This document shows positions 1-64,000 of a stretch of DNA of 64,000 nucleotides, one piece after another. The translations under genes and the position numbers were made by a program. Origin of the DNA: Bugula neritina. Taxonomy: Eukaryota; Animalia; Bryozoa. Below the pieces are notes generated by a model. The model ran no database searches. It was not told the origin of the DNA and saw only the letters and a list, made by a program, of their open reading frames with translations. How positions within the stretch are numbered: the stretch's first letter is position 1; every line of letters starts with the position of its first letter. Location of the stretch: positions 14,870,722 through 14,934,721 of the forward strand of contig OZ037766.1 of assembly GCA_964035545.1 (NCBI GenBank), read 5' to 3'.

Positions 1-226
1 GCATCATTTTCAGTTTAATTGCTACAGTTAGACGTTTATTTTGGCAATTGTGTAAAATAGTAGCAATATTACCTCACAGGTATTAAGATAATAACTCAAG
101 AAAACTCTACAATAGGTTTTTAAGACATCACAATTATAGCTAATAGCTGGTGTTGTATTAATATCTAGTACTTAAGGAAGGCAATGGTGGATATTGCTGA
201 TTTGTGGCCATTGTATGTATTTACAG

Positions 227-3200
227 GTGGAAGATAAACATCCTGGGTCTGTACTATCTCTCACAGAACATGGCATATTTATCAGCTTTTGTAACGGAAT
301 AGTTGGACTTTGTCCGGAGAGGGTTAGTTGCAAGCTGATGACTCATTTATTATATTTCTGCTGCCTACAGCGTTACTTACATCACAATAGTTATGTCAGC
401 AGCTTGAAATATTTGTGTGGGCTGAAAATTTAATCAAATGATTTATTCTCATCTTTCAGACCTTTGTCTACTATTAAATTTTCTAAACCACCTATAAACA
501 TGATGCAACAATTATTGGGAAATCTCAAAATTTATTGTCTAAAGATATTAAAAATTAGCAAAAAGTTCAGAAATTATTTGACTAGTTTTTATATATGCAG
601 CTTTACTAATTTTGTGCTGCTCTCTACTAGGTTGCTACAATTTTCGTAAATCTGCTTACTACATGTTACCTATCATGTTAGCATGTGGTGTGTTGCATTT
701 ACTAGCTCATCTCAACTGCTTATTGTAGCTGCTACCACAGAACTCCAAGAAGTACCTTTCTCCAGGCAGAAGCCTACTCTGTAAAATAGTCTCTATAGAT
801 ACAGTGAAAGAGAGAATGATTGTGGCGATTAAAGATGCCGAGTGTCCCCTTCCTCGCCACGACGCTGACTTACCATACAGAATGCTTGCCCAGAACCTCT
901 CCGATTTGTCCGCCTATCAGAAGTGGGTCTCTACGCACGCTGAAGAAGGTGAGGGGAGCCAGCCAATTTCAATGATATTTCTATTTTATTTAATCAATGC
1001 TTATGTTTTCTGTCATTTTATCGTAGTTGAAAGGCCGTCGTCTTGTAATAGCTTTAAATTAAAAGTTCTGGAAAACTTTGATGAAAGAGAATAGAGCAAT
1101 GGAGGTCTTTTGTCAGCAATCTTTCAATATCTTTTGCTTGTGATTACCTAGTCAGTCAAGTATCTGGTTTGAAGTGTCACAAGGAATGTGTCTTTGTTTT
1201 AGCTGCAACTGCATCTAAAGTCAGCGGTTATGCTGTTGGTGACATTGTAAAAGGATTAATTGTTGAGAAGAAAGAGGATATTATCAGATTAAAGCTTGAA
1301 AATGGTGTGACAGCTGAAGCGTTAGGAGATCTTACTTCTGGTAAGAAACAGGAACCTCTTTTAGATAATGAAATAATGGAACATGTGATTTTAAAATATG
1401 GATAAGATCTCTTTACCTTAACTTGATTTAACAACCATCTTTGCTGGTCGAAAGCTTTGTGTAGCTGAAATTTGCAGTATATTGCTTGCATTGTAAATGC
1501 TTTGTTTTGTGTTTTGAGAGTTGTGCGACCTTGAACAAGTATTGTAATATGTGATTCCCACTTCCACTGTGGTTGCAGGTTGTGCTGCCAGAGTTGGCGA
1601 GACAGCGCTGGCTATTGTGATGCACATAGACCTGGTGAGCAGCAAGCTCACTGTGTTGGTAGACAAGCATTACCTGACTGACAGGAAGAGTTGCAAGGCG
1701 CAGTCCATCAGCACCAAGGTGAGAGATTGTTTCTAGTAGCAGAGGACTGCGGGAGTTCCTATGCTGTGGAGAAGCTCAACAACTGTATAGTTGACAAGTC
1801 TAAAAAGCTGACTTTATATTCTTGCTTTTTGTTCTCAGTATATGCCTAATTATTTATGCATGGGAATACCAGTACACTGTTCTTTGTAGCAGGTATTCAT
1901 TGCCGGTATTTGATGGAAATATTGTGTCAGCTGCGTGGTGACCAGCAAGCCTGTGCTTGTGGGGTAGCTACAGTCACTAACTATGCCTTATTCTTAGTAT
2001 GAGTATTCCAGGAATGTTTAAAAACAATATTTCAGGTGAAAGTCCAGCAGCAGATAAAATCAGAGGTCATTTACACGCGACCTGAGTATAGTCTAGCCCT
2101 GCTGAAAGGTCACGCCAATGGACGTATAGCCTTTGTTCCCACTCTACAGGTGTGCTGCTATATTTGCTTATTTGAAGTGTATTTTGTCTGTCATATCATT
2201 AAAACTGTTGAGTATTGTCTCAGGGTTCCAGTACATAACCTGCCCTGGTGGAATAAGTAGAGATGATATTTCAACAGACCCACTAATATATATTTTGGTT
2301 TTGTGACATCTCATGCACTAGTGTTAATGTGTCGATCAACTCGGTCAATGACCTTCACAGATGTTGTAATTTGTGTAAATAAGAACTTTCCATCTATCAT
2401 CTGTATAGTGATATCATCCTTATATGTAGTCTGTTGGTTTATGGTAATTTTATATGCTGTGAAATGCTTAAATTGTTTTCTCAAGTTTTTTTTATTATAC
2501 GTCATGCATTAACCTCAACGCTTTTGGTACTGAAGGAACTAAATTGGTTACTTGGTTCATAACTTGTATGGTAACCTGCAATAGAACGCACTTGTGTTAT
2601 TCAACTTATTATAGCACTAATTGTTTGTCTGTTGGGCCTTCTTTGTAGCATCCCAATAGCGGGTACTCAACAGCCGGTATGTTTTATGGCCAAGAGAATA
2701 AAGTCGTCATAAAGCAATGGTGAGTTTATCTTTGCTCACATATGCTTGCAGCAACGTATGAGAATATATTACATGGTAATTTTCTTTTAATGGTTTTACT
2801 AAGATGTTTGTATATGTGGCAGTGATGAAGAAAACCATCTCATAATAGCAGCATTCCAGACTGAGAAGGAAAAACAGCAGACAAAAGCTGAAGAAATACA
2901 AAATGCCATGAATTTACCTGCAACTGGAAGTGTTGTTGATGCTGTGTACGTAACACACTATGTATTATTGTGTGCTACATATCATAAAGATGTGCATTGT
3001 AAATCTGTTATATATGTTATTTGTTTTTATTGCACTTGACAGCTACATTTACAAAACTCCATGAATTTATAGTCTCTCCTAGGGTGAACTCCCGGTGGAA
3101 AGGGTTTTTTTTTTAAAATGGGCTAAGGACTTTTTTAATGTAGCACAGGAGGAGTTGGGATTAGATTCTCTTCCTAACATACCACTGCTGATGTTGGGAC

Positions 3201-6200
3201 TAGAACGACTGACCTCACTAGGCCAGCACTCTAACCGCTACACCACTAAAATCCTCCCAATAACTACATTTCATAATGCAGATAAATTTTCCTAATATGT
3301 TTAAATTATATAAAACTATGATGTATTTTAACACTAGACCTTCGTAATTATGTGTAACTAACTTAATACTCTTTACATTTTGAAATACATTGCAGTATCA
3401 GTGGCAAGCAACCCCTACAACTTAACCTCAAGTTTAATGGCAGATCAGGTATTGGTAGGGTTTTTGTCAATGAGATAGATGATAACCCAGCTCATGGAAT
3501 CAGTCCTCTGGCTAGATTTAAAGAAGGTCAGAGTCTTCAGGTCAAGGTCATTGGTGCAAGCACAATCTGTACAAATAAAAAGTAAGTGAGGGCAGTTTTC
3601 TAACTCTAAGCTATTGCCACTTTTCAATTTTTAGGCTGCGTTATTGTTGAGTTTTTTAAACTTTCTTATAACATTGTAACTCTTATAAACATATCACTTT
3701 GTGTAGTGTGCCTTTCTAAGTCATTTGTTAATAGGTTCTCATATAGATACCTGTGTATAATATGCCATAAGCTATATATATTAGTACTTGGCATTGTATA
3801 CATATATTCAATATCAACTACTTTCTTAGATATCTTGTATCTAAGATGAAATGTTAATGGCTCAAATATTATGATCTAATAATTGTTCATTCAAGTTTGA
3901 AATTGCTGTGTAGGTGGAATCTTAAGTTTCCATTTAATTTAATAGGCGTGGGCTGACACATCTAGTGCTTGACTGACGTTAGGTTTTAACCAACTATTTT
4001 TGATTCTCTAGTATTCCATTGAATCTACAAAAAATGTTACATCAAATGCAACTCAATTATCAGAGTAACCAAAATTTTGCATTTCAATTAATATTTTTGT
4101 TGCCATTAATCTATCCCATCCAAAGCCGTGATATTCCCAAGCAGACATAATTGATTCTGGGTGTCAGAAATGTTGTTTGATGCCAATTTTTTGGTGTGAA
4201 TGTTGAATATATATGAGAGATTTGACAGAACTGCCTGTGTACTCTGGAATGTTGAATGGATATATTCTGAGAAGCTCACCTATTTAATTCTCAGAATTAT
4301 ACAAGTCTATACCACAGATATTTTGGGAGTGACTGGTGCTCTCTGTGTACTCAAATGAACCCCTGCGCCACTATCAATGCGAGACAAATTCTTTAAGTGC
4401 TCCTCACCTCTCTACTCTTACCTGCCATTCATGTGAGCCTTGTAACTAAGATGGAGTAATGGCTCAATGAGTACATATTTCATAATTTGTTAATCTGACT
4501 GCATGTGGATCAACTGCAATATAGTAGTATTTATTTACACCCATTTAATATTTACTTCCTGTCGGTATCTATGTTATAGACTGAGATCTATAAAGCACAA
4601 TGGTCACCAGGTGGTGCTAAACTGTAGCCTTAGACAGTGCAACACAGGTAACTGGAAGCCTTCTGTTGAAGAGTTAACTGTCGGCAAGAGTTACAATTGC
4701 TTTGTTACTGAGGTAAGTTGCTGAATTATTTTGTGTTTGAAGTTACTTTTGTAGTAAACCCTGTGGTTATGATAGGGTGGGGGGATGGTACAGCGGTAAG
4801 AAAGTCATTTTATAGACAAGTGTTAGTTTTCTATCCAAATAAAAATATCTATTTTTCACCTGAAGTTAATGAAGTTTTTCTTCGAGGTCTTTTGTAAATT
4901 AAAATGAAGTCTTTTAGTAAATTTTTTTCAGAAGGTTCATTAAAAAAATTTCCTATTGGCCAAATTTTTCATTTCCGCAAAATGGCCTAAACTAATATCA
5001 GGGCTTTCATGAGAATTTGGTCTTTGAAATATTCCCTGCGTGGTGAACTAGTCCCAAGACACAACTGCCATATATTCAGAGATCTGATAATTCAGCAAGT
5101 CCTAAGGATTAATGGTGTAGAAGAAGGAAGCTGACAGAGGCTTAGACCTCCGTTGACTCACCACATGTTTGCTTTATGCTAGAAAGACATCTGTTCTGTC
5201 ACTCGATTCCCCTTAAATATCCACATCTTTACACATTGCTATGTTATAGCATATTGGCTATATAGTACATGATAACATACATGCCGCTGCTTGCTAGGCA
5301 CTACTCATGAATATTGTTCCACTTAAATAGTTGGTTTTATGTGCAGAAATGAAATAACTTACTGTTTCAAATGGAAAGAAACAAAATAATGGTCCTTTGA
5401 GGTATTTACAAATAGTCAAATGTAGAGTAACGATGGTTCGTAATTCATATGCTGCTATTTCAACTTTGTATGAGATATTGAACTGCTCAGCAGTGTGAAA
5501 TATTATTTTAAAATGAAGTGAAAATAATATGCATATTTTAATGTTTCATTCAGGTGTGCTGAAAAGTTGGAAATTGTATCATACTTCAATAAAATAGTTG
5601 CTTGTAAATATAGTGGTAAACATCTTGTCCACCATGTGTTAAGAGAGCACACCACCTTGTAATTTACCTCTTCGGCTTATGTTGGTAGACTTTAGAACCC
5701 GCTGTACATGCTTGTAAAACTTGTACACTTCTTGTTTTTAGCAGGCATTTTACTGATTGTGGGTAATGCAATTATACTGTTAGGAATATGTAATATTTTG
5801 GTATAACCTTTGCCCTATTAAAACCTGCCTCATTGCTTGAAATGGTAAGGTGTTAATGCTCATAGGTCACAGGTCTCAAGGTAAATCATTGTTTGCTCAA
5901 GTACTAGAACCTGATATACTGGAGGATTACTTACAGTCCAGTTGACCTAATGCTACCCCCTTACAGTTAAAAATAAAGGGTTTTATCTGACTCACGTACA
6001 CTTGTTGTGGCACCATATCTATTTGTGTTATTTTGCTGAAAATTTATTTGGACACGTTCCAAATACGCATTTAATAACGGCCTTTTAACTAAAAATTGTA
6101 AACAACTAGTTATTTTCTCATCAGTAATTCAATTACTGAGATTAATAAAGATTAAGCTAAAGTGCTAAATAACTGGCTCTGTGCCAAAACTCAGCTTTCC

Positions 6201-9200
6201 TCATAATAGCCAGGGTTGGATAAAGTATGACAACTTGGGGCTAATGTCTCTACAGATGTAAAACCTCATACCAAATTCACTTAATTTAATCTCTTAGTTT
6301 TAGTTTACTCTGCAACTGGTTTAGGGCTACCTATGCAAGTTTTGATGCGTCCACTGCAGCAAAAAACTAAAATTTAAATTCTCTAGAACCCCTTTGCATG
6401 CAGATGCCATCTTTAAGTACACAAATTTTCCAAGTTTCATAGTATCTAGAGTTTCATTCATAACTACAAACAATAAAAGTTATGTTGATGTTTTTCTAGA
6501 AATTCGATCTCAATAAGCAAAAGTGGCAAAAATGCAACAAGCTTTATCCTTGTGAAACTATATAGCCTTTGGTTTAATCACTTAAATCAGATGAGAATTA
6601 AAGAGTGTGTGTAAAATCTGACCATCAATTAATGACACATTCTTGAATATTTACCACATTGTGTAGCCATTAAGGGGCCAGTTCTACTTTCCTCTCTAAG
6701 TACACTGTGTGTACCTCAAGTGCTTGTTTTTGAATGTGTAATCTGATGCTAACTTCTTTTAAAGAAGTTCTCAATGCATTTCATTCAATTTCTGAATTCA
6801 TGACTTTGCACATAGTTGTAGATTTAGCCAGATTTGTTTCCTTGTTCTCTGCCCAGCCTTTAATTATTAATTTTGTAGCTTCAAGTTTTGTTAACTTCCT
6901 CTTAGGCACAATACCCTCTGTAGAGCCCTTGCTCTAGGAATCGGTTTTTACAAGTTGATCCCCTCCCGTCCCCATGTATGCTGCCAGTTTTCCTGTATAA
7001 ACTTAGGATAAAGGTAGTAGAGGTTGCAGGGGATACATTCAATCCATAAATTGGAAGTTTCCTGAAACATAAAGCCTTACAATTCTATCAATACAGCGTG
7101 GACTATTCTAATATGAAATACTGAGTGAAATATTCAAATTTCAAAGTACATCATTTCCCTTAACTAAAATTCACATCAACTAGTGTATGTTCTCAAGGTT
7201 GAGATAATCAATCATTAACATCGCTAATGGTGTTTTTATATGATTTAATTTAATTTGATGTAGTAATTTTGTAGCTTGTAATTGATTTCTATTTGGGCCC
7301 TACAACATTTCACCAGTTTAATTAGGAACATGCAACTCATTAGTGTAGTTGAACAACTTATTGAACATCTTCAGTAAATTCTCATGCTAGCAATTAGCTC
7401 TGGTATGTTGGTGTAAACATTTTCATTGAATAGAAGGGTTTTGATAAGCTATCTCAGAATATAAAATATATCTATGTTGAACATTATTTTTTTGAAATGG
7501 CACTTTCCAGTTGATAATCTTTAAATTCCTTCTATTTTTGGAATAGCACTTTTATATTAGTTTTGTAGAAAAGACTGTCGCATCTTTTTAAATAGAAGTC
7601 TTGAGAAAATTGTTATGTACATAAATTGTATTCATGATTGTTCATTGAATATTTTCAGCATGAGTTTAGTAAGAAAGAGAAAAGGTTGCAAGTTCTCACT
7701 TCTGGTGGAAACGTGGCTTTTATTTCATGGTTTGATGTGAATGAGTCAGCAGTAGAGTCGGCAGCAGTTATTAAAGAGAAATATCCTGTTGGTGGATGCT
7801 TAAAGACAGAGTTGAAAGCTTTTGGCCGGGATGGTGTAGCTTACATGAAGATAGCACCTGCTGGTAAGTGGCTGACCTATATACTAAAGCACCACAGACA
7901 TCCTGCATCCAGTATGATATTGGGAAATAATCCTCATTTTTTGCATGAATGCAAGAGGATGACTAAATTTATTCACCGTTGTCATAATTTTATTGGCAAC
8001 AGAATGAACTGGAGTTATGCTCCATTGCTTCCAGGTTTTCTGACACCAGCACCCAGCGTGTACTCTATTCTACATTTTAGTCAGTCAATTGAAAAATTGT
8101 TTCCATTGCACATGGACAGTTCTATAATAAGATGAATTAAAAAATTCTTTGTTAATATTTTTTTCATATCAGTTTGGTTAGACAAGATTAATACTGAAGA
8201 TCACTTGTCATGTGAGAATATATTCATATTTTTATATAGACTTTATTTCACAAAATTTTGTAAGACATCACAAATTAACTCTGTGATATACTCAATAAGA
8301 TAGTGCATAACCTTCAAGCACATTTTCTATGTTGCATGCTATGATGTAATCCTAAATATAGCAGATATTTCACCATAGCCCCACTCCTCTCTAACTGATG
8401 GTATTTTAAGCTTCTCAGCTGTAACATTTCTATGCAAAAACAATAGGTTTTTTGTATTCTATATTTCTAAAATAAGTATAACAGAACAAGAAAAGGACAA
8501 ATTGAATCTGTACTATCATGTGCTGCTTTTTCACAAAACATGTTTTATCCTGTTTGAAAAATCTTTTTGGGAGAAATACAGATGTCTGTTTATGTGACCA
8601 ATATTCTATTATATGATTTTGTACACCAACCATGAACTGGTTACAGTATGTATCTGTGTTACAGATACTAGTACCTCTTCCAGCAGTGGGCCCACCTGCA
8701 CAGGGATGGTTGTGGAGTACCAGCCACTCTCTGGACTCATTCTCAACACACATTTCAGCCCCAAGTCCCGTGTTCCCCTGTCAGAAATGGCGGAACCAGG
8801 TGTTGACCTTGACCTTGGTCGGTTCAAAGAAGGTCAGGTAGTTAATTGTCGGTATGTGAAACGGTTACGACATGGCGGTGTTCTTCTCACCTTGAGAGAG
8901 GAAAGGTGAGGTTTCGGATACTCTAACACAGTGCAATACAACTAGTTCATTACATATGGTATGATATATACTGTGTCTTGTGTATTAAGGCTTTCTCAGC
9001 ATCTATATTTCTGTTGAAAACTTGAAATATTTTTAAAATCATAACTTGAAATTATTGCTAGTACTGGTGCCTAATTGACAGAAAAATCAATTTTCAGGTT
9101 TGAACAAAAACTTATGTGGAGTTCGTTATATTTTTTAATTTTATAGAATTTTGATTTAAGTGTTGCCAATGTCTTGCAGTGGGTTGCTGCCTCTAACAAA

Positions 9201-12200
9201 GGTGAAGAAGGGTATGGTCTTAGCTGCCGTTGTTTCCCAGATACTCCCTGTGAAAGTTCAGGTGATGGCTGCAGGTCATGTGATAGAGGTGGCGATGACC
9301 ACTCAGAAACTCAAAAACTTTGCCAGAAACTACCGCAATGGCAGTGCCTGCTGGGTCAAAGTTCTAAGGTAGAGTACATTCTAATCTGTATACTGTGCTT
9401 ACTACATGCAATGTAGTGTGTACTGTGCTTACTACATGCAATGTAGTGTGTACTGTGTTTACTACATGCAATGTAGTGTATACTGTTCTTACTACATAAT
9501 GTGTATTTACTAATATGCAGTGTTGAAATTTTTACGCAGGTTAACAGTATTCAATTTTTTTAAATTGAATTTTGTTGATTTTCTGTTACATCTACATAAT
9601 TTCTCCATCAGAACATGAATGTGAAAGTCGATTCTTTACAGTGAAAATAAAACTAAAAATAGTAACTTACCTGCTGGTTTAACTACCAGATATCAAAATA
9701 TGGCTCTATGTTTAGTTCACCTGTTATCTGTTTGGATAGCCTGAATCTGTTGCATTTTATACAGTGAGGGCATAAAATAGTTTTCCTCTTTTTGCATTTT
9801 GCTTCCAACACATAAGAATAATTCTGTAAGTAGCTGATATTCACTTCAGTTGCCATCAGCTTTCGAAATAACTACCCTGGAGTGATGTGAGAGATCTGTC
9901 ATACTGTAGTTGGCATCAGGCAGTCACAATTTGTGGCTTTTTGGATAAAGTGTGGAATTTACACGTCTAACAATTGTCATCCAAATGGCGGTGATGCGCC
10001 AAAACTAATGTTATCCAACTCGTGAACAATGCTGTAGCCGGGATGTCAAAATTCGTATCAGCAAACTGTCTTTCATTGTTAACATACCAGTCTCCTCTAC
10101 CACATACCATCGATCTGACAAATTTATTTTACTAACAAAAATGTGGTTTCTCTCTTTTTCTCTTCTATCAACAGTGAAATAGTCGATCAAAAAAATTCGT
10201 AAGACCAAATTTTTTATATATATACACGAGTATATTTGTCACCCTCTTAATCCATCGAACTCTCTTATACTGTAACTGGGATCATGATCACTCATTAGCA
10301 GTTATCTCACCTCCTTAACAGAATTTTTACTCATTGAAACTGGTGTAGTCAAATATAAAGTTTTAACTTATTCAAAAGATTTTTGTATTCAATCTGGTTA
10401 TTGGCTACGTAAAGCTTGGTGTTGAATTCAAAATTATTATTTTGCAATAGTATAAGTTTTGTTATTGTCGTAAGTTTTCTGTTTAACTTATTTGGTAAAT
10501 GGATACTGTCATTATGTTGTATTACTGATTATGTGTTGCAGTGTGAATGACAGAAGTATAAAAGCAGTTATATGTGACCCTTCAAAGGACAAGGTTAAAG
10601 CAACCAAAGTGGACCCACATACATCTGCTCCAGGTATTGGAATATCATTTCTTGCACTCTTATCCCTATGTATTCCTACTTCTTGCTAAGTTTAATTTGT
10701 TATTTTACCTTTTTTATTCTGTATAATAAACCAAATAATAATTTTATTTTCATCATCCTTATCCTCATAATAAGAGAGCTGTTGGCTTGCGCATGTATGT
10801 ATCTGTCAGAGTCTAAATCAGCTTTTTCTAAATTTTCTGTACACAATTATCTACATGGCAGTTCTAACTGATAATGGAACTCCATGCTAATGGTCAGTGT
10901 GTTTTCTCCCTCTCCAATAAATTAGCAATTAATCTTATTGTCATATAGGGAGAACTTATGTTTGTAGCTGTCTAGTATTAATTTATCGGATGCTTCCAGC
11001 TGATGAGTTGATTGGATGACACAAGTGCTTCATAAATATGTCTCTCCCATTTACAATCTCATCAGCACTGCTAATGGCTGCTATTGTTTCCTGGTCATTA
11101 AGTTACATAATTCACTTATTTAGGCATTTGTCACGCCATTAGCAGTTATTTGTCTGCCGTTGCATCATGGCTTCTTTCTTGTAATATAATTAGAATCTAC
11201 ATTTAGTTGTTTTAGCCAATGTTTAGAAATGTAATTAGCTGTGTCATGCTTTCCGCATATCTAAAATTCCTTCTCAACATACAGCCATTGAGTTGATCAG
11301 TATGGGTGTTCTTTTACACTGTAGATGACTGATAGAGAGGCTTGCACAAACTTCTAAGAACTGGTTTTTGACATTTTATTACACAATTGTGACTGAAATG
11401 AAATTTATGAGGTCAGCTGCAGCCATCATGATCATCCTACGTAGTGCGTGTGCATCATATGGCCATATTGTGTGCTCGCCTTATCACTGCCTACATTTAC
11501 TATGTGCCTATAATATGTGCACTTAAACAATTGATATGATCCTCACAGATTGTTGCATCAAGTATTTCTTACAGTTCTCATGAAAATGAAGGCGTTGGTT
11601 TATAAATTATATATTAATTGAAAAATATAATGAATTGAGTATTAAAACTCCTGTGAAAATATTGTTAGCACGGCCATCCATTCAGCTATAGTGTAAATCA
11701 ATGAATCATTGTTTGGTGGAAAAGCCTCAATGTATTGTAATTAATTCACTTCAAAAAGTTGTGATCGCCCCTGACAACATTATTGAGTAATTTTGGAGAT
11801 TGGGTACATTATGCTCATCAATTTATAGGTTTACTAGAATTTTCTATGATCAGACCATGTGGTCTTGTATATAACGGTTCCCCCTTATTCTTTTTGCCTC
11901 CTGGAAGCTGTATTGCTGTGTGTAGCAAATGTTTTCAGTTTATATACTATTCTGTTTTAGATAGTAGTGTTCAAAGTCAACCCCAACCACCAGAAACAAT
12001 TAGTAAGTCCACTAAAAGTGTGCACAATGCTACTTCTCCACAGAAGTCTAAGGATGAAGACGTAGCAGAACAAGTTGTTGATAAAGATACAGGAGTGCAT
12101 GTTCAAAGTCAACCCCAACTACCAGAAACAATTAGTAAGTCCACTAAAAGTGTGCACAATGCTACTTCTCCACAGAAGTCTAAGGATGAAGACGTAGCAG

Positions 12201-15200
12201 AACAAGTTGTTGATAAAGATACAGGAGTGCATATTCTGGTAAGATGGATTCCAACTTGCTAGCGTACCAAATCAGGCAACAAAAGTGCCTCATATTTCTT
12301 CCATACCTATTCTATTAACTTCAGGGCAATGTGTTTCATCACTGTTTAAGGGGATTTGTGCTGTCGAATTTTAACTATGACTTAACTTTTAATGCTATCC
12401 ATCGAATCTCTTTGTTCCTCAAGATAATCTTGATGGCAATGTTCTAAGAATAAATCAGCCAAGAATTGTAGCTAGGGTTTTAGAAATGATATATAAAAAA
12501 GATGTAAATATATAATATTTTACCCACATTAAATTTGTACATGTACATCCTGTGCAGTCCATGTGCACCTGCAAAAAGTAAGATACTATAAGATAAGATT
12601 GTGTTGTCCTCTAGTTCAAACCCGTCTCATCAACATCAGAAAGACCTACTCTGGATTTTGGAGCCAGTATTGCCTCTCTCCAGAGAGATGCAGCAGAACC
12701 TGGAGTCGGAGATGTTGATTCCAAGCTTATGCAACTGGAGAAGGCTGGTAAAAAACTAAAGCCATACCCTGAGGTAAGTCTTCTATTGTTTGATTTGGTG
12801 CTTTTCCTTTTTGCGAAAGTTGTATTAGCCATTGTGGAGACTGCCATAATTTTTTGTTAATTGAATATCAATATTCTATAGTATTTAATACCATGTCCGA
12901 CAATTGTGCTATCTATTTGTGCCATTAATTGCAGTTTATAGTCCTTTAAGCTGGGCGGTTCTAATGAATGTGAAAGAACTGCAGTTTTAGTACTGCAAAA
13001 ACTTCAAATATCCGGCATTTTAAACACTCAACTTTCACCATAAATTAGAATCAACTTTAATCTTCATTTGTTAGCACTAAGATTCTTTTGTAATTGTTTC
13101 CTTAATATTTCAGCCAACTGTAGACAAGGCTAGAAGTGTAGAGCTGGCAACGAGCCAAACATTGGTGAGTAAATTTAACAGCTAACAGACGTCACGCAAT
13201 TATATCTACACACTTTTGTGGGTATTTGTACCTATAAATACAACATCAATCTAGTGACTTTGAATTCCGGTAAAGTCCTTCTGTGTATACTAAAAGCACT
13301 AACTCCGGATGATCATTCAGTTTACTCACTACTCTTACTGCTCAATCAATTGAAATATTCCCTTTTATTCCCTAAACACATTTTGTCTAATGAGAAGTAT
13401 TTTTGAGCAATTTCTTTATATGTATTTTGTGAAACATCTTGTGCAATACTACCTACACCATGTCTAGTGTTTTTTTAAAAGCAATAATTTATTTATTGCA
13501 GATTCATATGTGCAAACATATTTCAGTGCAATCGAATGTTGAAATCAAAGTTTGAAATGCAGCCAAATCTTATGAATGCATTTCTTCACTTTTGCTCCTT
13601 TTGATAGTTTATGATAATTGATTTCAACTAGGCTAAAACTTTTGTGATTATTTGCAACTTTACCATTTCTTAGCTTATTTATACATGTTTTGGGTTCTTT
13701 GCAGTTTGGCAATTTCTACAGTGGCCATATTAGAAGTTCTGTGCTGTGCAATATACCGTACGCCAGACTCCCGTGGGAATCTTCTAATACTCGCCACCCA
13801 TGGGCATTGTGTTAATGGCAGGTTGACACAACTGCCCTAATTATCAGTATTTTACAGTACCTGCGGCTAAAATCGTAGGACTTGGTTGACCTTTATACCA
13901 TTTTCCATGCTTTTCATTAGAAACGTGTGTTTTAGGGCAGAGCAGGTCAGCCTGAAAGTGAAGCGGAGTTGCTAAGTGTATTAAAAAGTTCTCCAAGCAA
14001 TGGCAGCATTTGGTCTAAACTAATTATGGTAACATCCAGACACAAAGGTGTGGAAGCGGGGAGAGCAAGAGCTGAGCAAGCTCTGGAAACAGTTCCTTAC
14101 AGGTGTGCACGCAGCTTATGCTGATGAGTAATGTATATGGTGTTAAACTCTAAAGTCTAATCTCATGTATATCAGAGAATAGCAGGACTACTGCAGTGTC
14201 AAGCCACCACGGTTAGTGTGACAGTGACTGGCTATGCATGGCATTGCGTTATTCCTGCTCATCTGCACCATAAATCATCACTCTTCACCCATGCAAAGAT
14301 TTATTTGTCTCCGAAGGCTATTACAGTAATTATCCCTTCCTACAGTTTTTCTTTACACACACACCACACACACCACACACACACACCACACACACACACT
14401 ACACACCACACACACACCACACACACAACACACACCACACACACACACCACACACACACACACACACACACCACACACACACACACACACCACACACACT
14501 ACAGTAGTCAATTCTAAAGTATTTCAGCTAGTACATTGTTGGCATCCGAAATAATGTAGGGTTTAACCAGTTTCCAAGTAAGCAGCTTGCACCTCAGTGA
14601 CCCAACCATTCTTACAATAGCCAGTCAATTAGTCTAAAGACACTCTGGCTCTAGCTGTTTCAGGGTAGCTCTGCCATTACTAATCTTGTGGGTGGGCAGC
14701 CTGGGTAGTACTGGTGGAGCATACCTCGTATATTCAAATCTGGTAAAAAGGAAATTGTGTTGAGGTTGTATTAAAAGCAGATTTGTGCCCAGTAGTAAAT
14801 GGGTTTCACTGAGATGCTTAGTCTATGATCAAATCCTCAACTAAAATTGTAGCAATGCCTTCCAGTAGGCAGTAGCTATAAAAAGCATATTTCTTATTAT
14901 ATTTATCTGGGTTGTGCCACTTCTTTCAAGATGATGCAGAAATAGTCCCTTGTGATGTTGAAATGTCTAGTTAATTTAATTAACACAGTTTCTTATGGTG
15001 TATTTTATTAATACAAATTGGTACTGACTAGTAAATGCTTTCACTTCCTAATAATAGCCTATAGTTCATGGTTGTAAATATCCGCTATTTCAAGCATTTT
15101 TCAGATGTGCGGAATAATAGATTTGTGTTTATATGTGTAATATTGTATATCATAGCAGAATTTTCTGCCTAATGATCTGAACATCGAGGGCTAAACTTTT

Positions 15201-18200
15201 GAAGTTGGACTCGTTCGTTATGCTTTATAGCAGCAGGGAGATGGATCTATAACTAAATAGAGGGCTAAACACAAATAACTGATTGAAACTAAGAAAATAT
15301 ATTTAGAATACATACCACTGGCTTACTGCTACAAGATTACAAGTTTATTCTCTACGGTTATCAGCATCTCAATAAGACACGATTGTGATGCAACCATCAC
15401 CGGAACAGATGCAAGAGCAGCAAATCAATAGAACTCCAGCTTACAGTGTTTTTGTTTTTCAAAGTTGTAAATTTTAGCAGCTGATAAGTGACTTTTGTTA
15501 TGGCATCACATATTCACTTGGGGGCTGTAGATTATCGCTGGCCTTCTATTTAGACGAAGTTTATCAATTAGAATTCCTAAAAATAGCCTCTAATGGCTGC
15601 AAAGAAAAATAAATACTTTTATATTTGGCAGTCTTAGCGAGCTGTAATTTCATCAATATCTTAGTAAATCTTGAGCTGCTCTAATTAGTGCCATGCTTTC
15701 TTGGTGTAGAATAGAGTGGTGACGTTTGAAAGATTGCTTCATCTGTTGTTGCATACGCCTTTGCAAATTATACTTCTGTGCAGCATGTTGACAAGCTGTG
15801 TTGCAGGTCACAGATGGTGTTATGCATTATTTAACTGTTAATTTGATAGGTTTCCCTGTTTTTAATTTATAATGTTCAGGAGGGACATGGAATTATGTTA
15901 CTTTCAATAAGTTGAAATAACCTGTTAAGGTCAGATTTGCTGCAAACTTTTTTATAACTCAGTTCTAACTTCTAGCTAAAATTGATTCTTTTCTCGTCTA
16001 TTTTAATTCTTTATAAAATAATGGCAAAGGAAACAAATTCATTGGCTAGATAAGTGTTAAACCATGTCTTTAGATTAGAGAAAGAGAAGATGCTGGTGTG
16101 GAGCTCATTCCTTGAAGTAGAGATGTGTTACGGGACTGAGGATTCTCTAGACCACATCAAGAGGAGAGCCCTGCAGCAGATGGACGAACTAAAGGTCTAT
16201 CAGGAGCTGGTCAAACTCTACTCCAAACTACAAAACCTTGAGGTGTGCTTGCCAGCCGTTCAACCATTAACTCAGTAGCTTCTACAATCTAAATAGATAG
16301 TTTTTGAGAGAGATTGCATTATCTCAAATTTCTAAATTGGCTTTCAATGTGCTCTAGCAAACGAATGTGAGCCAAGGCTACGTTATGAGTGAGCTACTGC
16401 GTGCAGACTTTGCTAGCTCCCGTCTCCAGTTTATTTTAGTAACCTGCCATCTATTCTATTTGGGTAAAAAAATTACCAACCTGATATAAGTAATTTGAGA
16501 GTAAAAATATAGCCAATTTTGTTTTTGAATTTTTAAACAGGCAATCAGAAGAAGTTTGGCTGAAAAATCTCATGTTGCCTTGTTAATCTGCTTTATCCTA
16601 AATTCACCAAACTGGCTTATCAAATTTTCCAAGTGCAAATCACAAATATCTACATCTAAATATTTATCCACCTTTTTGCACTCAAATAAATGCATTTGAA
16701 ACTGCACGAGCGCAGGCCCATTAAATCAATGGGGCATGTTACATTTGGTTGTGCTGAAAAGGTTAAAATTAGATTCTAGCAAATCTGGTGGGCACGAAAA
16801 GCATTAATTTCAACATAAATCCTCCAAACAAACGTAGATGAACTGCATGAGCTGTCAAGTATGCTGAATTATGCTTTATCAGAATATGCTTGTGTATGAC
16901 TAGCATCACGTAACACTAAATATTGCCAATACTGTTGCCCATTCACACTCGGGAGTGTCTGTCTACACTCTACATGTTGGACAGTCTTTGCCTGAAGTCT
17001 TTTATCACCTTAATTGATCGTTTGTATTGAATTGCTCAATATAACATCCTGGCTCACTTCCACTGTTTGAGATTGACTAAATTGAATCAATTAACTTGAA
17101 TATTTCCACTGAATTGTGACGTCTATATTGGTGTAGTTTAATCATGACCTTTCATTCAATAATGTAAAGTTACCTATTTCACATATTTGTGGTCAAATTC
17201 GAATTAGTGCTGGAATTAGTAAGATAATTCATAGATTAGTATGAAGCATCAAATCAAATTAGAAAGTATCCTAACACATTATTTAAACTTTGCAAAGCCT
17301 CCTTTTGTGAAACTTTTTTTCAAGCTAGTAGTAATATTTATTGCAATTGGAAACTGCCAAGTAATTGTTTGACCAGTGGCAAGCTTCCTTGGCTCACTCA
17401 CTCGCTACCTTTCAAAGCATCCAGCACAGCTTCAATACGCGGAACTCATTCCAACTATTTATTTTAAAATCTCTCACATATTGTATCAATCAACTAGCCT
17501 ATTAAGCTATTAAAAAATTGGACAACACAAGTCTATTCTAGTATATTCAAGTATTCTATAAATTCTTGCACCTGGAGCTGCTGCTAACTTGCCAACTTAT
17601 CTCCTTTAAAATCTGTTCTAAGTTTAGTCGCTCCAAAAGAAACATTTTTGGCACTATATTCCTACATTATGCATTCTCTCTGATCATCAATGTACACTGG
17701 CAGTTGTAATTCTAGGAAGCCGAGCAATGTTACAGAACTATGCTGAGGAAATGGGCTGACCAACCCGCAGTTTGGTCTGAATATGGGCGTTTCCTGTTTG
17801 CAAACTCCAAGGTGGAGAGTGCCCGTTCACTTTTACAGAGATGTCTGAAAACACTTGCAACCAAGTTTCGTAAGTCTGTTATATTACTCGTAAGAGGTTT
17901 TGAGTGTCTTTCATATTGGGGTTGCTCTATTCATAGTAACATGCAGTGAGCACCATTGCATCATAAGTGCTATATAGGATAACTTAATAACATTGGCATC
18001 AAATGCTCATTTGTGCCATGGACATTGGACAGAACTAAACAATACAACTAAGTTGTGCCATAATTCAGTGTCAAAATTAATATACATGAAGTAAATAATG
18101 GTCAATTGTTTCCAAAAATTGTATAAGGTGTTCAGCCAATTAGCTTCTGGCTGGTGAAGTAGATTGTACTGCCTAAATATTATTCATAGCTATTGCAGCT

Positions 18201-21200
18201 GTAACCTCCTTTCTCTTCCATTCACCTTTTGGTGTCCAGCAGTTCTTTCCCAACATTACAGTTATATAATTCATAATCATTACTATATCAATTAGAATAT
18301 CATTTCCTTCTACTTAATTAATATTATGTTTGTCTTATGTTAATCTCTTCCCACCCTTCATTTACCGGAATATGAAAAACCTATCTATTACTGAGCCAAT
18401 ATGAATAATCACAGCATATGTTATAGGCTTGTCATATAGGTATATAATCTATATGCTCATTTTTCCCTCAATATTAAATGCAGTTTGATATATATTGCAA
18501 TAGCAGTTGATTAACAACTGAATTAAATGAATATATGTTGTAAGAATTTGTAAATTAAATTATAATTTAAAAAGCTTCAATTGCATTTTAACCTAGACTT
18601 GTGGGTTGCTCCCATTTTTTCAGGTTTCTAAGTTTTTAGATCTTAGAAATCTTAAAACCAAGAGTTTTATTTTTCCATTGTATAATTAGGAAATTTAGCT
18701 GCTCAATATTTCATCTGCCAGCTTATATCTAGCTAATAAATTTGTTAATAATTTATATGATTTCTACTCTGATTTTAATAAGTTACATGGTCAGTAAATT
18801 ACTGTTTATTTTGTTTGCTAAACTTGTGGTTATTGCCTGATCAGAAATTTCTTCTCAAATTATACTAAACAAATTATGGTAAACATTTATGGCAGTAATT
18901 TCTGTAGCAATTAGTAATGATGTGAATAGCTTGGCTATGGCCTGCCTTGCATTACCATAGTCAAGTAATTGATCATATTTCGGAATTTATTTTCTAGTTT
19001 TGCAGTATATTAACTATGTTGGACAGTTTTTTTTTGTATTATATTATTATTTTTACCGTCTGATTAAATACTAAAAGTGTTTGTTGTGTGCAGACATTGA
19101 GGTGATAATGAAGTTTGCTCAAATGGAGCTGGCTGGAGGTAATATGGAGAGATTCACAACACTGTTTGAGAATGTTATGAGTAACTTTCCTAAGAGAACT
19201 GACGTCTGGTCTGTGTATATAGATCAGCTTATCAAGTCTGAACACTACGAACATGCCAGGTACGTGTAACCCAGAATCTACCCTCCCCTCCACGTGTGAG
19301 TTGAATGTATCAAATATAAACTATGGAGACAAGAGTCTAGTCTGTAACAAAGTGGTTCATAGCTGTGAGTGTGCATATATAAAGAGTATATTTAGGATAA
19401 TCTCAATGAAACCTTTGGTCTTTGATGGAATAATTTGGCAAGCTATGAATTGTGCAAGACAGAAAAAACCGGTGTCTGGCTGGTGAATAAACTCATCTGC
19501 ATGTTTAAAATTAGATGGTAACATTCTATAATTATCATTAGCTGGTTATAATGAAATGGAAACATCACCTACTATTTATAAAACTCTTGCTTCATAAATT
19601 ACCTGAACACATTCCTTCACACCACCTGTCTCTAGTTGTGGTGGAGAGGGAAAATTTGCAAGTTTAATAAAACCAGTTGCTTTAGATCTTGCATTGTATC
19701 GATTGTTCTAAGTATATAATAGAATTACAATGTCTGTCACACTTGTAGAGCAGTTCACCTCATTCTACCCTTGCCATCATCTATCTTCATGCTGAAATTA
19801 GAAAAAATAAGCACTGTATTATAAAACTGAAATTAAGAACAAATAATTATTTGGTCAATTAATCACCGTAGTTTTTATTTTTAAAAAGATAGAATTTAAA
19901 TGGTTAGTAATAGTAATGGCCTAATATTTGTCGATGGGTGCTTACAATAAGACACAGACATAGTAAAGAATTGTTACTCCAATGTAAATATTCTAAATAT
20001 TATTAATGTCAATATAAAACTATTGTATTTACTCACTAATAACCAAATGAAAGCAATTTCCTGGCAAACAACAGCCAACGTCATGCCTTCTAACTTTTTC
20101 ATGCATTGGCAATAAAGCCATTAAAAATATTGTTTTATTCAACAAAAATAGTAGATAAAGTAATATTAATGTTTAATTAAAGGACAGGCTGTAATTATTG
20201 ATGGGCTTTACTTTGCCACAAACGATGCATAATATAAAGCCAGCTCTCTACAAACATATATGGTATTACTATTAGAATAATATTGTGTTGTGTTAGTGCC
20301 AAACCTGACTTTTTCTATGAAACAACAGAGAGATACATATTCATGTATGCTCTAGTCACTCACTACCTTCTGTGCAGTGGTTGGTTAGATAGATGTGCCA
20401 TTCATTATGTAGTGGAATAATAAATTACAAATAATTTAAAACGTAATCACGTTTACCAAGTAGTAACGGCATAGTCGTTTTATTTCAAAAATGCATTATC
20501 TTTTGATATTGCATTTTGTGCATTGACGGTTTTATTTGGGCTTTCGGTAAAAATTGATCAATTTTAGCATAAAAATTTTGTTTGTAAAATCGATTCTGAT
20601 AAAATGAACAATCTGTAAAACTGAACCTAATTATTCAACACATTCTAGGAGAAGTGTGCGTATAATATATTGATAAATATATTTAAATGAATGTAATGTT
20701 TAATGAATGGTGCATAATGATAGCAAAATCAATTGACATTTGTTTTGATCCAATAATTGGCTTGCACTGCTCAATAGTTATTATGAATTAGCTTGTCATT
20801 AAATTATTGAAATATGTGCTGTTTTGTCCTAATAATAGTAAGCTTCTTCAGTTGCACCAATTTCATTGAATTAAGTCAGTCACTTATAGAATGAGTTTGA
20901 TTTTGTAATTAAGGGACATGTTATTGGAGTTGCTAAGGAGTTTATTGTATTTTACAGCCTAATTAATTGAATAATAATTGATGTGCTTTTAGTCCATTCT
21001 TAATGACTTGACACGGTGAGGTCATCATTATGTAATAATTACACACAATTGCTAGCTGGTAATTGATGCAAGTGTATATTGCATTAGATTATAATCTTGG
21101 CAAGATTGCCTTTGTATTAGTTACAGTTACTGGTTGTCACAACCAACTTTCTGTCATTCCACTTTATATACAGTGCTCCCTCCATATCTTAGGGTTCCAG

Positions 21201-21656
21201 TTCTCACGAAATTCCATAGGTCACAGGAAGGACTCAAACCCCCCTCCCCATTTTGTGGCTTGTGTATTGGGACAAAAAAAGTTGCTGAGTTTTGAATCCG
21301 CTGAATTTACTATGTCATGAATTGAGGTTTCCGGATTCGTGGCGGTGTATCATGAACATTGTTATCATATTATCTTGTTGTAAAATTATATCAAACAGAA
21401 GCCTTGTAATATCAATAATAACTAAAATGTGAAATGTAGTTCTAACCTATTTTTAATCAAAATTCATGCTCAAATCATACTCAATCTAGTAACAAGGTTT
21501 TTTCGTGTTTCTAGAAATATCTTACGGAGAGCAGTGATGCAAAAGTGGAGCAGCAAAAAGATCCAATTCTTTGTTGGAAAGTTTAAAGACTTTGAAACAA
21601 AATATGGTACTGAAGAGAGTTTGGCTGAAGCTACTGCACTCCTGAACACTGTTTAG
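227..21656 (+). CDS. RRP5: rRNA biogenesis protein RRP5 / PDCD11 homologue (S1 repeats plus C-terminal HAT repeats), 5'-partial, multi-exon
   Basis: Phase-consistent GT-AG exons: 227-322, 729-948, 1203-1340, 1579-1718, 2036-2149, 2649-2719, 2823-2945, 3396-3581, 4580-4712, 7659-7863, 8665-8905, 9180-9368, 10542-10633, 11961-12238, 12615-12773, 13114-13164, 13936-14102, 16074-16242, 17716-17869, 19094-19259, 21515-21656 (TAG). S1-like segments (GIFISFCNGIVGL; QLNLKFNGRSGIGRVFVNEIDD...FKEGQSLQVKVIG) precede RRP5-type HAT motifs (SSPSNGSIW...RARAEQALETV, EKEKMLVW, KFAQME...TLFENVMSNFPKRTDVWSVYID, FETKYG). The start lies upstream of the window. Confidence 0.92.
3057..3248 (-). mobile_element. Degenerate copy of tRNA-derived SINE (same family as 55026-55238)
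   Basis: Shares GGCTAAGGACTT, GCACAGGA, CTCTTCCTAACAT and CACTCTAACC blocks in the same order as the 55 kb copy. Confidence 0.65.
9387..9497. repeat. 30-bp minisatellite (about 3.6 units) in an RRP5 intron
   Basis: Unit TACTGTGCTTACTACATGCAATGTAGTGTG at 9391, 9421, 9451, partial at 9481. Confidence 0.95.
11969..12232 (+). repeat. In-frame 132-bp (44-aa) tandem duplication within an RRP5 exon
   Basis: 11969-12100 and 12101-12232 are identical except CCA/CTA (P/L). Confidence 0.95.
14354..14502. repeat. Imperfect (CA)n / CAC microsatellite
   Basis: Visible directly in the sequence. Confidence 0.95.
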
Positions 21657-22395
21657 TCATTAAGACTTGAAATCTTGTCACAATGTTTACACCATTTTTC
21701 GTCTGATTGCTGTGTATAATTACACTATGTAATATAGTTGTAATAATTATATATAATCTTAATAAGTATGTTTTTATGGTTCTTTATTACATTTATTTGC
21801 AAAGTTCATATTTGCAAAATATCCTGAGCACAAATAAAAAAAATAAATTAGTTTATAATATAATACTACATATATAGTGTTTCTGTATATCAAATTGAAG
21901 ATAAATAGTATTGTAGATTTACACAGAAAAGTACAACAATGCAGCTTCCCATTCGGCAGTCAGTACATGTACATATAAATAGAAAATATTGATATACAAT
22001 TACGTGTGTAAGAATATATTAGTTATATAAATCTGCCTAAATAATATATATCTACAAGACTGTTTTTGGACTTTGACTTTAAAACATAAAATTCATGCTT
22101 ACTGCAAGCCCAACACAGGAATATAGGACAATTGTCTGAGATTTTAGAAGAACAATGATTAAAACATAAATTCATCACTGGTATAGATAATCATTAGACT
22201 ACATAAATATCTTAGATATAAAAGTACCGGACACCGAATGGAATAGATCAATAAATAATATTTTGTATCAATATTACTGATTGTCAATATCAAATTGGAT
22301 AGCTGCACCAAGAGATTATGACTGGCTATAAATACTAAGACTGGAGAGATAGTTGACTAAGATACAGCAGTTGAATTCTTTCTGTGTTTGGCTGA

Positions 22396-23871
22396 TTATC
22401 TCCTGGCTGCAGGATCCTCTTTTTCAATAACATATACGAAAACATCTTTACGTTCAACCTGTAGCCCATCATCATTTATTGCTGTACAAGTAAGGGTTCC
22501 ACTCCAGAAGTGAAAGTCATAGTCTAAATTGTGAACTTCTAAATCCCCATTACCATGAATCTATAAATGCAAAAATTACAAATTTAGTACACCTTGTTTT
22601 GCTGGCTCTAAATAATTTAAAATATATTCTCCATATATGTATGTACATGAAATAGTAACACAAATAAATTATAAGATTTTAACCCGTACCTTAATATTTT
22701 CATTTTCTGTAATCTGTCGGATTTCATTTCCTTGGATGTCATTCATTGTCCATCTTATTTTTGGTGCAGCAGATGTGTGACCTTGAGTGGCTCGGCAAAC
22801 AGCGTACAGGGTTGTGCCTTGCACCTGGAATATGCTGCTCGTCCACTGATATATCATTGGAGGCTTTTCACTTGATTTCACAACTGCAATTTTAATAATT
22901 TTATTTAACAACATTATTGGTATATGTACAATGTAGTTTCATAGTTACATAAATTAGACACTCTTGAATAATGTAAAATGCTACTAACCTGGGTCATCTG
23001 CGGCTCTTTCTTTTACTACTACTTCGAAGGTAGAAGTAACTCTTTTAGTCAGAGAGTCAGCTATGCAAGTATATTTTCCAGCATGTTCCAGCTTAGCGTT
23101 CTTGATATACAGGTTTGCTTTTACTGTGGTGCTGTGATGTGAATGCTTTGGAGATATTAGGTTTGTAGCCACTGTGTCTAATGGACCCTGCAGAAGTAAA
23201 ACACACATTTATATATATAGTAGAACGCGTTTCCAGATCCTTTGAATGAAAATAATGCAGTAGTTGGCTCTGTGCCATCAACTTTTGTCATTTATAGCTA
23301 AGATTTGCATCCCTGAACAAGGCTGTTTAAAATCAAAGAAAATTAGTCATTGGACCTTTGCCAACTATGCTAAGTCCTTGTGTACAAGCAACAATTAAAT
23401 TAAGTACAACTTGCAAAATTTTCAGATAGATTGATATTTTACCTGTTCAAAGTATTCATCATTGAAGAGCCAGTGAAACACTGGGGTTCGAGTGCCATTG
23501 GCTTCGCATGGTATGGTTATGGCATCCCCTTCAGTCACAGTTATAATGCTTCCATCAGCTAGAATATCGGATGCGAATTTGGCTACAGCTGCTTTGCTGA
23601 ACCTGAGTTTCTTTTTGAGAGGCTGAAATAGAGGTAGAAGCATTCTAAATTTTCAAATTGTAAAAATGGGGTAATTGGTAATCAAAGCAATTTCACATTA
23701 GTAACTAGTTAAGTATTAGCTTAGTCCCAATTCAGGAACATTTTATCCATGTTGTTACATAAGCAGAAAAACTTGTAGGTAATAAATTAATGTTTCAATA
23801 CTTACTGCTGCTGAAGGGTTCAGTGAAGCGCTGATTAGTACAAATAATACTATTGCTGTGTTTGGTAGCAT
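22396..23871 (-). CDS. Secreted two-Ig-domain protein, IMP-L2 / ZIG-like (about 267 aa)
   Basis: Phase-consistent exons 23871-23806 (signal peptide MLPNTAIVLFVLISASLNPSAA), 23622-23443, 23187-22989, 22883-22690, 22560-22396 (TAA). Ig1: IPCEANGTRTPVFHW...LYIKNAKLEHAGKYTCIA. Ig2: PMIYQW...VCRATQG...PKIRW...GDLEVHNL...LTCTAIN...DVFVY. No TM segment. Size and architecture match the IMP-L2/ZIG family. Confidence 0.8.
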
Positions 23872-26800
23872 GTTGAAGGTTGTACGTCTTAAAGATATCA
23901 CTTTAAAAAGATTTATAATAGTAGTCAAGTGTCAACAAGAGCTCTCTGCAAGTGTTCACTGGAGTTGAGTTGGTAATTATACTGAATTCTTCGGAGAAGG
24001 CAAGCTTTTATAATCATTCCCACCGGAACTAACTGTAGATATTAGCATCACCAGCCAATCAAAACATTTCTTGGCTCCTGTTACATGTTACTTTATTGAT
24101 TGAATGGGCGTGGAAATACACAGCTGATGGGAGATTGCATCATCCCAGGTTGCCCAATCACAGTTTTACTATGATATAGATTATACAAGCCATCATGAAT
24201 ATTAAAACTACAAAGTATAGCTGCAGTAATGATAATTATGTGGAATACTACAAGAGCCATATATTTTAATAAAGTATTTGCAAGATAAATCAAACAGCAG
24301 ATTTTCATAAAAGATTATTATATCTCCTATTTTTATGTAAGTAAACATTAAATTATAACTTTTAAGTACTATTCACTGTGAAAAATTGGATGAAAATTGC
24401 CAGTTCTTGTTTTTGGTGATCACAGACAAAATAGTAGCACATTACTCAACACACACATATTATGGCATCACTTACTGCAGGCCTTTTGTCATGTCTACAA
24501 GCTGTCTGAACTTTGCCAATAGCAACCTTATCTGCTCCCTGTGCATGTTTGAACAGGTTGTACCTGAGGAGCACCTAAGATAAAGAAATGAAACTTTAGA
24601 ACAAAGAAGATTTCTTGTATTCTTTGCTGGAACCTTCTATTATATGAACCATGTAGTTGCAAAAGGCTTTTTTGGCCACTAAGGAGACAATTAAATGCTG
24701 ATGCCATTAAAGAAATTTGGCCCTTAGATTAGATTAAACAAAAGGAAAAGGTAATTTGTTATATTTACTGGCTTGCAATTTGAATGTAATAAGATTTTGT
24801 GGTTAAGAATAGATTACATGACTGTTTGGTTGTACTGAGTTAGACAAGATTGAAATTAATCCCCCTATTGTCAACATTGTTCTGAAGCAGCACAAAATAA
24901 TCAAACACTGCTATAGTAAACTGTTGAAGGAGAGAAGTTCCAATTTCATCCTCATTACTAGGAATTAGATGTATTATTCATTACAATGGGAAGATACAAT
25001 TCACAACTATGGCCATACCACAAATATAGTATTGCAGTGAAATCTATTTTTACTCTAAAAAGTACTAGCAATAATTAAGTAACTGTAGTATTTCTACAGC
25101 TCTTAATAAATATACAAGTCTAAAAATGAAAAGGCAATTCTTCATATGCACTTTCTAATTTAGTCTGATGACAAATTATGTGTTGTTAGAGTTTTTGAAG
25201 TTATCTTGTAAAGTGATCTCACCAGTCTACGTATACACTCTGCGGTGAGTTGGGGTGGTCTGATGGAGAACCTTAAAATAAATGGCAATTTTGTTTTAAT
25301 CTGTTGCTATGTTTCCTTTTAAACACAATCACTACATTCAGTGGAATATATTTCAATATTTTAAGCTTGTTTAACAACATTCAGAAAGATGATTCAACTG
25401 TTAGCAATTCCAACAATGTTTGCCACAATTGCAAATGCGATATTGTACATTTATATCGTGAAAACAGCTCAAGATTTTTCTAATATTTTAAAATAAATTG
25501 ACCAATTGACAAAAAATATCTTAAAATTGAATTGACATCACAAACTTTTTTTACAGAGAAAACACTATAATTCTTATTTTATGCTTTGTTTACAACTACC
25601 AAAGTTGTCAACATGAGCAATATATCCTAACCTTGAAGGTACTCATTTGATCTCTGCTAATATTATTCAGCGGCCCTCATTGCTGAAAACAATCTTATTT
25701 GCATTGAGTAACTTGGTGACCTGACTGTAATGTTTTCAAAGTTCACAGAGTTCAACATGGTAAGCTGAGTTTCCTCAAACAATACATTATTAGTCTTTTT
25801 CAGGGCACGTATACTAAAATTATTGCATAAACATTATGATACTTAGTGATATCATAGAGCTTACAGAGGCAACCATGTAAAGTTTAAGGGTAACAATTTG
25901 TTTTCTTAAAATAATTACATTTGTTTATGTCAGCAAAATACTGAATAATCAGTAACAGACTGTGCATGTATATCATTGATAATACAATTTATTGCTTACA
26001 GCTAATTTAAGCTCAAATTTCAATTTTTATGTGCATGTATGAAACATTAATGCTGATTCTAGCATATTTTGCTTAGTGATTGTATACACATTTCTTCCCA
26101 CAAAGGTGTAAAATATTTGAAAACCTCTATTTACACATCAAAGGATCAAGCATTCTATTTTTAGGCTGTTTTGGCGAGACAATAAATGTTTTATTGGTAT
26201 TTTATGGTTAAAATGTCTAAATTTAGCTCAGGGCTACCTAATTAAAATTCTACCTTTCAGACCTTCAGTGAATCACCGCAGTGAATCATTCTGCTTGTAG
26301 CTGTGACAAAGGTGTTTCCTGTGCGATAATTATGCTCTTGTTTCTATAAGTGACAGTTGAAGAACGTATCAATTAACAAAGTTAATGAGTACTGAAAACA
26401 TATTGTAACACAGAAGCAGCTCAAATTTTGTGGCTTGTTTGTTTTACTACATATCTTTAGGGTTGTATTTTTATTGCACAAGATGCTACAAGTATTCAAT
26501 AGGACTTTGGCAAGACATGTGCCTAAGTTACCCATACGCTTGTTTTTCTCTTTTTAAGTAACACATAATAGCTTACAGACACCTGCTAATATTTAACACC
26601 ATTTTTCTAATTAAAATTTTACATGAATTAGGAACCAATTTTGTTATTGACCAAGCAAGTCAACACTCCCGTCTATAATGTAATAATTAATAGAACTTTC
26701 AGCAAGAAGTGCTAGACAGTTGACCTAAGTTGAAGCTGGCCATTTGAAATAATTGCGTCTAGAATCGAAAATCTATGTGCGAAGTTAAACCAAGAATTGA

Positions 26801-28072
26801 GAAAATAAATATCCCTTAATATATTCCAAGTCTTACAAATAATATTTCTGTAGGAAATGTTTCCAGGGAAGAATTGAAAAACCAGACTGTTTATTGCATT
26901 ATTATGATAACAATTTAAACTTATGACCTTTGCTACAATGAGTTTAATCATCTCACTCCGCCACAGCTGCCAGGGATAATTACTAAAAGATGGTTTAAAG
27001 GTTTGCTAATTTGCACTATGGATTATCCCCACAATACATGTTTTTCAAGTATCTACCCAAATTTATGAATGAAAACATGATTGTAAATTAGAGTTTCTGA
27101 GGTAAATCACAAGTAGGTTGGTTATGTAACAGTCAGAGCTTAATAGTTTTTTAATCTTTTAAGCTGTTCTGTTTGTTTTAAAAAGAGCTTAACATTTATA
27201 GGATTGACCAAATTCTAAATATAATGAGGTTTTAAATAATTGCTTTGAGGTTTTGAAGTGGTGAAAGTGAATAAGTATTTCCAAAATTCAGGGAAAACAA
27301 TCATAGGTGGAAAAAATACTGCTATGAATGGGCTATGGCCTAAGTACTAAAGGAAAGGTCTTGTACGATTTACTAAATTTAAGAAATAGCTAGCTGAATT
27401 ATCTTCTATATCATGATCCTGGTGCTAATCTTTGTTCATGCATTTTAAGAATTTTAATTAACCTTACAGAATTCAGTGCATTGACTCATTATATCTACAT
27501 GAGGGTGGTTGCTAGGGTAGCTAACTTACTTTTATATAGTTCTAGCTGTTTTATTGTCTCTTCTACAATAGTATTTAATTGATCTATGGACTCCATTATT
27601 TACGTACAATGGTTCTTTTTTTTCTTTATTCTGATTTATGTCTAATCTTTGTATGTTCTCTCTTTTTTCTAGCAGCCGGTGATGTAATAAAGCAGTCTGC
27701 ACCCACTTCATACTATTACAGCTTTGCCAGTAATGTCTCTTTTCATGGGTATAATTCTGATTACTTGTCAATTAATGATTAAGCAATTCACCTGAAATGT
27801 TGATGTGAAAATAAAGGCATAAGTTAACAGTCCTCTTCTAATTATATAGCTCATTTATTTATGGGTCATTGGTATTTTGATAAATTAAAATATCTTTTTA
27901 CTCTACGATAATAACATTTAATGGTGCTGTAAATATTATTTATGCACTGCAGGCATTTAAAAAAATTAGCCTTTAAATTTTGAAAATACTTATTACAGAC
28001 ATACGCATAACACAGAGGTTTCATAAATTTTGGTTTAAATTAATTCGTTTTATTTTGAACATTTTCTGACTA

Positions 28073-28474
<402 letters not shown>

Positions 28475-31400
28475 ATTGTATGACTAACAGTTTTATACTT
28501 TAGGCACCAAGCAGACCTTTCTGACTCATAGCCCCTAATTCCAAATTAAACTGACAATTTTTAGGTTACAACAGCTAGATTTTGAACATACATGCAATTT
28601 AGATGTAGATGAGGAATTAGTAATAAGCAATTAGTCAGGTAAGAGGATCAACTTTATGCAAGTAATTTAGATATGAAGGAAGTATTTAGCTAATAGTTGT
28701 TTCAACATCTCCATTCTACTTTTATGGATTAAAATGAGAGTGCATAGCGTAAGGGAAAAGCTACCAGCCCGATCAGTAACAGACAAGTTCTAAACTAATA
28801 AATGTGATTTGCCAGGACAAAAATTAAAATTAGTTTATTTATTGATCTATGTCATAGCGTTATGCGTTATTATTCACAGCTTATTTAAATTTAAAAGTGT
28901 TATTCAGTTACTTATTCGCAGCTTTGCCCTGTCTAGCCAGATACTGTCTAGCCTGGTCAGCAGTAAACAAGTTTTTCTTCACCTCGGGTAAACCTTTTAG
29001 CACCCATATTTTGACTGACACCATTTCTAGACAAAGATCATTCTCTTCATAGCATTTTACTCTTTAGCTGCCACCTGTGTTATTAGAGCTGCCTTGTGTG
29101 CAGCTACATACTTTATAATTAGCCTTTTTAAACTTGTTAGCAATAGATTTATTTTCACTATTAGTTATGCCATTAGGAAGTTCGTATAATTATGTGTTCA
29201 ATATTCAATTCCTTTTCTAACGTCATCTTGGTTATATTTTTAATTTTCCAACACTTGATTCAATGGTCAAATATTCAAATTTATCTGGTTTTTGATATTC
29301 TAATTTATTTAATTCAACTTCAGTAGCGCAAGGCTAATTATACTGTTGCAATTTTCTTTATTCAAAGTTATTTATTTATTACTAAGTGTACTGTAGAAAG
29401 ATTTCATCATGCAGCGTAAGCTAATGAAACAAGAATTACATCAACTTTTTCTAAAGAGCAGGAATCTCCAAATTAGGAAAACTCTCTTCAAATAGTTTCA
29501 CTAAATTGATGAGTAAGTCAGTTAATAGACGGCAGCTTACATGGTGGCCAGAAAGCTTTAGGCCTGAATAAATGCTGTCTATAAATCTAACTAATGAAGT
29601 CATAAGTGCTGAAACATAAAAAATGGAAATACAATTGATTGATACTTGAAGTATCGAGGCTTATCTGGAGACTCACAGTAGCCAAACTAATGCTTATCCT
29701 TGTCAGTTATCTAGCTTATGGGCTATGGAATTATTTCCTTTAAGACGTGTCTCACCCATATTTGTATTAACTTATGTTTGATTTACTTTTGATAAAGTCT
29801 ATCTTAATTCATTTGTCATTCAGAGAAACACCCTACAGTAGTTGTGTTATAATATAAGTCATATTTGATTTTATCTAATCGTGGACTTGACTTTCCTACG
29901 TAATAGTATCAATATGTAGGCCAAGTTTCTTGACTTAACGCATGATAAAAGCAATTGACATCACAATTTACAGAGCTACAACTAGATTTATGCAAAATAT
30001 GTTCACTGCAAGTCAAGTATTTCATGTACATTCAAAATATTTTAACCATGAGTGGAATAAATGAATGCTTAAGAATAAAGTCGCCATGAAATTTACAAAC
30101 TATTTAAGATGCAGTTGAATCATAGCCCTAGCACTTATAAAATTATACTCTATGTTGCTAAAAGTGTTGTATCAATTCCGCTTACATACCACGGATAGAT
30201 ATTTCTGCTTTCTGGCAGTTAGTGCAACCATGCAATTAGTACAACTCTAATTATAGTTTCTTACATATCTCTAAAAGCTGTTAAAATGGAAGATTAACAG
30301 ATAATATTTTTTCATAATTGCACAATTAACAAGCACCTGTAACCTTAATGATGGGAATCATAAACATAATTATTTATTGCATTATGAATAATTAGGATGA
30401 ATTTATAAGTAATTGAAAATTAAATGCCACAACAATCAAGAATGCATTAACTTTATGATTTAGCTTAGAATTTGCCTTCCCCACAAAGCACACTGGTTAT
30501 ACTATACTGCAGGTGGGCAGATAGGGTGATTGGATCAAAGTATTGGATTTTAACCTTACTGTGAAGGTGATTAAATCAACTCTGGTTTATTTTAATATTA
30601 CACAGTTCCGGTTTTAGCCACAAGATATGGTGGCAGACAATGGCTTTTGGTGCCTCTCTTTGATATGCTATACTTTGGTTATATTTGTATAGAAGTGTGC
30701 AAAAAGTAAGTGTGTTTGCATATACTTAAGATAGCTAGAAAGTTGTGTAGGTCATTGTTCAATTAACTGACTAAATGATACAACAAAATCGAGCCATGGG
30801 CACATCGCATTACCCACAAGACAGTTTCATTCATAAAGTTAATTAACAGCGTTCCATTGGTTAGCCTTTATAGTATTATAGCCCATTACTGTGTTGCAAT
30901 GCATTCATTTCCCAGACAAGTAGAATGCTATAATGTTTGGCTCTTGTTGAATAAACAATATGCACAGGTGTATGTATGTGTATATATAATATGTAAATAA
31001 ATGAAGCTGATTTCCTATTGATATTCCATAAATTCTTGCATAATGAGTAGAACAAAAAGAATGCTGACTAACTGCATATAGGAATGCCTTTCTATTATGT
31101 AACCATGTTACCATTTTACTGCAATCACAAAATGAAATGCCACGAAACATCATAATGAGAATCTTAAGCTCTGCTTAAGAATTTCCTTTGAGCTGAGAAA
31201 ATCTTAAAAGTTTTTATAAATATTTATTGAATATTGGCATAATGTCAAGCAGAAGCAAACAGTAGAATGCTTTACTATATTATGTTCTTTTAAAATAATG
31301 TCTTTTAATTCTATAAGATTAATTCTGTTTGAAAGGGTTTACGTCAATTACATTTTCTAGGTTGCAGTACTTACAATTCCTTTGTTATAAATTATTGTAA

Positions 31401-34400
31401 TATAAATAGGCCTGCTATGCTACTGGTAGCTCCTGATTAGTCAATTAATTTGTGTGGTCATTGATACGTTCTGAGTACCAAATCAAATATGTTCTCTTTC
31501 TTCTCTTTGTGGTGAATAAATGGAACTCGCCCAGACATGTACAGAATTGCTGACAATTTAGCATTCTGATGCTTTTACACCCCGGGATTAGTCAGTAAAG
31601 CAAATATTAAGGTAGCTCCCACTAACTTTCTTCCAAGAACACCTAGAATTTGCTGTTTAGTTTATCATGTAAACAACTTTGTGTCCTTGATTTACAGGTT
31701 AATCAATGAAACTGCTCTCTAACTTTCATGTGCGTTGCATACATAACATAAAGTTACTAGTTATATCCCAAGCTAGTTATTTGCTTAAATTATTCTAATT
31801 TTTTTAACTTTGATGCACCTTTGTTGTATCAATCATTAAAATAACAATAGCATTTTATAAGTTTTGTTAGAAAACCAAAAAACTTGAATCCAAGTTTGAG
31901 AAAAAGGTTTTTCTAATAATATTATAGTGTCACCTTATAATTCTTATATTAATACCTAGTTATGAACTTATATAAGTTGTAATAATTGTATTATAGTGGC
32001 GCCTGCAACTTATGCTAATTTTATAATGCAGTGGGATGGGGTAAGGTGTATATTAATAGAATATAAATGGAAGGAACGTTTAAAGATTACAGATTATCTT
32101 CAGATAATCCGGGTACATTGAAAGTTTAAAAGATTGTTAGATTTTCAGCCAAGAGTTTTACATGGATATGCACTTTCTAGCCTGCTGGTTTCAAGTTATT
32201 ATAGAATCTGGCTAATTGCTGTACTTAAAGAGAGTTTAATGGGTATTTCAAAATATTTCTTCACTCTTGAATTATTAATTAGGTATAATTTTTAAAAAGG
32301 CTACTCTTATAAACTCAGTGCTAGCTTTGTGAAATGTAAGTATTGCAAGTTGGTGCCATTAATATTGCACTGAAGTCCTAGTGTACCTTATATTATATTA
32401 TACACGGCATGTTTTAACGAGAGAACAATTCCAATTAGTTTTTTATTTTCCCACTTTTTGTATGCTGGACAACTATCGCAGTCAAGTTTTTAAAAGAAAA
32501 CTAATGTAACAAGCAAATATATTGCGATAGACTTACATGGGCTATAGCTTGAAATGCACAAGCAATGTAACTATATTAGCTATCATTGTAATAAACAAAT
32601 TAAGTACCAATTACAATAAGTTACAGAAAATTTGTTTGTACTTTTTACAAGTTACCATATTATTTAAAATTATGGTACTGCTTATTTAGACAAATGTTTA
32701 AATACTTTATGTAATATACATTTTTTAAATTAATGCTATAAATAATAGATACCTATGTAGTCAACATAATCAATTAGCAATAATTTCATTTATGAAATTC
32801 TGAAACATTTTTTTGCTAAAAACTTCATTGGGACAATTCCCTTATTTAAAAAGAGTTATTCATGATATATAATAATATAACATACGTATATAACAGCAGC
32901 TTATTTTTGTATAAACTATAGATTAAAACTATCACAAAATTGTAATAAGCAATACAGTGCTTAAGGATATGAGTTTATAGAGCTTATAAAATATTGCCTC
33001 AAAGTTAAATATGTACAACCTAAATCATTGTTTCGAATTTTTACAGTGACATTGCATAAACTTGTCTCTATCAAGTAAATTTGTTGCAAATTGTAAATTT
33101 TATAACTGTTTACAGGCATGCTAATATAAAGTATATTCATCTTATTTTGATATAAAGTACATCTATAAGCTGTATCAATCAATTTAAGTGTTATAAAATT
33201 GATACTGAAGTCATATGAAAGGTTAATGTTTTTATTAATAGCTATTACGTAACACAAGCAGCTAACAAAAACACGCTTATGTTTCTTAATTTTCTTTAAA
33301 TGAGATAAAAAGAAATCTCGTCAAGCTCGAGCAACTTTTCCCTGACATCCTGTTGACAGTTTAAAGCAGGAAATTGCAACTTCATTGAGTGGATAAAATA
33401 TTAGTCAGTTTTCACCCATGTGGAACTTTCTCTATACTTACTCTGACATCACTAATGCATCTCTTAAGTTGTTTTAAACTGAGCTTGATACTCTAATCTC
33501 CTTGATGCAACCTTCATAGTAAACAAATTAATATTGCATGAAACAATACAGTTTCTTTGAAGCTCTTTGTATTTGGGATAATAACGATAAATACCCATCA
33601 TTAAGCTATACAGGCTTTGGATTAGTTTTATTATTTCTGACAAATGGTTCAAGAAATAATCTTGCTATGAATCATTAATTTCTTTCTTACTCAACATAAT
33701 AATCATGAGGTAATAAATGCTGTAGCAATTTTTTTATATGTCGAGTATTAGTATTCACAAATTGAACTTTTTCACCAATGATAAAGTAACAACTAACCGA
33801 TGAATTCAATTTGTAGTTGCAGCTAGCTATATGCATATGACTGCAGTAAAAAAGCATAATATATATCACATACGTCAACTATATTATTAGATACTATTTT
33901 TGAAACTTGTGTTATTAAGTTAATAGTATTGTAATTCTAACTACTTTCTCTATTCAAGAGGCCAGATAAAGACTAGTTACTGCAGTATTGCCCATTTCCC
34001 AGCCTCTGAGTATCATTAAACACAAATTAAACTACAGCAATGTATATTTAATAATTCGGAGAGCTTTGCAAGTCGTTAGCATATGTCTACATCATTGGCC
34101 ATGCAATTATTTGCTTAATTTTGAAGGAAAACTGTAAGTGGGATCCTTAGATACAATATTGGAGATGTGTGTGTATAAGTAGGATATAATGACTAAGATT
34201 AAATATTATATATGCTTGCACTTACATATAATGAGGATAATTTACCTAAATGACATAAGATATGTATCTATTTATATGCATATACACATTAAACTTGGCA
34301 AACTATGATCTGCTGAGAAGAGTATTGGTTGTTGTATCTGCCTCTCATCTGCAGACCACAGTCAGTAAATATCCTGCTAGGTAAGAATTAAAAACACAAA

Positions 34401-34763
34401 ACCTTGCTCCCACGCAGATTTGCTTGGCTTGTGACAATTCATAACAAACATCTAGCTTTAAAGAGTTAGAGTTCCTGTAGCAACATCAGTTCTCCAGTTC
34501 TTGTTGCAAGAACCATATCTATAGAGCACCAACTAGAAAACAGGATGTAAGACACGCCTGTTTTTATTTAGAATAATAAGGCATGCTGCTAGGTCAGCAT
34601 ATAATAGTATATTAAATGATCATTCAATTGGCTAGGGAATGGCATGTGGTGCAGTATAAAATTTTTACCAAGAATTGCTAAAGTTACCAGGTCAAAGTTT
34701 AAAAACATGTTTACTGTAGATAATTTCAATATACATGAGTAGCAAATAAAAGCTGTTGAGTAC

Positions 34764-34940
34764 CCATGACGAAGAGGGCTTTCTGGGCTTTAAGGACTTG
34801 TTTTCTATTGTGACACAGGAGCAATTATGACTGAATGCTTCTCTCAACATCACCAATGGCCTTTACTAAAATTCAATTACTACTGGCCTTGCGTTTACTG
34901 AGCCAGTGCTCCAATCACCCCTGGACCACGGCTGCCCCAT
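34764..34940 (-). mobile_element. Degenerate copy of tRNA-derived SINE
   Basis: Shares AAGGACTTGTT, CACAGGA-CAATTATGACTG-ATGCT, AACATC-CCAATGGCCTTT and GGCTGC blocks with 55026-55238. Confidence 0.7.
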
Positions 34941-36169
34941 GAGTAGCAATCAGCTACTGGTAAATTTGCTCTATCAAAGATTTGTAAGTTAAGGTGGCCT
35001 CATTTTATGGGCACTTGTTATTTAGGTAACTAAACATAACTATTTTTTTATATTTTTAAAGGGATAGGTACCATTACCAAATAAAATGATTTGATATACT
35101 GCTTAAATATTGAAATGGTGTTTTTGAAAATGATAACTTTGAAGTTGTGTGCCCTTTAATATGACTTGTGCAGTTACTGATAGTGCACTTCCAAATATGT
35201 AAGCTATATTGATATTGATTGATCTAGATTCTAAAGGTGATCAATACTTCATATGCTCAAAAATAATAATAGTTACATTATATTTCATAAACTCTAATGT
35301 AAATTTTAATACAACTAATATTGGAGCAGCCAAACTTCATTTGAACAAGATGGCTGAATTAAAAAATAACTGGGGTTTCACGCAGTTGTAACAGCTGAAG
35401 AGGAGAATTAGAAAAATTCTCCACAGCTAGGAATTTTGTAATACTACGAAAGTAGTGATGGTGAAAGCAGAATGATAAAAATTAGACAGCAAAGTAGACT
35501 TGATACAACCTTGGAAAAACTAGGATTAATTTGGTTAATTGTAAAATTGCAAAAGTCACAAGTGATAAACAATTTGAAAGAAAAGAAATTACTGTGGCTT
35601 AGACATGAAAAAAAAATGAAAAGACAAATATAAGCATTTGCAATTTATTTAATTAAAATGAAGTAAAATAATAGAGATAGGTTTGGTGAGGGCTGGCAGA
35701 ATACAATATGAATTATTGGGGTGACAAATATGGAGAGAGGGGAGGGTGATGGAAGGAGACAAGTTTTTCTGCTGCCTATGAGCACTTGTATTTTTAGAAA
35801 GTTTGAGACTAGCTCATTATATGCATTCTGCATACTACAAGAATATATCCTTATTGTAAAAAACAATAATACCTAAAAAGGTATCAGAATCATTGAGGTA
35901 TTATTTACCCTTATGTAATATATTTATGAAATTATTTTCTCTTTCAGTAACTAATTTATTATTATACACATGTCTTTAAACTAAATAGAAATCTCAAGCT
36001 GTCTACAGAAACATTAAAGTGTCATTGTTTAAAACACAATAATTTTAAAACCCATACTAAAAGCCTGAAAATTGTAAATAATAGCACTTGTTAACTATAA
36101 GTTACAAAAATAGTAGTCTAGAAATGACTTTAAATCTTACATTAAACATACTATTCTATAGTTTTTTTT

Positions 36170-38060
36170 GGTGAAGCGATATTTTATCATCTTATATTAT
36201 TTCCGGGGAATCCAATTTGTTCTGCATATAGTTGAAAATATTACACAATAATATTGCATTGTAAATTGTAATATAATATTATAGCACATTCATAATAAAA
36301 ATAAATGCTAAAGACTTTCTATTAGATATATTTTTTTCCATAATACATTCTTAAACATGTACATGTGATTCTAATTTTAAAGCAATATAGTAAAAACTTA
36401 TAACTTTTTTAAAAAATATAGTACGGATGTAGTTGTTGTAGTGAAACCCGGGCCATGTGTTGTGATAGTATTTATGATCTCTACAAGCCTGACAAATAGT
36501 CGGTGTCTCAAATCTGCTCTGATTTAGTAGCAATAATTGTGATAAAAATATTGAAACTGAGTTTGATGCTGGTAACCACTGGAACATACTGGTAGCCATG
36601 AGGATAAGGGGGTAGCGATACTCATAGTCACCAAAACCCATAAACGCAGTGAGTTTTCATTTTAATTTGAATCATCACAGTATAATCAGCAATAAAACTT
36701 ATACTTCCAGTTATAGTTGCACCCAATCAGAGATATGACTGTGTCAGTATTCATTATGTTATATCGTATTTTTGAATTTGCCAGTGATTAATTGTCCCCC
36801 TTGCTATGCAGAGGGAGCACAACTATAAATCAAATAAGTTCAGTTCTGGTACACAAAGTGCAGTGTAGGTGTGTAGGTGTGGCCTGTATCATAACAAGTA
36901 CAGTATGTGTGGAATAGATTAAGCCTGTGTGCATACAGAGAGAGAACAGTATGCTTGGGGACAATAGAATAGAGTGTGTATAGAGAGAGAAACATTGTGA
37001 ATAAATTGATCTAAATTAAATATGGCTAATTAGCTATATTTAATTTAGATCAATTTATTCACAATGTTTCTCACTCTATACACACTGCACTCAGCCACCC
37101 CAACTTAGAGCTGTTTATAGAAAGATTCTACTAGCATACCTTAAGGTGTGCTAGTGGAATCTTTCTATAAACAGCTCTAAGTTGGGGGTGGCTGAGTGCA
37201 GTAGTTTGGGGTTCTGGCGCTTGGAGTTAGGGGTTTAGGTTGGAGTTTTAAACCCTAACTTTAAACTCAAGATGCCAAACTACTACACTCAGTGACTTCC
37301 AACTCAGATGATTTCGTGAGGCAAGTGATGCAAAGGATGCATACTAGTACAAAAACCCCTAAATTTGCCAAGCTATGATCAACTATTGCTTAGCAAATTC
37401 ATAAATAATTAAACGCCAATATAACTATAACTATAACGAAATTTCTGCACTTGTAGTAACAATATTGGCAATTTTTTTATTTATCAATATAACTTGGAAC
37501 CATTAGTCTGCAAAAACTGTTAGAGTTTTATTTCCTCTCATTTTATGATGATAATGATGAAGACGATGACGATGGTGATGATTATTATGATGGTGGTGAT
37601 GGCGATTCGGTTCCCCATTCAGTCATTGACTTATTGTTGAAGACATTTCACAACATGTAGTAAAAGTTTTTTTTTCAAGTCTGAAATTTAGTTAGCTGTT
37701 AAAAACAGCTCAAATACAAATCAAGATAAATATTACTATTGAACAAAAACGGCAAATGTTATACGAAATAAAACCGTCAAACTCCATTTAGGTATGCAGT
37801 ATAGTAGAAAAAGTTCAAATTCTTTTAGTAAATTTTGGTTTGGGGCCTAGGTTGAAATTCAGGCAAGGCGATATTTTCTTTTGCTACATTTTTCATCTAG
37901 AATACAGGCTTTTTTCAATTTTTCCATTACTGCACAGATCTACCTTTTTATAAGGTAATGCTTCTGGTATCACCAGAGTGATATACAATTAAACCCTTTA
38001 ACCCTTTGGGGCCACTTACAAAGTTAATGGGCTGATATTTTGGCTTTTTACTTTCATTTA
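36170..38060. repeat. Paralogous copy of the sulfotransferase-array spacer (3' flank of the 46-48 kb gene, separated from it by the Gypsy insertion)
   Basis: Blocks such as ATTGTCCCCCTTGCTAT...GTGTGGCCTGTAT...GCCTGTGTGCATACA and CTTCTGGTATCACCAGAGTGATAT recur at 48.7-49.9 kb and 52.7-53.1 kb. Confidence 0.8.
36973..37315. repeat. Chain of abutting long palindromes (fold-back structure)
   Basis: Near-perfect palindromes at 36973-37086 (centre GCTAATTAGC) and 37084-37202 (centre CCTTAAGG), then a degenerate inverted repeat at about 37160-37315. Confidence 0.9.
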
Positions 38061-38284
38061 TTTGTGGTGAAAAAAAAGTTTCAAAGAACTTTTTAAAAAG
38101 ATTGAGTAGTCAACTTTCTTAAAAAAGTATGTGCGCTAGGCTTTGGGTTTGAAATAAGTTCTACTGAGTCATAATACTATTTTGTAAAACCTAAACTTTT
38201 GTCATAAATTAAGTTATAAGAATATATGTATAATTAAAATAGAAGACAACTCGTTTTGAAAAAAATCTGTTTGCCTTTGACGAG

Positions 38285-38695
38285 TGTAGTGAATTTTGCC
38301 AGTTCACTATTATTATTATGTGGGTTAACTTAGACAAAGCCACTGCACAAGGTTGTTTACGAGAAGATACACTTTATTATTTACACAAATATAAGAAGGT
38401 TATTTACTGCTAGCATGAATAGAAAACTGTTACATAATTACTGAGCTTTAACACACAACTACTCTAAATGAAGTCCCAAGCTGCTCTGCCGGCTAGCTAC
38501 TCAGCGCACTGCAACTACGAGTAGCTAGCTCCACCTGCTATTAATTAGAGTGACTGTCTTGATTGGTGGTCACTAATGGTGCCACTACTGTCCATGGTTA
38601 CATCCCGACAGTGTCGAACTCGCAAGATAACAAACAATATAGAGAGTAACCTTTTCGATTAATATAATAAAATTGCATTACTAAAATCCATCACA
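38285..38695 (-). repeat. 3' LTR (411 bp)
   Basis: Starts TGTGATGG and ends CACTACA on the minus strand. Contains CCAAT, CAGGTG and AATAAA (38373-38378). Three substitutions versus the 5' LTR in shared sequence. Confidence 0.96.
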
Positions 38696-38707
38696 CTCTC
38701 CTCGCCT
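38696..38707 (-). other. Polypurine tract
   Basis: AGGCGAGGAGAG immediately upstream of the 3' LTR on the minus strand. Confidence 0.85.
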
Positions 38708-38936
38708 ATCGAAAAGTACTCTCTAGACTTAATATTTACATGACAGTAACACACGAATAATAATGAAGATAACACAGGGTTTTACAAAACTTGAATAAGA
38801 GAAAAATATATATGTACAGAGTAGATAACATAAGTATAATAAACGAGTCTTCACACCGTAGTCCATAACACCTATTTACATTGCTTGACTAGCCAGGAGG
38901 GAGGGGGGGGTACATGTGTAGGTGGCCGCACTGCTA

Positions 38937-40119
38937 TCACTTCTTCGCCAGCCGTTTCTCTAGTCGGGTCTGCAACTTAGCCAGCTCGGTGGTCGCTCGC
39001 TTCTGTTCCATACGCCGTTGCACTTTCCTAATGTCGACTAGTAGGGATTGGTCAGGGTCGCTGTCATCTCGGGGTGTGCTGCTAGCACCCCTCTTCTTCT
39101 TATGGGTGTGTCGGGGCACATAGGAGATTGTCGTCGTTGGGGGTTGTGAGTCCTTCGTTACAGCGCGTCCAGCCCGGGTTATTACGACGCGTAGGGGTTG
39201 GGTGGTTACGTCTGGAGGGTAGGTAGTCGTTGTCTCGGAGGGTTGGGGGTCTGCATCAGAGTCACTCTCTACTGTAGGTCGGGTAGCGGGGAAGTGGTCC
39301 AGGAGAGTCTGTCGTCGGTCTGGGTCGGTCACGTGAGGTAATATTAGGTCCCTGAACTCCGTGTAGGAGTCCGCGTCGACTTCGTACAAGTGTCCAACGT
39401 AACAGTCCCTAGTCCGTTGGTGTCGCAGTATCGTGTCCCTGCAGAAGTGGTGGACTCCGCAGGGACAGAAAGTCACAGTAAAGTGTTGGGGAACATGTAT
39501 TCTCAGTCTCCTAGTAGTCGATAGTATTCTTCTACATTCAGTGCATTGTCTATTGTCGTCTGTCCCTACTAGTGCTTCTATCAGTGTTCGAGTCCGTCGA
39601 GTCGTCCAGTTAGTGCGTTCCAGTAATGCCCGTGGTAGTGCTAGAGTATTGTCCTTGGCTACAGTCAAGTCATCAGTCAAGTCATTTGTATCAATTTGCA
39701 TCGCAGTGTTTGTCGGGGAGTCCGTAAATGTTGCTAAGTGTATGTCGGACAGCATGTCTACCCCTGCTTCTGACATGCTGTCCCAGTTAGTCGTAGGTGT
39801 GTCAAGTAATGCCTGTATCTCGTCGGATACAGGCTCAGTCTCACCTGCAATAGAGTATTAAAATTTAATTACACTCTATGCGTGGGACTCCCGTTCCAAA
39901 CGATATTAATAATCGAGTCTCACAGTCTGTCACTCACTGATCGTGTAATCAGCTGAGTTGACCGTCCCACTCTAACTATCAAATATCATTTGCTGTCAGG
40001 AGTTTCAACTTTATCATTATGACAAAGTGAGACTGCTGTCGCTACCAGAATAAATTCTAACAATTTATTATAGAATTTCTAGTAGACTTACCCCCCAAAA
40101 CAGTTACTGCATTAGACAT
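38937..40119 (-). CDS. Retrotransposon accessory protein (ORF3): acidic N-terminus, tandem C2H2/C2HC zinc fingers, basic patch, C-terminal coiled coil; probably two exons, about 311 aa
   Basis: The 279-aa ORF 39776-38937 stays open upstream to acceptor TACTCTATTGCAG|G (exon starts 39844). Upstream mini-exon 40119-40092 (ATG TCT AAT GCA GTA ACT GTT TTG GGG G|GTAAGT) matches in phase 1. Fingers CTEC-x12-HVPQH and CPC-x12-H-x5-C at about 39545-39402. Confidence 0.8.
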
Positions 40120-40370
40120 ACTTATGCTGCTGCTTTCTTAGGGCTCGTAGATAGCCAAATTGTTTATTGCAAAAGACGTGCTGCCTGTTTGCTAGCTGTA
40201 ATTGAAAAGAGCGCTCACAGCTAGAGTGCTTATGTAACACCCTATACGCTGTGATTTGGCTACGCTCTGCTGACCCCCGGCTGACCCCCGGCTGACCTAT
40301 TCAATCCGCCACTGGGTCGCCTGCTATCAATTACCTCGCTCCCCCAGACTTCTTTGTGAATGTCGCCATG

Positions 40371-43300
40371 CTACAGAATACTGTGCATGTCGACCAAGTC
40401 ACACAAGAAGTCTTTTAAATAAGATGGTGGCGCCCTGGTACGTTGGCTACGGTCCAACGGTACCGGGGAGTTTGCTGCGACTGGCGACTCTTCCACCACG
40501 GGTGGTGTCGCCAGTACGGGGGGGTCCACCAGTACGGGTGGCCCTCCCCCAGCTGCCTCTCCCTCAGTATTCTGAGGAATTTCCATCTCATCCGGAACGA
40601 TGGGCCTGTCGACCGGCTCCACAGGTGGTGGGGCCGGCTCCGACAGGTCTTCAGGTGTGTCGACCTCCTCTTCCTGGGGTGGAGGAGGCTGGGGCTGGTC
40701 GGCCGACACATCAGCCGCCCCGTCCTGGTCTGGCAGGATCTCCTCAATCTCTCTATACGCCATGGGTCGCCCCCTCATAGGAGGGCGCCTAGCTGGCTCT
40801 AAGAGAGGAGGTGCTTGACCTGCCGCCTCAGGACTTGCCCAGTGAGGTTTTAGCCGTGCCTCGTTCTGGATCGACACTTGTCCAGACCGTTCCACTTTGT
40901 ATGTATGATTTGGCATTACCTCAATTACGCAGTAGGGACCTACGAACTTCGGCTGCAACTTGGCTGCCTGTCCGCGCCTGCGGCGATGACTGGTCATCCA
41001 GACCCAGTCCCCCACCTTGTATAAAGGTGGGTCGTCAGAGTCACCACTCCTGACCTGCCACTGCTGCTCACGTAGCACCTCGTGAGCCGTCCCCATGCGT
41101 TTGACGAGCTTGTCCACGTAGTCGTGGACATTGCTCTCGGGAGTCGGAACATGATAGGTTACATGCTCAGGAACCCTTGTTTCTCTCCCCAGCATGAGAA
41201 AATTAGGGGTCTCCAGTGTACTGGAGTGAGGGGTACTACGGTACGCTCGCATGATCTGCGGCAACACCAAGTCCCACTCTTCCTGGCTCCTACCGATAAG
41301 CAGGCTTCTCAGAGAGTCCCCTAGCATTCGGTTGTTCCGCTCCACGACCCCGTTCCCTTGCGGGTGATACGGGGTCGTCCGACTCTGGTTTACCTCCCAC
41401 ACTCTACAGAGATCGCTCATAAGTTGCGACTGAAACTGGGCGCCCTGGTCAGAGTGTATCTGCTCCGGCAAGCCGAAATAGCAGAACACCTGTTGATCCA
41501 GAGCTCTGGCCACCGAGGGGGCCGACGCATCTGGAATAGCCAGTGCATCAGCCCACCGCGTGAAATGGTCAGTTAATACCAGTATCCAGTTATTACCTCT
41601 CGCTGTAGTGGGCATGGGGCCTACCAGATCGACAGCAACCACCTGCCACGGACGACCGGCATGGAGGCGACGCCTCCCTGCGGTCTCAGTGGGGCGGCCA
41701 TGCTTGCTAGCTTGGTACACCTCGCACTTCCGCACCCGGAGTCGGACATCCCGGGTCATACCGGGCCAAAACCACTGGAGTTGAAGACACCTGATCACCC
41801 GGCTAGCTCCTGCGTGAGCTTGCTTATGGGTGTCCCAGATCAACTCCCGCCTCAGAGCTGACGGGCAGACTACCCTCTCTCGTTCACTGCGATTGGTGCC
41901 GACTGCCAACGTGATCGTTAGCAGCCCATCGCTGTTGAACCTTAGGGAGTCCCAGCGGTCACAGAAGTACTTAAACTCAGTACTCTTCACTCGCTGTTCG
42001 GCCTCACTCGGCCGCCGTCCCTCCTTCTTGGCCCGGACTAGGTCAGCTACCACCCCTGGTAGCGTGGACTGGAGCCGACATAGCTCCCTGACGTTCCGAA
42101 GCAACGTAGGGTTTGCGTGAAGGTTGTTAACAGCTTTGTTGGGCGATTCGGACAGGAGTTGCCCTTCTTCCCAGCTGTACACACCCGCTTTCCCCAACTG
42201 CGCTTCGACGTCCGAGCGAGGGGGTCCACCGTCCCTGCGCTCAATATTCTGGCATTGCTTACACCCATCTGCCTGGCGGCGGCTGAGTCCATCTGCATTA
42301 CCGTGTTTCTTACCAGGTCGATGCTCGATCCGATAAGAAAACTCTGCCAGGATCTCCAGCCAGCGCGCCACTTGGCTTGATGGTTCTGCCCGTCGACACA
42401 GCCATATCAGGGACGCATGATCCGTCCGAAGCCGGAATGTGCGCCCATATAGATATGGTCTAAAGTGTTTGACCGCCTTGACTACTGCCAAGAGTTCCCT
42501 CCTGGTTGTACAGTAGTTCTTCTCAGGCGCCGACAGGGCCTTGCTATAGTAAGCCACCACCACCTCGCGACCATCTTGGACCTGCGATAGCACAGCCCCC
42601 ACATTATGGTTACTGGCATCAGTATCCAAAATGTACTCCTTCGCAGGGTCAGGATACGCCAAGATGGGTGCTTCCACCAGGCGATCCTTCAGGTGGTCAA
42701 ATGCCTTCTGCTCAGCCTGCGTCCACTGCCATCGCACCCCCTTCGCGGTCAGCCGATTTAACGGCTGTGCAATTCCGGCGAAGTCTGGTATGTACTGACG
42801 ATAGTACCCTACCAGCCCCAGGAATGCCCGCAATTCAGAGAGGTCGACAGGAACGGCCCAGTCCCTCACGGCCCGTACCTTCTCGGGGTCGGTAGCGACC
42901 CCGTCTCGACCAACTACATGGCCATGGTACTTGACCTCGCGTTGCAGTAATGCACACTTCGAGGGTTTTAGCTTCAGGCTAGCAGCTCGGAGTCTGTCGA
43001 ACACCTCCCTGAGTCGACTGACATGGGTGTCGAAGTCGGGGGAGATGACGATGACACCATCGAGATAAATGAGCAAGGTCTTCCAGTGCAGTCCACTCAG
43101 GACCTGCTCCATGAGTCGCTGGAAGGTGGCTGGTGCGGACGTAAGTCCGAATGGCAACACCTTCCATTTCCAGAGCCCATCCCGCGTTATAAACGCGGCC
43201 TTGTCCTGTGCTTCAGGACTCAGGGGCACCTGCCAATACCCGCTTAGCAAGTCCAACGTGCTGAAGAACTTGCTACCAGCTAAGGCATCGAGCGACTCAT

Positions 43301-44852
43301 CGATCCTCGGGAGAGGGTAAGCGTCCTGGATGGTCACGCTGTTCAGCCTGCGATAGTCAACGCAAAACCTTCAGCTACCATCCTTTTTCCGAACCAAGAC
43401 GACTGGAGAACTCCAGGCCCCATGGCCTGGCTCAATCAGGTCCCGGTTCAGAAGGTCTTGCACCTGACGGCTCACTTCTCTCTCCTTCTCAGGACCTAAC
43501 CGGCGGGTCGGCTGCCGAATTGGCGCCGTCCCCGCCGCCAGGGGTATCTCATGACAGACAGTCTTAGTCAGACCCATGTCATGGTCGCCGCAACTAAACA
43601 CGTCCTTGTACTCAGAGAGTAGCCGCGCCATCACCAGGCGTTCTCGCTTGCTCTCACAGCCATCACAGGCATCCTCGTACAACTCTGCTACGTGTTCAGG
43701 CACCGGCCCCCTGCCGTCTCTAGTGGGTACTTCCCGGGCGTCGTCCGCTGTTTCCAGCGCGGGCCCTACATCCTCCGCTTGCACGGAGTGGAACTTCCCT
43801 ACTAGAGACCCAGCCGGTAATTCTACCGGCTCCGTGAAAGGGTTTACGCACTGGACCAGGAACTCCCCCCGCTCATCCAGTCTATTCAGACTGTTAGCGA
43901 GCTGGACGCCCCCCAGTGCACCTTCCACCACTCCGAGTTCGGAGATTTCCCTACAGTTCACTCTGCAGCGAACTGTAGCCCGGGAGCGCCCAGGTACAGT
44001 ACAGCGCTGTACCACCTGCACTCCCCCCACCAAGGGTCGGCCAAATCGGTCGACACAGGCTAGCTCACGCCCCGCCATCACTACTGCCGACTTGCTAAAG
44101 TCTATGTAGCACCTGTGTCGTTTCAGAAATGGCATGCCCAAGATGGCATCCTCCTTGAGTTGACTGACGATGAAGGTCTCACTGATCATTTGATCACGGA
44201 CTCTACCAGTCAACTGGATTACCCCATAGAAAGGAATACACGACCCGTCCGCCAACGTGCCGTGTTCCCCCTCATATGGTTCAAGGCTAGCCCTGTCCTT
44301 GGCACTGAGAGTGTCGAAGAGACGTCGACTCAGTAGATTTTTGGTACACCCAGTATCCAACAGGAATGTGGCAGCTTTACCAGCGATTTTGCCGGGGAGG
44401 AAATAGCTGCTTCCATATGGCTGGGCGCTCACTGAGCGGTTTGTCTCTTGAGGCGACACCTCATGTGCATGGAATTGGGGATGCACCTGTGCTTTTCGGT
44501 TGCGAGGGGGTCGTCGACGATGCATGGGCGGGCAGGGTACGTCTCGGTCTCGCTCACGCACGGGCGGCCGAGTGAATTCTCGGACTGATGCTCGTGTGGG
44601 CAACCGAGGAAAATCCCTGTTGTGCTCCCATTCGTCGTTCACTCCCTCATCAAGCAAACCTTCAAAGCGGTTTTTGAGTGCCCAAGCCGGAGGTATTGGT
44701 GGGCCTTGCGGCCGACTCACTCTCCTTGGGGCTTGCCACTCTGGCGAAGGCGGCCTCCTCACCCGGTGGGGTGGGGGCCGTAGCCTTTGCCTTGGGGGGT
44801 TAGACTGGGGCCCACGGTAGGCGGAAGTTACCGTGGGCCGTCGCTGTTTAAC
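40371..44852 (-). pseudogene. pol: pol polyprotein (protease, RT, RNase H, integrase), inactivated
   Basis: Protease LLDTG; RT (SPVVLVRKKDGS*RFCVDYR, PFGLTSAPATFQR); RNase H (LDTDAS, ELLAVV, TDH); integrase (H..H..C, VDLVGP, SDQG, GVVER) and GPY motif. In-frame TGA at 43373-43371 (Trp position) splits it into the 501-aa and 988-aa ORFs. YLDD reads YLDG (43067-43056). The integrase CxxC reads CEVY (41717-41715). Confidence 0.93.
44809..44852 (-). promoter_or_regulatory. Programmed -1 ribosomal frameshift signal (gag-pol)
   Basis: G TTA AAC (44852-44846) in the gag frame, 6-nt spacer, then perfect 11-bp stem GGCCCACGGTA / TACCGTGGGCC with a 9-nt loop. pol is in the -1 frame relative to gag. 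Confidence 0.8.
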
Positions 44853-45697
44853 CGTCTCCCACTGCCGCGGGGGCAACTTCGTAGGAAGTGCCCACCACTA
44901 CCACAGCCCCAGCATACGGGGCCGCGCCTGTCGTCGACAGCTACCGACGACCTCTTGGGTCTCTCGGCTGTCGCTTGCTGGCGCAGTTGCCTGATCTCGG
45001 CTAGCAGTTCTCGAATCAAGCTCGTGGTTAAGCTAGATTCGTCTGCTGCTGCCGCTGCGACCTGTACAGCTGTCTTCGTTGGCGGCGTCGACACGTCGTC
45101 TGCCCCGACTTGCTGCACTGTCGCACCAGGTCGACTTGCACTGTCGGCTTGGAAATAGGCATTCCCAAGCCTTAGAGCTCTCTCCATAGTCTCAACTTCG
45201 GCTACCAGCAGATGCTGTTTCAGACCGAGGTTGTTAATAGACTGGAGGAATGCATCCAGTGCTAGGCTCTGTCGACTGTCGGCAGGCAAGTCGCTGTAAG
45301 CAACCTGTGCCAGTTGTTCGACTGCGGTAGCGTGCTCTCGCAGATTGGTCTTAGGATTTCTCCTAAGACTCTGCAGTTGCACGCGAGCATCTCGAGCGGT
45401 TAATCCAAACCTAGCTCGTAGTGCTTCAAATATGTCACCGACATTCTGGCTTATCCCATAGGGTTTAGCCGGCCCTGTCAGACACAACCGCAGCTGGATC
45501 AGAGTAACCCTGTTCGGCCATCCGCAGATGTCCGCCACATCACTGAACTCAGTGATGAATTGCTCCACATCTTCTTCCCCTGAGAAGATGGGAGCCCGCA
45601 AGTGGTACCTGTCCATAGGCAGCGCTGGGCCGCCTATGTGATCCTCCTCTATTGCTGCTGGCTCCTGTCGGGGCGCGTCGACAACTTCGTCGGCCAT
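44828..45697 (-). CDS. gag: Gag protein with CCHC zinc knuckle (289 aa)
   Basis: APIFSGEEDVEQFITEF capsid-like start; CWGCGSGGHFLRSC knuckle; first ORF after the PBS. Confidence 0.92.
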   Translation of the reverse strand: MADEVVDAPRQEPAAIEEDHIGGPALPMDRYHLRAPIFSGEEDVEQFITEFSDVADICGWPNRVTLIQLRLCLTGPAKPYGISQNVGDIFEALRARFGLTARDARVQLQSLRRNPKTNLREHATAVEQLAQVAYSDLPADSRQSLALDAFLQSINNLGLKQHLLVAEVETMERALRLGNAYFQADSASRPGATVQQVGADDVSTPPTKTAVQVAAAAADESSLTTSLIRELLAEIRQLRQQATAERPKRSSVAVDDRRGPVCWGCGSGGHFLRSCPRGSGRRLNSDGPR

Positions 45698-45732
45698 TTT
45701 ACTCCCTGGCTAGGGGCATTTGTACTAAGTGG

Positions 45733-45751
45733 AATCCCACCGCTGCCACCA
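45733..45751 (-). other. Primer-binding site complementary to the tRNA-Leu 3' end
   Basis: TGGTGGCAGCGGTGGGATT one nt downstream of the 5' LTR, complementary to ...AATCCCACCGCTGCCA-CCA of eukaryotic tRNA-Leu. Confidence 0.88.
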
Positions 45752-45752
45752 G

Positions 45753-46025
45753 TGTAGTGAATTTTGCCAGTTCACTATTATTATTATGTGGGTTAACTTA
45801 GACAAAGCCACTGCACAAGGTTGTTTACGAGAAGATACACTTTATTATTTAATAATAGCTCCACCTGCTATCAATTAGAGTGACTGTCTTGATTGGTGGT
45901 CACTAATGGTGCCACTACTGTCCATGGTTACATCCCGACAGTGTCGAACTCGCAAGATAACAAACAATATAGAGAGTAACCTTTTCGCTTAATATAACAA
46001 AATTGCATTACTAAAATCCATCACA
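45753..46025 (-). repeat. 5' LTR (273 bp, internally deleted)
   Basis: Matches the 3' LTR except three substitutions and a 142-bp segment replaced by 4 nt. Confidence 0.96.
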
Positions 46026-46452
46026 CGAGTCAAAATTGAGTTTCAACAGCTTCTTGTGCCGAGAAAAAAATTAAGCACTCCACCTGCATAAAAGTGTAAT
46101 ATTTCATGTCAATAATCATCTAGTGCAAATGGCCTCTGTAAACTTTACATATTAAAAGAACTATAAAACTGGGGTTTCACAACTCTATAGCCAGAAGGTT
46201 CAATAGTCATCGAAGTAAAAGAATTATGACTAATATCTTAATTATTGCATGATTTTTGCTTTTGATTAAATAAGCAGATACATATATTATATCCATAAAG
46301 AAACTTTGCTTTAATAAAGAAATGGTTATATACTTTTTATATTCATTTTTATAAATTTTGAAAAGTAATTGCAAAATGTTTAAAAAAATAGCGTCGATGA
46401 AATGTTTAATTTTAGAAACACTATATATAGCAACAAGCAATAAAACACAACA

Positions 46453-48201
46453 TTATCGTAACATGCCTCTTTTCAGCATGAAACTTTGGTACTCGTTCAA
46501 GCGTTTCACAAACCAATGCACTGGCATTGTCATATCTATACAAGTTTGATTTTTAAGACCTTTTTCACTGAGCACATATCCATACACAAAGTTGCCATTC
46601 TCTTTCAAACTGCCATCTTTCCCAGACTCATTAGGCATTGTGCTTTTTATACAAAACTCCATCCATCTTTGCTTAACAGCCTGAAAACTAGTCTTTTCTT
46701 TAGTAAAATATGTTCTATTTGCTTCTATGGTTGCCTCTAATTTGCTTTTAAAATGGTAATATAACTTTGCATCAGCTAATGACTTTTCATAAAGGAAAGC
46801 TTTACTTTCTTCATCATCAGGCATATCTACACCTTCCATAGCTATTTCGTCATACGAACCATTGGTAATTTTTCTGAAGTTGATAGCAAATGAGAGAATG
46901 TCATCATTACTCCAGCCCAGCATGTCTCTCAGTATGATCAGAGACTCATCAAAGTATTCTACTACCATCACCAGATGAAACCTTTTGTCCAACATTTCTA
47001 TATATTCATCAATAGCTTCTTGAGATGTAGAATGTTTATTTACAGGAAATCCCAAGTCAAACATCATTGGATTGTATGCAGTAACATTACATATAACTGT
47101 CTGATGTGGGAAACCAATAATAATCTCTTTCAGTGTTTTCTTAGAACAGCCTTTCCAGTTTTGATAGATATAGAAAGACCGCATCATTGAAAATGGTTCT
47201 CTGACAATAGTTAAATAGAATGCATCTTTCTTCATTACTTTTCCAATCTTTTCTGAGAATACTGAGTGAAAACACAATATATCAGCTTTTCCCGATTTTA
47301 TTGGTCGCATGTGCTTGCTGGGATCAAATGGGTGTGGCCAGCCGGCCAAATTGGATAAATATTTTGGTAGCACAAAAGTAAGGTTATTTCTTATCCCGTA
47401 TCTCATAAGAATATTTTGTACAGTGGAACTGGCACATTTATGTGTTTTTATGAATGCTATGTGCTTTAATGGAGTCTTTCTTCTTGCAAGTTTATAATAT
47501 GGTGTGATGAGCCTGTTTCCTTGAAGATAAAGATTTGAAAATACAAGAGGAGTTTTGTCATTTTCTTTAGTGTCTTCTTTCCATTTGCTGACAGATTTAA
47601 TTTCTAAGTTAGACTGCTTACCATCATGTGGAGGATATTTATATTTGTTGTCAATAATTATACCTAAAATAGACATTACCAGTATTATGCATATTTTAAA
47701 AAATTACAAGATCATCACACTAACTATAGCAAACTAATGTAATATTACTTTGGTAGAAAGTTTACTAGAAACATATTTATTTCAAAATGACGCTTATAAA
47801 ACATTAATAAGATATTAAAACTAGTATTTTTTCATCTGAACAATAAATGTTTAAATCTATTTTGAACTGATTTGAACATTATGTTTCTAATGAACTTTTC
47901 ATCGTCATTCATCAAACAATTTGCTCAAAGATATATTTTCAAAATACTTCATAAATCACAATAAAAGGATTATAACTCCTATAAATTGTATTTGAAGACT
48001 TGCAGATTGGATAACAAGCAGAAACCACTAATTCTCCATGCAACTCGTTGGAATAACAAACTTACCTACTTTCCCTTTAGTTTCATACCCGTTAATAGTA
48101 CTATTCATATAATATAACATAAAAATCAGAGCAGCTGCTGTTGTTAACAAAATGGCTGCTCGTTTCTTTAGATTACCAAACCAGGCTAGATAAAATGGCA
48201 T
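46453..48201 (-). CDS. Galactose-3-O-sulfotransferase-like Golgi type II membrane protein, copy 1 (448 aa)
   Basis: Exons 48201-48066 (MPFYLAW...TM) and 47663-46453, phase 1. 5'-PSB motif FIKTHKCASSTVQNIL, 3'-PB motif TIVREP, plus NPMMFDLG and FHLVMVVEYFDESLI typical of the Gal3ST family. Confidence 0.92.
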
Positions 48202-49180
48202 AGTAGATACATGGACCTTTATTAGTTACTAAACTGATGCACCGAACATCACGCTGTAGGTAGAATGAAACATAAAATGCTTAATCAATAAAGAATGCAG
48301 ACTAAAAAATCGAAGCTATTAGAAGTTGAACAATAGCTATTGAAAGTGTAACAGAGAGTGCTTAGCAGCTGCTAAAATATTGGTCTTCGATTAGCTACAT
48401 TTTGAACATCTTGACATTTTGAGTGGCCAATTTTGTCTAAAAAGTACATTTGAAGTCTTATAATATAGTTTATAGACCTATATTGATAGTGTAAGTATAA
48501 TAATAAATTTATGTAGTATTGTGTTTGATAAAACTTAACTGGCATTAAGAAATTATTTTATTTAAACTGAGTTTATATAGCAAAATATTATAGTCATTTC
48601 CTACAAAATACACTTCTGTGACAGTTTGAAGTTGTTTATATTAAAATTTAGCATTGGAATCCAAATAAAAAGATAAACCATGTCATTCCTTTTATTTGTG
48701 AGGCAATATTTTATCGTCTTGTATTGTTTCTGTGAGCCCAATTTTTTTTGCAAATCGTTGAAAATCACACACAACAATATTGCATTGTAAATTGTAATAT
48801 AACATTATAGCACATTAATTATGTTATATCGTAGTTTTGAATTTGCTAGTGATCGATTGTCCCCCTTGCTATACAGGGGGAGCATGACTATAATTTAAAG
48901 AAGCTTAGTTCTAGTATACAAAGTGCAGTGTAGGTGTGGCCTGTATGATAATAAGTATGTGTGGAATAGATTAAGCCTGTGTGCATACAGAGAGAAAATG
49001 GTGCGCTTGGGGACAATAGAATAGCGTGCTGTATATATAGGGAGAAGCATTGTAAACAAATGGATAAATTAAGAATGTGTTAGGGTGTGCTCAGCCCAGG
49101 ATCCTAGACCCTAACCCCACCCTGTTGATGATGATGAAGATGGTAGTGATGCTGTGCTTCTGGTATCACCAGAGTGATAT

Positions 49181-49825
49181 TGTAATGGATTTCAGATTAT
49201 GTTATTATCGAAAGGATAACTCTATGTGGCTTACTCTCTATACGCTTGGCATAATGGCTATAAGTACTGGAGATCAATTATCATAATAGCTGACAATTGG
49301 AATGCGTACAATCTGCTGGACAATTATTGCTAGCTACTAATGCACACAGTTAAACAAGGCAAGACTAGTTAAATGGAATCAACAACTGTAGGAGGCGTAG
49401 ATGGTTTGCACTGGCAGTTAGCTGCTTAGTAGCAGATGCTAGTGTTATGCTTATGGGATGGAGTTAATTAGTAGCGACAGAGACGACTCGGCGTAGACGG
49501 TTACCCGACAATATCTGACAGTCGACAGTGGCACCACTAACGCTAGCCAATCAGGACAGTCACACTAATTGATAGCAGGTGGAGCTAGCTACTCGTAGTT
49601 GCAGTGCGCTGAGTAGCTAGCCGGCAGAGCAGCTTGGGACTTCATTTAGAGTAGTTGTGTGTTAAAGCTCAGTAATTATGTAACAGTTTCTATTCATGCT
49701 AGCAGTAAATAACCTCTTGTATTTGTGTAACTAATAAAGTGTATCTTATCGTAAACAACCTTGTGCAGTGGCTTTGTCTAAGTTAACCCACACATAATAA
49801 TAGTGAACTGGAAAAATTCACTACA
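49181..49825 (+). mobile_element. Solo LTR (645 bp) related to the 38-46 kb Gypsy element
   Basis: TGTAATGG...CACTACA flanked by TSD ATAT (49177-49180, 49826-49829). The 3' ~290 bp nearly match the reverse complement of the element's LTR. The empty site GAGTG-ATAT-ACATAATT is visible in the paralogous spacer near 53020. Confidence 0.93.
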
Positions 49826-49870
49826 ATATACATAATTATGCTCTTTAACCTTTTGTGGCCACTTGACTAA

Positions 49871-50559
49871 CACGGGCTTTCCATGTACCGATCTCAGATC
49901 GATCTAGCTGAGATCGATCTGAGAAATGTGCTCAAATCGATCGTTTTTCCATGAGAGTGTCAGATCGATCTCGCGAAGTTGCCTCCTCTTAAGTGAAGGA
50001 TACTTAAAAAGTATAATTTGTTCACCTATTTGAGTGATTAAAGCTACTACTGTTGAAAACCAGATGATTGTAGTCTAAAATTTTATCCCAGCTATAAACT
50101 ATACGCAGCAAAGCTTTCAGTGTATGATAATTTGGCCAATTGAAGATAATTAATTTTAATTTTTTAGCTTGACAGCTTATATAAAATTAATGGCTGTCTT
50201 GCAGATAATTAATAAACTTACAGGACTGTTAGGCTTAAAATTACAAAGAAAATAGCTAATGAAACTAAGTTTTAATAGTCATTTAAATTCAATTTAAATT
50301 CTCCCATTTTTTTACCTTCTACTGCATATAATTGAGTTTTCTTAATCATTGCACTGAAAGTCAAAGTTTTGGCATCTGAAAAGGTGGCTATCGTAATTAT
50401 TTAATACTTTGCTTAGTAATTATCAATAAGTTATGATTTTTATTAGCAGACAACATTGTAGCGCGCAGTCTTTTTCTACTTTTCAGATCGATCTTTGGCG
50501 TCTTTCCATGGATCGATCTCGCTGAGATCGATCTGAGATCGGTACATGGAAAGCCGGTG
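49871..50559. mobile_element. Non-autonomous TIR DNA transposon (MITE), CAC-ended, 3-bp TSD
   Basis: About 35-bp TIRs CACGGGCTTTCCATGTACCGATCTCAGATCGATCT / AGATCGATCTGAGATCGGTACATGGAAAGCCGGTG; TSD TAA; repeated subterminal AGATCGATCT; absent from the paralogous spacer near 53060. Superfamily (CMC/CACTA or PIF-Harbinger) unresolved. Confidence 0.88.
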
Positions 50560-50773
50560 TAAACTAATGGACTAATTAATGAACTAATTAATGAACTAAT
50601 TAAATAAATAAACATTATATTATATCCATAAAGCAATTACATTTCAATATACAAAAGAAATATATGAAGTACATGTATATAAGTTACGAGCAAGTGTTTA
50701 ATAAAAATAACTTCAATAAAGTATATTTTTAAAAACACAATGTAGCAACAGACAATAAAAGACGACGACATTA

Positions 50774-52556
50774 TCATAGCATGCCTTTTTGCAGCCCAAA
50801 ACTCTGGTACTTGTTTACGCGTTGCACAAACCAAGGCTCTGGTGTTGCCAGATCTATGCAAGTCTGATTTTTAAGACCTTTTTTACTGAGTTCATATCCA
50901 AATACAAAGTTGCCAAACCCTTTAAATCTCCTATCTCTCACATACTCATTAGGCGTTGTGCTTTTTATACAAAATTCCATCCATCTTTGCTTAACAGCCT
51001 GAAAATCTGACTTTTCTCTAATGAAATATGTTTTATTTGCCTCTATGGTTGCTTCCAGTTTGCGTTTAAAATGGTAATATAACCTTGCATCTGCAATTGA
51101 CTTTTTATAAAGGAAAGTTTTACTTTCTTCATAATCAGACATATCTACACCCTTCATAGCTACTTCTTCAAATGAACCATTGGTAATTTTTCTGAAGTTA
51201 ACAGCAAATGAGAGAATGTCATCATTACTCCAGCCTAGCATGTCTCTCAGTATGATCAGAGACTCATCAAAGTATTCTACTATCATCACCAGATGAAACC
51301 TTCTGTCCAACATTTCTATATACTCATCAATAGCTTTTAAAGATGTCGAATGCTTTTTTATAGGAAATCCCAAGTCAAACATCATTGGATTGTATGCATT
51401 AACATTACATATGACTGTCTGGTGTGGAAAACCAGCAATAATTTCTTTCAATGTCTTCCTATAACAGCGGTTCCAGTTTTCATAACTATAAAAAGACCGC
51501 ATCATTGAAAGTGGTTCTCTGACAATAGTTAAATAGAATGTATCTTTTTTCATTACTTTTGCAATCTTTTCTGAGAAGACTGAGTGAAAACACAGTATAT
51601 CAGCTTTTTCTTCTTTGATTGGTCGCATGTGCTTGCTGGGGTCAAAAGGATGTGGCCAGCCGGCCATATTATATGTATCTTTTGGTAGCACAAAAGTAAG
51701 GTTATTTCTTATCCCGTATCTCATTAGAATGTTCTGTATGGTGGAACTGGCACATTTGTGTGTTTTTATAAATGCTACGTGTTTTAATGGAGTTTTTCTT
51801 CTCGTGAAATTATAATATGGTGCGACAGGTATGTTTCTCTGAAGAGGAAGTTTGAAAATTACAGCAGAAGCTGTATCATTTTTTTTAGTTTCTTCATTCC
51901 ATTTGCCACCAGATTTGATTTCTAAGTTAGACTGCATACCACCATGTAGAAGATAGTTTACTTTGCAGTCAATAATTATACCTAAAATGTTTACAGCCTG
52001 ACATGATTATCACATTCTATAACAAATTTATGTAATTTTATGTTGTTTAAAAGTTTACTAGACAAATACTTATTTTGAAATTATGATTATAAAAAGTTGA
52101 CAGGATGTTAAAACTTGCATTTCACACTTTAAATCATAATTTATTCTTCCTATTACGTAAATATTATGGAGTGTTTAACAACTTTAACCACCATTGGATA
52201 TTTGAATCTATTTAAAACCAAAATTGAACACTATGCTTCTAATAAACCTTTTTTATCATTCATCAAACAATTTGCTCGAAGTAATACTTTAAAAACCCTT
52301 AATAAATCATAATAAAAATGATTATAATAACCCCTAGATTTAGTTGAAAACTTGGTGATTTAATAACAAACACAAACTATCGATTCTCCATTCAACTTGT
52401 TTAGATGACAAACTTACCTTTTTCTCCTTCAGTTCTGTTGCTATAAACAGCATTTTTTATATAATATAGCATAAAAATCAGAGCAGCCATTGTTATTAAA
52501 TAGTAAATGGCTGTTATTTTCCATAGCTTGCTTAACCAGGCTACATGAAATGGCAT
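50774..52556 (-). CDS. Galactose-3-O-sulfotransferase-like protein, copy 2 (448 aa)
   Basis: Exons 52556-52418 and 51981-50774, phase 1; same motifs as copy 1. Confidence 0.92.
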
Positions 52557-53684
52557 GGTAAAAATATAAGCATCTATATTGATCAGCTACTAAACTGATG
52601 TACCAAGCAGCACTGTTAGTTGAAAGCATAACAAAAAGTGCTCTTCAAATAGTGAATATTGAAATGGTTTAAAGATTTGAATTTGTAAGTGATCGATTGT
52701 CCCCCTTGCTATGCAGAGGGAGCACAACTATAATTTAAAGAAGTTTAGTTCTAGTATACAAAGTTCAGTGTTATAGGTGTGGCCTGTATCATAATAAGTA
52801 CAGTATGTGTGAAATAAATTGGGCCTGTGTGCATACAAAGATAGAAAATAGTGTGCATGTGAACGATAGAATAGCGTGCTGTATATATAGGGAGAATCAT
52901 TGTAAACAAATGGATAAATTAAGAATGTGTTAGGGTGTGCTCAGCCCAGGATCCTAGACCCTAACCCCAGGTAGTGATGATGAAGATGGTAGTGATGCCG
53001 TGCTTCTGGTATCACCAGAGTGATATACATAATTATGCTCTTTAACCTTTTGTGGCCACTTGACCAATCTAATGGGCTAATACTTTTTGACCTTTTAGCT
53101 TTATTTATTTTTGATGAATATTTATGTGTTTTTGCTGGTAGTGTGAATGTTGTTTCCTTTGTGTTATACTGAGATTTTGGGTTATGCTGATTCTTTCAAA
53201 ATGTAACTAATTGCAATGGAGTTTTTTGTTGTTGTATTATTTGTATTTTTGTATTGTTTTGTTGTTGTTGTATTATCACTTAAGTATCTTTACTGTACTA
53301 CAGCTTTCATTGGTAGACAAGATAGAATAAGGGATAGATAAAGGATACATAAAGTATAAAAAATAAATTCAATCATATGCACCCTGTCAACTGTGAGAAG
53401 CAAAAACAATTTCATGTTAATGCTCATCTAGTACACATAGCCTCCAAGGATTCCAATGACTCAATAGCCAATAGGTTTAATAGTCATAGAGGTAAGAGAA
53501 TTATGGCTATTATGTCAATTATTGCATGATGTTTGCTTTTGATATCCACAAAGCAATTATATACTTTAATACAAAAAAATATATGAAGTATATAAGTTAT
53601 GAGCAAATGTTTGATAGAAAATAACTTCAATGAAGTCAACCATTAGAAACACAATGTAGCAACAGACAATAAAATACAACATTA

Positions 53685-55527
53685 TCATAGCAAGCCTCTT
53701 TGCACCCCAAAACTTTGGTACTCGTTCACTCGTTTCACAAACCAAGGCTCTGGTGTTGCCAAATCTATGCAAGTTTGATTTTGAAGACCGTTTCTACTGA
53801 GCACATATCCATACACAAAGTTGCCAAACCCTTTAAATCTCCTATCTCTCACAGACTTATTAGGTATTGTGCTTTTTATACAAAATTCCATCCATCTCTG
53901 CTTAACAGCCTGAAAACTTAATTTTTCTTTAGTAAAATATGTTCTATTTGCTTCTATGGTTGCCTCCAGTTTGCTTTTAAAATGGTAATATAACTTTGCA
54001 TCAGCTAATGACTTTTCATAAAGGAACGCTTTACTTTCTTTATTATCAGGCATATCTACACCTTCCATAGCTATTTCGTCATACGAACTATTGTTTTTTT
54101 TTCTGAAGTTAACAGCAAATGAGAGAATGTCATCATTACTCCAGCCCAGCATGTCTCTCAGTATGATCAGAGACTCATCAAAGTATTCTACTACCATCAC
54201 CAGATTAAACCTTTTGTCCAACATTTCTATATATTCATCAATAGCTTTTAAAAATGAAAAACGTCTATTTACAAGAAATCCCAAATCAGACATCATTGGA
54301 TTGTATGCATTAATGCCACATATAACTTTTCGGTACGGGAAACCAGATATAATCTCTTTCAGTGTTTTCTTAGAACAGCCTTTCCAGTTTTGATAGGTAT
54401 AAAAAGACCGCATCATCGAAAGGGGTTCTCTGACAATAGTTAAGTAGAATGTATCTTTTTTCATTACTTTTCCAATCTTTTCTGAGAAGACTGAATGAAA
54501 ACACAATATATCAGCTTTTTCTTCTTTGATTGGTCGCATGTGCTTGCTAGGATCAAATGGGTGTGGCCAGCCGGCCATATTAGATAAATCTTTTGGTAGC
54601 ACAAAAGTGAGGTTATTTCTTATCCCGTACCTCATCAGAATGTTCTGTATAGTGGAGCTGGCACATTTGTGTGTTTTTATGAATGCTATGTGCTTTAATG
54701 GAGTCTTTCTTCTTGTGAAATTATAATATGATGTGGTAAGCTCATCTCTCTGGGGGTCAAGCCAAAAATAGCGGTCTGAAAAATAATATAAACTTGTACA
54801 ACTTTTATTTTTGACACGATAATCACATTTTATAACAAACTACTGCACATCAATGTTATATTGATAAAAAGTTTACTAGAAATATATTTATTTTAAAATA
54901 ATGCTTACAATAAAAGGGTTGATGAGGTATTAAAAATAATATTTTACACTTAAAATTAAACACACTATAATAGTTTAAACTGACATCGAAAATTATACTT
55001 CCAATAAACTTTTTCTTTATCAAACTCATGCAAATTTATAATAGCCATCTCTGTGAGAAACCCTTGTTGGAAGGGGTTTTCATTAGAACAGGCTAAGGAC
55101 TTGTTCAAATGAGGCACAGGAACAATTATGACTGGATGCTCTTCCTAACATCGCCAATGGCCTTTGTCGGGGTTCGAACCCATGACTTTGTGTTCACTAA
55201 GCAAACACTCTAACCCCTAGACCGCCGGCTGCTCCCTGTTTTCTTTATCAAACAATATGCTTAAGGTAATACTTTAAAAATACTTGAGAAATTATAATAA
55301 AAGGATTAAAACCCCTAGACTGTACTGAAGACTTGCTGATTTGATAACAAACACAAATCACCAGTCCTGATGCAACATGTTTAGATGACAAACTTACCTT
55401 TAGTTCTGACTGTATTGAAATAAATTGTATTTTTCATATAATATAACATAAGAATCAGAGCAGCTACTGCTGTTGAAATGGCTGCTCTTTTATTTAGCTT
55501 ACCAAACCAGGCTAGATAAAATGGCAT
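53685..55527 (-). CDS. Galactose-3-O-sulfotransferase-like protein, copy 3 (about 406 aa, short stem)
   Basis: Exons 55527-55398 and 54775-53685 (acceptor TTTTTCAG|AC), phase 1; same motifs as copies 1 and 2. Confidence 0.9.
55026..55238 (-). mobile_element. tRNA-derived SINE with 15-bp TSD
   Basis: Minus-strand head with A-box-like CGGTCTAGGGG and B-box GGTTCGAACCC (55170-55181). TSD TTTTCTTTATCAAAC at 55011-55025 and 55239-55253. Absent from the paralogous introns of copies 1 and 2. Confidence 0.88.
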
Positions 55528-56032
55528 AGTAAAAATATAAACACCTAGTAGTTACTAAACTAATGTAACTGGCAACACTGTAAGTTGAACATAAAATGTT
55601 TGATCAATAAGGAATGCAGACTGAAAAACAGAAGCAAATGAAAGTTGAACAATAGCTATTGAATGCATAACAAAAAGTGCTTTAGTAGCTGCTCAAACAT
55701 AGAGTCTTGATTGACTACGTTTTGAATATTGAGAATTTTTAACTTTGTTTAAAAAAGTACATTTGAAGTCCTATAACATAGTTTATACAACTGTATTGGT
55801 AGTAAAATTTCACATTGATACTTATTTAGATGTTTCACGCTCAGAAAGAATAATAATTCTATTAAAATAAAAGCTGACAGGCTTTTAGCTGCATGCAAAA
55901 CTATAGATTATCACTGAAACAAGGACCGCATCAACATCCTTTCACTATTACTCCACCTGAAGTCAACAAGGCTATCCAAATTTAAAAGTAGGTATTATGC
56001 ATTCCACAGTAATCTACACTGATCTATGTGAG

Positions 56033-56170
56033 AATTGTTTTATAAGCAGCTCCGAGTTAGGGGTGACTAAGTACAGTAGTAGGGTTTCTCAAGTTTGGAG
56101 TTTTCCAAACTTGAGAACCCAAGCTACTGTACTCAATCACCCCTAACTCGGAGCTGCTTATAGAACAATT
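56033..56170. repeat. 138-bp palindromic (hairpin) element, related to the 37.1-37.3 kb palindromes
   Basis: AATTGTTTTATAAGCAGCTCCGAGTTAGGGGTGA...TCACCCCTAACTCGGAGCTGCTTATAGAACAATT. The arm resembles TATAAACAGCTCTAAGTTGGGGGTGGCTGAGTGCAGTAGT at 37166-37205. Confidence 0.88.
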
Positions 56171-56354
56171 TGGCTGAGAAAAGGGAGACTTTTTTTAGCT
56201 TCTACTGATTAACAATAATATCAAGCAAACATAGCAATAACATTTTGTTATATAACTTAAATAAAAGTATTACAAAATTATTCCCGTTAGGCATTAGTTC
56301 ATTGAAAACACAACTCCAAATATATTAAGATTTTTGTCTACCAAAATTCGTGTA

Positions 56355-57411
56355 GGGGTAAGGGGGGGGGGGGAGGGGGCACAACGGTTATAGGGGTACA
56401 AAAAGCCGGTCAAATTGTGAGAGAACTTACTGACTTAGAGTTGTGATTTTTCTAATAAAAAGGTAATGACATAATTATTCAGCTATTGTAGTTTTAACGC
56501 TTGCGGAGCATACATGTTGAAAAGGCGAGTTAAAAACTGTTTTTACCTACTTCTCGTAATTTTTTTAAGATGTCAATAAAGCTTTATAACTTTTTACACT
56601 AAAAGGTAACAAGCCTAGTTTTTACTGATATTGCTGCCATTGCCCGTCTCTACATTGCTTAACTAGTATAATAGCAAATTCTAAAACACATTTTCTTTAG
56701 GCCGCATAAATTTTCAACTTGGCCACAATGGGCCACCTGACCATTGCACCCTGATCACTGTTATTAGTTTGTTTGTCTAAAAATTAGTTGAAATGGTAAT
56801 AAAATCTATAGATATAGCCCTTTCTACCCTTCTTTTTGTAAAATATCAAAGACATCATGGTAAGACTACCAAACTACAAGGTTAAGCTGCCCACATATGC
56901 ATCTGGTGAGGCTATGGCATTGTCATTTTATACAAAATACAAAACACTCTGCTGTTGCTACTATAATGGATAGTCATGATATTCATTATACATTATATCA
57001 TATATGAGTGATGTGCGTTTGATTTTGTCTCCTCCTATTATCTGTAGAGGCACAAACTGTACTACTAAAACATTATTTTTGCTGTAGATCTGAAAGAGTA
57101 TTTTTATTTACTTGCGTATAATAAATAAATACAGATTAGAGGCAACCAAATAAGCAAAGTTTCAATATATTTGTTGTGTCCCACCCAGTGGGACCAGTAC
57201 CGGGCAAAATGGGTCGTTTTTTTCGTCATGAAAATTTCATTATTTTGAAGGTTGTGAAAGAAATAGAAACAACAAACCGATACCTGTAATAGACAACTGG
57301 TGTAGCATTTAGACTAGAGACTATTGAACTAGTAACTTAAAAAACAGACCAATGATCGCAAAAAAATTTAAAATCTGGCCCGTTGTGCCCCCTCCTCCCA
57401 CCCATTACCCT
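56355..57411. mobile_element. Non-autonomous TIR DNA transposon remnant (Tc1/mariner-pogo-like, TA-flanked)
   Basis: Imperfect TIRs TA|GGGGTAA...GGAGGGGGCACAACGG and CCGTTGTGCCCCCTCC...TTACCCT|TA; internal GGGCAAAATGGG-like motifs; no ORF. Confidence 0.65.
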
Positions 57412-58470
57412 TACAATATAATCATATTGTCAATAATATTGTGTCAATAATTATCGCTGTAATATATAATTTTATGCCAAAACACTTGTAATGCAATATG
57501 TAATATATGGTGGTAATGGTAAGATGATATATATATCAAAAGAGTAACAGATTATGAGTAAATTTGCCAAAAGTTTTAAATTTATTTAAAATTCTCTTCA
57601 TGACATTACCAATTGTAAATTATATACTTGTCAGCTACAAGTTAGAAAAATAATTGTCTGGAACAGAAGCACCCAGTCGGAAATCATGGGGCTACTGACA
57701 TATATCCCTTAAAGCCTAAAGCTTAAGATTTTAAATCTTGCTCTCATTCATTAGCAAAAAACATTAAATGAGGTAGACTACACTATTGTAGATCAAAGTA
57801 AGACCGTTATAATTGTAATTATAATAAAATGGATGTGTATATAAGGCCAGCATGGTTAGGTATAATGAATTTGTATTGCTTTAACTCTCTATATTCTATA
57901 ACCATAAAATCTTACAGCTTTACCATACAATGTTTACACTAGCAATTCTTCATGCTGATAAAAGACTCTTTTGTGATGCCAACAATATACTGTTTTCATT
58001 TGATAAGTGAACACAATACCTTCCATCAGATCAGTACTGTGAATGTGATTTGAAAAGCACTTGACCATTGTTATAAACCTTTGATTGGTTACTCAATATA
58101 GCTAGTACAGCCAGCACTATAGTTGCTATGCTATTAGCAGCTCACAGGAAATAGATGTCTAGAAGTTGATGCTAATTATAAAAAATTGTGTTGCAGTTGA
58201 AGTGAAATTTATAATTATAAAACATACACCAGGGTAAGCTTTCTTTACTATACTTTTTCCATATCATAGCAAATTATTTACATGCGAAGTTTTAAGTCTG
58301 ATACCTCATCTAAGTTATATAGTAAAATATTTAAGCACTGCTTCAAACTTTGACATAGAAACAGTAAGGAAGCCTGTTAGATTCTATCTTAACTCCATTT
58401 TGACAATTTAACGTTTTAATTATTTGTGCTTTTACACTAATCATTGCAAGCATTTTCTGCAACCTTTAGA

Positions 58471-58791
<321 letters not shown>

Positions 58792-59903
58792 ACTTGCCAC
58801 AGTTTCTACCTTTATAATATGCTATGAACAATTTAGCTCATTTATGTTTACAATCACTTTATTCAGGTCCTGGTGTGTTGCTAATATTTGTTACTACTTG
58901 TCTATCATGTGTACCATTTAGTAGTAGTTATTATTATGCATTGCAATGTATAGAGTCACTATATTAGTGTTTCATAAAAATAATGTGTGGTGATATACTA
59001 TTAGTTTTTGGCATAACATGTACAACTGTCCTATCTCAGTTAGTCAGTTATAAGCATTGGGAACCCATTTAATAAAAGACTGTGACTGCAGGCAAGCTGG
59101 TTCGTGGTAAGTGCAGTAATGGAGTAATTGAGAAAAGCCTGTGTTCTAGATTAGGAATGTAGCATAAGAAGTTATGTTCTCGCGAGAATTTCAACTCGCA
59201 CCCCAAACCAAAATTTAATAATAAAATTAAAGGACTTAGGCTCTCTCAATATCTCCACTACTGCTCCTAAATAGCTGATTCATTACAATACTAGCCCTAG
59301 TCTCAGATCCTTCACTTTATATATGGTCTCAGTCTAACTCCGATTTGCTAAAACCACTGGAAATTAATTACTTTGCTATTGGTGCATTTTTATAGTATCA
59401 TGCTTAATGAAACAGCAACAGCAAAAGTAACAAATAATTTTATTTGAAATGAGTCTATATTGCAAATTATTATTATCATCTCTTGCAAAATATACTTTTG
59501 GGATGGTTTGAAATTGTTGATCTTAGAATATAGCTTTATAACCGGAATAAAAAAATGATAACCACAATATTCTTTTTATTTGATTACTTTGTATTGTTTA
59601 TGTTTAATTAGGCCCACTTTATTCTGCAAATAGTTAAAAATATTAAGCAAAAATATTGTATTATAACAATAAGAATATTTATTAGTTTTGACTCTACAGT
59701 TGCACAGTTTTGATGTAATACTAAGCTCTTGCTTAGAAAATATTTTTTTATAGTTTGCTTGTAAGATAGAAAGAATACTATGCGTGCAGTTATAGCTGAT
59801 ATTTTGTTGAATATTTTGCAAAGGTTGCTTTTGTATATATACATACATGCATAATATGTGTGCGTGTGTGCTTGTGTGTGTGTGTGTGTGCGGGTGTATA
59901 AGA

Positions 59904-62075
59904 ATGTCAAACAGTATTAATAGACCAACATACTTATGCCATCTACAGATGGGCCCAGCTGCCCCACCGCTAGACCAAGGTAGCTCTGCGTTACTCTGGG
60001 CTCTGTGGCATGATGTTGATCCATCAGAATTATTCTTGGAGTCGAAGGAAACAGACAGAGCCACCACAAGCATGTCTTTGCAGTCATATGAGTCACCATA
60101 CAAATACACGCCTAGCTTTGCTTTCCCGAGTCGAAGGTCTCATTATGCTGAAGTAACGAGAGTCAGAGCCAAACAGAATGCTGCCAGAACTAAATACTGT
60201 TCGACAGCGCCATCTATACAACCAATAGTAGAAGAGGAAGAAATAGTGGTTAAAGCTAAACCTTCTATTTGTGAGTAAATATGTTACAAATGCTTAGTTT
60301 TCACATACATTTGCTTTAAAAAGTACATATTGTATAAGCCAAGTTAATACAAGTTGCATGATCATAAAATTATTACATGTCTACTGTAGGTTGAAAGTCA
60401 CTAAGTTTATTAAGCAAAGATCGAGCTATTAGCAATTTGGTTTTCTTACTGTTCCATTAAGTTGATATACCAGTTATTTTCTTTTCATAAAAATTACTTA
60501 AAATGTCCATGACCATTTTTGTGGTCCATAAAACATTAAGTAAGTATAAAAATAGTAAATGTTTAATTAATCCAAATAATTATTATAATAGTTGAAAACT
60601 CTGCATTTCGAGAGTTTGGAGTTGTCTCTACAATAGTTGTTGGGTATTCATAATAATAATAATAATATTATGCAGATTTCTGGAAAAAGTTGATCGCTAT
60701 TACTATCTCTGGCAGTGCTAGGATTGAAAGTACTGCGAATTATTTTTATTGCAATTACTTTCAATAAAATTTACAATTGGTTTAATAATGTAATTTGAAA
60801 CTTGACATAAAACCCTTGTTATAATAGCTTCATGCAACAAAAATATGTATAGTATTTTGGTGAAGCAAAATAATATTTTTTTATAATAAGCTGCTCATAA
60901 ATTTGTTTTGCTTTACATGTATATATTTTTAAAGATATTTTTTTATCAAAATGTAATACTGAATAAGTTGCTGTTTGAATTGTCTATCAAACCAGTAGAC
61001 ATCAACTATTAAATCAATTTGCTGTCAGTTATTTATGATGAAAAACTATTGTATTTTCATCATGACCTTCTCTCAACATTTATATGTCACTACATTGTGT
61101 TTGCCTGTTTAATCAGTAAACAATGTATTGATTTTTTGCTGATATTCAACCAATTAATTCGCTTGAGGTAATTATTTATCTATAAGTCTTTGAAAAAAAG
61201 AGACAGTAGCCAACGACATGACCTTTTACAGATGCCACTTTTTAACAGTTATAAGGCCGGTACAAAGTAAGCATAGCACAGTTTATCAAACAGAAAATTA
61301 AAATTTATAAGAACGTAATTGCTGTTATAATAGTTGCTAATATCTATCAATTGAATTGTCAATTTACATAATGTAGTACTAATGAACAAATATAATAATA
61401 ATAAATATATGTTCTTATAATCATTGATGCACGTAATTTATATTTGTAGTATGTGAGTTTTCTCCCCTTGAAAAACAGAACTCCAACACATTTCTAACAG
61501 AGATGCCAGAGTTTTACAGTATAGACCCGGAGATGGACAATGTTACAAAAATTTGCATGCCAGCATTTTTACCAACAATTCAGGCAAAAACTCAAACTAA
61601 AGATGCAACTGAAAAGCAGACTTCAATAGTTAAAAAATACTTACGGAAAATTGACCTCACCAGAAACACAACACCGACAACACCATATGCAACACAGTCA
61701 CTCCCACTAGAACTAAATGACAATAGGATGGATCACTTGTTTGAGCTAGAAAAATCTGTTCTTCTACATGAGCCAGTTAGAGCCAAGACACAAAAGTCTC
61801 AGAAACGTAAACCTACCAAGTATAGGAGTAGACATAAACCCACAGGAAACAAGAATAAGCTCATTGGGCGAGTTTATTTGGGAGTAGAAAGAGAGCCATC
61901 TTCCACTGGTTATTCACAGAAACCTAACAACTCCACCAGTTCCACTAGAATGTCATACCATTCGATGACAACCCCTCAGGAAGAGCTCATTACTAATTTC
62001 TCAAGAATTAGCATGAGACATGTGCAAGCTACGATAAATAACAAACGGTTAGCACTGTTACCTAGTATAACATGA
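59904..62075 (+). CDS. Uncharacterised, largely low-complexity protein (about 330 aa; two coding exons)
   Basis: Exon about 59904-60270 (donor T|GTGAGT, phase 1) joins acceptor TTTGTAG|TA at 61450, in frame with the 190-aa ORF ending at 62075. The start is uncertain (ATG at 59904 or 59949). No family recognised. Confidence 0.6.
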
Positions 62076-63484
62076 ATGCTAAAGTGACAACGGCTGCATA
62101 TAACTAAAGTTTATCAATAAGTTTCTTGTCAATTTGCTCAATGTTTAGAACTGTTTTATCTTTTATTTTATTGCAATTAAATACTCAAACATGTAGTTGC
62201 TATATCTTCTTATATCATAGAAGATATAATGATTTATAATGTATAAACAATTATAACTTTGCCAATGTTTGCCAGATTTTAAATAAATTGACTGTATAAC
62301 TAATGTATTCCAAACTAATTTCTTTTAACATTTTTTTCATTAGATTTATTTTGAAAAGTTAGATGCCTAACATAATTAGTGAAGTGGTCAGTTTGTGCCT
62401 TTTGCATGCAAGCATAATTGTTATTTTATACATACTTATTATTACGTCAGCATCATTATACTGTATAGTGATGCTATTTTTGTGGTTAGCAAGCAAATAT
62501 AGCCTATATTTGTTAAAACGGGCAGCTTACTTTGTAAATATTTTATAGTTGAACTAACTTTATAGTTTGTTCAAAAAGTGCAAACAATTAATAAAATGAA
62601 TTCATTTTTGATGGACACTTCATTTGCAGCACTATAAAGCTTTTGGTGTAACACAGCAATTAATCCAATGGTACTCAGCTGTAGGTAAATAACATCTAAA
62701 ATGAGGCTAAAACAATATATATGCTAATTTTCCTTTTGAATTCAATATAATCATGTTTAATATAATTGAAAACTTTTGGTGATCGGTGGCTAAAGAAAAC
62801 CTGATTGATCAAATGCCATTCTTAATGAATTAGACAAATACAAAAATCTGTACTGAATTGCTCACGTGTGTATAACAAAACATCAATCGCTGACAATGAA
62901 ATGAGAAAATGTTTAATGCCATTAGGCAACAATTCGTATTTTCTAATTCACAAACTCAATTGTTTCAGTACAAAGAGCTGCCGAGAAATTATATATTTTT
63001 ATGTAACAGTAATGATGTCTGACCTCCTTGCTCAATTTTGATTGGTTCTGACTAACATCAATAGACTGAATAAATGTAACTATAGCCTATACTTCCACTG
63101 CACCTTGCCACTTCATTGTGAAACTACCAGACTCATAATGGGAAAATTATCCAGCTAACCACAAGTTACAGTGAGTACGCATGCAGGATTAGTTTCAAAA
63201 TTACTCCTAATTTTTATTTTATAACAAAACTTATCACAAACCAGTTGATTCACCTGATATATTATAGTGCTACATGATTTTTTAAAAAAAAGGGTATATA
63301 TATTTTTGTTTGAAGAGTATCTAGTGCCTTACATTTACATGTTTTACAAGCAATGTTTTGGAATGACAAAACTAATCATGTAATTTGGATAACTTACTCT
63401 TATGAAGTTGCTTTGTGCAATGTACACAGAAGTTGAAGTAAGTTATATTATGTTATTTCAGACATAGGAATGTAAGTATCAGTC

Positions 63485-64000
63485 ATGTTTACGATAGCCA
63501 ACCAGACTGGCGTAACTCTGCCTCAGCTGTTTGCTCCTAAGGCTGAGCCTGCTGACACAGATGGCATTTCTCTTGCTGGATCCAAAACACAACAAGTACA
63601 AACTTTCAACAGCAACCGCAATGTTACATTACCTCACATATCTCAAAGGTCTAACAGGCCAGCACCAAAGATGGTTCACCAAGTGGCTGTAAACACCGAC
63701 CAGTCATCTATGTTAGAAGCTTTAGAGATCTACAAAAAGTCTCGTTTGACACATAGTCCTGATATAAAAGAAGTTCGATCTACAATATTCCAAACTGTTC
63801 CTTGCCCTACTCCAATCGAAGAGTGTCAAACAATCACACCTCCTCCAAATCCAATGCAAATAAATGTACAAAGGTACATTGGTCCGAAAAAGATTGTGCG
63901 AAAAAGCAGTGTAGAGAAAATTCTAAATGTTGTACAGCAGCCAACATTCAGCAAGCAACTTCCGGTCTCCACCACTCTTCAACGACGTCTGGAAAAGCTA
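63485..64000 (+). CDS. Uncharacterised protein, 3'-partial (at least 172 aa)
   Basis: ATG at 63485 shortly after acceptor TTATTTCAG. The frame is open to the window end (MFTIANQTGVTLPQLFAPK...LQRRLEKL). Candidate upstream non-coding exon with donor GTGAGT at 63171. Confidence 0.65.
   Translation, partial: MFTIANQTGVTLPQLFAPKAEPADTDGISLAGSKTQQVQTFNSNRNVTLPHISQRSNRPAPKMVHQVAVNTDQSSMLEALEIYKKSRLTHSPDIKEVRSTIFQTVPCPTPIEECQTITPPPNPMQINVQRYIGPKKIVRKSSVEKILNVVQQPTFSKQLPVSTTLQRRLEKL

Follow-up and report, generated by a model that had tools for sequence, protein, structure and literature searches.

A probably spliced double zinc-finger gene in the env position of a bryozoan Gypsy retrotransposon, a candidate regulator of its own element

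A Gypsy LTR retrotransposon of the bryozoan Bugula neritina carries a third gene (ORF3) downstream of pol, and we are nearly certain that this gene is real and serves the element. It lies in a 64,000-nucleotide stretch of contig OZ037766.1 that was analysed as a whole (the window). Its product is predicted to be a nuclear protein with two zinc fingers, an acidic N-terminal arm and a C-terminal helix. To the explanation that we place first, namely that the protein binds DNA as a dimer and activates the promoters of its own element, as Tas does in the foamy viruses, we give an even chance.

Results

A young, complete Gypsy element carries ORF3

The retrotransposon holding ORF3 is complete and runs on the minus strand from 46025 to 38285. 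By its structure and the order of its pol domains it is a Ty3/gypsy element (Metaviridae). Its LTRs end in TG..CA and are identical at 270 of 273 aligned bases. Apart from ORF3, its parts are as follows.

45753..46025, minus strand: 5′ LTR, 273 nt, TG..CA; about 138 nt of its middle are absent relative to the 3′ LTR
45734..45751, minus strand: primer-binding site (PBS), beginning TGG
44828..45697, minus strand: gag, 289 aa, with a CCHC knuckle at the C-terminus
40371..44897, minus strand: pol (PR-RT-RNaseH-IN), its frame overlapping the end of gag
40120..40370, minus strand: pol-ORF3 spacer, a candidate internal promoter
38696..38707, minus strand: polypurine tract (PPT)
38285..38695, minus strand: 3′ LTR, 411 nt, with AATAAA at 38378
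38281..38284 and 46026..46029: CGAG target-site duplication flanking the LTRs

The PBS may resemble the 3′ end of tRNA-Leu. In pol, Asp_protease_2, RVT_1, RT_RNaseH, Integrase_H2C2 and rve scored above the Pfam cut-off, in Gypsy order; the gag matches scored below it (zf-CCHC, E 0.054; Retrotrans_gag, E 0.33). The copy is young and complete, but broken, with one in-frame stop in pol at the start of RT (43371-43373). The integrase tail (40371-40800, minus strand) is Pro/Glu-rich, about 130 aa long, and ends in an R-x-R-x-P-P-x-Y-L motif.

The same window holds three tandem galactose-3-O-sulfotransferase (PF06990) ORFs on the minus strand (46456-47703, 50777-52006 and 53688-54839; E 1e-43 to 1e-48), and the repeat spacing suggests that the element lies within the 3′ flank of the duplicated sulfotransferase unit, in its first copy. 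An LTR at 49527-49825, in opposite orientation, is 94% identical to that of the element over 302 nt and then diverges; it is probably a solo LTR of a sister subfamily. Elsewhere in the window are (GT)n and (CA)n microsatellites of > 300 nt (28075-28430 and 58472-58790), a 132-nt tandem duplication (11968-12231), a 30-nt array (9387-9527) and exon-like open frames of 165-212 codons on the plus strand (61437-62072, 63476-64000 and 7638-8132); a Pfam scan covering two of these three gave no match.

ORF3 is likely expressed from a spliced mRNA

ORF3 lies on the sense (minus) strand of the element between the pol stop (40371) and the PPT, and the initial annotation was right in its position and strand and in calling it something other than env. 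Neither a signal peptide nor a C-terminal transmembrane anchor, as expected of env, was found; the hydropathy maximum over 19 residues is 0.74, so that ORF3 has no transmembrane segment, and exceeds 1.8 in just 4 of 205 relatives. The intact ORF of about 311 aa that had been described there holds as a product, not as a continuous frame: the open frame has 306 codons from stop to stop (39857-38937) and gives 279 aa from its first ATG, and 311 aa are obtained only if an ATG exon (40119-40092) is joined to the acceptor at 39844/39843.

40092..40119, minus strand: ORF3 exon 1, 28 nt, from the ATG, 9 codons and 1 nt (MSNAVTVLG)
39844..40091, minus strand: ORF3 intron, 248 nt, phase 1, GT-AG, with a GTAAGT donor at 40091 and a TTGCAG acceptor
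38937..39843, minus strand: ORF3 exon 2, through the stop; 311 aa together with exon 1

The intron contains a branch-like site (TTTTAAT), has stops in all three frames and a GC content of 37% (exon 2, 53%), and its donor is the sole perfect GTAAG(T) among 18 GTRAG words on the element's sense strand. Three related records (P0010, P0111 and P0116) carry the joined exon 1-exon 2 N-terminus in register, from which we strongly infer that exon 1 is spliced to exon 2. These records would be RNA contigs or intron-less DNA copies, and would in either case derive from splicing. Altogether, 14 close records span the start of exon 2; five begin inside the exon and nine extend beyond the acceptor, i.e. 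the three joined to exon 1 and six that read through a conserved AG-E/D signature.

Translation from the first in-frame ATG (39776, 279 aa) was discarded as the principal form of ORF3, because residues upstream of it show conservation and there are joined records. We doubt an env-style splice that would link the 5′ leader to an acceptor-like site at 40196, the G of which differs in 57% of the depth in run X1. No contig joint skipping the ORF3 intron was seen in run X1. In runs X2 and X3, summed contig depth at 85% likeness was far lower over ORF3 than over pol, with one empty bin just 3′ of ORF3, a pattern that fits faster divergence and copies without ORF3 alike.

Sibling copies of ORF3 are under purifying selection

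Contigs of run X1 placed on ORF3 differed at 95 places. The counts that follow are drawn from a subset of rows of this single run, which may itself be the source of the window, namely from the best-supported 40 of the 95 places, 35 of which fall in exon 2. These 35 differences comprised 30 synonymous and five non-synonymous changes and no stops, against 10.8 synonymous changes expected from the same kinds of change; 30 were reached in none of 200,000 simulations. The core domain alone gave 22 synonymous and two non-synonymous changes, and both indels among the 40 places were inside the intron. With a rough pN/pS of 0.07, ORF3 is shown, at the level of these sequences, to be under purifying selection among sibling copies; the neutral decay that the initial annotation had set against its own proposal did not appear.

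A predicted compact double-finger domain with two dissimilar arms

The residues of ORF3 are numbered here from 39842, and the protein can be divided as follows.

39657..39842, minus strand: acidic N-terminal arm, residues 1-62, predicted disordered; candidate activation domain
39273..39650, minus strand: conserved core, residues 65-190 (W-helix, C2H2 finger, linker, CxC-H-C/H finger, EVD strand, two helices, FP)
39090..39104, minus strand: basic patch HKKKR, a candidate nuclear localisation signal; a basic patch is also found in close relatives
38943..39056, minus strand: C-terminal helix, residues 263-300, a predicted coiled-coil dimerisation arm

Finger 1 (C100-x2-C103-x12-H116-x3-H120, at 39545-39483) is separated by a five-residue linker from finger 2 (C126-x-C128-x12-H141-x5-C147, at 39467-39402). 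All motifs that had been listed before are present, i.e. both fingers, the acidic N-terminus, LYEVDADSYTEFRDLILPHV, the T/P/S linker, HKKKR and the basic tail. What had been taken for a helical extension, LYEVDADSYTEFRDLILPHV, is rather a predicted strand plus two helices, and forms part of one compact domain that includes the W-helix before finger 1. An AlphaFold2 model of the core (mean pLDDT 92.2) shows, in order, a pair of helices, finger 1, a strand, finger 2, another strand and a further pair of helices, pointing strongly to a compact double-finger domain of about 125 aa; a model of the 301 exon-2 residues surrounds the core with low-confidence arms and a helix at 263-300. That the core binds zinc is likewise strongly predicted. 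In 129 aligned sequences, seven zinc-ligand positions and one valine are conserved at 90% or more.

Pfam assigned no family to the ORF3 protein of the window, and in the window protein together with 66 relatives it found no enzyme or chromatin-reader family, weak finger matches and one generic multi-finger protein aside. Foldseek gave no match at E ≤ 0.001 in PDB and BFVD, a PDB sequence search gave generic C2H2 proteins, and hits in the ESM Atlas were confined to unnamed or generic C2H2 clusters, whose shared-feature counts were low. Matches to Wiz, and P0147, were rejected as generic multi-finger likeness. In a fold comparison against 48,161 chains the best Z was 3.6; residues 43-93 of the model overlay two-finger DNA-binding proteins with an rmsd of about 2.5 Å (Z 3.3-3.6). 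The missing structural match for the whole domain does not prove a new fold.

In the recognition helix of finger 1, K or R stands at +2 in 65 of 73 sequences and R at +3 in 50 of 73, while +6 is mostly V, I or L; finger 2 carries an S-R-D helix. The spacing in finger 1 is 12 in 47 of these sequences and 11 in 21. The inter-finger linker has five residues in all 73 (the search pattern allowed 4-6), with no TGEKP-type seven-residue linker; this and the V/I/L at +6 argue that the pair is not a canonical DNA-reading tandem array. RNA or protein binding by the fingers is possible. Kruppel-type C2H2 arrays are similar in that finger 1 of ORF3 relatives weakly matches C2H2 profiles; ORF3 differs from them in its five-residue linker, CxC knuckle, fourth ligand (C or H) and the union of flanking helices and strand in one unit.

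The two arms were compared by simple scores of our own in 27 non-redundant members with both arms of at least 60 aa, P0230 (see below) being left out. The N-terminal arm was net-acidic in 23 of 27 members (C-terminal arm, 4 of 27) and held an acidic-hydrophobic window in 18 (versus 2). Conversely, a heptad window was found in the C-terminal arm of 17 members and the N-terminal arm of one, and a basic cluster in 10 and 4 respectively. Judged by these scores, the layout of an acidic N-terminal and a basic coiled-coil C-terminal arm is kept across the family even where its sequence is not. The window protein has 14 D/E and no K/R in residues 1-62; it fails the heptad test and the 5-of-7 basic test, and lacks five residues of the C-terminal helix that are kept in P0001 (a 96%-identical sibling) and most close relatives. 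A homodimer model of P0001, an antiparallel coiled coil of residues 241-281, scored 0.32 against 0.00 for the best control; its runs had at least 20% of contacts in common, at a pLDDT of at least 63. The score falls exactly on the mark, which 17 of 29 eukaryotic homodimers and none of 30 single chains attained; coiled coils may pass this mark by likeness to solved structures.

ORF3 belongs to a large family with Pol-linked members

We found 34 close relatives of the ORF3 protein at 43-96% identity, 71 relatives by profile search and 181 representatives in a wider search at E ≤ 0.001. The core profile matches 206 of 238 collected proteins, and 179 near-complete cores form 77 clusters at 50% identity. 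One of these proteins, P0230, is an 1810-aa open PR-RT-RH-IN protein that ends, in frame, in the double-finger domain; its RT-IN is 60% and its domain 37.5% identical to the counterparts in the window. A motif like the integrase tail, searched with a pattern of our own modelled on the pol end of the window, stands upstream of the domain in five of the 206 core-bearing proteins (P0230 and four more) and downstream in none, given equal lengths. In the other 201 no Pol link is visible; 43 of the 206 have at least 100 aa upstream of the domain.

On a quick tree of 124 rows, 55 of whose 121 branches are open, the Pol-linked five and the window fall in four separate parts. The Pol-linked label is unclustered there (232 of 500 shuffles were as low), so we claim neither a donor nor an order of events. 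The DNA context of ORF3 is that of the window copy, and synteny elsewhere rests on protein records; scans of viral, metagenome and genome collections with ORF3 or its alignments gave no confirmed locus, and an integrase query against collections gave a single 17-residue match (L001).

Of 30 clusters searched for an organism name, 4 gave one, in each case that of a bryozoan (Watersipora subatra for one, B. neritina for three). The four named relatives are annotated as host genes, so the host may encode part of the family; in two of them the domain is in tandem. Bryozoan proteins that bear the domain under a host annotation are P0212/P0072 in Watersipora, P0212 having two domain copies, and P0213, P0221 and P0241 in Bugula, of which P0221 and P0241 have consecutive locus tags; these are candidates for domesticated genes or annotated elements. 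KAF6037488.1 (Bugula) is sister to the clade of the window (SH-aLRT 97; 43% over 199 residues). The initial annotation had allowed for a single-copy host gene captured in one copy only; the size of the family and its Pol-linked members speak otherwise. As these protein records present it, ORF3 is not a one-off capture of a host gene and is a family-wide accessory gene of a Gypsy lineage.

Repeated motifs in the spacer upstream of ORF3

The spacer between pol and ORF3 has a 14-mer, TAATTGATAGCAGG, in common with the LTR; at least 13 nt in common with the 5′ LTR were found in 3 of 444 background segments. A 9-nt core of the 14-mer recurs at the ORF3 stop, and TGATAGCAG occurs three times on the sense strand. 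The 14-mer is a candidate site chosen post hoc; it contains a GATA consensus, and a host factor could be what binds there. The LTR at 49527-49825 also retains the 14-mer.

The spacer further contains three RGGTCA half-sites (40298, 40287 and 40276) spaced 11 nt apart in the region 40276-40303 (minus strand); the repeats resemble nuclear-receptor half-sites. An 11-nt deletion variant at 40269 was seen in X1, so the copy number of RGGTCA varies.

Discussion

Transcription activators usually combine an acidic arm, a nucleic-acid-binding domain, a basic patch and a dimer helix, and the architecture kept across the family favours this role for ORF3. A spliced ORF3 mRNA would be translated into a double-finger protein, predicted to be nuclear and dimeric, in which DNA would be read by two helices, the basic one in finger 1 and the S-R-D one in finger 2, the C-terminal helix would dimerise and the acidic arm would recruit host co-activators. 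More speculatively, the start of the mRNA might lie within the pol-ORF3 spacer, at an internal promoter, and its product might bind a motif common to spacer and LTR, setting up a positive-feedback loop as in foamy-virus Tas. The in-frame Pol fusions count against an activator, since they suggest a role with integrase. With a confidence somewhat short of even, we extend this reading to the family: an old and large animal Ty3/gypsy lineage may have independently evolved the strategy of complex retroviruses, with a sequence-specific double-finger activator, made from an internal promoter, driving an LTR feedback loop, and with an undescribed domain that would move between Pol-fused and free spliced forms and would have been domesticated several times as host genes in bryozoans.

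Tas, a protein of about 300 aa, is the working model for ORF3. Both genes lie 3′ of the replication genes. Tas is described as spliced, made from an internal promoter, composed of DNA-binding and activation domains and acting on both the LTR and the internal promoter (PMC13220597). It differs from ORF3 in belonging to Retroviridae with env, in the C-terminal place of its activation domain and in its internal promoter, which for ORF3 is a candidate only; a viral fold search with ORF3 gave no similarity to Tas/Bel1. The Oikopleura Tor elements show that an internal promoter can serve a 3′ gene in elements of the Gypsy-like kind (PMC4402516).

The closest Gypsy precedent for ORF3 is CERV, which Cer1, a Ty3/gypsy element of Caenorhabditis elegans, encodes in the env position as a spliced nuclear regulator (PMC10309623). 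Both are non-env genes after pol and before the 3′ LTR and both are spliced, ORF3 on the evidence of the joined records. CERV has 517 aa and exons in common with gag, combines a C4 loop with H, M and G-protein-like domains, and acts in RNA export (PMC10309623). ORF3, in contrast, starts from an ATG exon of its own, pairs a C2H2 finger with a CxC-H-C/H finger and bears an acidic arm; its model consists of a 125-aa finger domain and a single long helix, with no G-like domain. No CERV-named match was returned by searches with the ORF3 protein, and it is by description that the two are set apart.

The precedent lends weight to a Rev- or CERV-like post-transcriptional regulator that would bind unspliced genomic RNA and license its export or stability. 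The genomic RNA must keep a strong 248-nt intron, the very problem that CERV solves for Cer1; CERV also has a zipper, a basic patch and a Cys-rich loop (PMC10309623), and the non-canonical linker of five residues fits RNA binding. However, export has no need of the conserved acidic-hydrophobic arm, the finger pair comes structurally closest to DNA-bound C2H2 proteins, if only at Z 3.6 or less, and the three joined records may be intron-less DNA copies, in which case the intron is sometimes lost. We regard this reading as unlikely.

The Pol-linked relatives raise the alternative that the domain guides integrase to chosen DNA or chromatin, fused to Pol or in trans. Chromodomains occupy the same Pol-end position in chromoviruses. 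The in-frame domain at the Pol end of P0230 and the integrase-tail motif in frame upstream in four more proteins agree with such tethering, as does a related LTR 3.5 kb away in the same tandem gene array. In the window, however, ORF3 is separate from pol, with its own ATG exon and intron; the Pol-fused records are machine-called open frames that may hold an internal start, and in them the domain is still preceded by an acidic stretch and followed by a helical tail. In our view a targeting role is quite improbable.

A third alternative, to which we assign a small chance, is a factor that alters the chromatin state of the element rather than recruiting polymerase, either by anti-silencing, as do the VANC proteins, or as a self-limiting repressor. 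Kaiso, a methyl-CpG reader, heads the VIA rows of the fold comparison, though at Z 3.6 and tied with unrelated rows. VANC21 and VANC6 of the Arabidopsis VANDAL elements are, like ORF3, accessory proteins encoded by an element, and act on their own family through short motifs repeated in it (PMC6719617); TGATAGCAG is found three times here. They belong to a plant DNA transposon and their demethylation activity is demonstrated, and the three cases of transposable-element anti-silencing given in this 2019 review are all from plants (PMC6719617). Against a chromatin role for ORF3 stand the absence of enzyme or chromatin-reader Pfam families in the searches above and the acidic arm, which is better suited to activation. 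That ORF3 is a captured host transcription-factor gene riding as a passenger is hardly credible: its intron, the sister position of KAF6037488.1 and the four host-annotated bryozoan genes would agree with it, but sibling copies are under purifying selection and members linked to Pol occur across the tree, pointing to long residence and use within the element, and the scatter of host-annotated genes over several positions in the family fits domestication or annotated elements.

ORF3 had been proposed to be the element's own transcriptional activator or anti-silencing factor. What stands of this is a selected, family-wide, non-env accessory gene with an architecture favouring an activator; the accompanying notion that a Gypsy element can be 'complex' is not in itself novel, given CERV and the ORF3s of rotifers. 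Several kinds of non-env ORF3 are found in Juno and Vesta, LTR elements of bdelloid rotifers; like the present gene, they are family-specific third genes that occupy the env slot in an LTR element of an invertebrate (PMC5408684). Their products are enzymes (DEDDy exonuclease, GDSL esterase) or transmembrane proteins, and none is described in that source as a zinc-finger regulator (PMC5408684). In the literature covered we found no description of the ORF3 family, and PMC6238403 and PMC8556966 contained nothing on ORF3, a third or additional ORF, or zinc, while PMC13524379 and PMC3597677 proved to bear on other matters; Repbase, Dfam, GyDB, subscription journals and supplements lay outside this scope, and an entry there is possible. 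CERV is the sole characterised Gypsy regulator that we found, and it acts on RNA export.

The ORF3 domain itself is a predicted new zinc-binding family, with 77 clusters at 50% identity and no Pfam model. LTR retrotransposons are usually taken to depend on host transcription factors, and dedicated activators mark the complex retroviruses. If ORF3 is such a protein, a DNA-binding activator in Gypsy would represent an independent origin of the Tas/Tax strategy, and would offer a testable animal case of a transposon that controls its own expression. As some members are annotated as host genes, the domain family may also be a source of lineage-specific transcription factors.

Follow-up and report, generated by a model that had tools for sequence, protein, structure and literature searches.

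An intron within the zinc-finger third open reading frame of a Ty3/gypsy LTR retrotransposon from the bryozoan Bugula neritina

The window analyzed here, a 64,000-nucleotide stretch of contig OZ037766.1 from Bugula neritina (assembly GCA_964035545.1), contains a complete Ty3/gypsy LTR retrotransposon on the minus strand, spanning 46025-38285 in window positions. Its general parts are the following:

45753..46025, minus strand: 5' LTR, 273 nt, TG...CA, without 138 nt that are present in the 3' LTR
45734..45751, minus strand: primer-binding site, beginning TGG, which we take to be of the tRNA-Leu type
44828..45697, minus strand: gag with one CCHC knuckle (zf-CCHC E 0.055; 54 relatives)
40371..44897, minus strand: pol, in the order PR-RT-RNase H-IN, with an in-frame stop in the window copy at 43373-43371
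38696..38710, minus strand: polypurine tract
38285..38695, minus strand: 3' LTR, 411 nt
46029-46026 and 38284-38281: target duplication CTCG, 4 bp

The TG...CA LTRs, the target duplication, the primer-binding site and polypurine tract, the order of the pol domains, and the Ty3-like reverse transcriptase identify the element as a Ty3/gypsy LTR retrotransposon, and the best solved relative of pol is Ty3-G Gag-Pol (E 1.5e-107). The insertion is young, since the LTRs differ at only 3 of 273 aligned positions; the window copy is probably non-autonomous, because its 5' LTR is short by 138 nt and its pol has an in-frame stop. The leader between the 5' LTR and gag is 54 nt long. The RNA of the element is predicted to fold well on the sense strand, 30 of 102 segments of 150 nt having z < -3 and 8 reaching -4.8 or lower (internal region 45650-39726; none in the LTRs). 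In the surrounding DNA, three long tandem minus-strand open reading frames at 46453-47703, 50774-52006, and 53685-54839 resemble galactose-3-O-sulfotransferases (Pfam PF06990), the first of them ∼430 nt upstream of the element, and very long GT/CA microsatellites at 28068-28500 and 58440-58830 are the source of inverted-repeat and spurious open reading frame calls.

The element lacks env. A third open reading frame (ORF3), divided by an intron and preceded by a conserved non-coding block, lies between pol and the 3' LTR:

40169..40260, minus strand: conserved non-coding block upstream of exon 1, a candidate internal promoter with a predicted sense-strand hairpin
40092..40119, minus strand: ORF3 exon 1, 28 nt, ATG and 9 codons
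39845..40091, minus strand: intron, GT-AG, phase 1, 247 nt
38937..39844, minus strand: ORF3 exon 2, with an acidic Ser/Thr-rich start, a C2H2 finger, a CxC-H-C finger, a helical cap, a basic patch (HKKKR), and a C-terminal coiled coil

The sequence-only reading had described a 247-nt AT-rich segment with a consensus donor and acceptor, together with a 28-nt ATG exon joined in phase to 22 open codons before the next Met, and both descriptions hold. The segment begins with GTAAGT and ends with TACTCTATTGCAG, and its GC content is 36%, compared with 52% in exon 2 and 59% at the 3' end of pol. Its removal yields an open 311-aa frame in which the 22 codons run from a split Gly codon to the next Met; read without splicing, the exon-1 frame meets a stop after 20 codons. 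The GT-AG ends, the donor consensus, the pyrimidine tract, and the restored frame are those of a U2-type spliceosomal intron. GTAAGT occurs nowhere else on the sense strand of the element; because 19% of shuffled 526-nt spacers contain one by chance, however, the donor motif alone is weak evidence. Two minus-strand AATAAA hexamers, at 40168 (directly before exon 1) and at 40069 (in the intron), may end gag-pol RNA early.

Much firmer evidence comes from natural relatives of the ORF3 protein, of which a protein search found 33 near ones and a wider search 180 representatives at E 0.001 or better, 150 of them listed. Among 38 close-family records reaching the N-terminal 45 residues, 12 reach the junction, 25 begin downstream of it and are uninformative, and 1 has unrelated upstream sequence. 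Four of the 12 (P0010, P0136, P0239, and P0138; three 90% clusters) read exon 1 directly into exon 2 in the predicted register, all with the same 9-residue exon-1 start. The remaining 8, which form seven clusters and share 49-61% identity with the window protein, enter exon 2 from the end of the intron and have ...Ala-Gly at the acceptor, as expected from an AG acceptor in the same phase. Natural proteins thus read across exactly the predicted junction, which puts the intron above chance, and we regard the 247-nt intron in ORF3 as real with near certainty. The intron-less copies for which the sequence-only reading had suggested a search are therefore at hand at the protein level, as four protein records from three lineages precisely joined at the intron ends. 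A tree built on 40 columns, with three near-duplicates excluded, rejected a single clade for the joined lineages (p-AU 0.001), and joined P0136 is sister to P0137, in which the intron is kept.

When looked up, the four joined records proved to be JGI/IMG entries from contigs of 0.9-3.2 kb. We take these to be intron-blind gene calls, because the intron-reading records show as much, and the fact that all four are truncated or frameshifted suggests that these sequences, known here as protein only, are decayed genomic copies and not mRNAs. On balance, the intron-less forms are probably genomic. Since intron-keeping and precisely intron-less forms both exist, splicing would be partial and neither constitutive nor absent. 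Locus scans found no relatives in metagenome contigs or viral contigs. As to named relatives, 3 of 10 clusters carry a name, namely Watersipora subatra and Bugula neritina gene models and, as the third, an insect repeat protein; the other name look-up returned only "hypothetical protein." In the Watersipora subatra gene models P0093/P0240, the ORF3 core domain occurs twice in tandem, possibly as a host gene or a domesticated copy.

Variation among copies was followed in three sequencing runs from one study (X1, X2, and X3) aligned to this part of the window, which are suggested to be DNA because both the intron and the non-coding flank are covered. Variants present at 15% or more in a run gave 36 rows in all, counted in contigs at least 80% alike and with rows near the stretch ends dropped (e.g., 40229 and 39792). 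All 36 lie outside both the acceptor with its pyrimidine tract (39836-39865) and the donor with the exon end (40082-40105). The splice sites and their phase, whose conservation the sequence-only reading had proposed to check, thus hold among copies: there is no common variant at either site, and the phase is the same in the relatives. The middle of the intron (39906-39973) has zero cover at 80% likeness in X2 and X3. In exon 1, a variant at 40106 gives Ala, as in P0010 and P0138, and the ATG (40119) is lost in one X3 contig. In one X1 contig, sequence matching the donor side gives way to letters resembling exon 2 from 39839 on, as a precise junction would predict; scored without regard to position, this loose end reaches 28 against 29 for the best of 200 shuffles, and alone it is weak evidence. 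The exact 39844/40092 joint was not among the 6 joints in one table or the 15 joints listed in a further table with 400 more unlisted, and contigs in such tables show presence, not absence.

The folding of the intron is predicted to be stable (z -7.55 sense, -4.22 antisense), a value not special in itself because the whole element folds well. Three predicted structures lie close to the splice sites:

40042..40085, minus strand: predicted hairpin 7 nt past the donor, pair probability 1.0 in 4 of 4 contexts
40025..40035, minus strand: intronic arm of a predicted masking helix, complementary to 39846-39836 (the AG and the first 9 nt of exon 2)
39847..39881, minus strand: predicted hairpin pairing the pyrimidine tract (39858-39847 with 39881-39871)

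In the masking helix, 40035-40027 is perfectly complementary to exon-2 nucleotides 1-9, and two further pairs over the AG bring it to 11 pairs, with a predicted pair probability of 0.92-1.0 in four folding contexts. Its stability is matched by 8 of 2000 shuffled introns; none of 387 other 15-mers of exon 2 has a 9-nt exact match to the intron, and one has as low an energy. The arms contain no variant rows, and the positions directly outside them (40036-40038 and 39835-39833) all vary; six X2 contigs diverge from the window sequence right behind 40035. Of the exon positions, 0 of 9 in the helix vary, versus 12 of 29 elsewhere (p 0.036). It should be noted that the helix was found after the fact as one of three regions tested, that the variant rows of the three runs show no compensatory double change in it, and that conservation of the exon-2 start could come from splicing or protein needs.

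The hairpin over the pyrimidine tract is equalled in stability by 34 of 2000 shuffles, and its 5' arm is visible in P0008, which reads through its own intron. At the hairpin beyond the donor, variants occupy 6 of 11 loop positions versus 4 of 30 stem positions (p 0.013), and those in the stem at 40078, 40076, and 40050 break their pairs. Between the donor itself and the intron, pairing is no better than chance (1028 of 2000 shuffles), and a comparison with Rfam families gave no convincing match (one chance-level match). Nucleotides 1-8 of exon 2 recur inside the intron (39923-39916, minus strand), where they could compete for the masking strand, but this part is variable among copies. The intron also contains a near-perfect palindrome or hairpin (40030-40008, minus strand) with zero variant rows in the three runs, holding a GATA-type motif.

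The ORF3 protein is not an envelope but a two-zinc-finger domain followed by a basic patch and a coiled coil. No signal peptide or transmembrane helix was detected in it (highest 19-residue hydropathy 0.74), and Pfam returned neither an env family nor any family above its curated cut-off. Finger 1 is a C2H2 finger (Cx2C-x12-Hx3H, residues 105-125 of the exon-2 frame) and finger 2 has the form CxC-x12-H-x5-C; in a 109-row alignment, seven of the Cys/His ligands are conserved in 94-99% of the rows aligned at them, and the eighth, the last Cys, in 73 of 97. Profile matches to solved C2H2 fingers go down to E 1e-7, with Pfam C2H2 matches below the curated cut-off, and sequence, language-model, and fold searches all led to C2H2 fingers only. 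The 133-residue core was modeled with a pLDDT of 95, whereas the full-length model is poor (pLDDT 49). With the core model, Foldseek found no match at E 0.001 or better in the PDB or viral libraries; the best fold-search result was Z 3.5 over the two fingers, and these outcomes do not show a new fold. The basic patch HKKKR and the C-terminal helix come after the fingers, and the window ORF3 is five residues short in that helix (38980-39010, minus strand) relative to its nearest relative, P0001. The simplest reading is that ORF3 is a putative nuclear nucleic-acid-binding regulator of the element. In the Bugula-type pairs P0241/P0094 and P0245/P0244, a Gly marks the join between an unrelated 5' part and the finger exon, a hint that the phase-1 acceptor may have arrived with a captured finger exon.

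Where the ORF3 RNA starts bears on how it is spliced. The block at 40260-40169 has the deepest cover of the stretch in X2 and X3 and is likely an internal promoter, by analogy with Tor4b, which in part of PMC4402516 provides a precedent for an internal promoter after pol. Because the block also folds as a predicted hairpin (z -5.4 sense, -1.8 antisense), a role at the RNA level is possible. In an env-like scheme, ORF3 mRNA would instead start in the 5' LTR, a long intron with its acceptor before the ATG would remove gag-pol, and the 247-nt intron would be the second. This scheme can draw on a pyrimidine-rich stretch ending in CAG at 40210-40196, within the conserved block, on Tor3a, whose env is LTR-initiated and spliced from non-canonical donors near the gag start (part of PMC4402516), and on the statement, in part of PMC5408684, that ORF3s are typically expressed via spliced messages. 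However, 57% of X1 depth carries a change at the G of that CAG (40196), which speaks against an upstream acceptor being obligatory, although nearby AGs could substitute, and a search covering canonical donors found no GTRAG in either LTR, in the 54-nt leader, or in gag before 44762. The local donor is the one used in each of the four natural joined records. The suggestion in the sequence-only reading that the acceptor might take an env-style donor from the LTR or leader thus finds no support, although a non-canonical donor may serve there, and we consider the env-like scheme unlikely.

The explanation towards which we lean, by a modest degree when the mechanism is taken in full, is that most copies retain the intron, and a few lack it with exact ends, by way of rare splicing of the genomic RNA and good splicing of a short ORF3 message. 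The intron arm 40035-40025 would cover the 3' splice junction by pairing, from the AG through nucleotide 9 of exon 2, and the second hairpin would bury the pyrimidine tract, making for a weaker acceptor. First introns near the cap are spliced efficiently, the cap-binding complex helping U1. A short ORF3 RNA starting at the internal promoter in block 40260-40169 would have its donor ∼100 nt from the cap and hence efficient first-intron splicing, and the genomic RNA, in which the donor lies ∼5.7 kb downstream without a defined upstream exon, would rarely be spliced. Rare spliced templates would then be reverse-transcribed into intron-less copies that decay. The promoter and the splicing rates are predicted quantities here. 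Because the masking helix is also predicted on the short RNA (0.92 from 40205), folding alone does not separate short from genomic RNA. As a bolder extension, which we think improbable, an env-less invertebrate gypsy element may have independently evolved control in the style of complex retroviruses, with an intronic antisense lock closing the 3' splice junction of the genomic RNA, and with a spliced product, a zinc-finger protein captured from a host-type gene, that regulates either the promoter of the element or the lock.

Compatible with the mechanism just described is the idea that the intron is selected as a cis element for export or packaging of the genomic RNA, possibly bound by ORF3 in a Rev-like manner, with intron-less copies as dead ends. 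The invariant intronic hairpin and block at 40035-39996, with zero variant rows at 39991-40035 at an X2 depth of up to 40,544, the basic patch and coiled coil of ORF3, and the truncated or frameshifted state of all four joined records would fit it. Many intron-keeping relatives are truncated too, however, so that decay is no particular mark of the joined copies; C2H2 fingers bind DNA more often, and there is no Rfam match. The Rev/RRE-like anatomy of the element consists of a structured intron and a basic patch only. We judge it decidedly unlikely that this is what holds the intron in place. Still less probable is a passive origin, in which the intron came with a captured host gene and stayed on as a relic, spliced host-style and persisting via a few master copies or read-through kinetics. 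That the named relatives are bryozoan gene models, and that P0241/P0094 and P0245/P0244 show the Gly joins a phase-1 intron would give, makes capture with the intron plausible, but the intron ends are kept across subfamilies only 49-61% protein-identical to the window copy, and thus through many RNA cycles, with the mid-intron turned over, and the boundary of variation coincides with the predicted helix. Finally, chance motifs with ORF3 beginning at the downstream Met, and hence no intron at all, would accord with the GTAAGT frequency in shuffled spacers and with the 25 of 38 records that begin downstream of the junction; given three independent lineages crossing the exact junction and residues upstream of the downstream Met that are conserved among relatives, we find this scarcely credible.

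RNA-replicating elements must keep some RNA unspliced, and Rev-free solutions in simple LTR elements are known for few cases. The principle of an unspliced genomic and a spliced accessory RNA is already described for LTR elements, and because BARE1, EVD, and Ogre have separate spliced and unspliced RNA pools, the apparent paradox of intron retention has a known general answer. What is new, as far as searches of the open literature show, is that an intron interrupts a zinc-finger accessory gene in sense orientation, that some natural copies have it and others lack it, and that a candidate helix may mask its acceptor; no intron-split zinc-finger ORF3 or comparable bryozoan element was found there, subscription journals and Repbase lying outside that scope. 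ORF3 is apparently an undescribed type of LTR-element accessory protein, a two-finger nuclear-type domain that bryozoan gene models also carry. A 247-nt intron that some copies have and others lack, with a defined predicted helix of 11 pairs covering its acceptor, makes the family a compact test case. The regulators of complex retroviruses (Tat, Rev, and Tas) are small nuclear proteins made from spliced RNAs with a short first coding exon. ORF3, its function predicted only, shares with them the short first coding exon and the spliced RNA; unlike them, it belongs to an element without env, and our searches found no sequence or fold relationship between it and these proteins. The fusogenic sORF2 of MDG1 elements was rejected as a counterpart, being, in part of that account, upstream of gag on an unspliced RNA (bioRxiv 10.1101/2025.03.14.642691).

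Among invertebrate gypsy-type elements, Tor3b/4b of Oikopleura likewise place a sense-strand ORF downstream of pol and express it from its own RNA, initiated in the space beyond pol, the corresponding promoter being only inferred here; in the Tor elements, as described in part of PMC4402516, the product is a membrane Env and the messages are unspliced, whereas the bryozoan ORF3 is a soluble zinc-finger protein with its own intron. The bdelloid non-env ORF3s (PMC5408684, in part) and Grande gene23 (PMC7264820, in part) are likewise accessory genes that were captured and lie between pol and the 3' LTR, and some of these additional ORFs in bdelloids and plants are nuclear and have their own promoter; in contrast to ORF3, their products are a GDSL esterase, a DEDDy exonuclease, or env, or the gene is antisense, and the term "zinc finger" is absent from the main text of both papers. 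Ogre, as cited in parts of PMC3735527 and PMC12786077, is a Ty3/gypsy element with a spliced internal intron, but it is a plant element that splices between ORFs, whereas the bryozoan element splices within an accessory gene. Closest in principle to the mechanism favored here, in that a short sense intron is kept, the replicated RNA is unspliced, and the translated pool is spliced, are BARE1 (PMC3735527, in part) and EVD/Ty1-copia (PMC5580714, in part); there, however, the elements are plant copia and the intron lies at gag/protease, tuning Gag versus Pol, whereas the bryozoan intron lies inside the third ORF and its removal is required to join the start codon to the rest of the frame.
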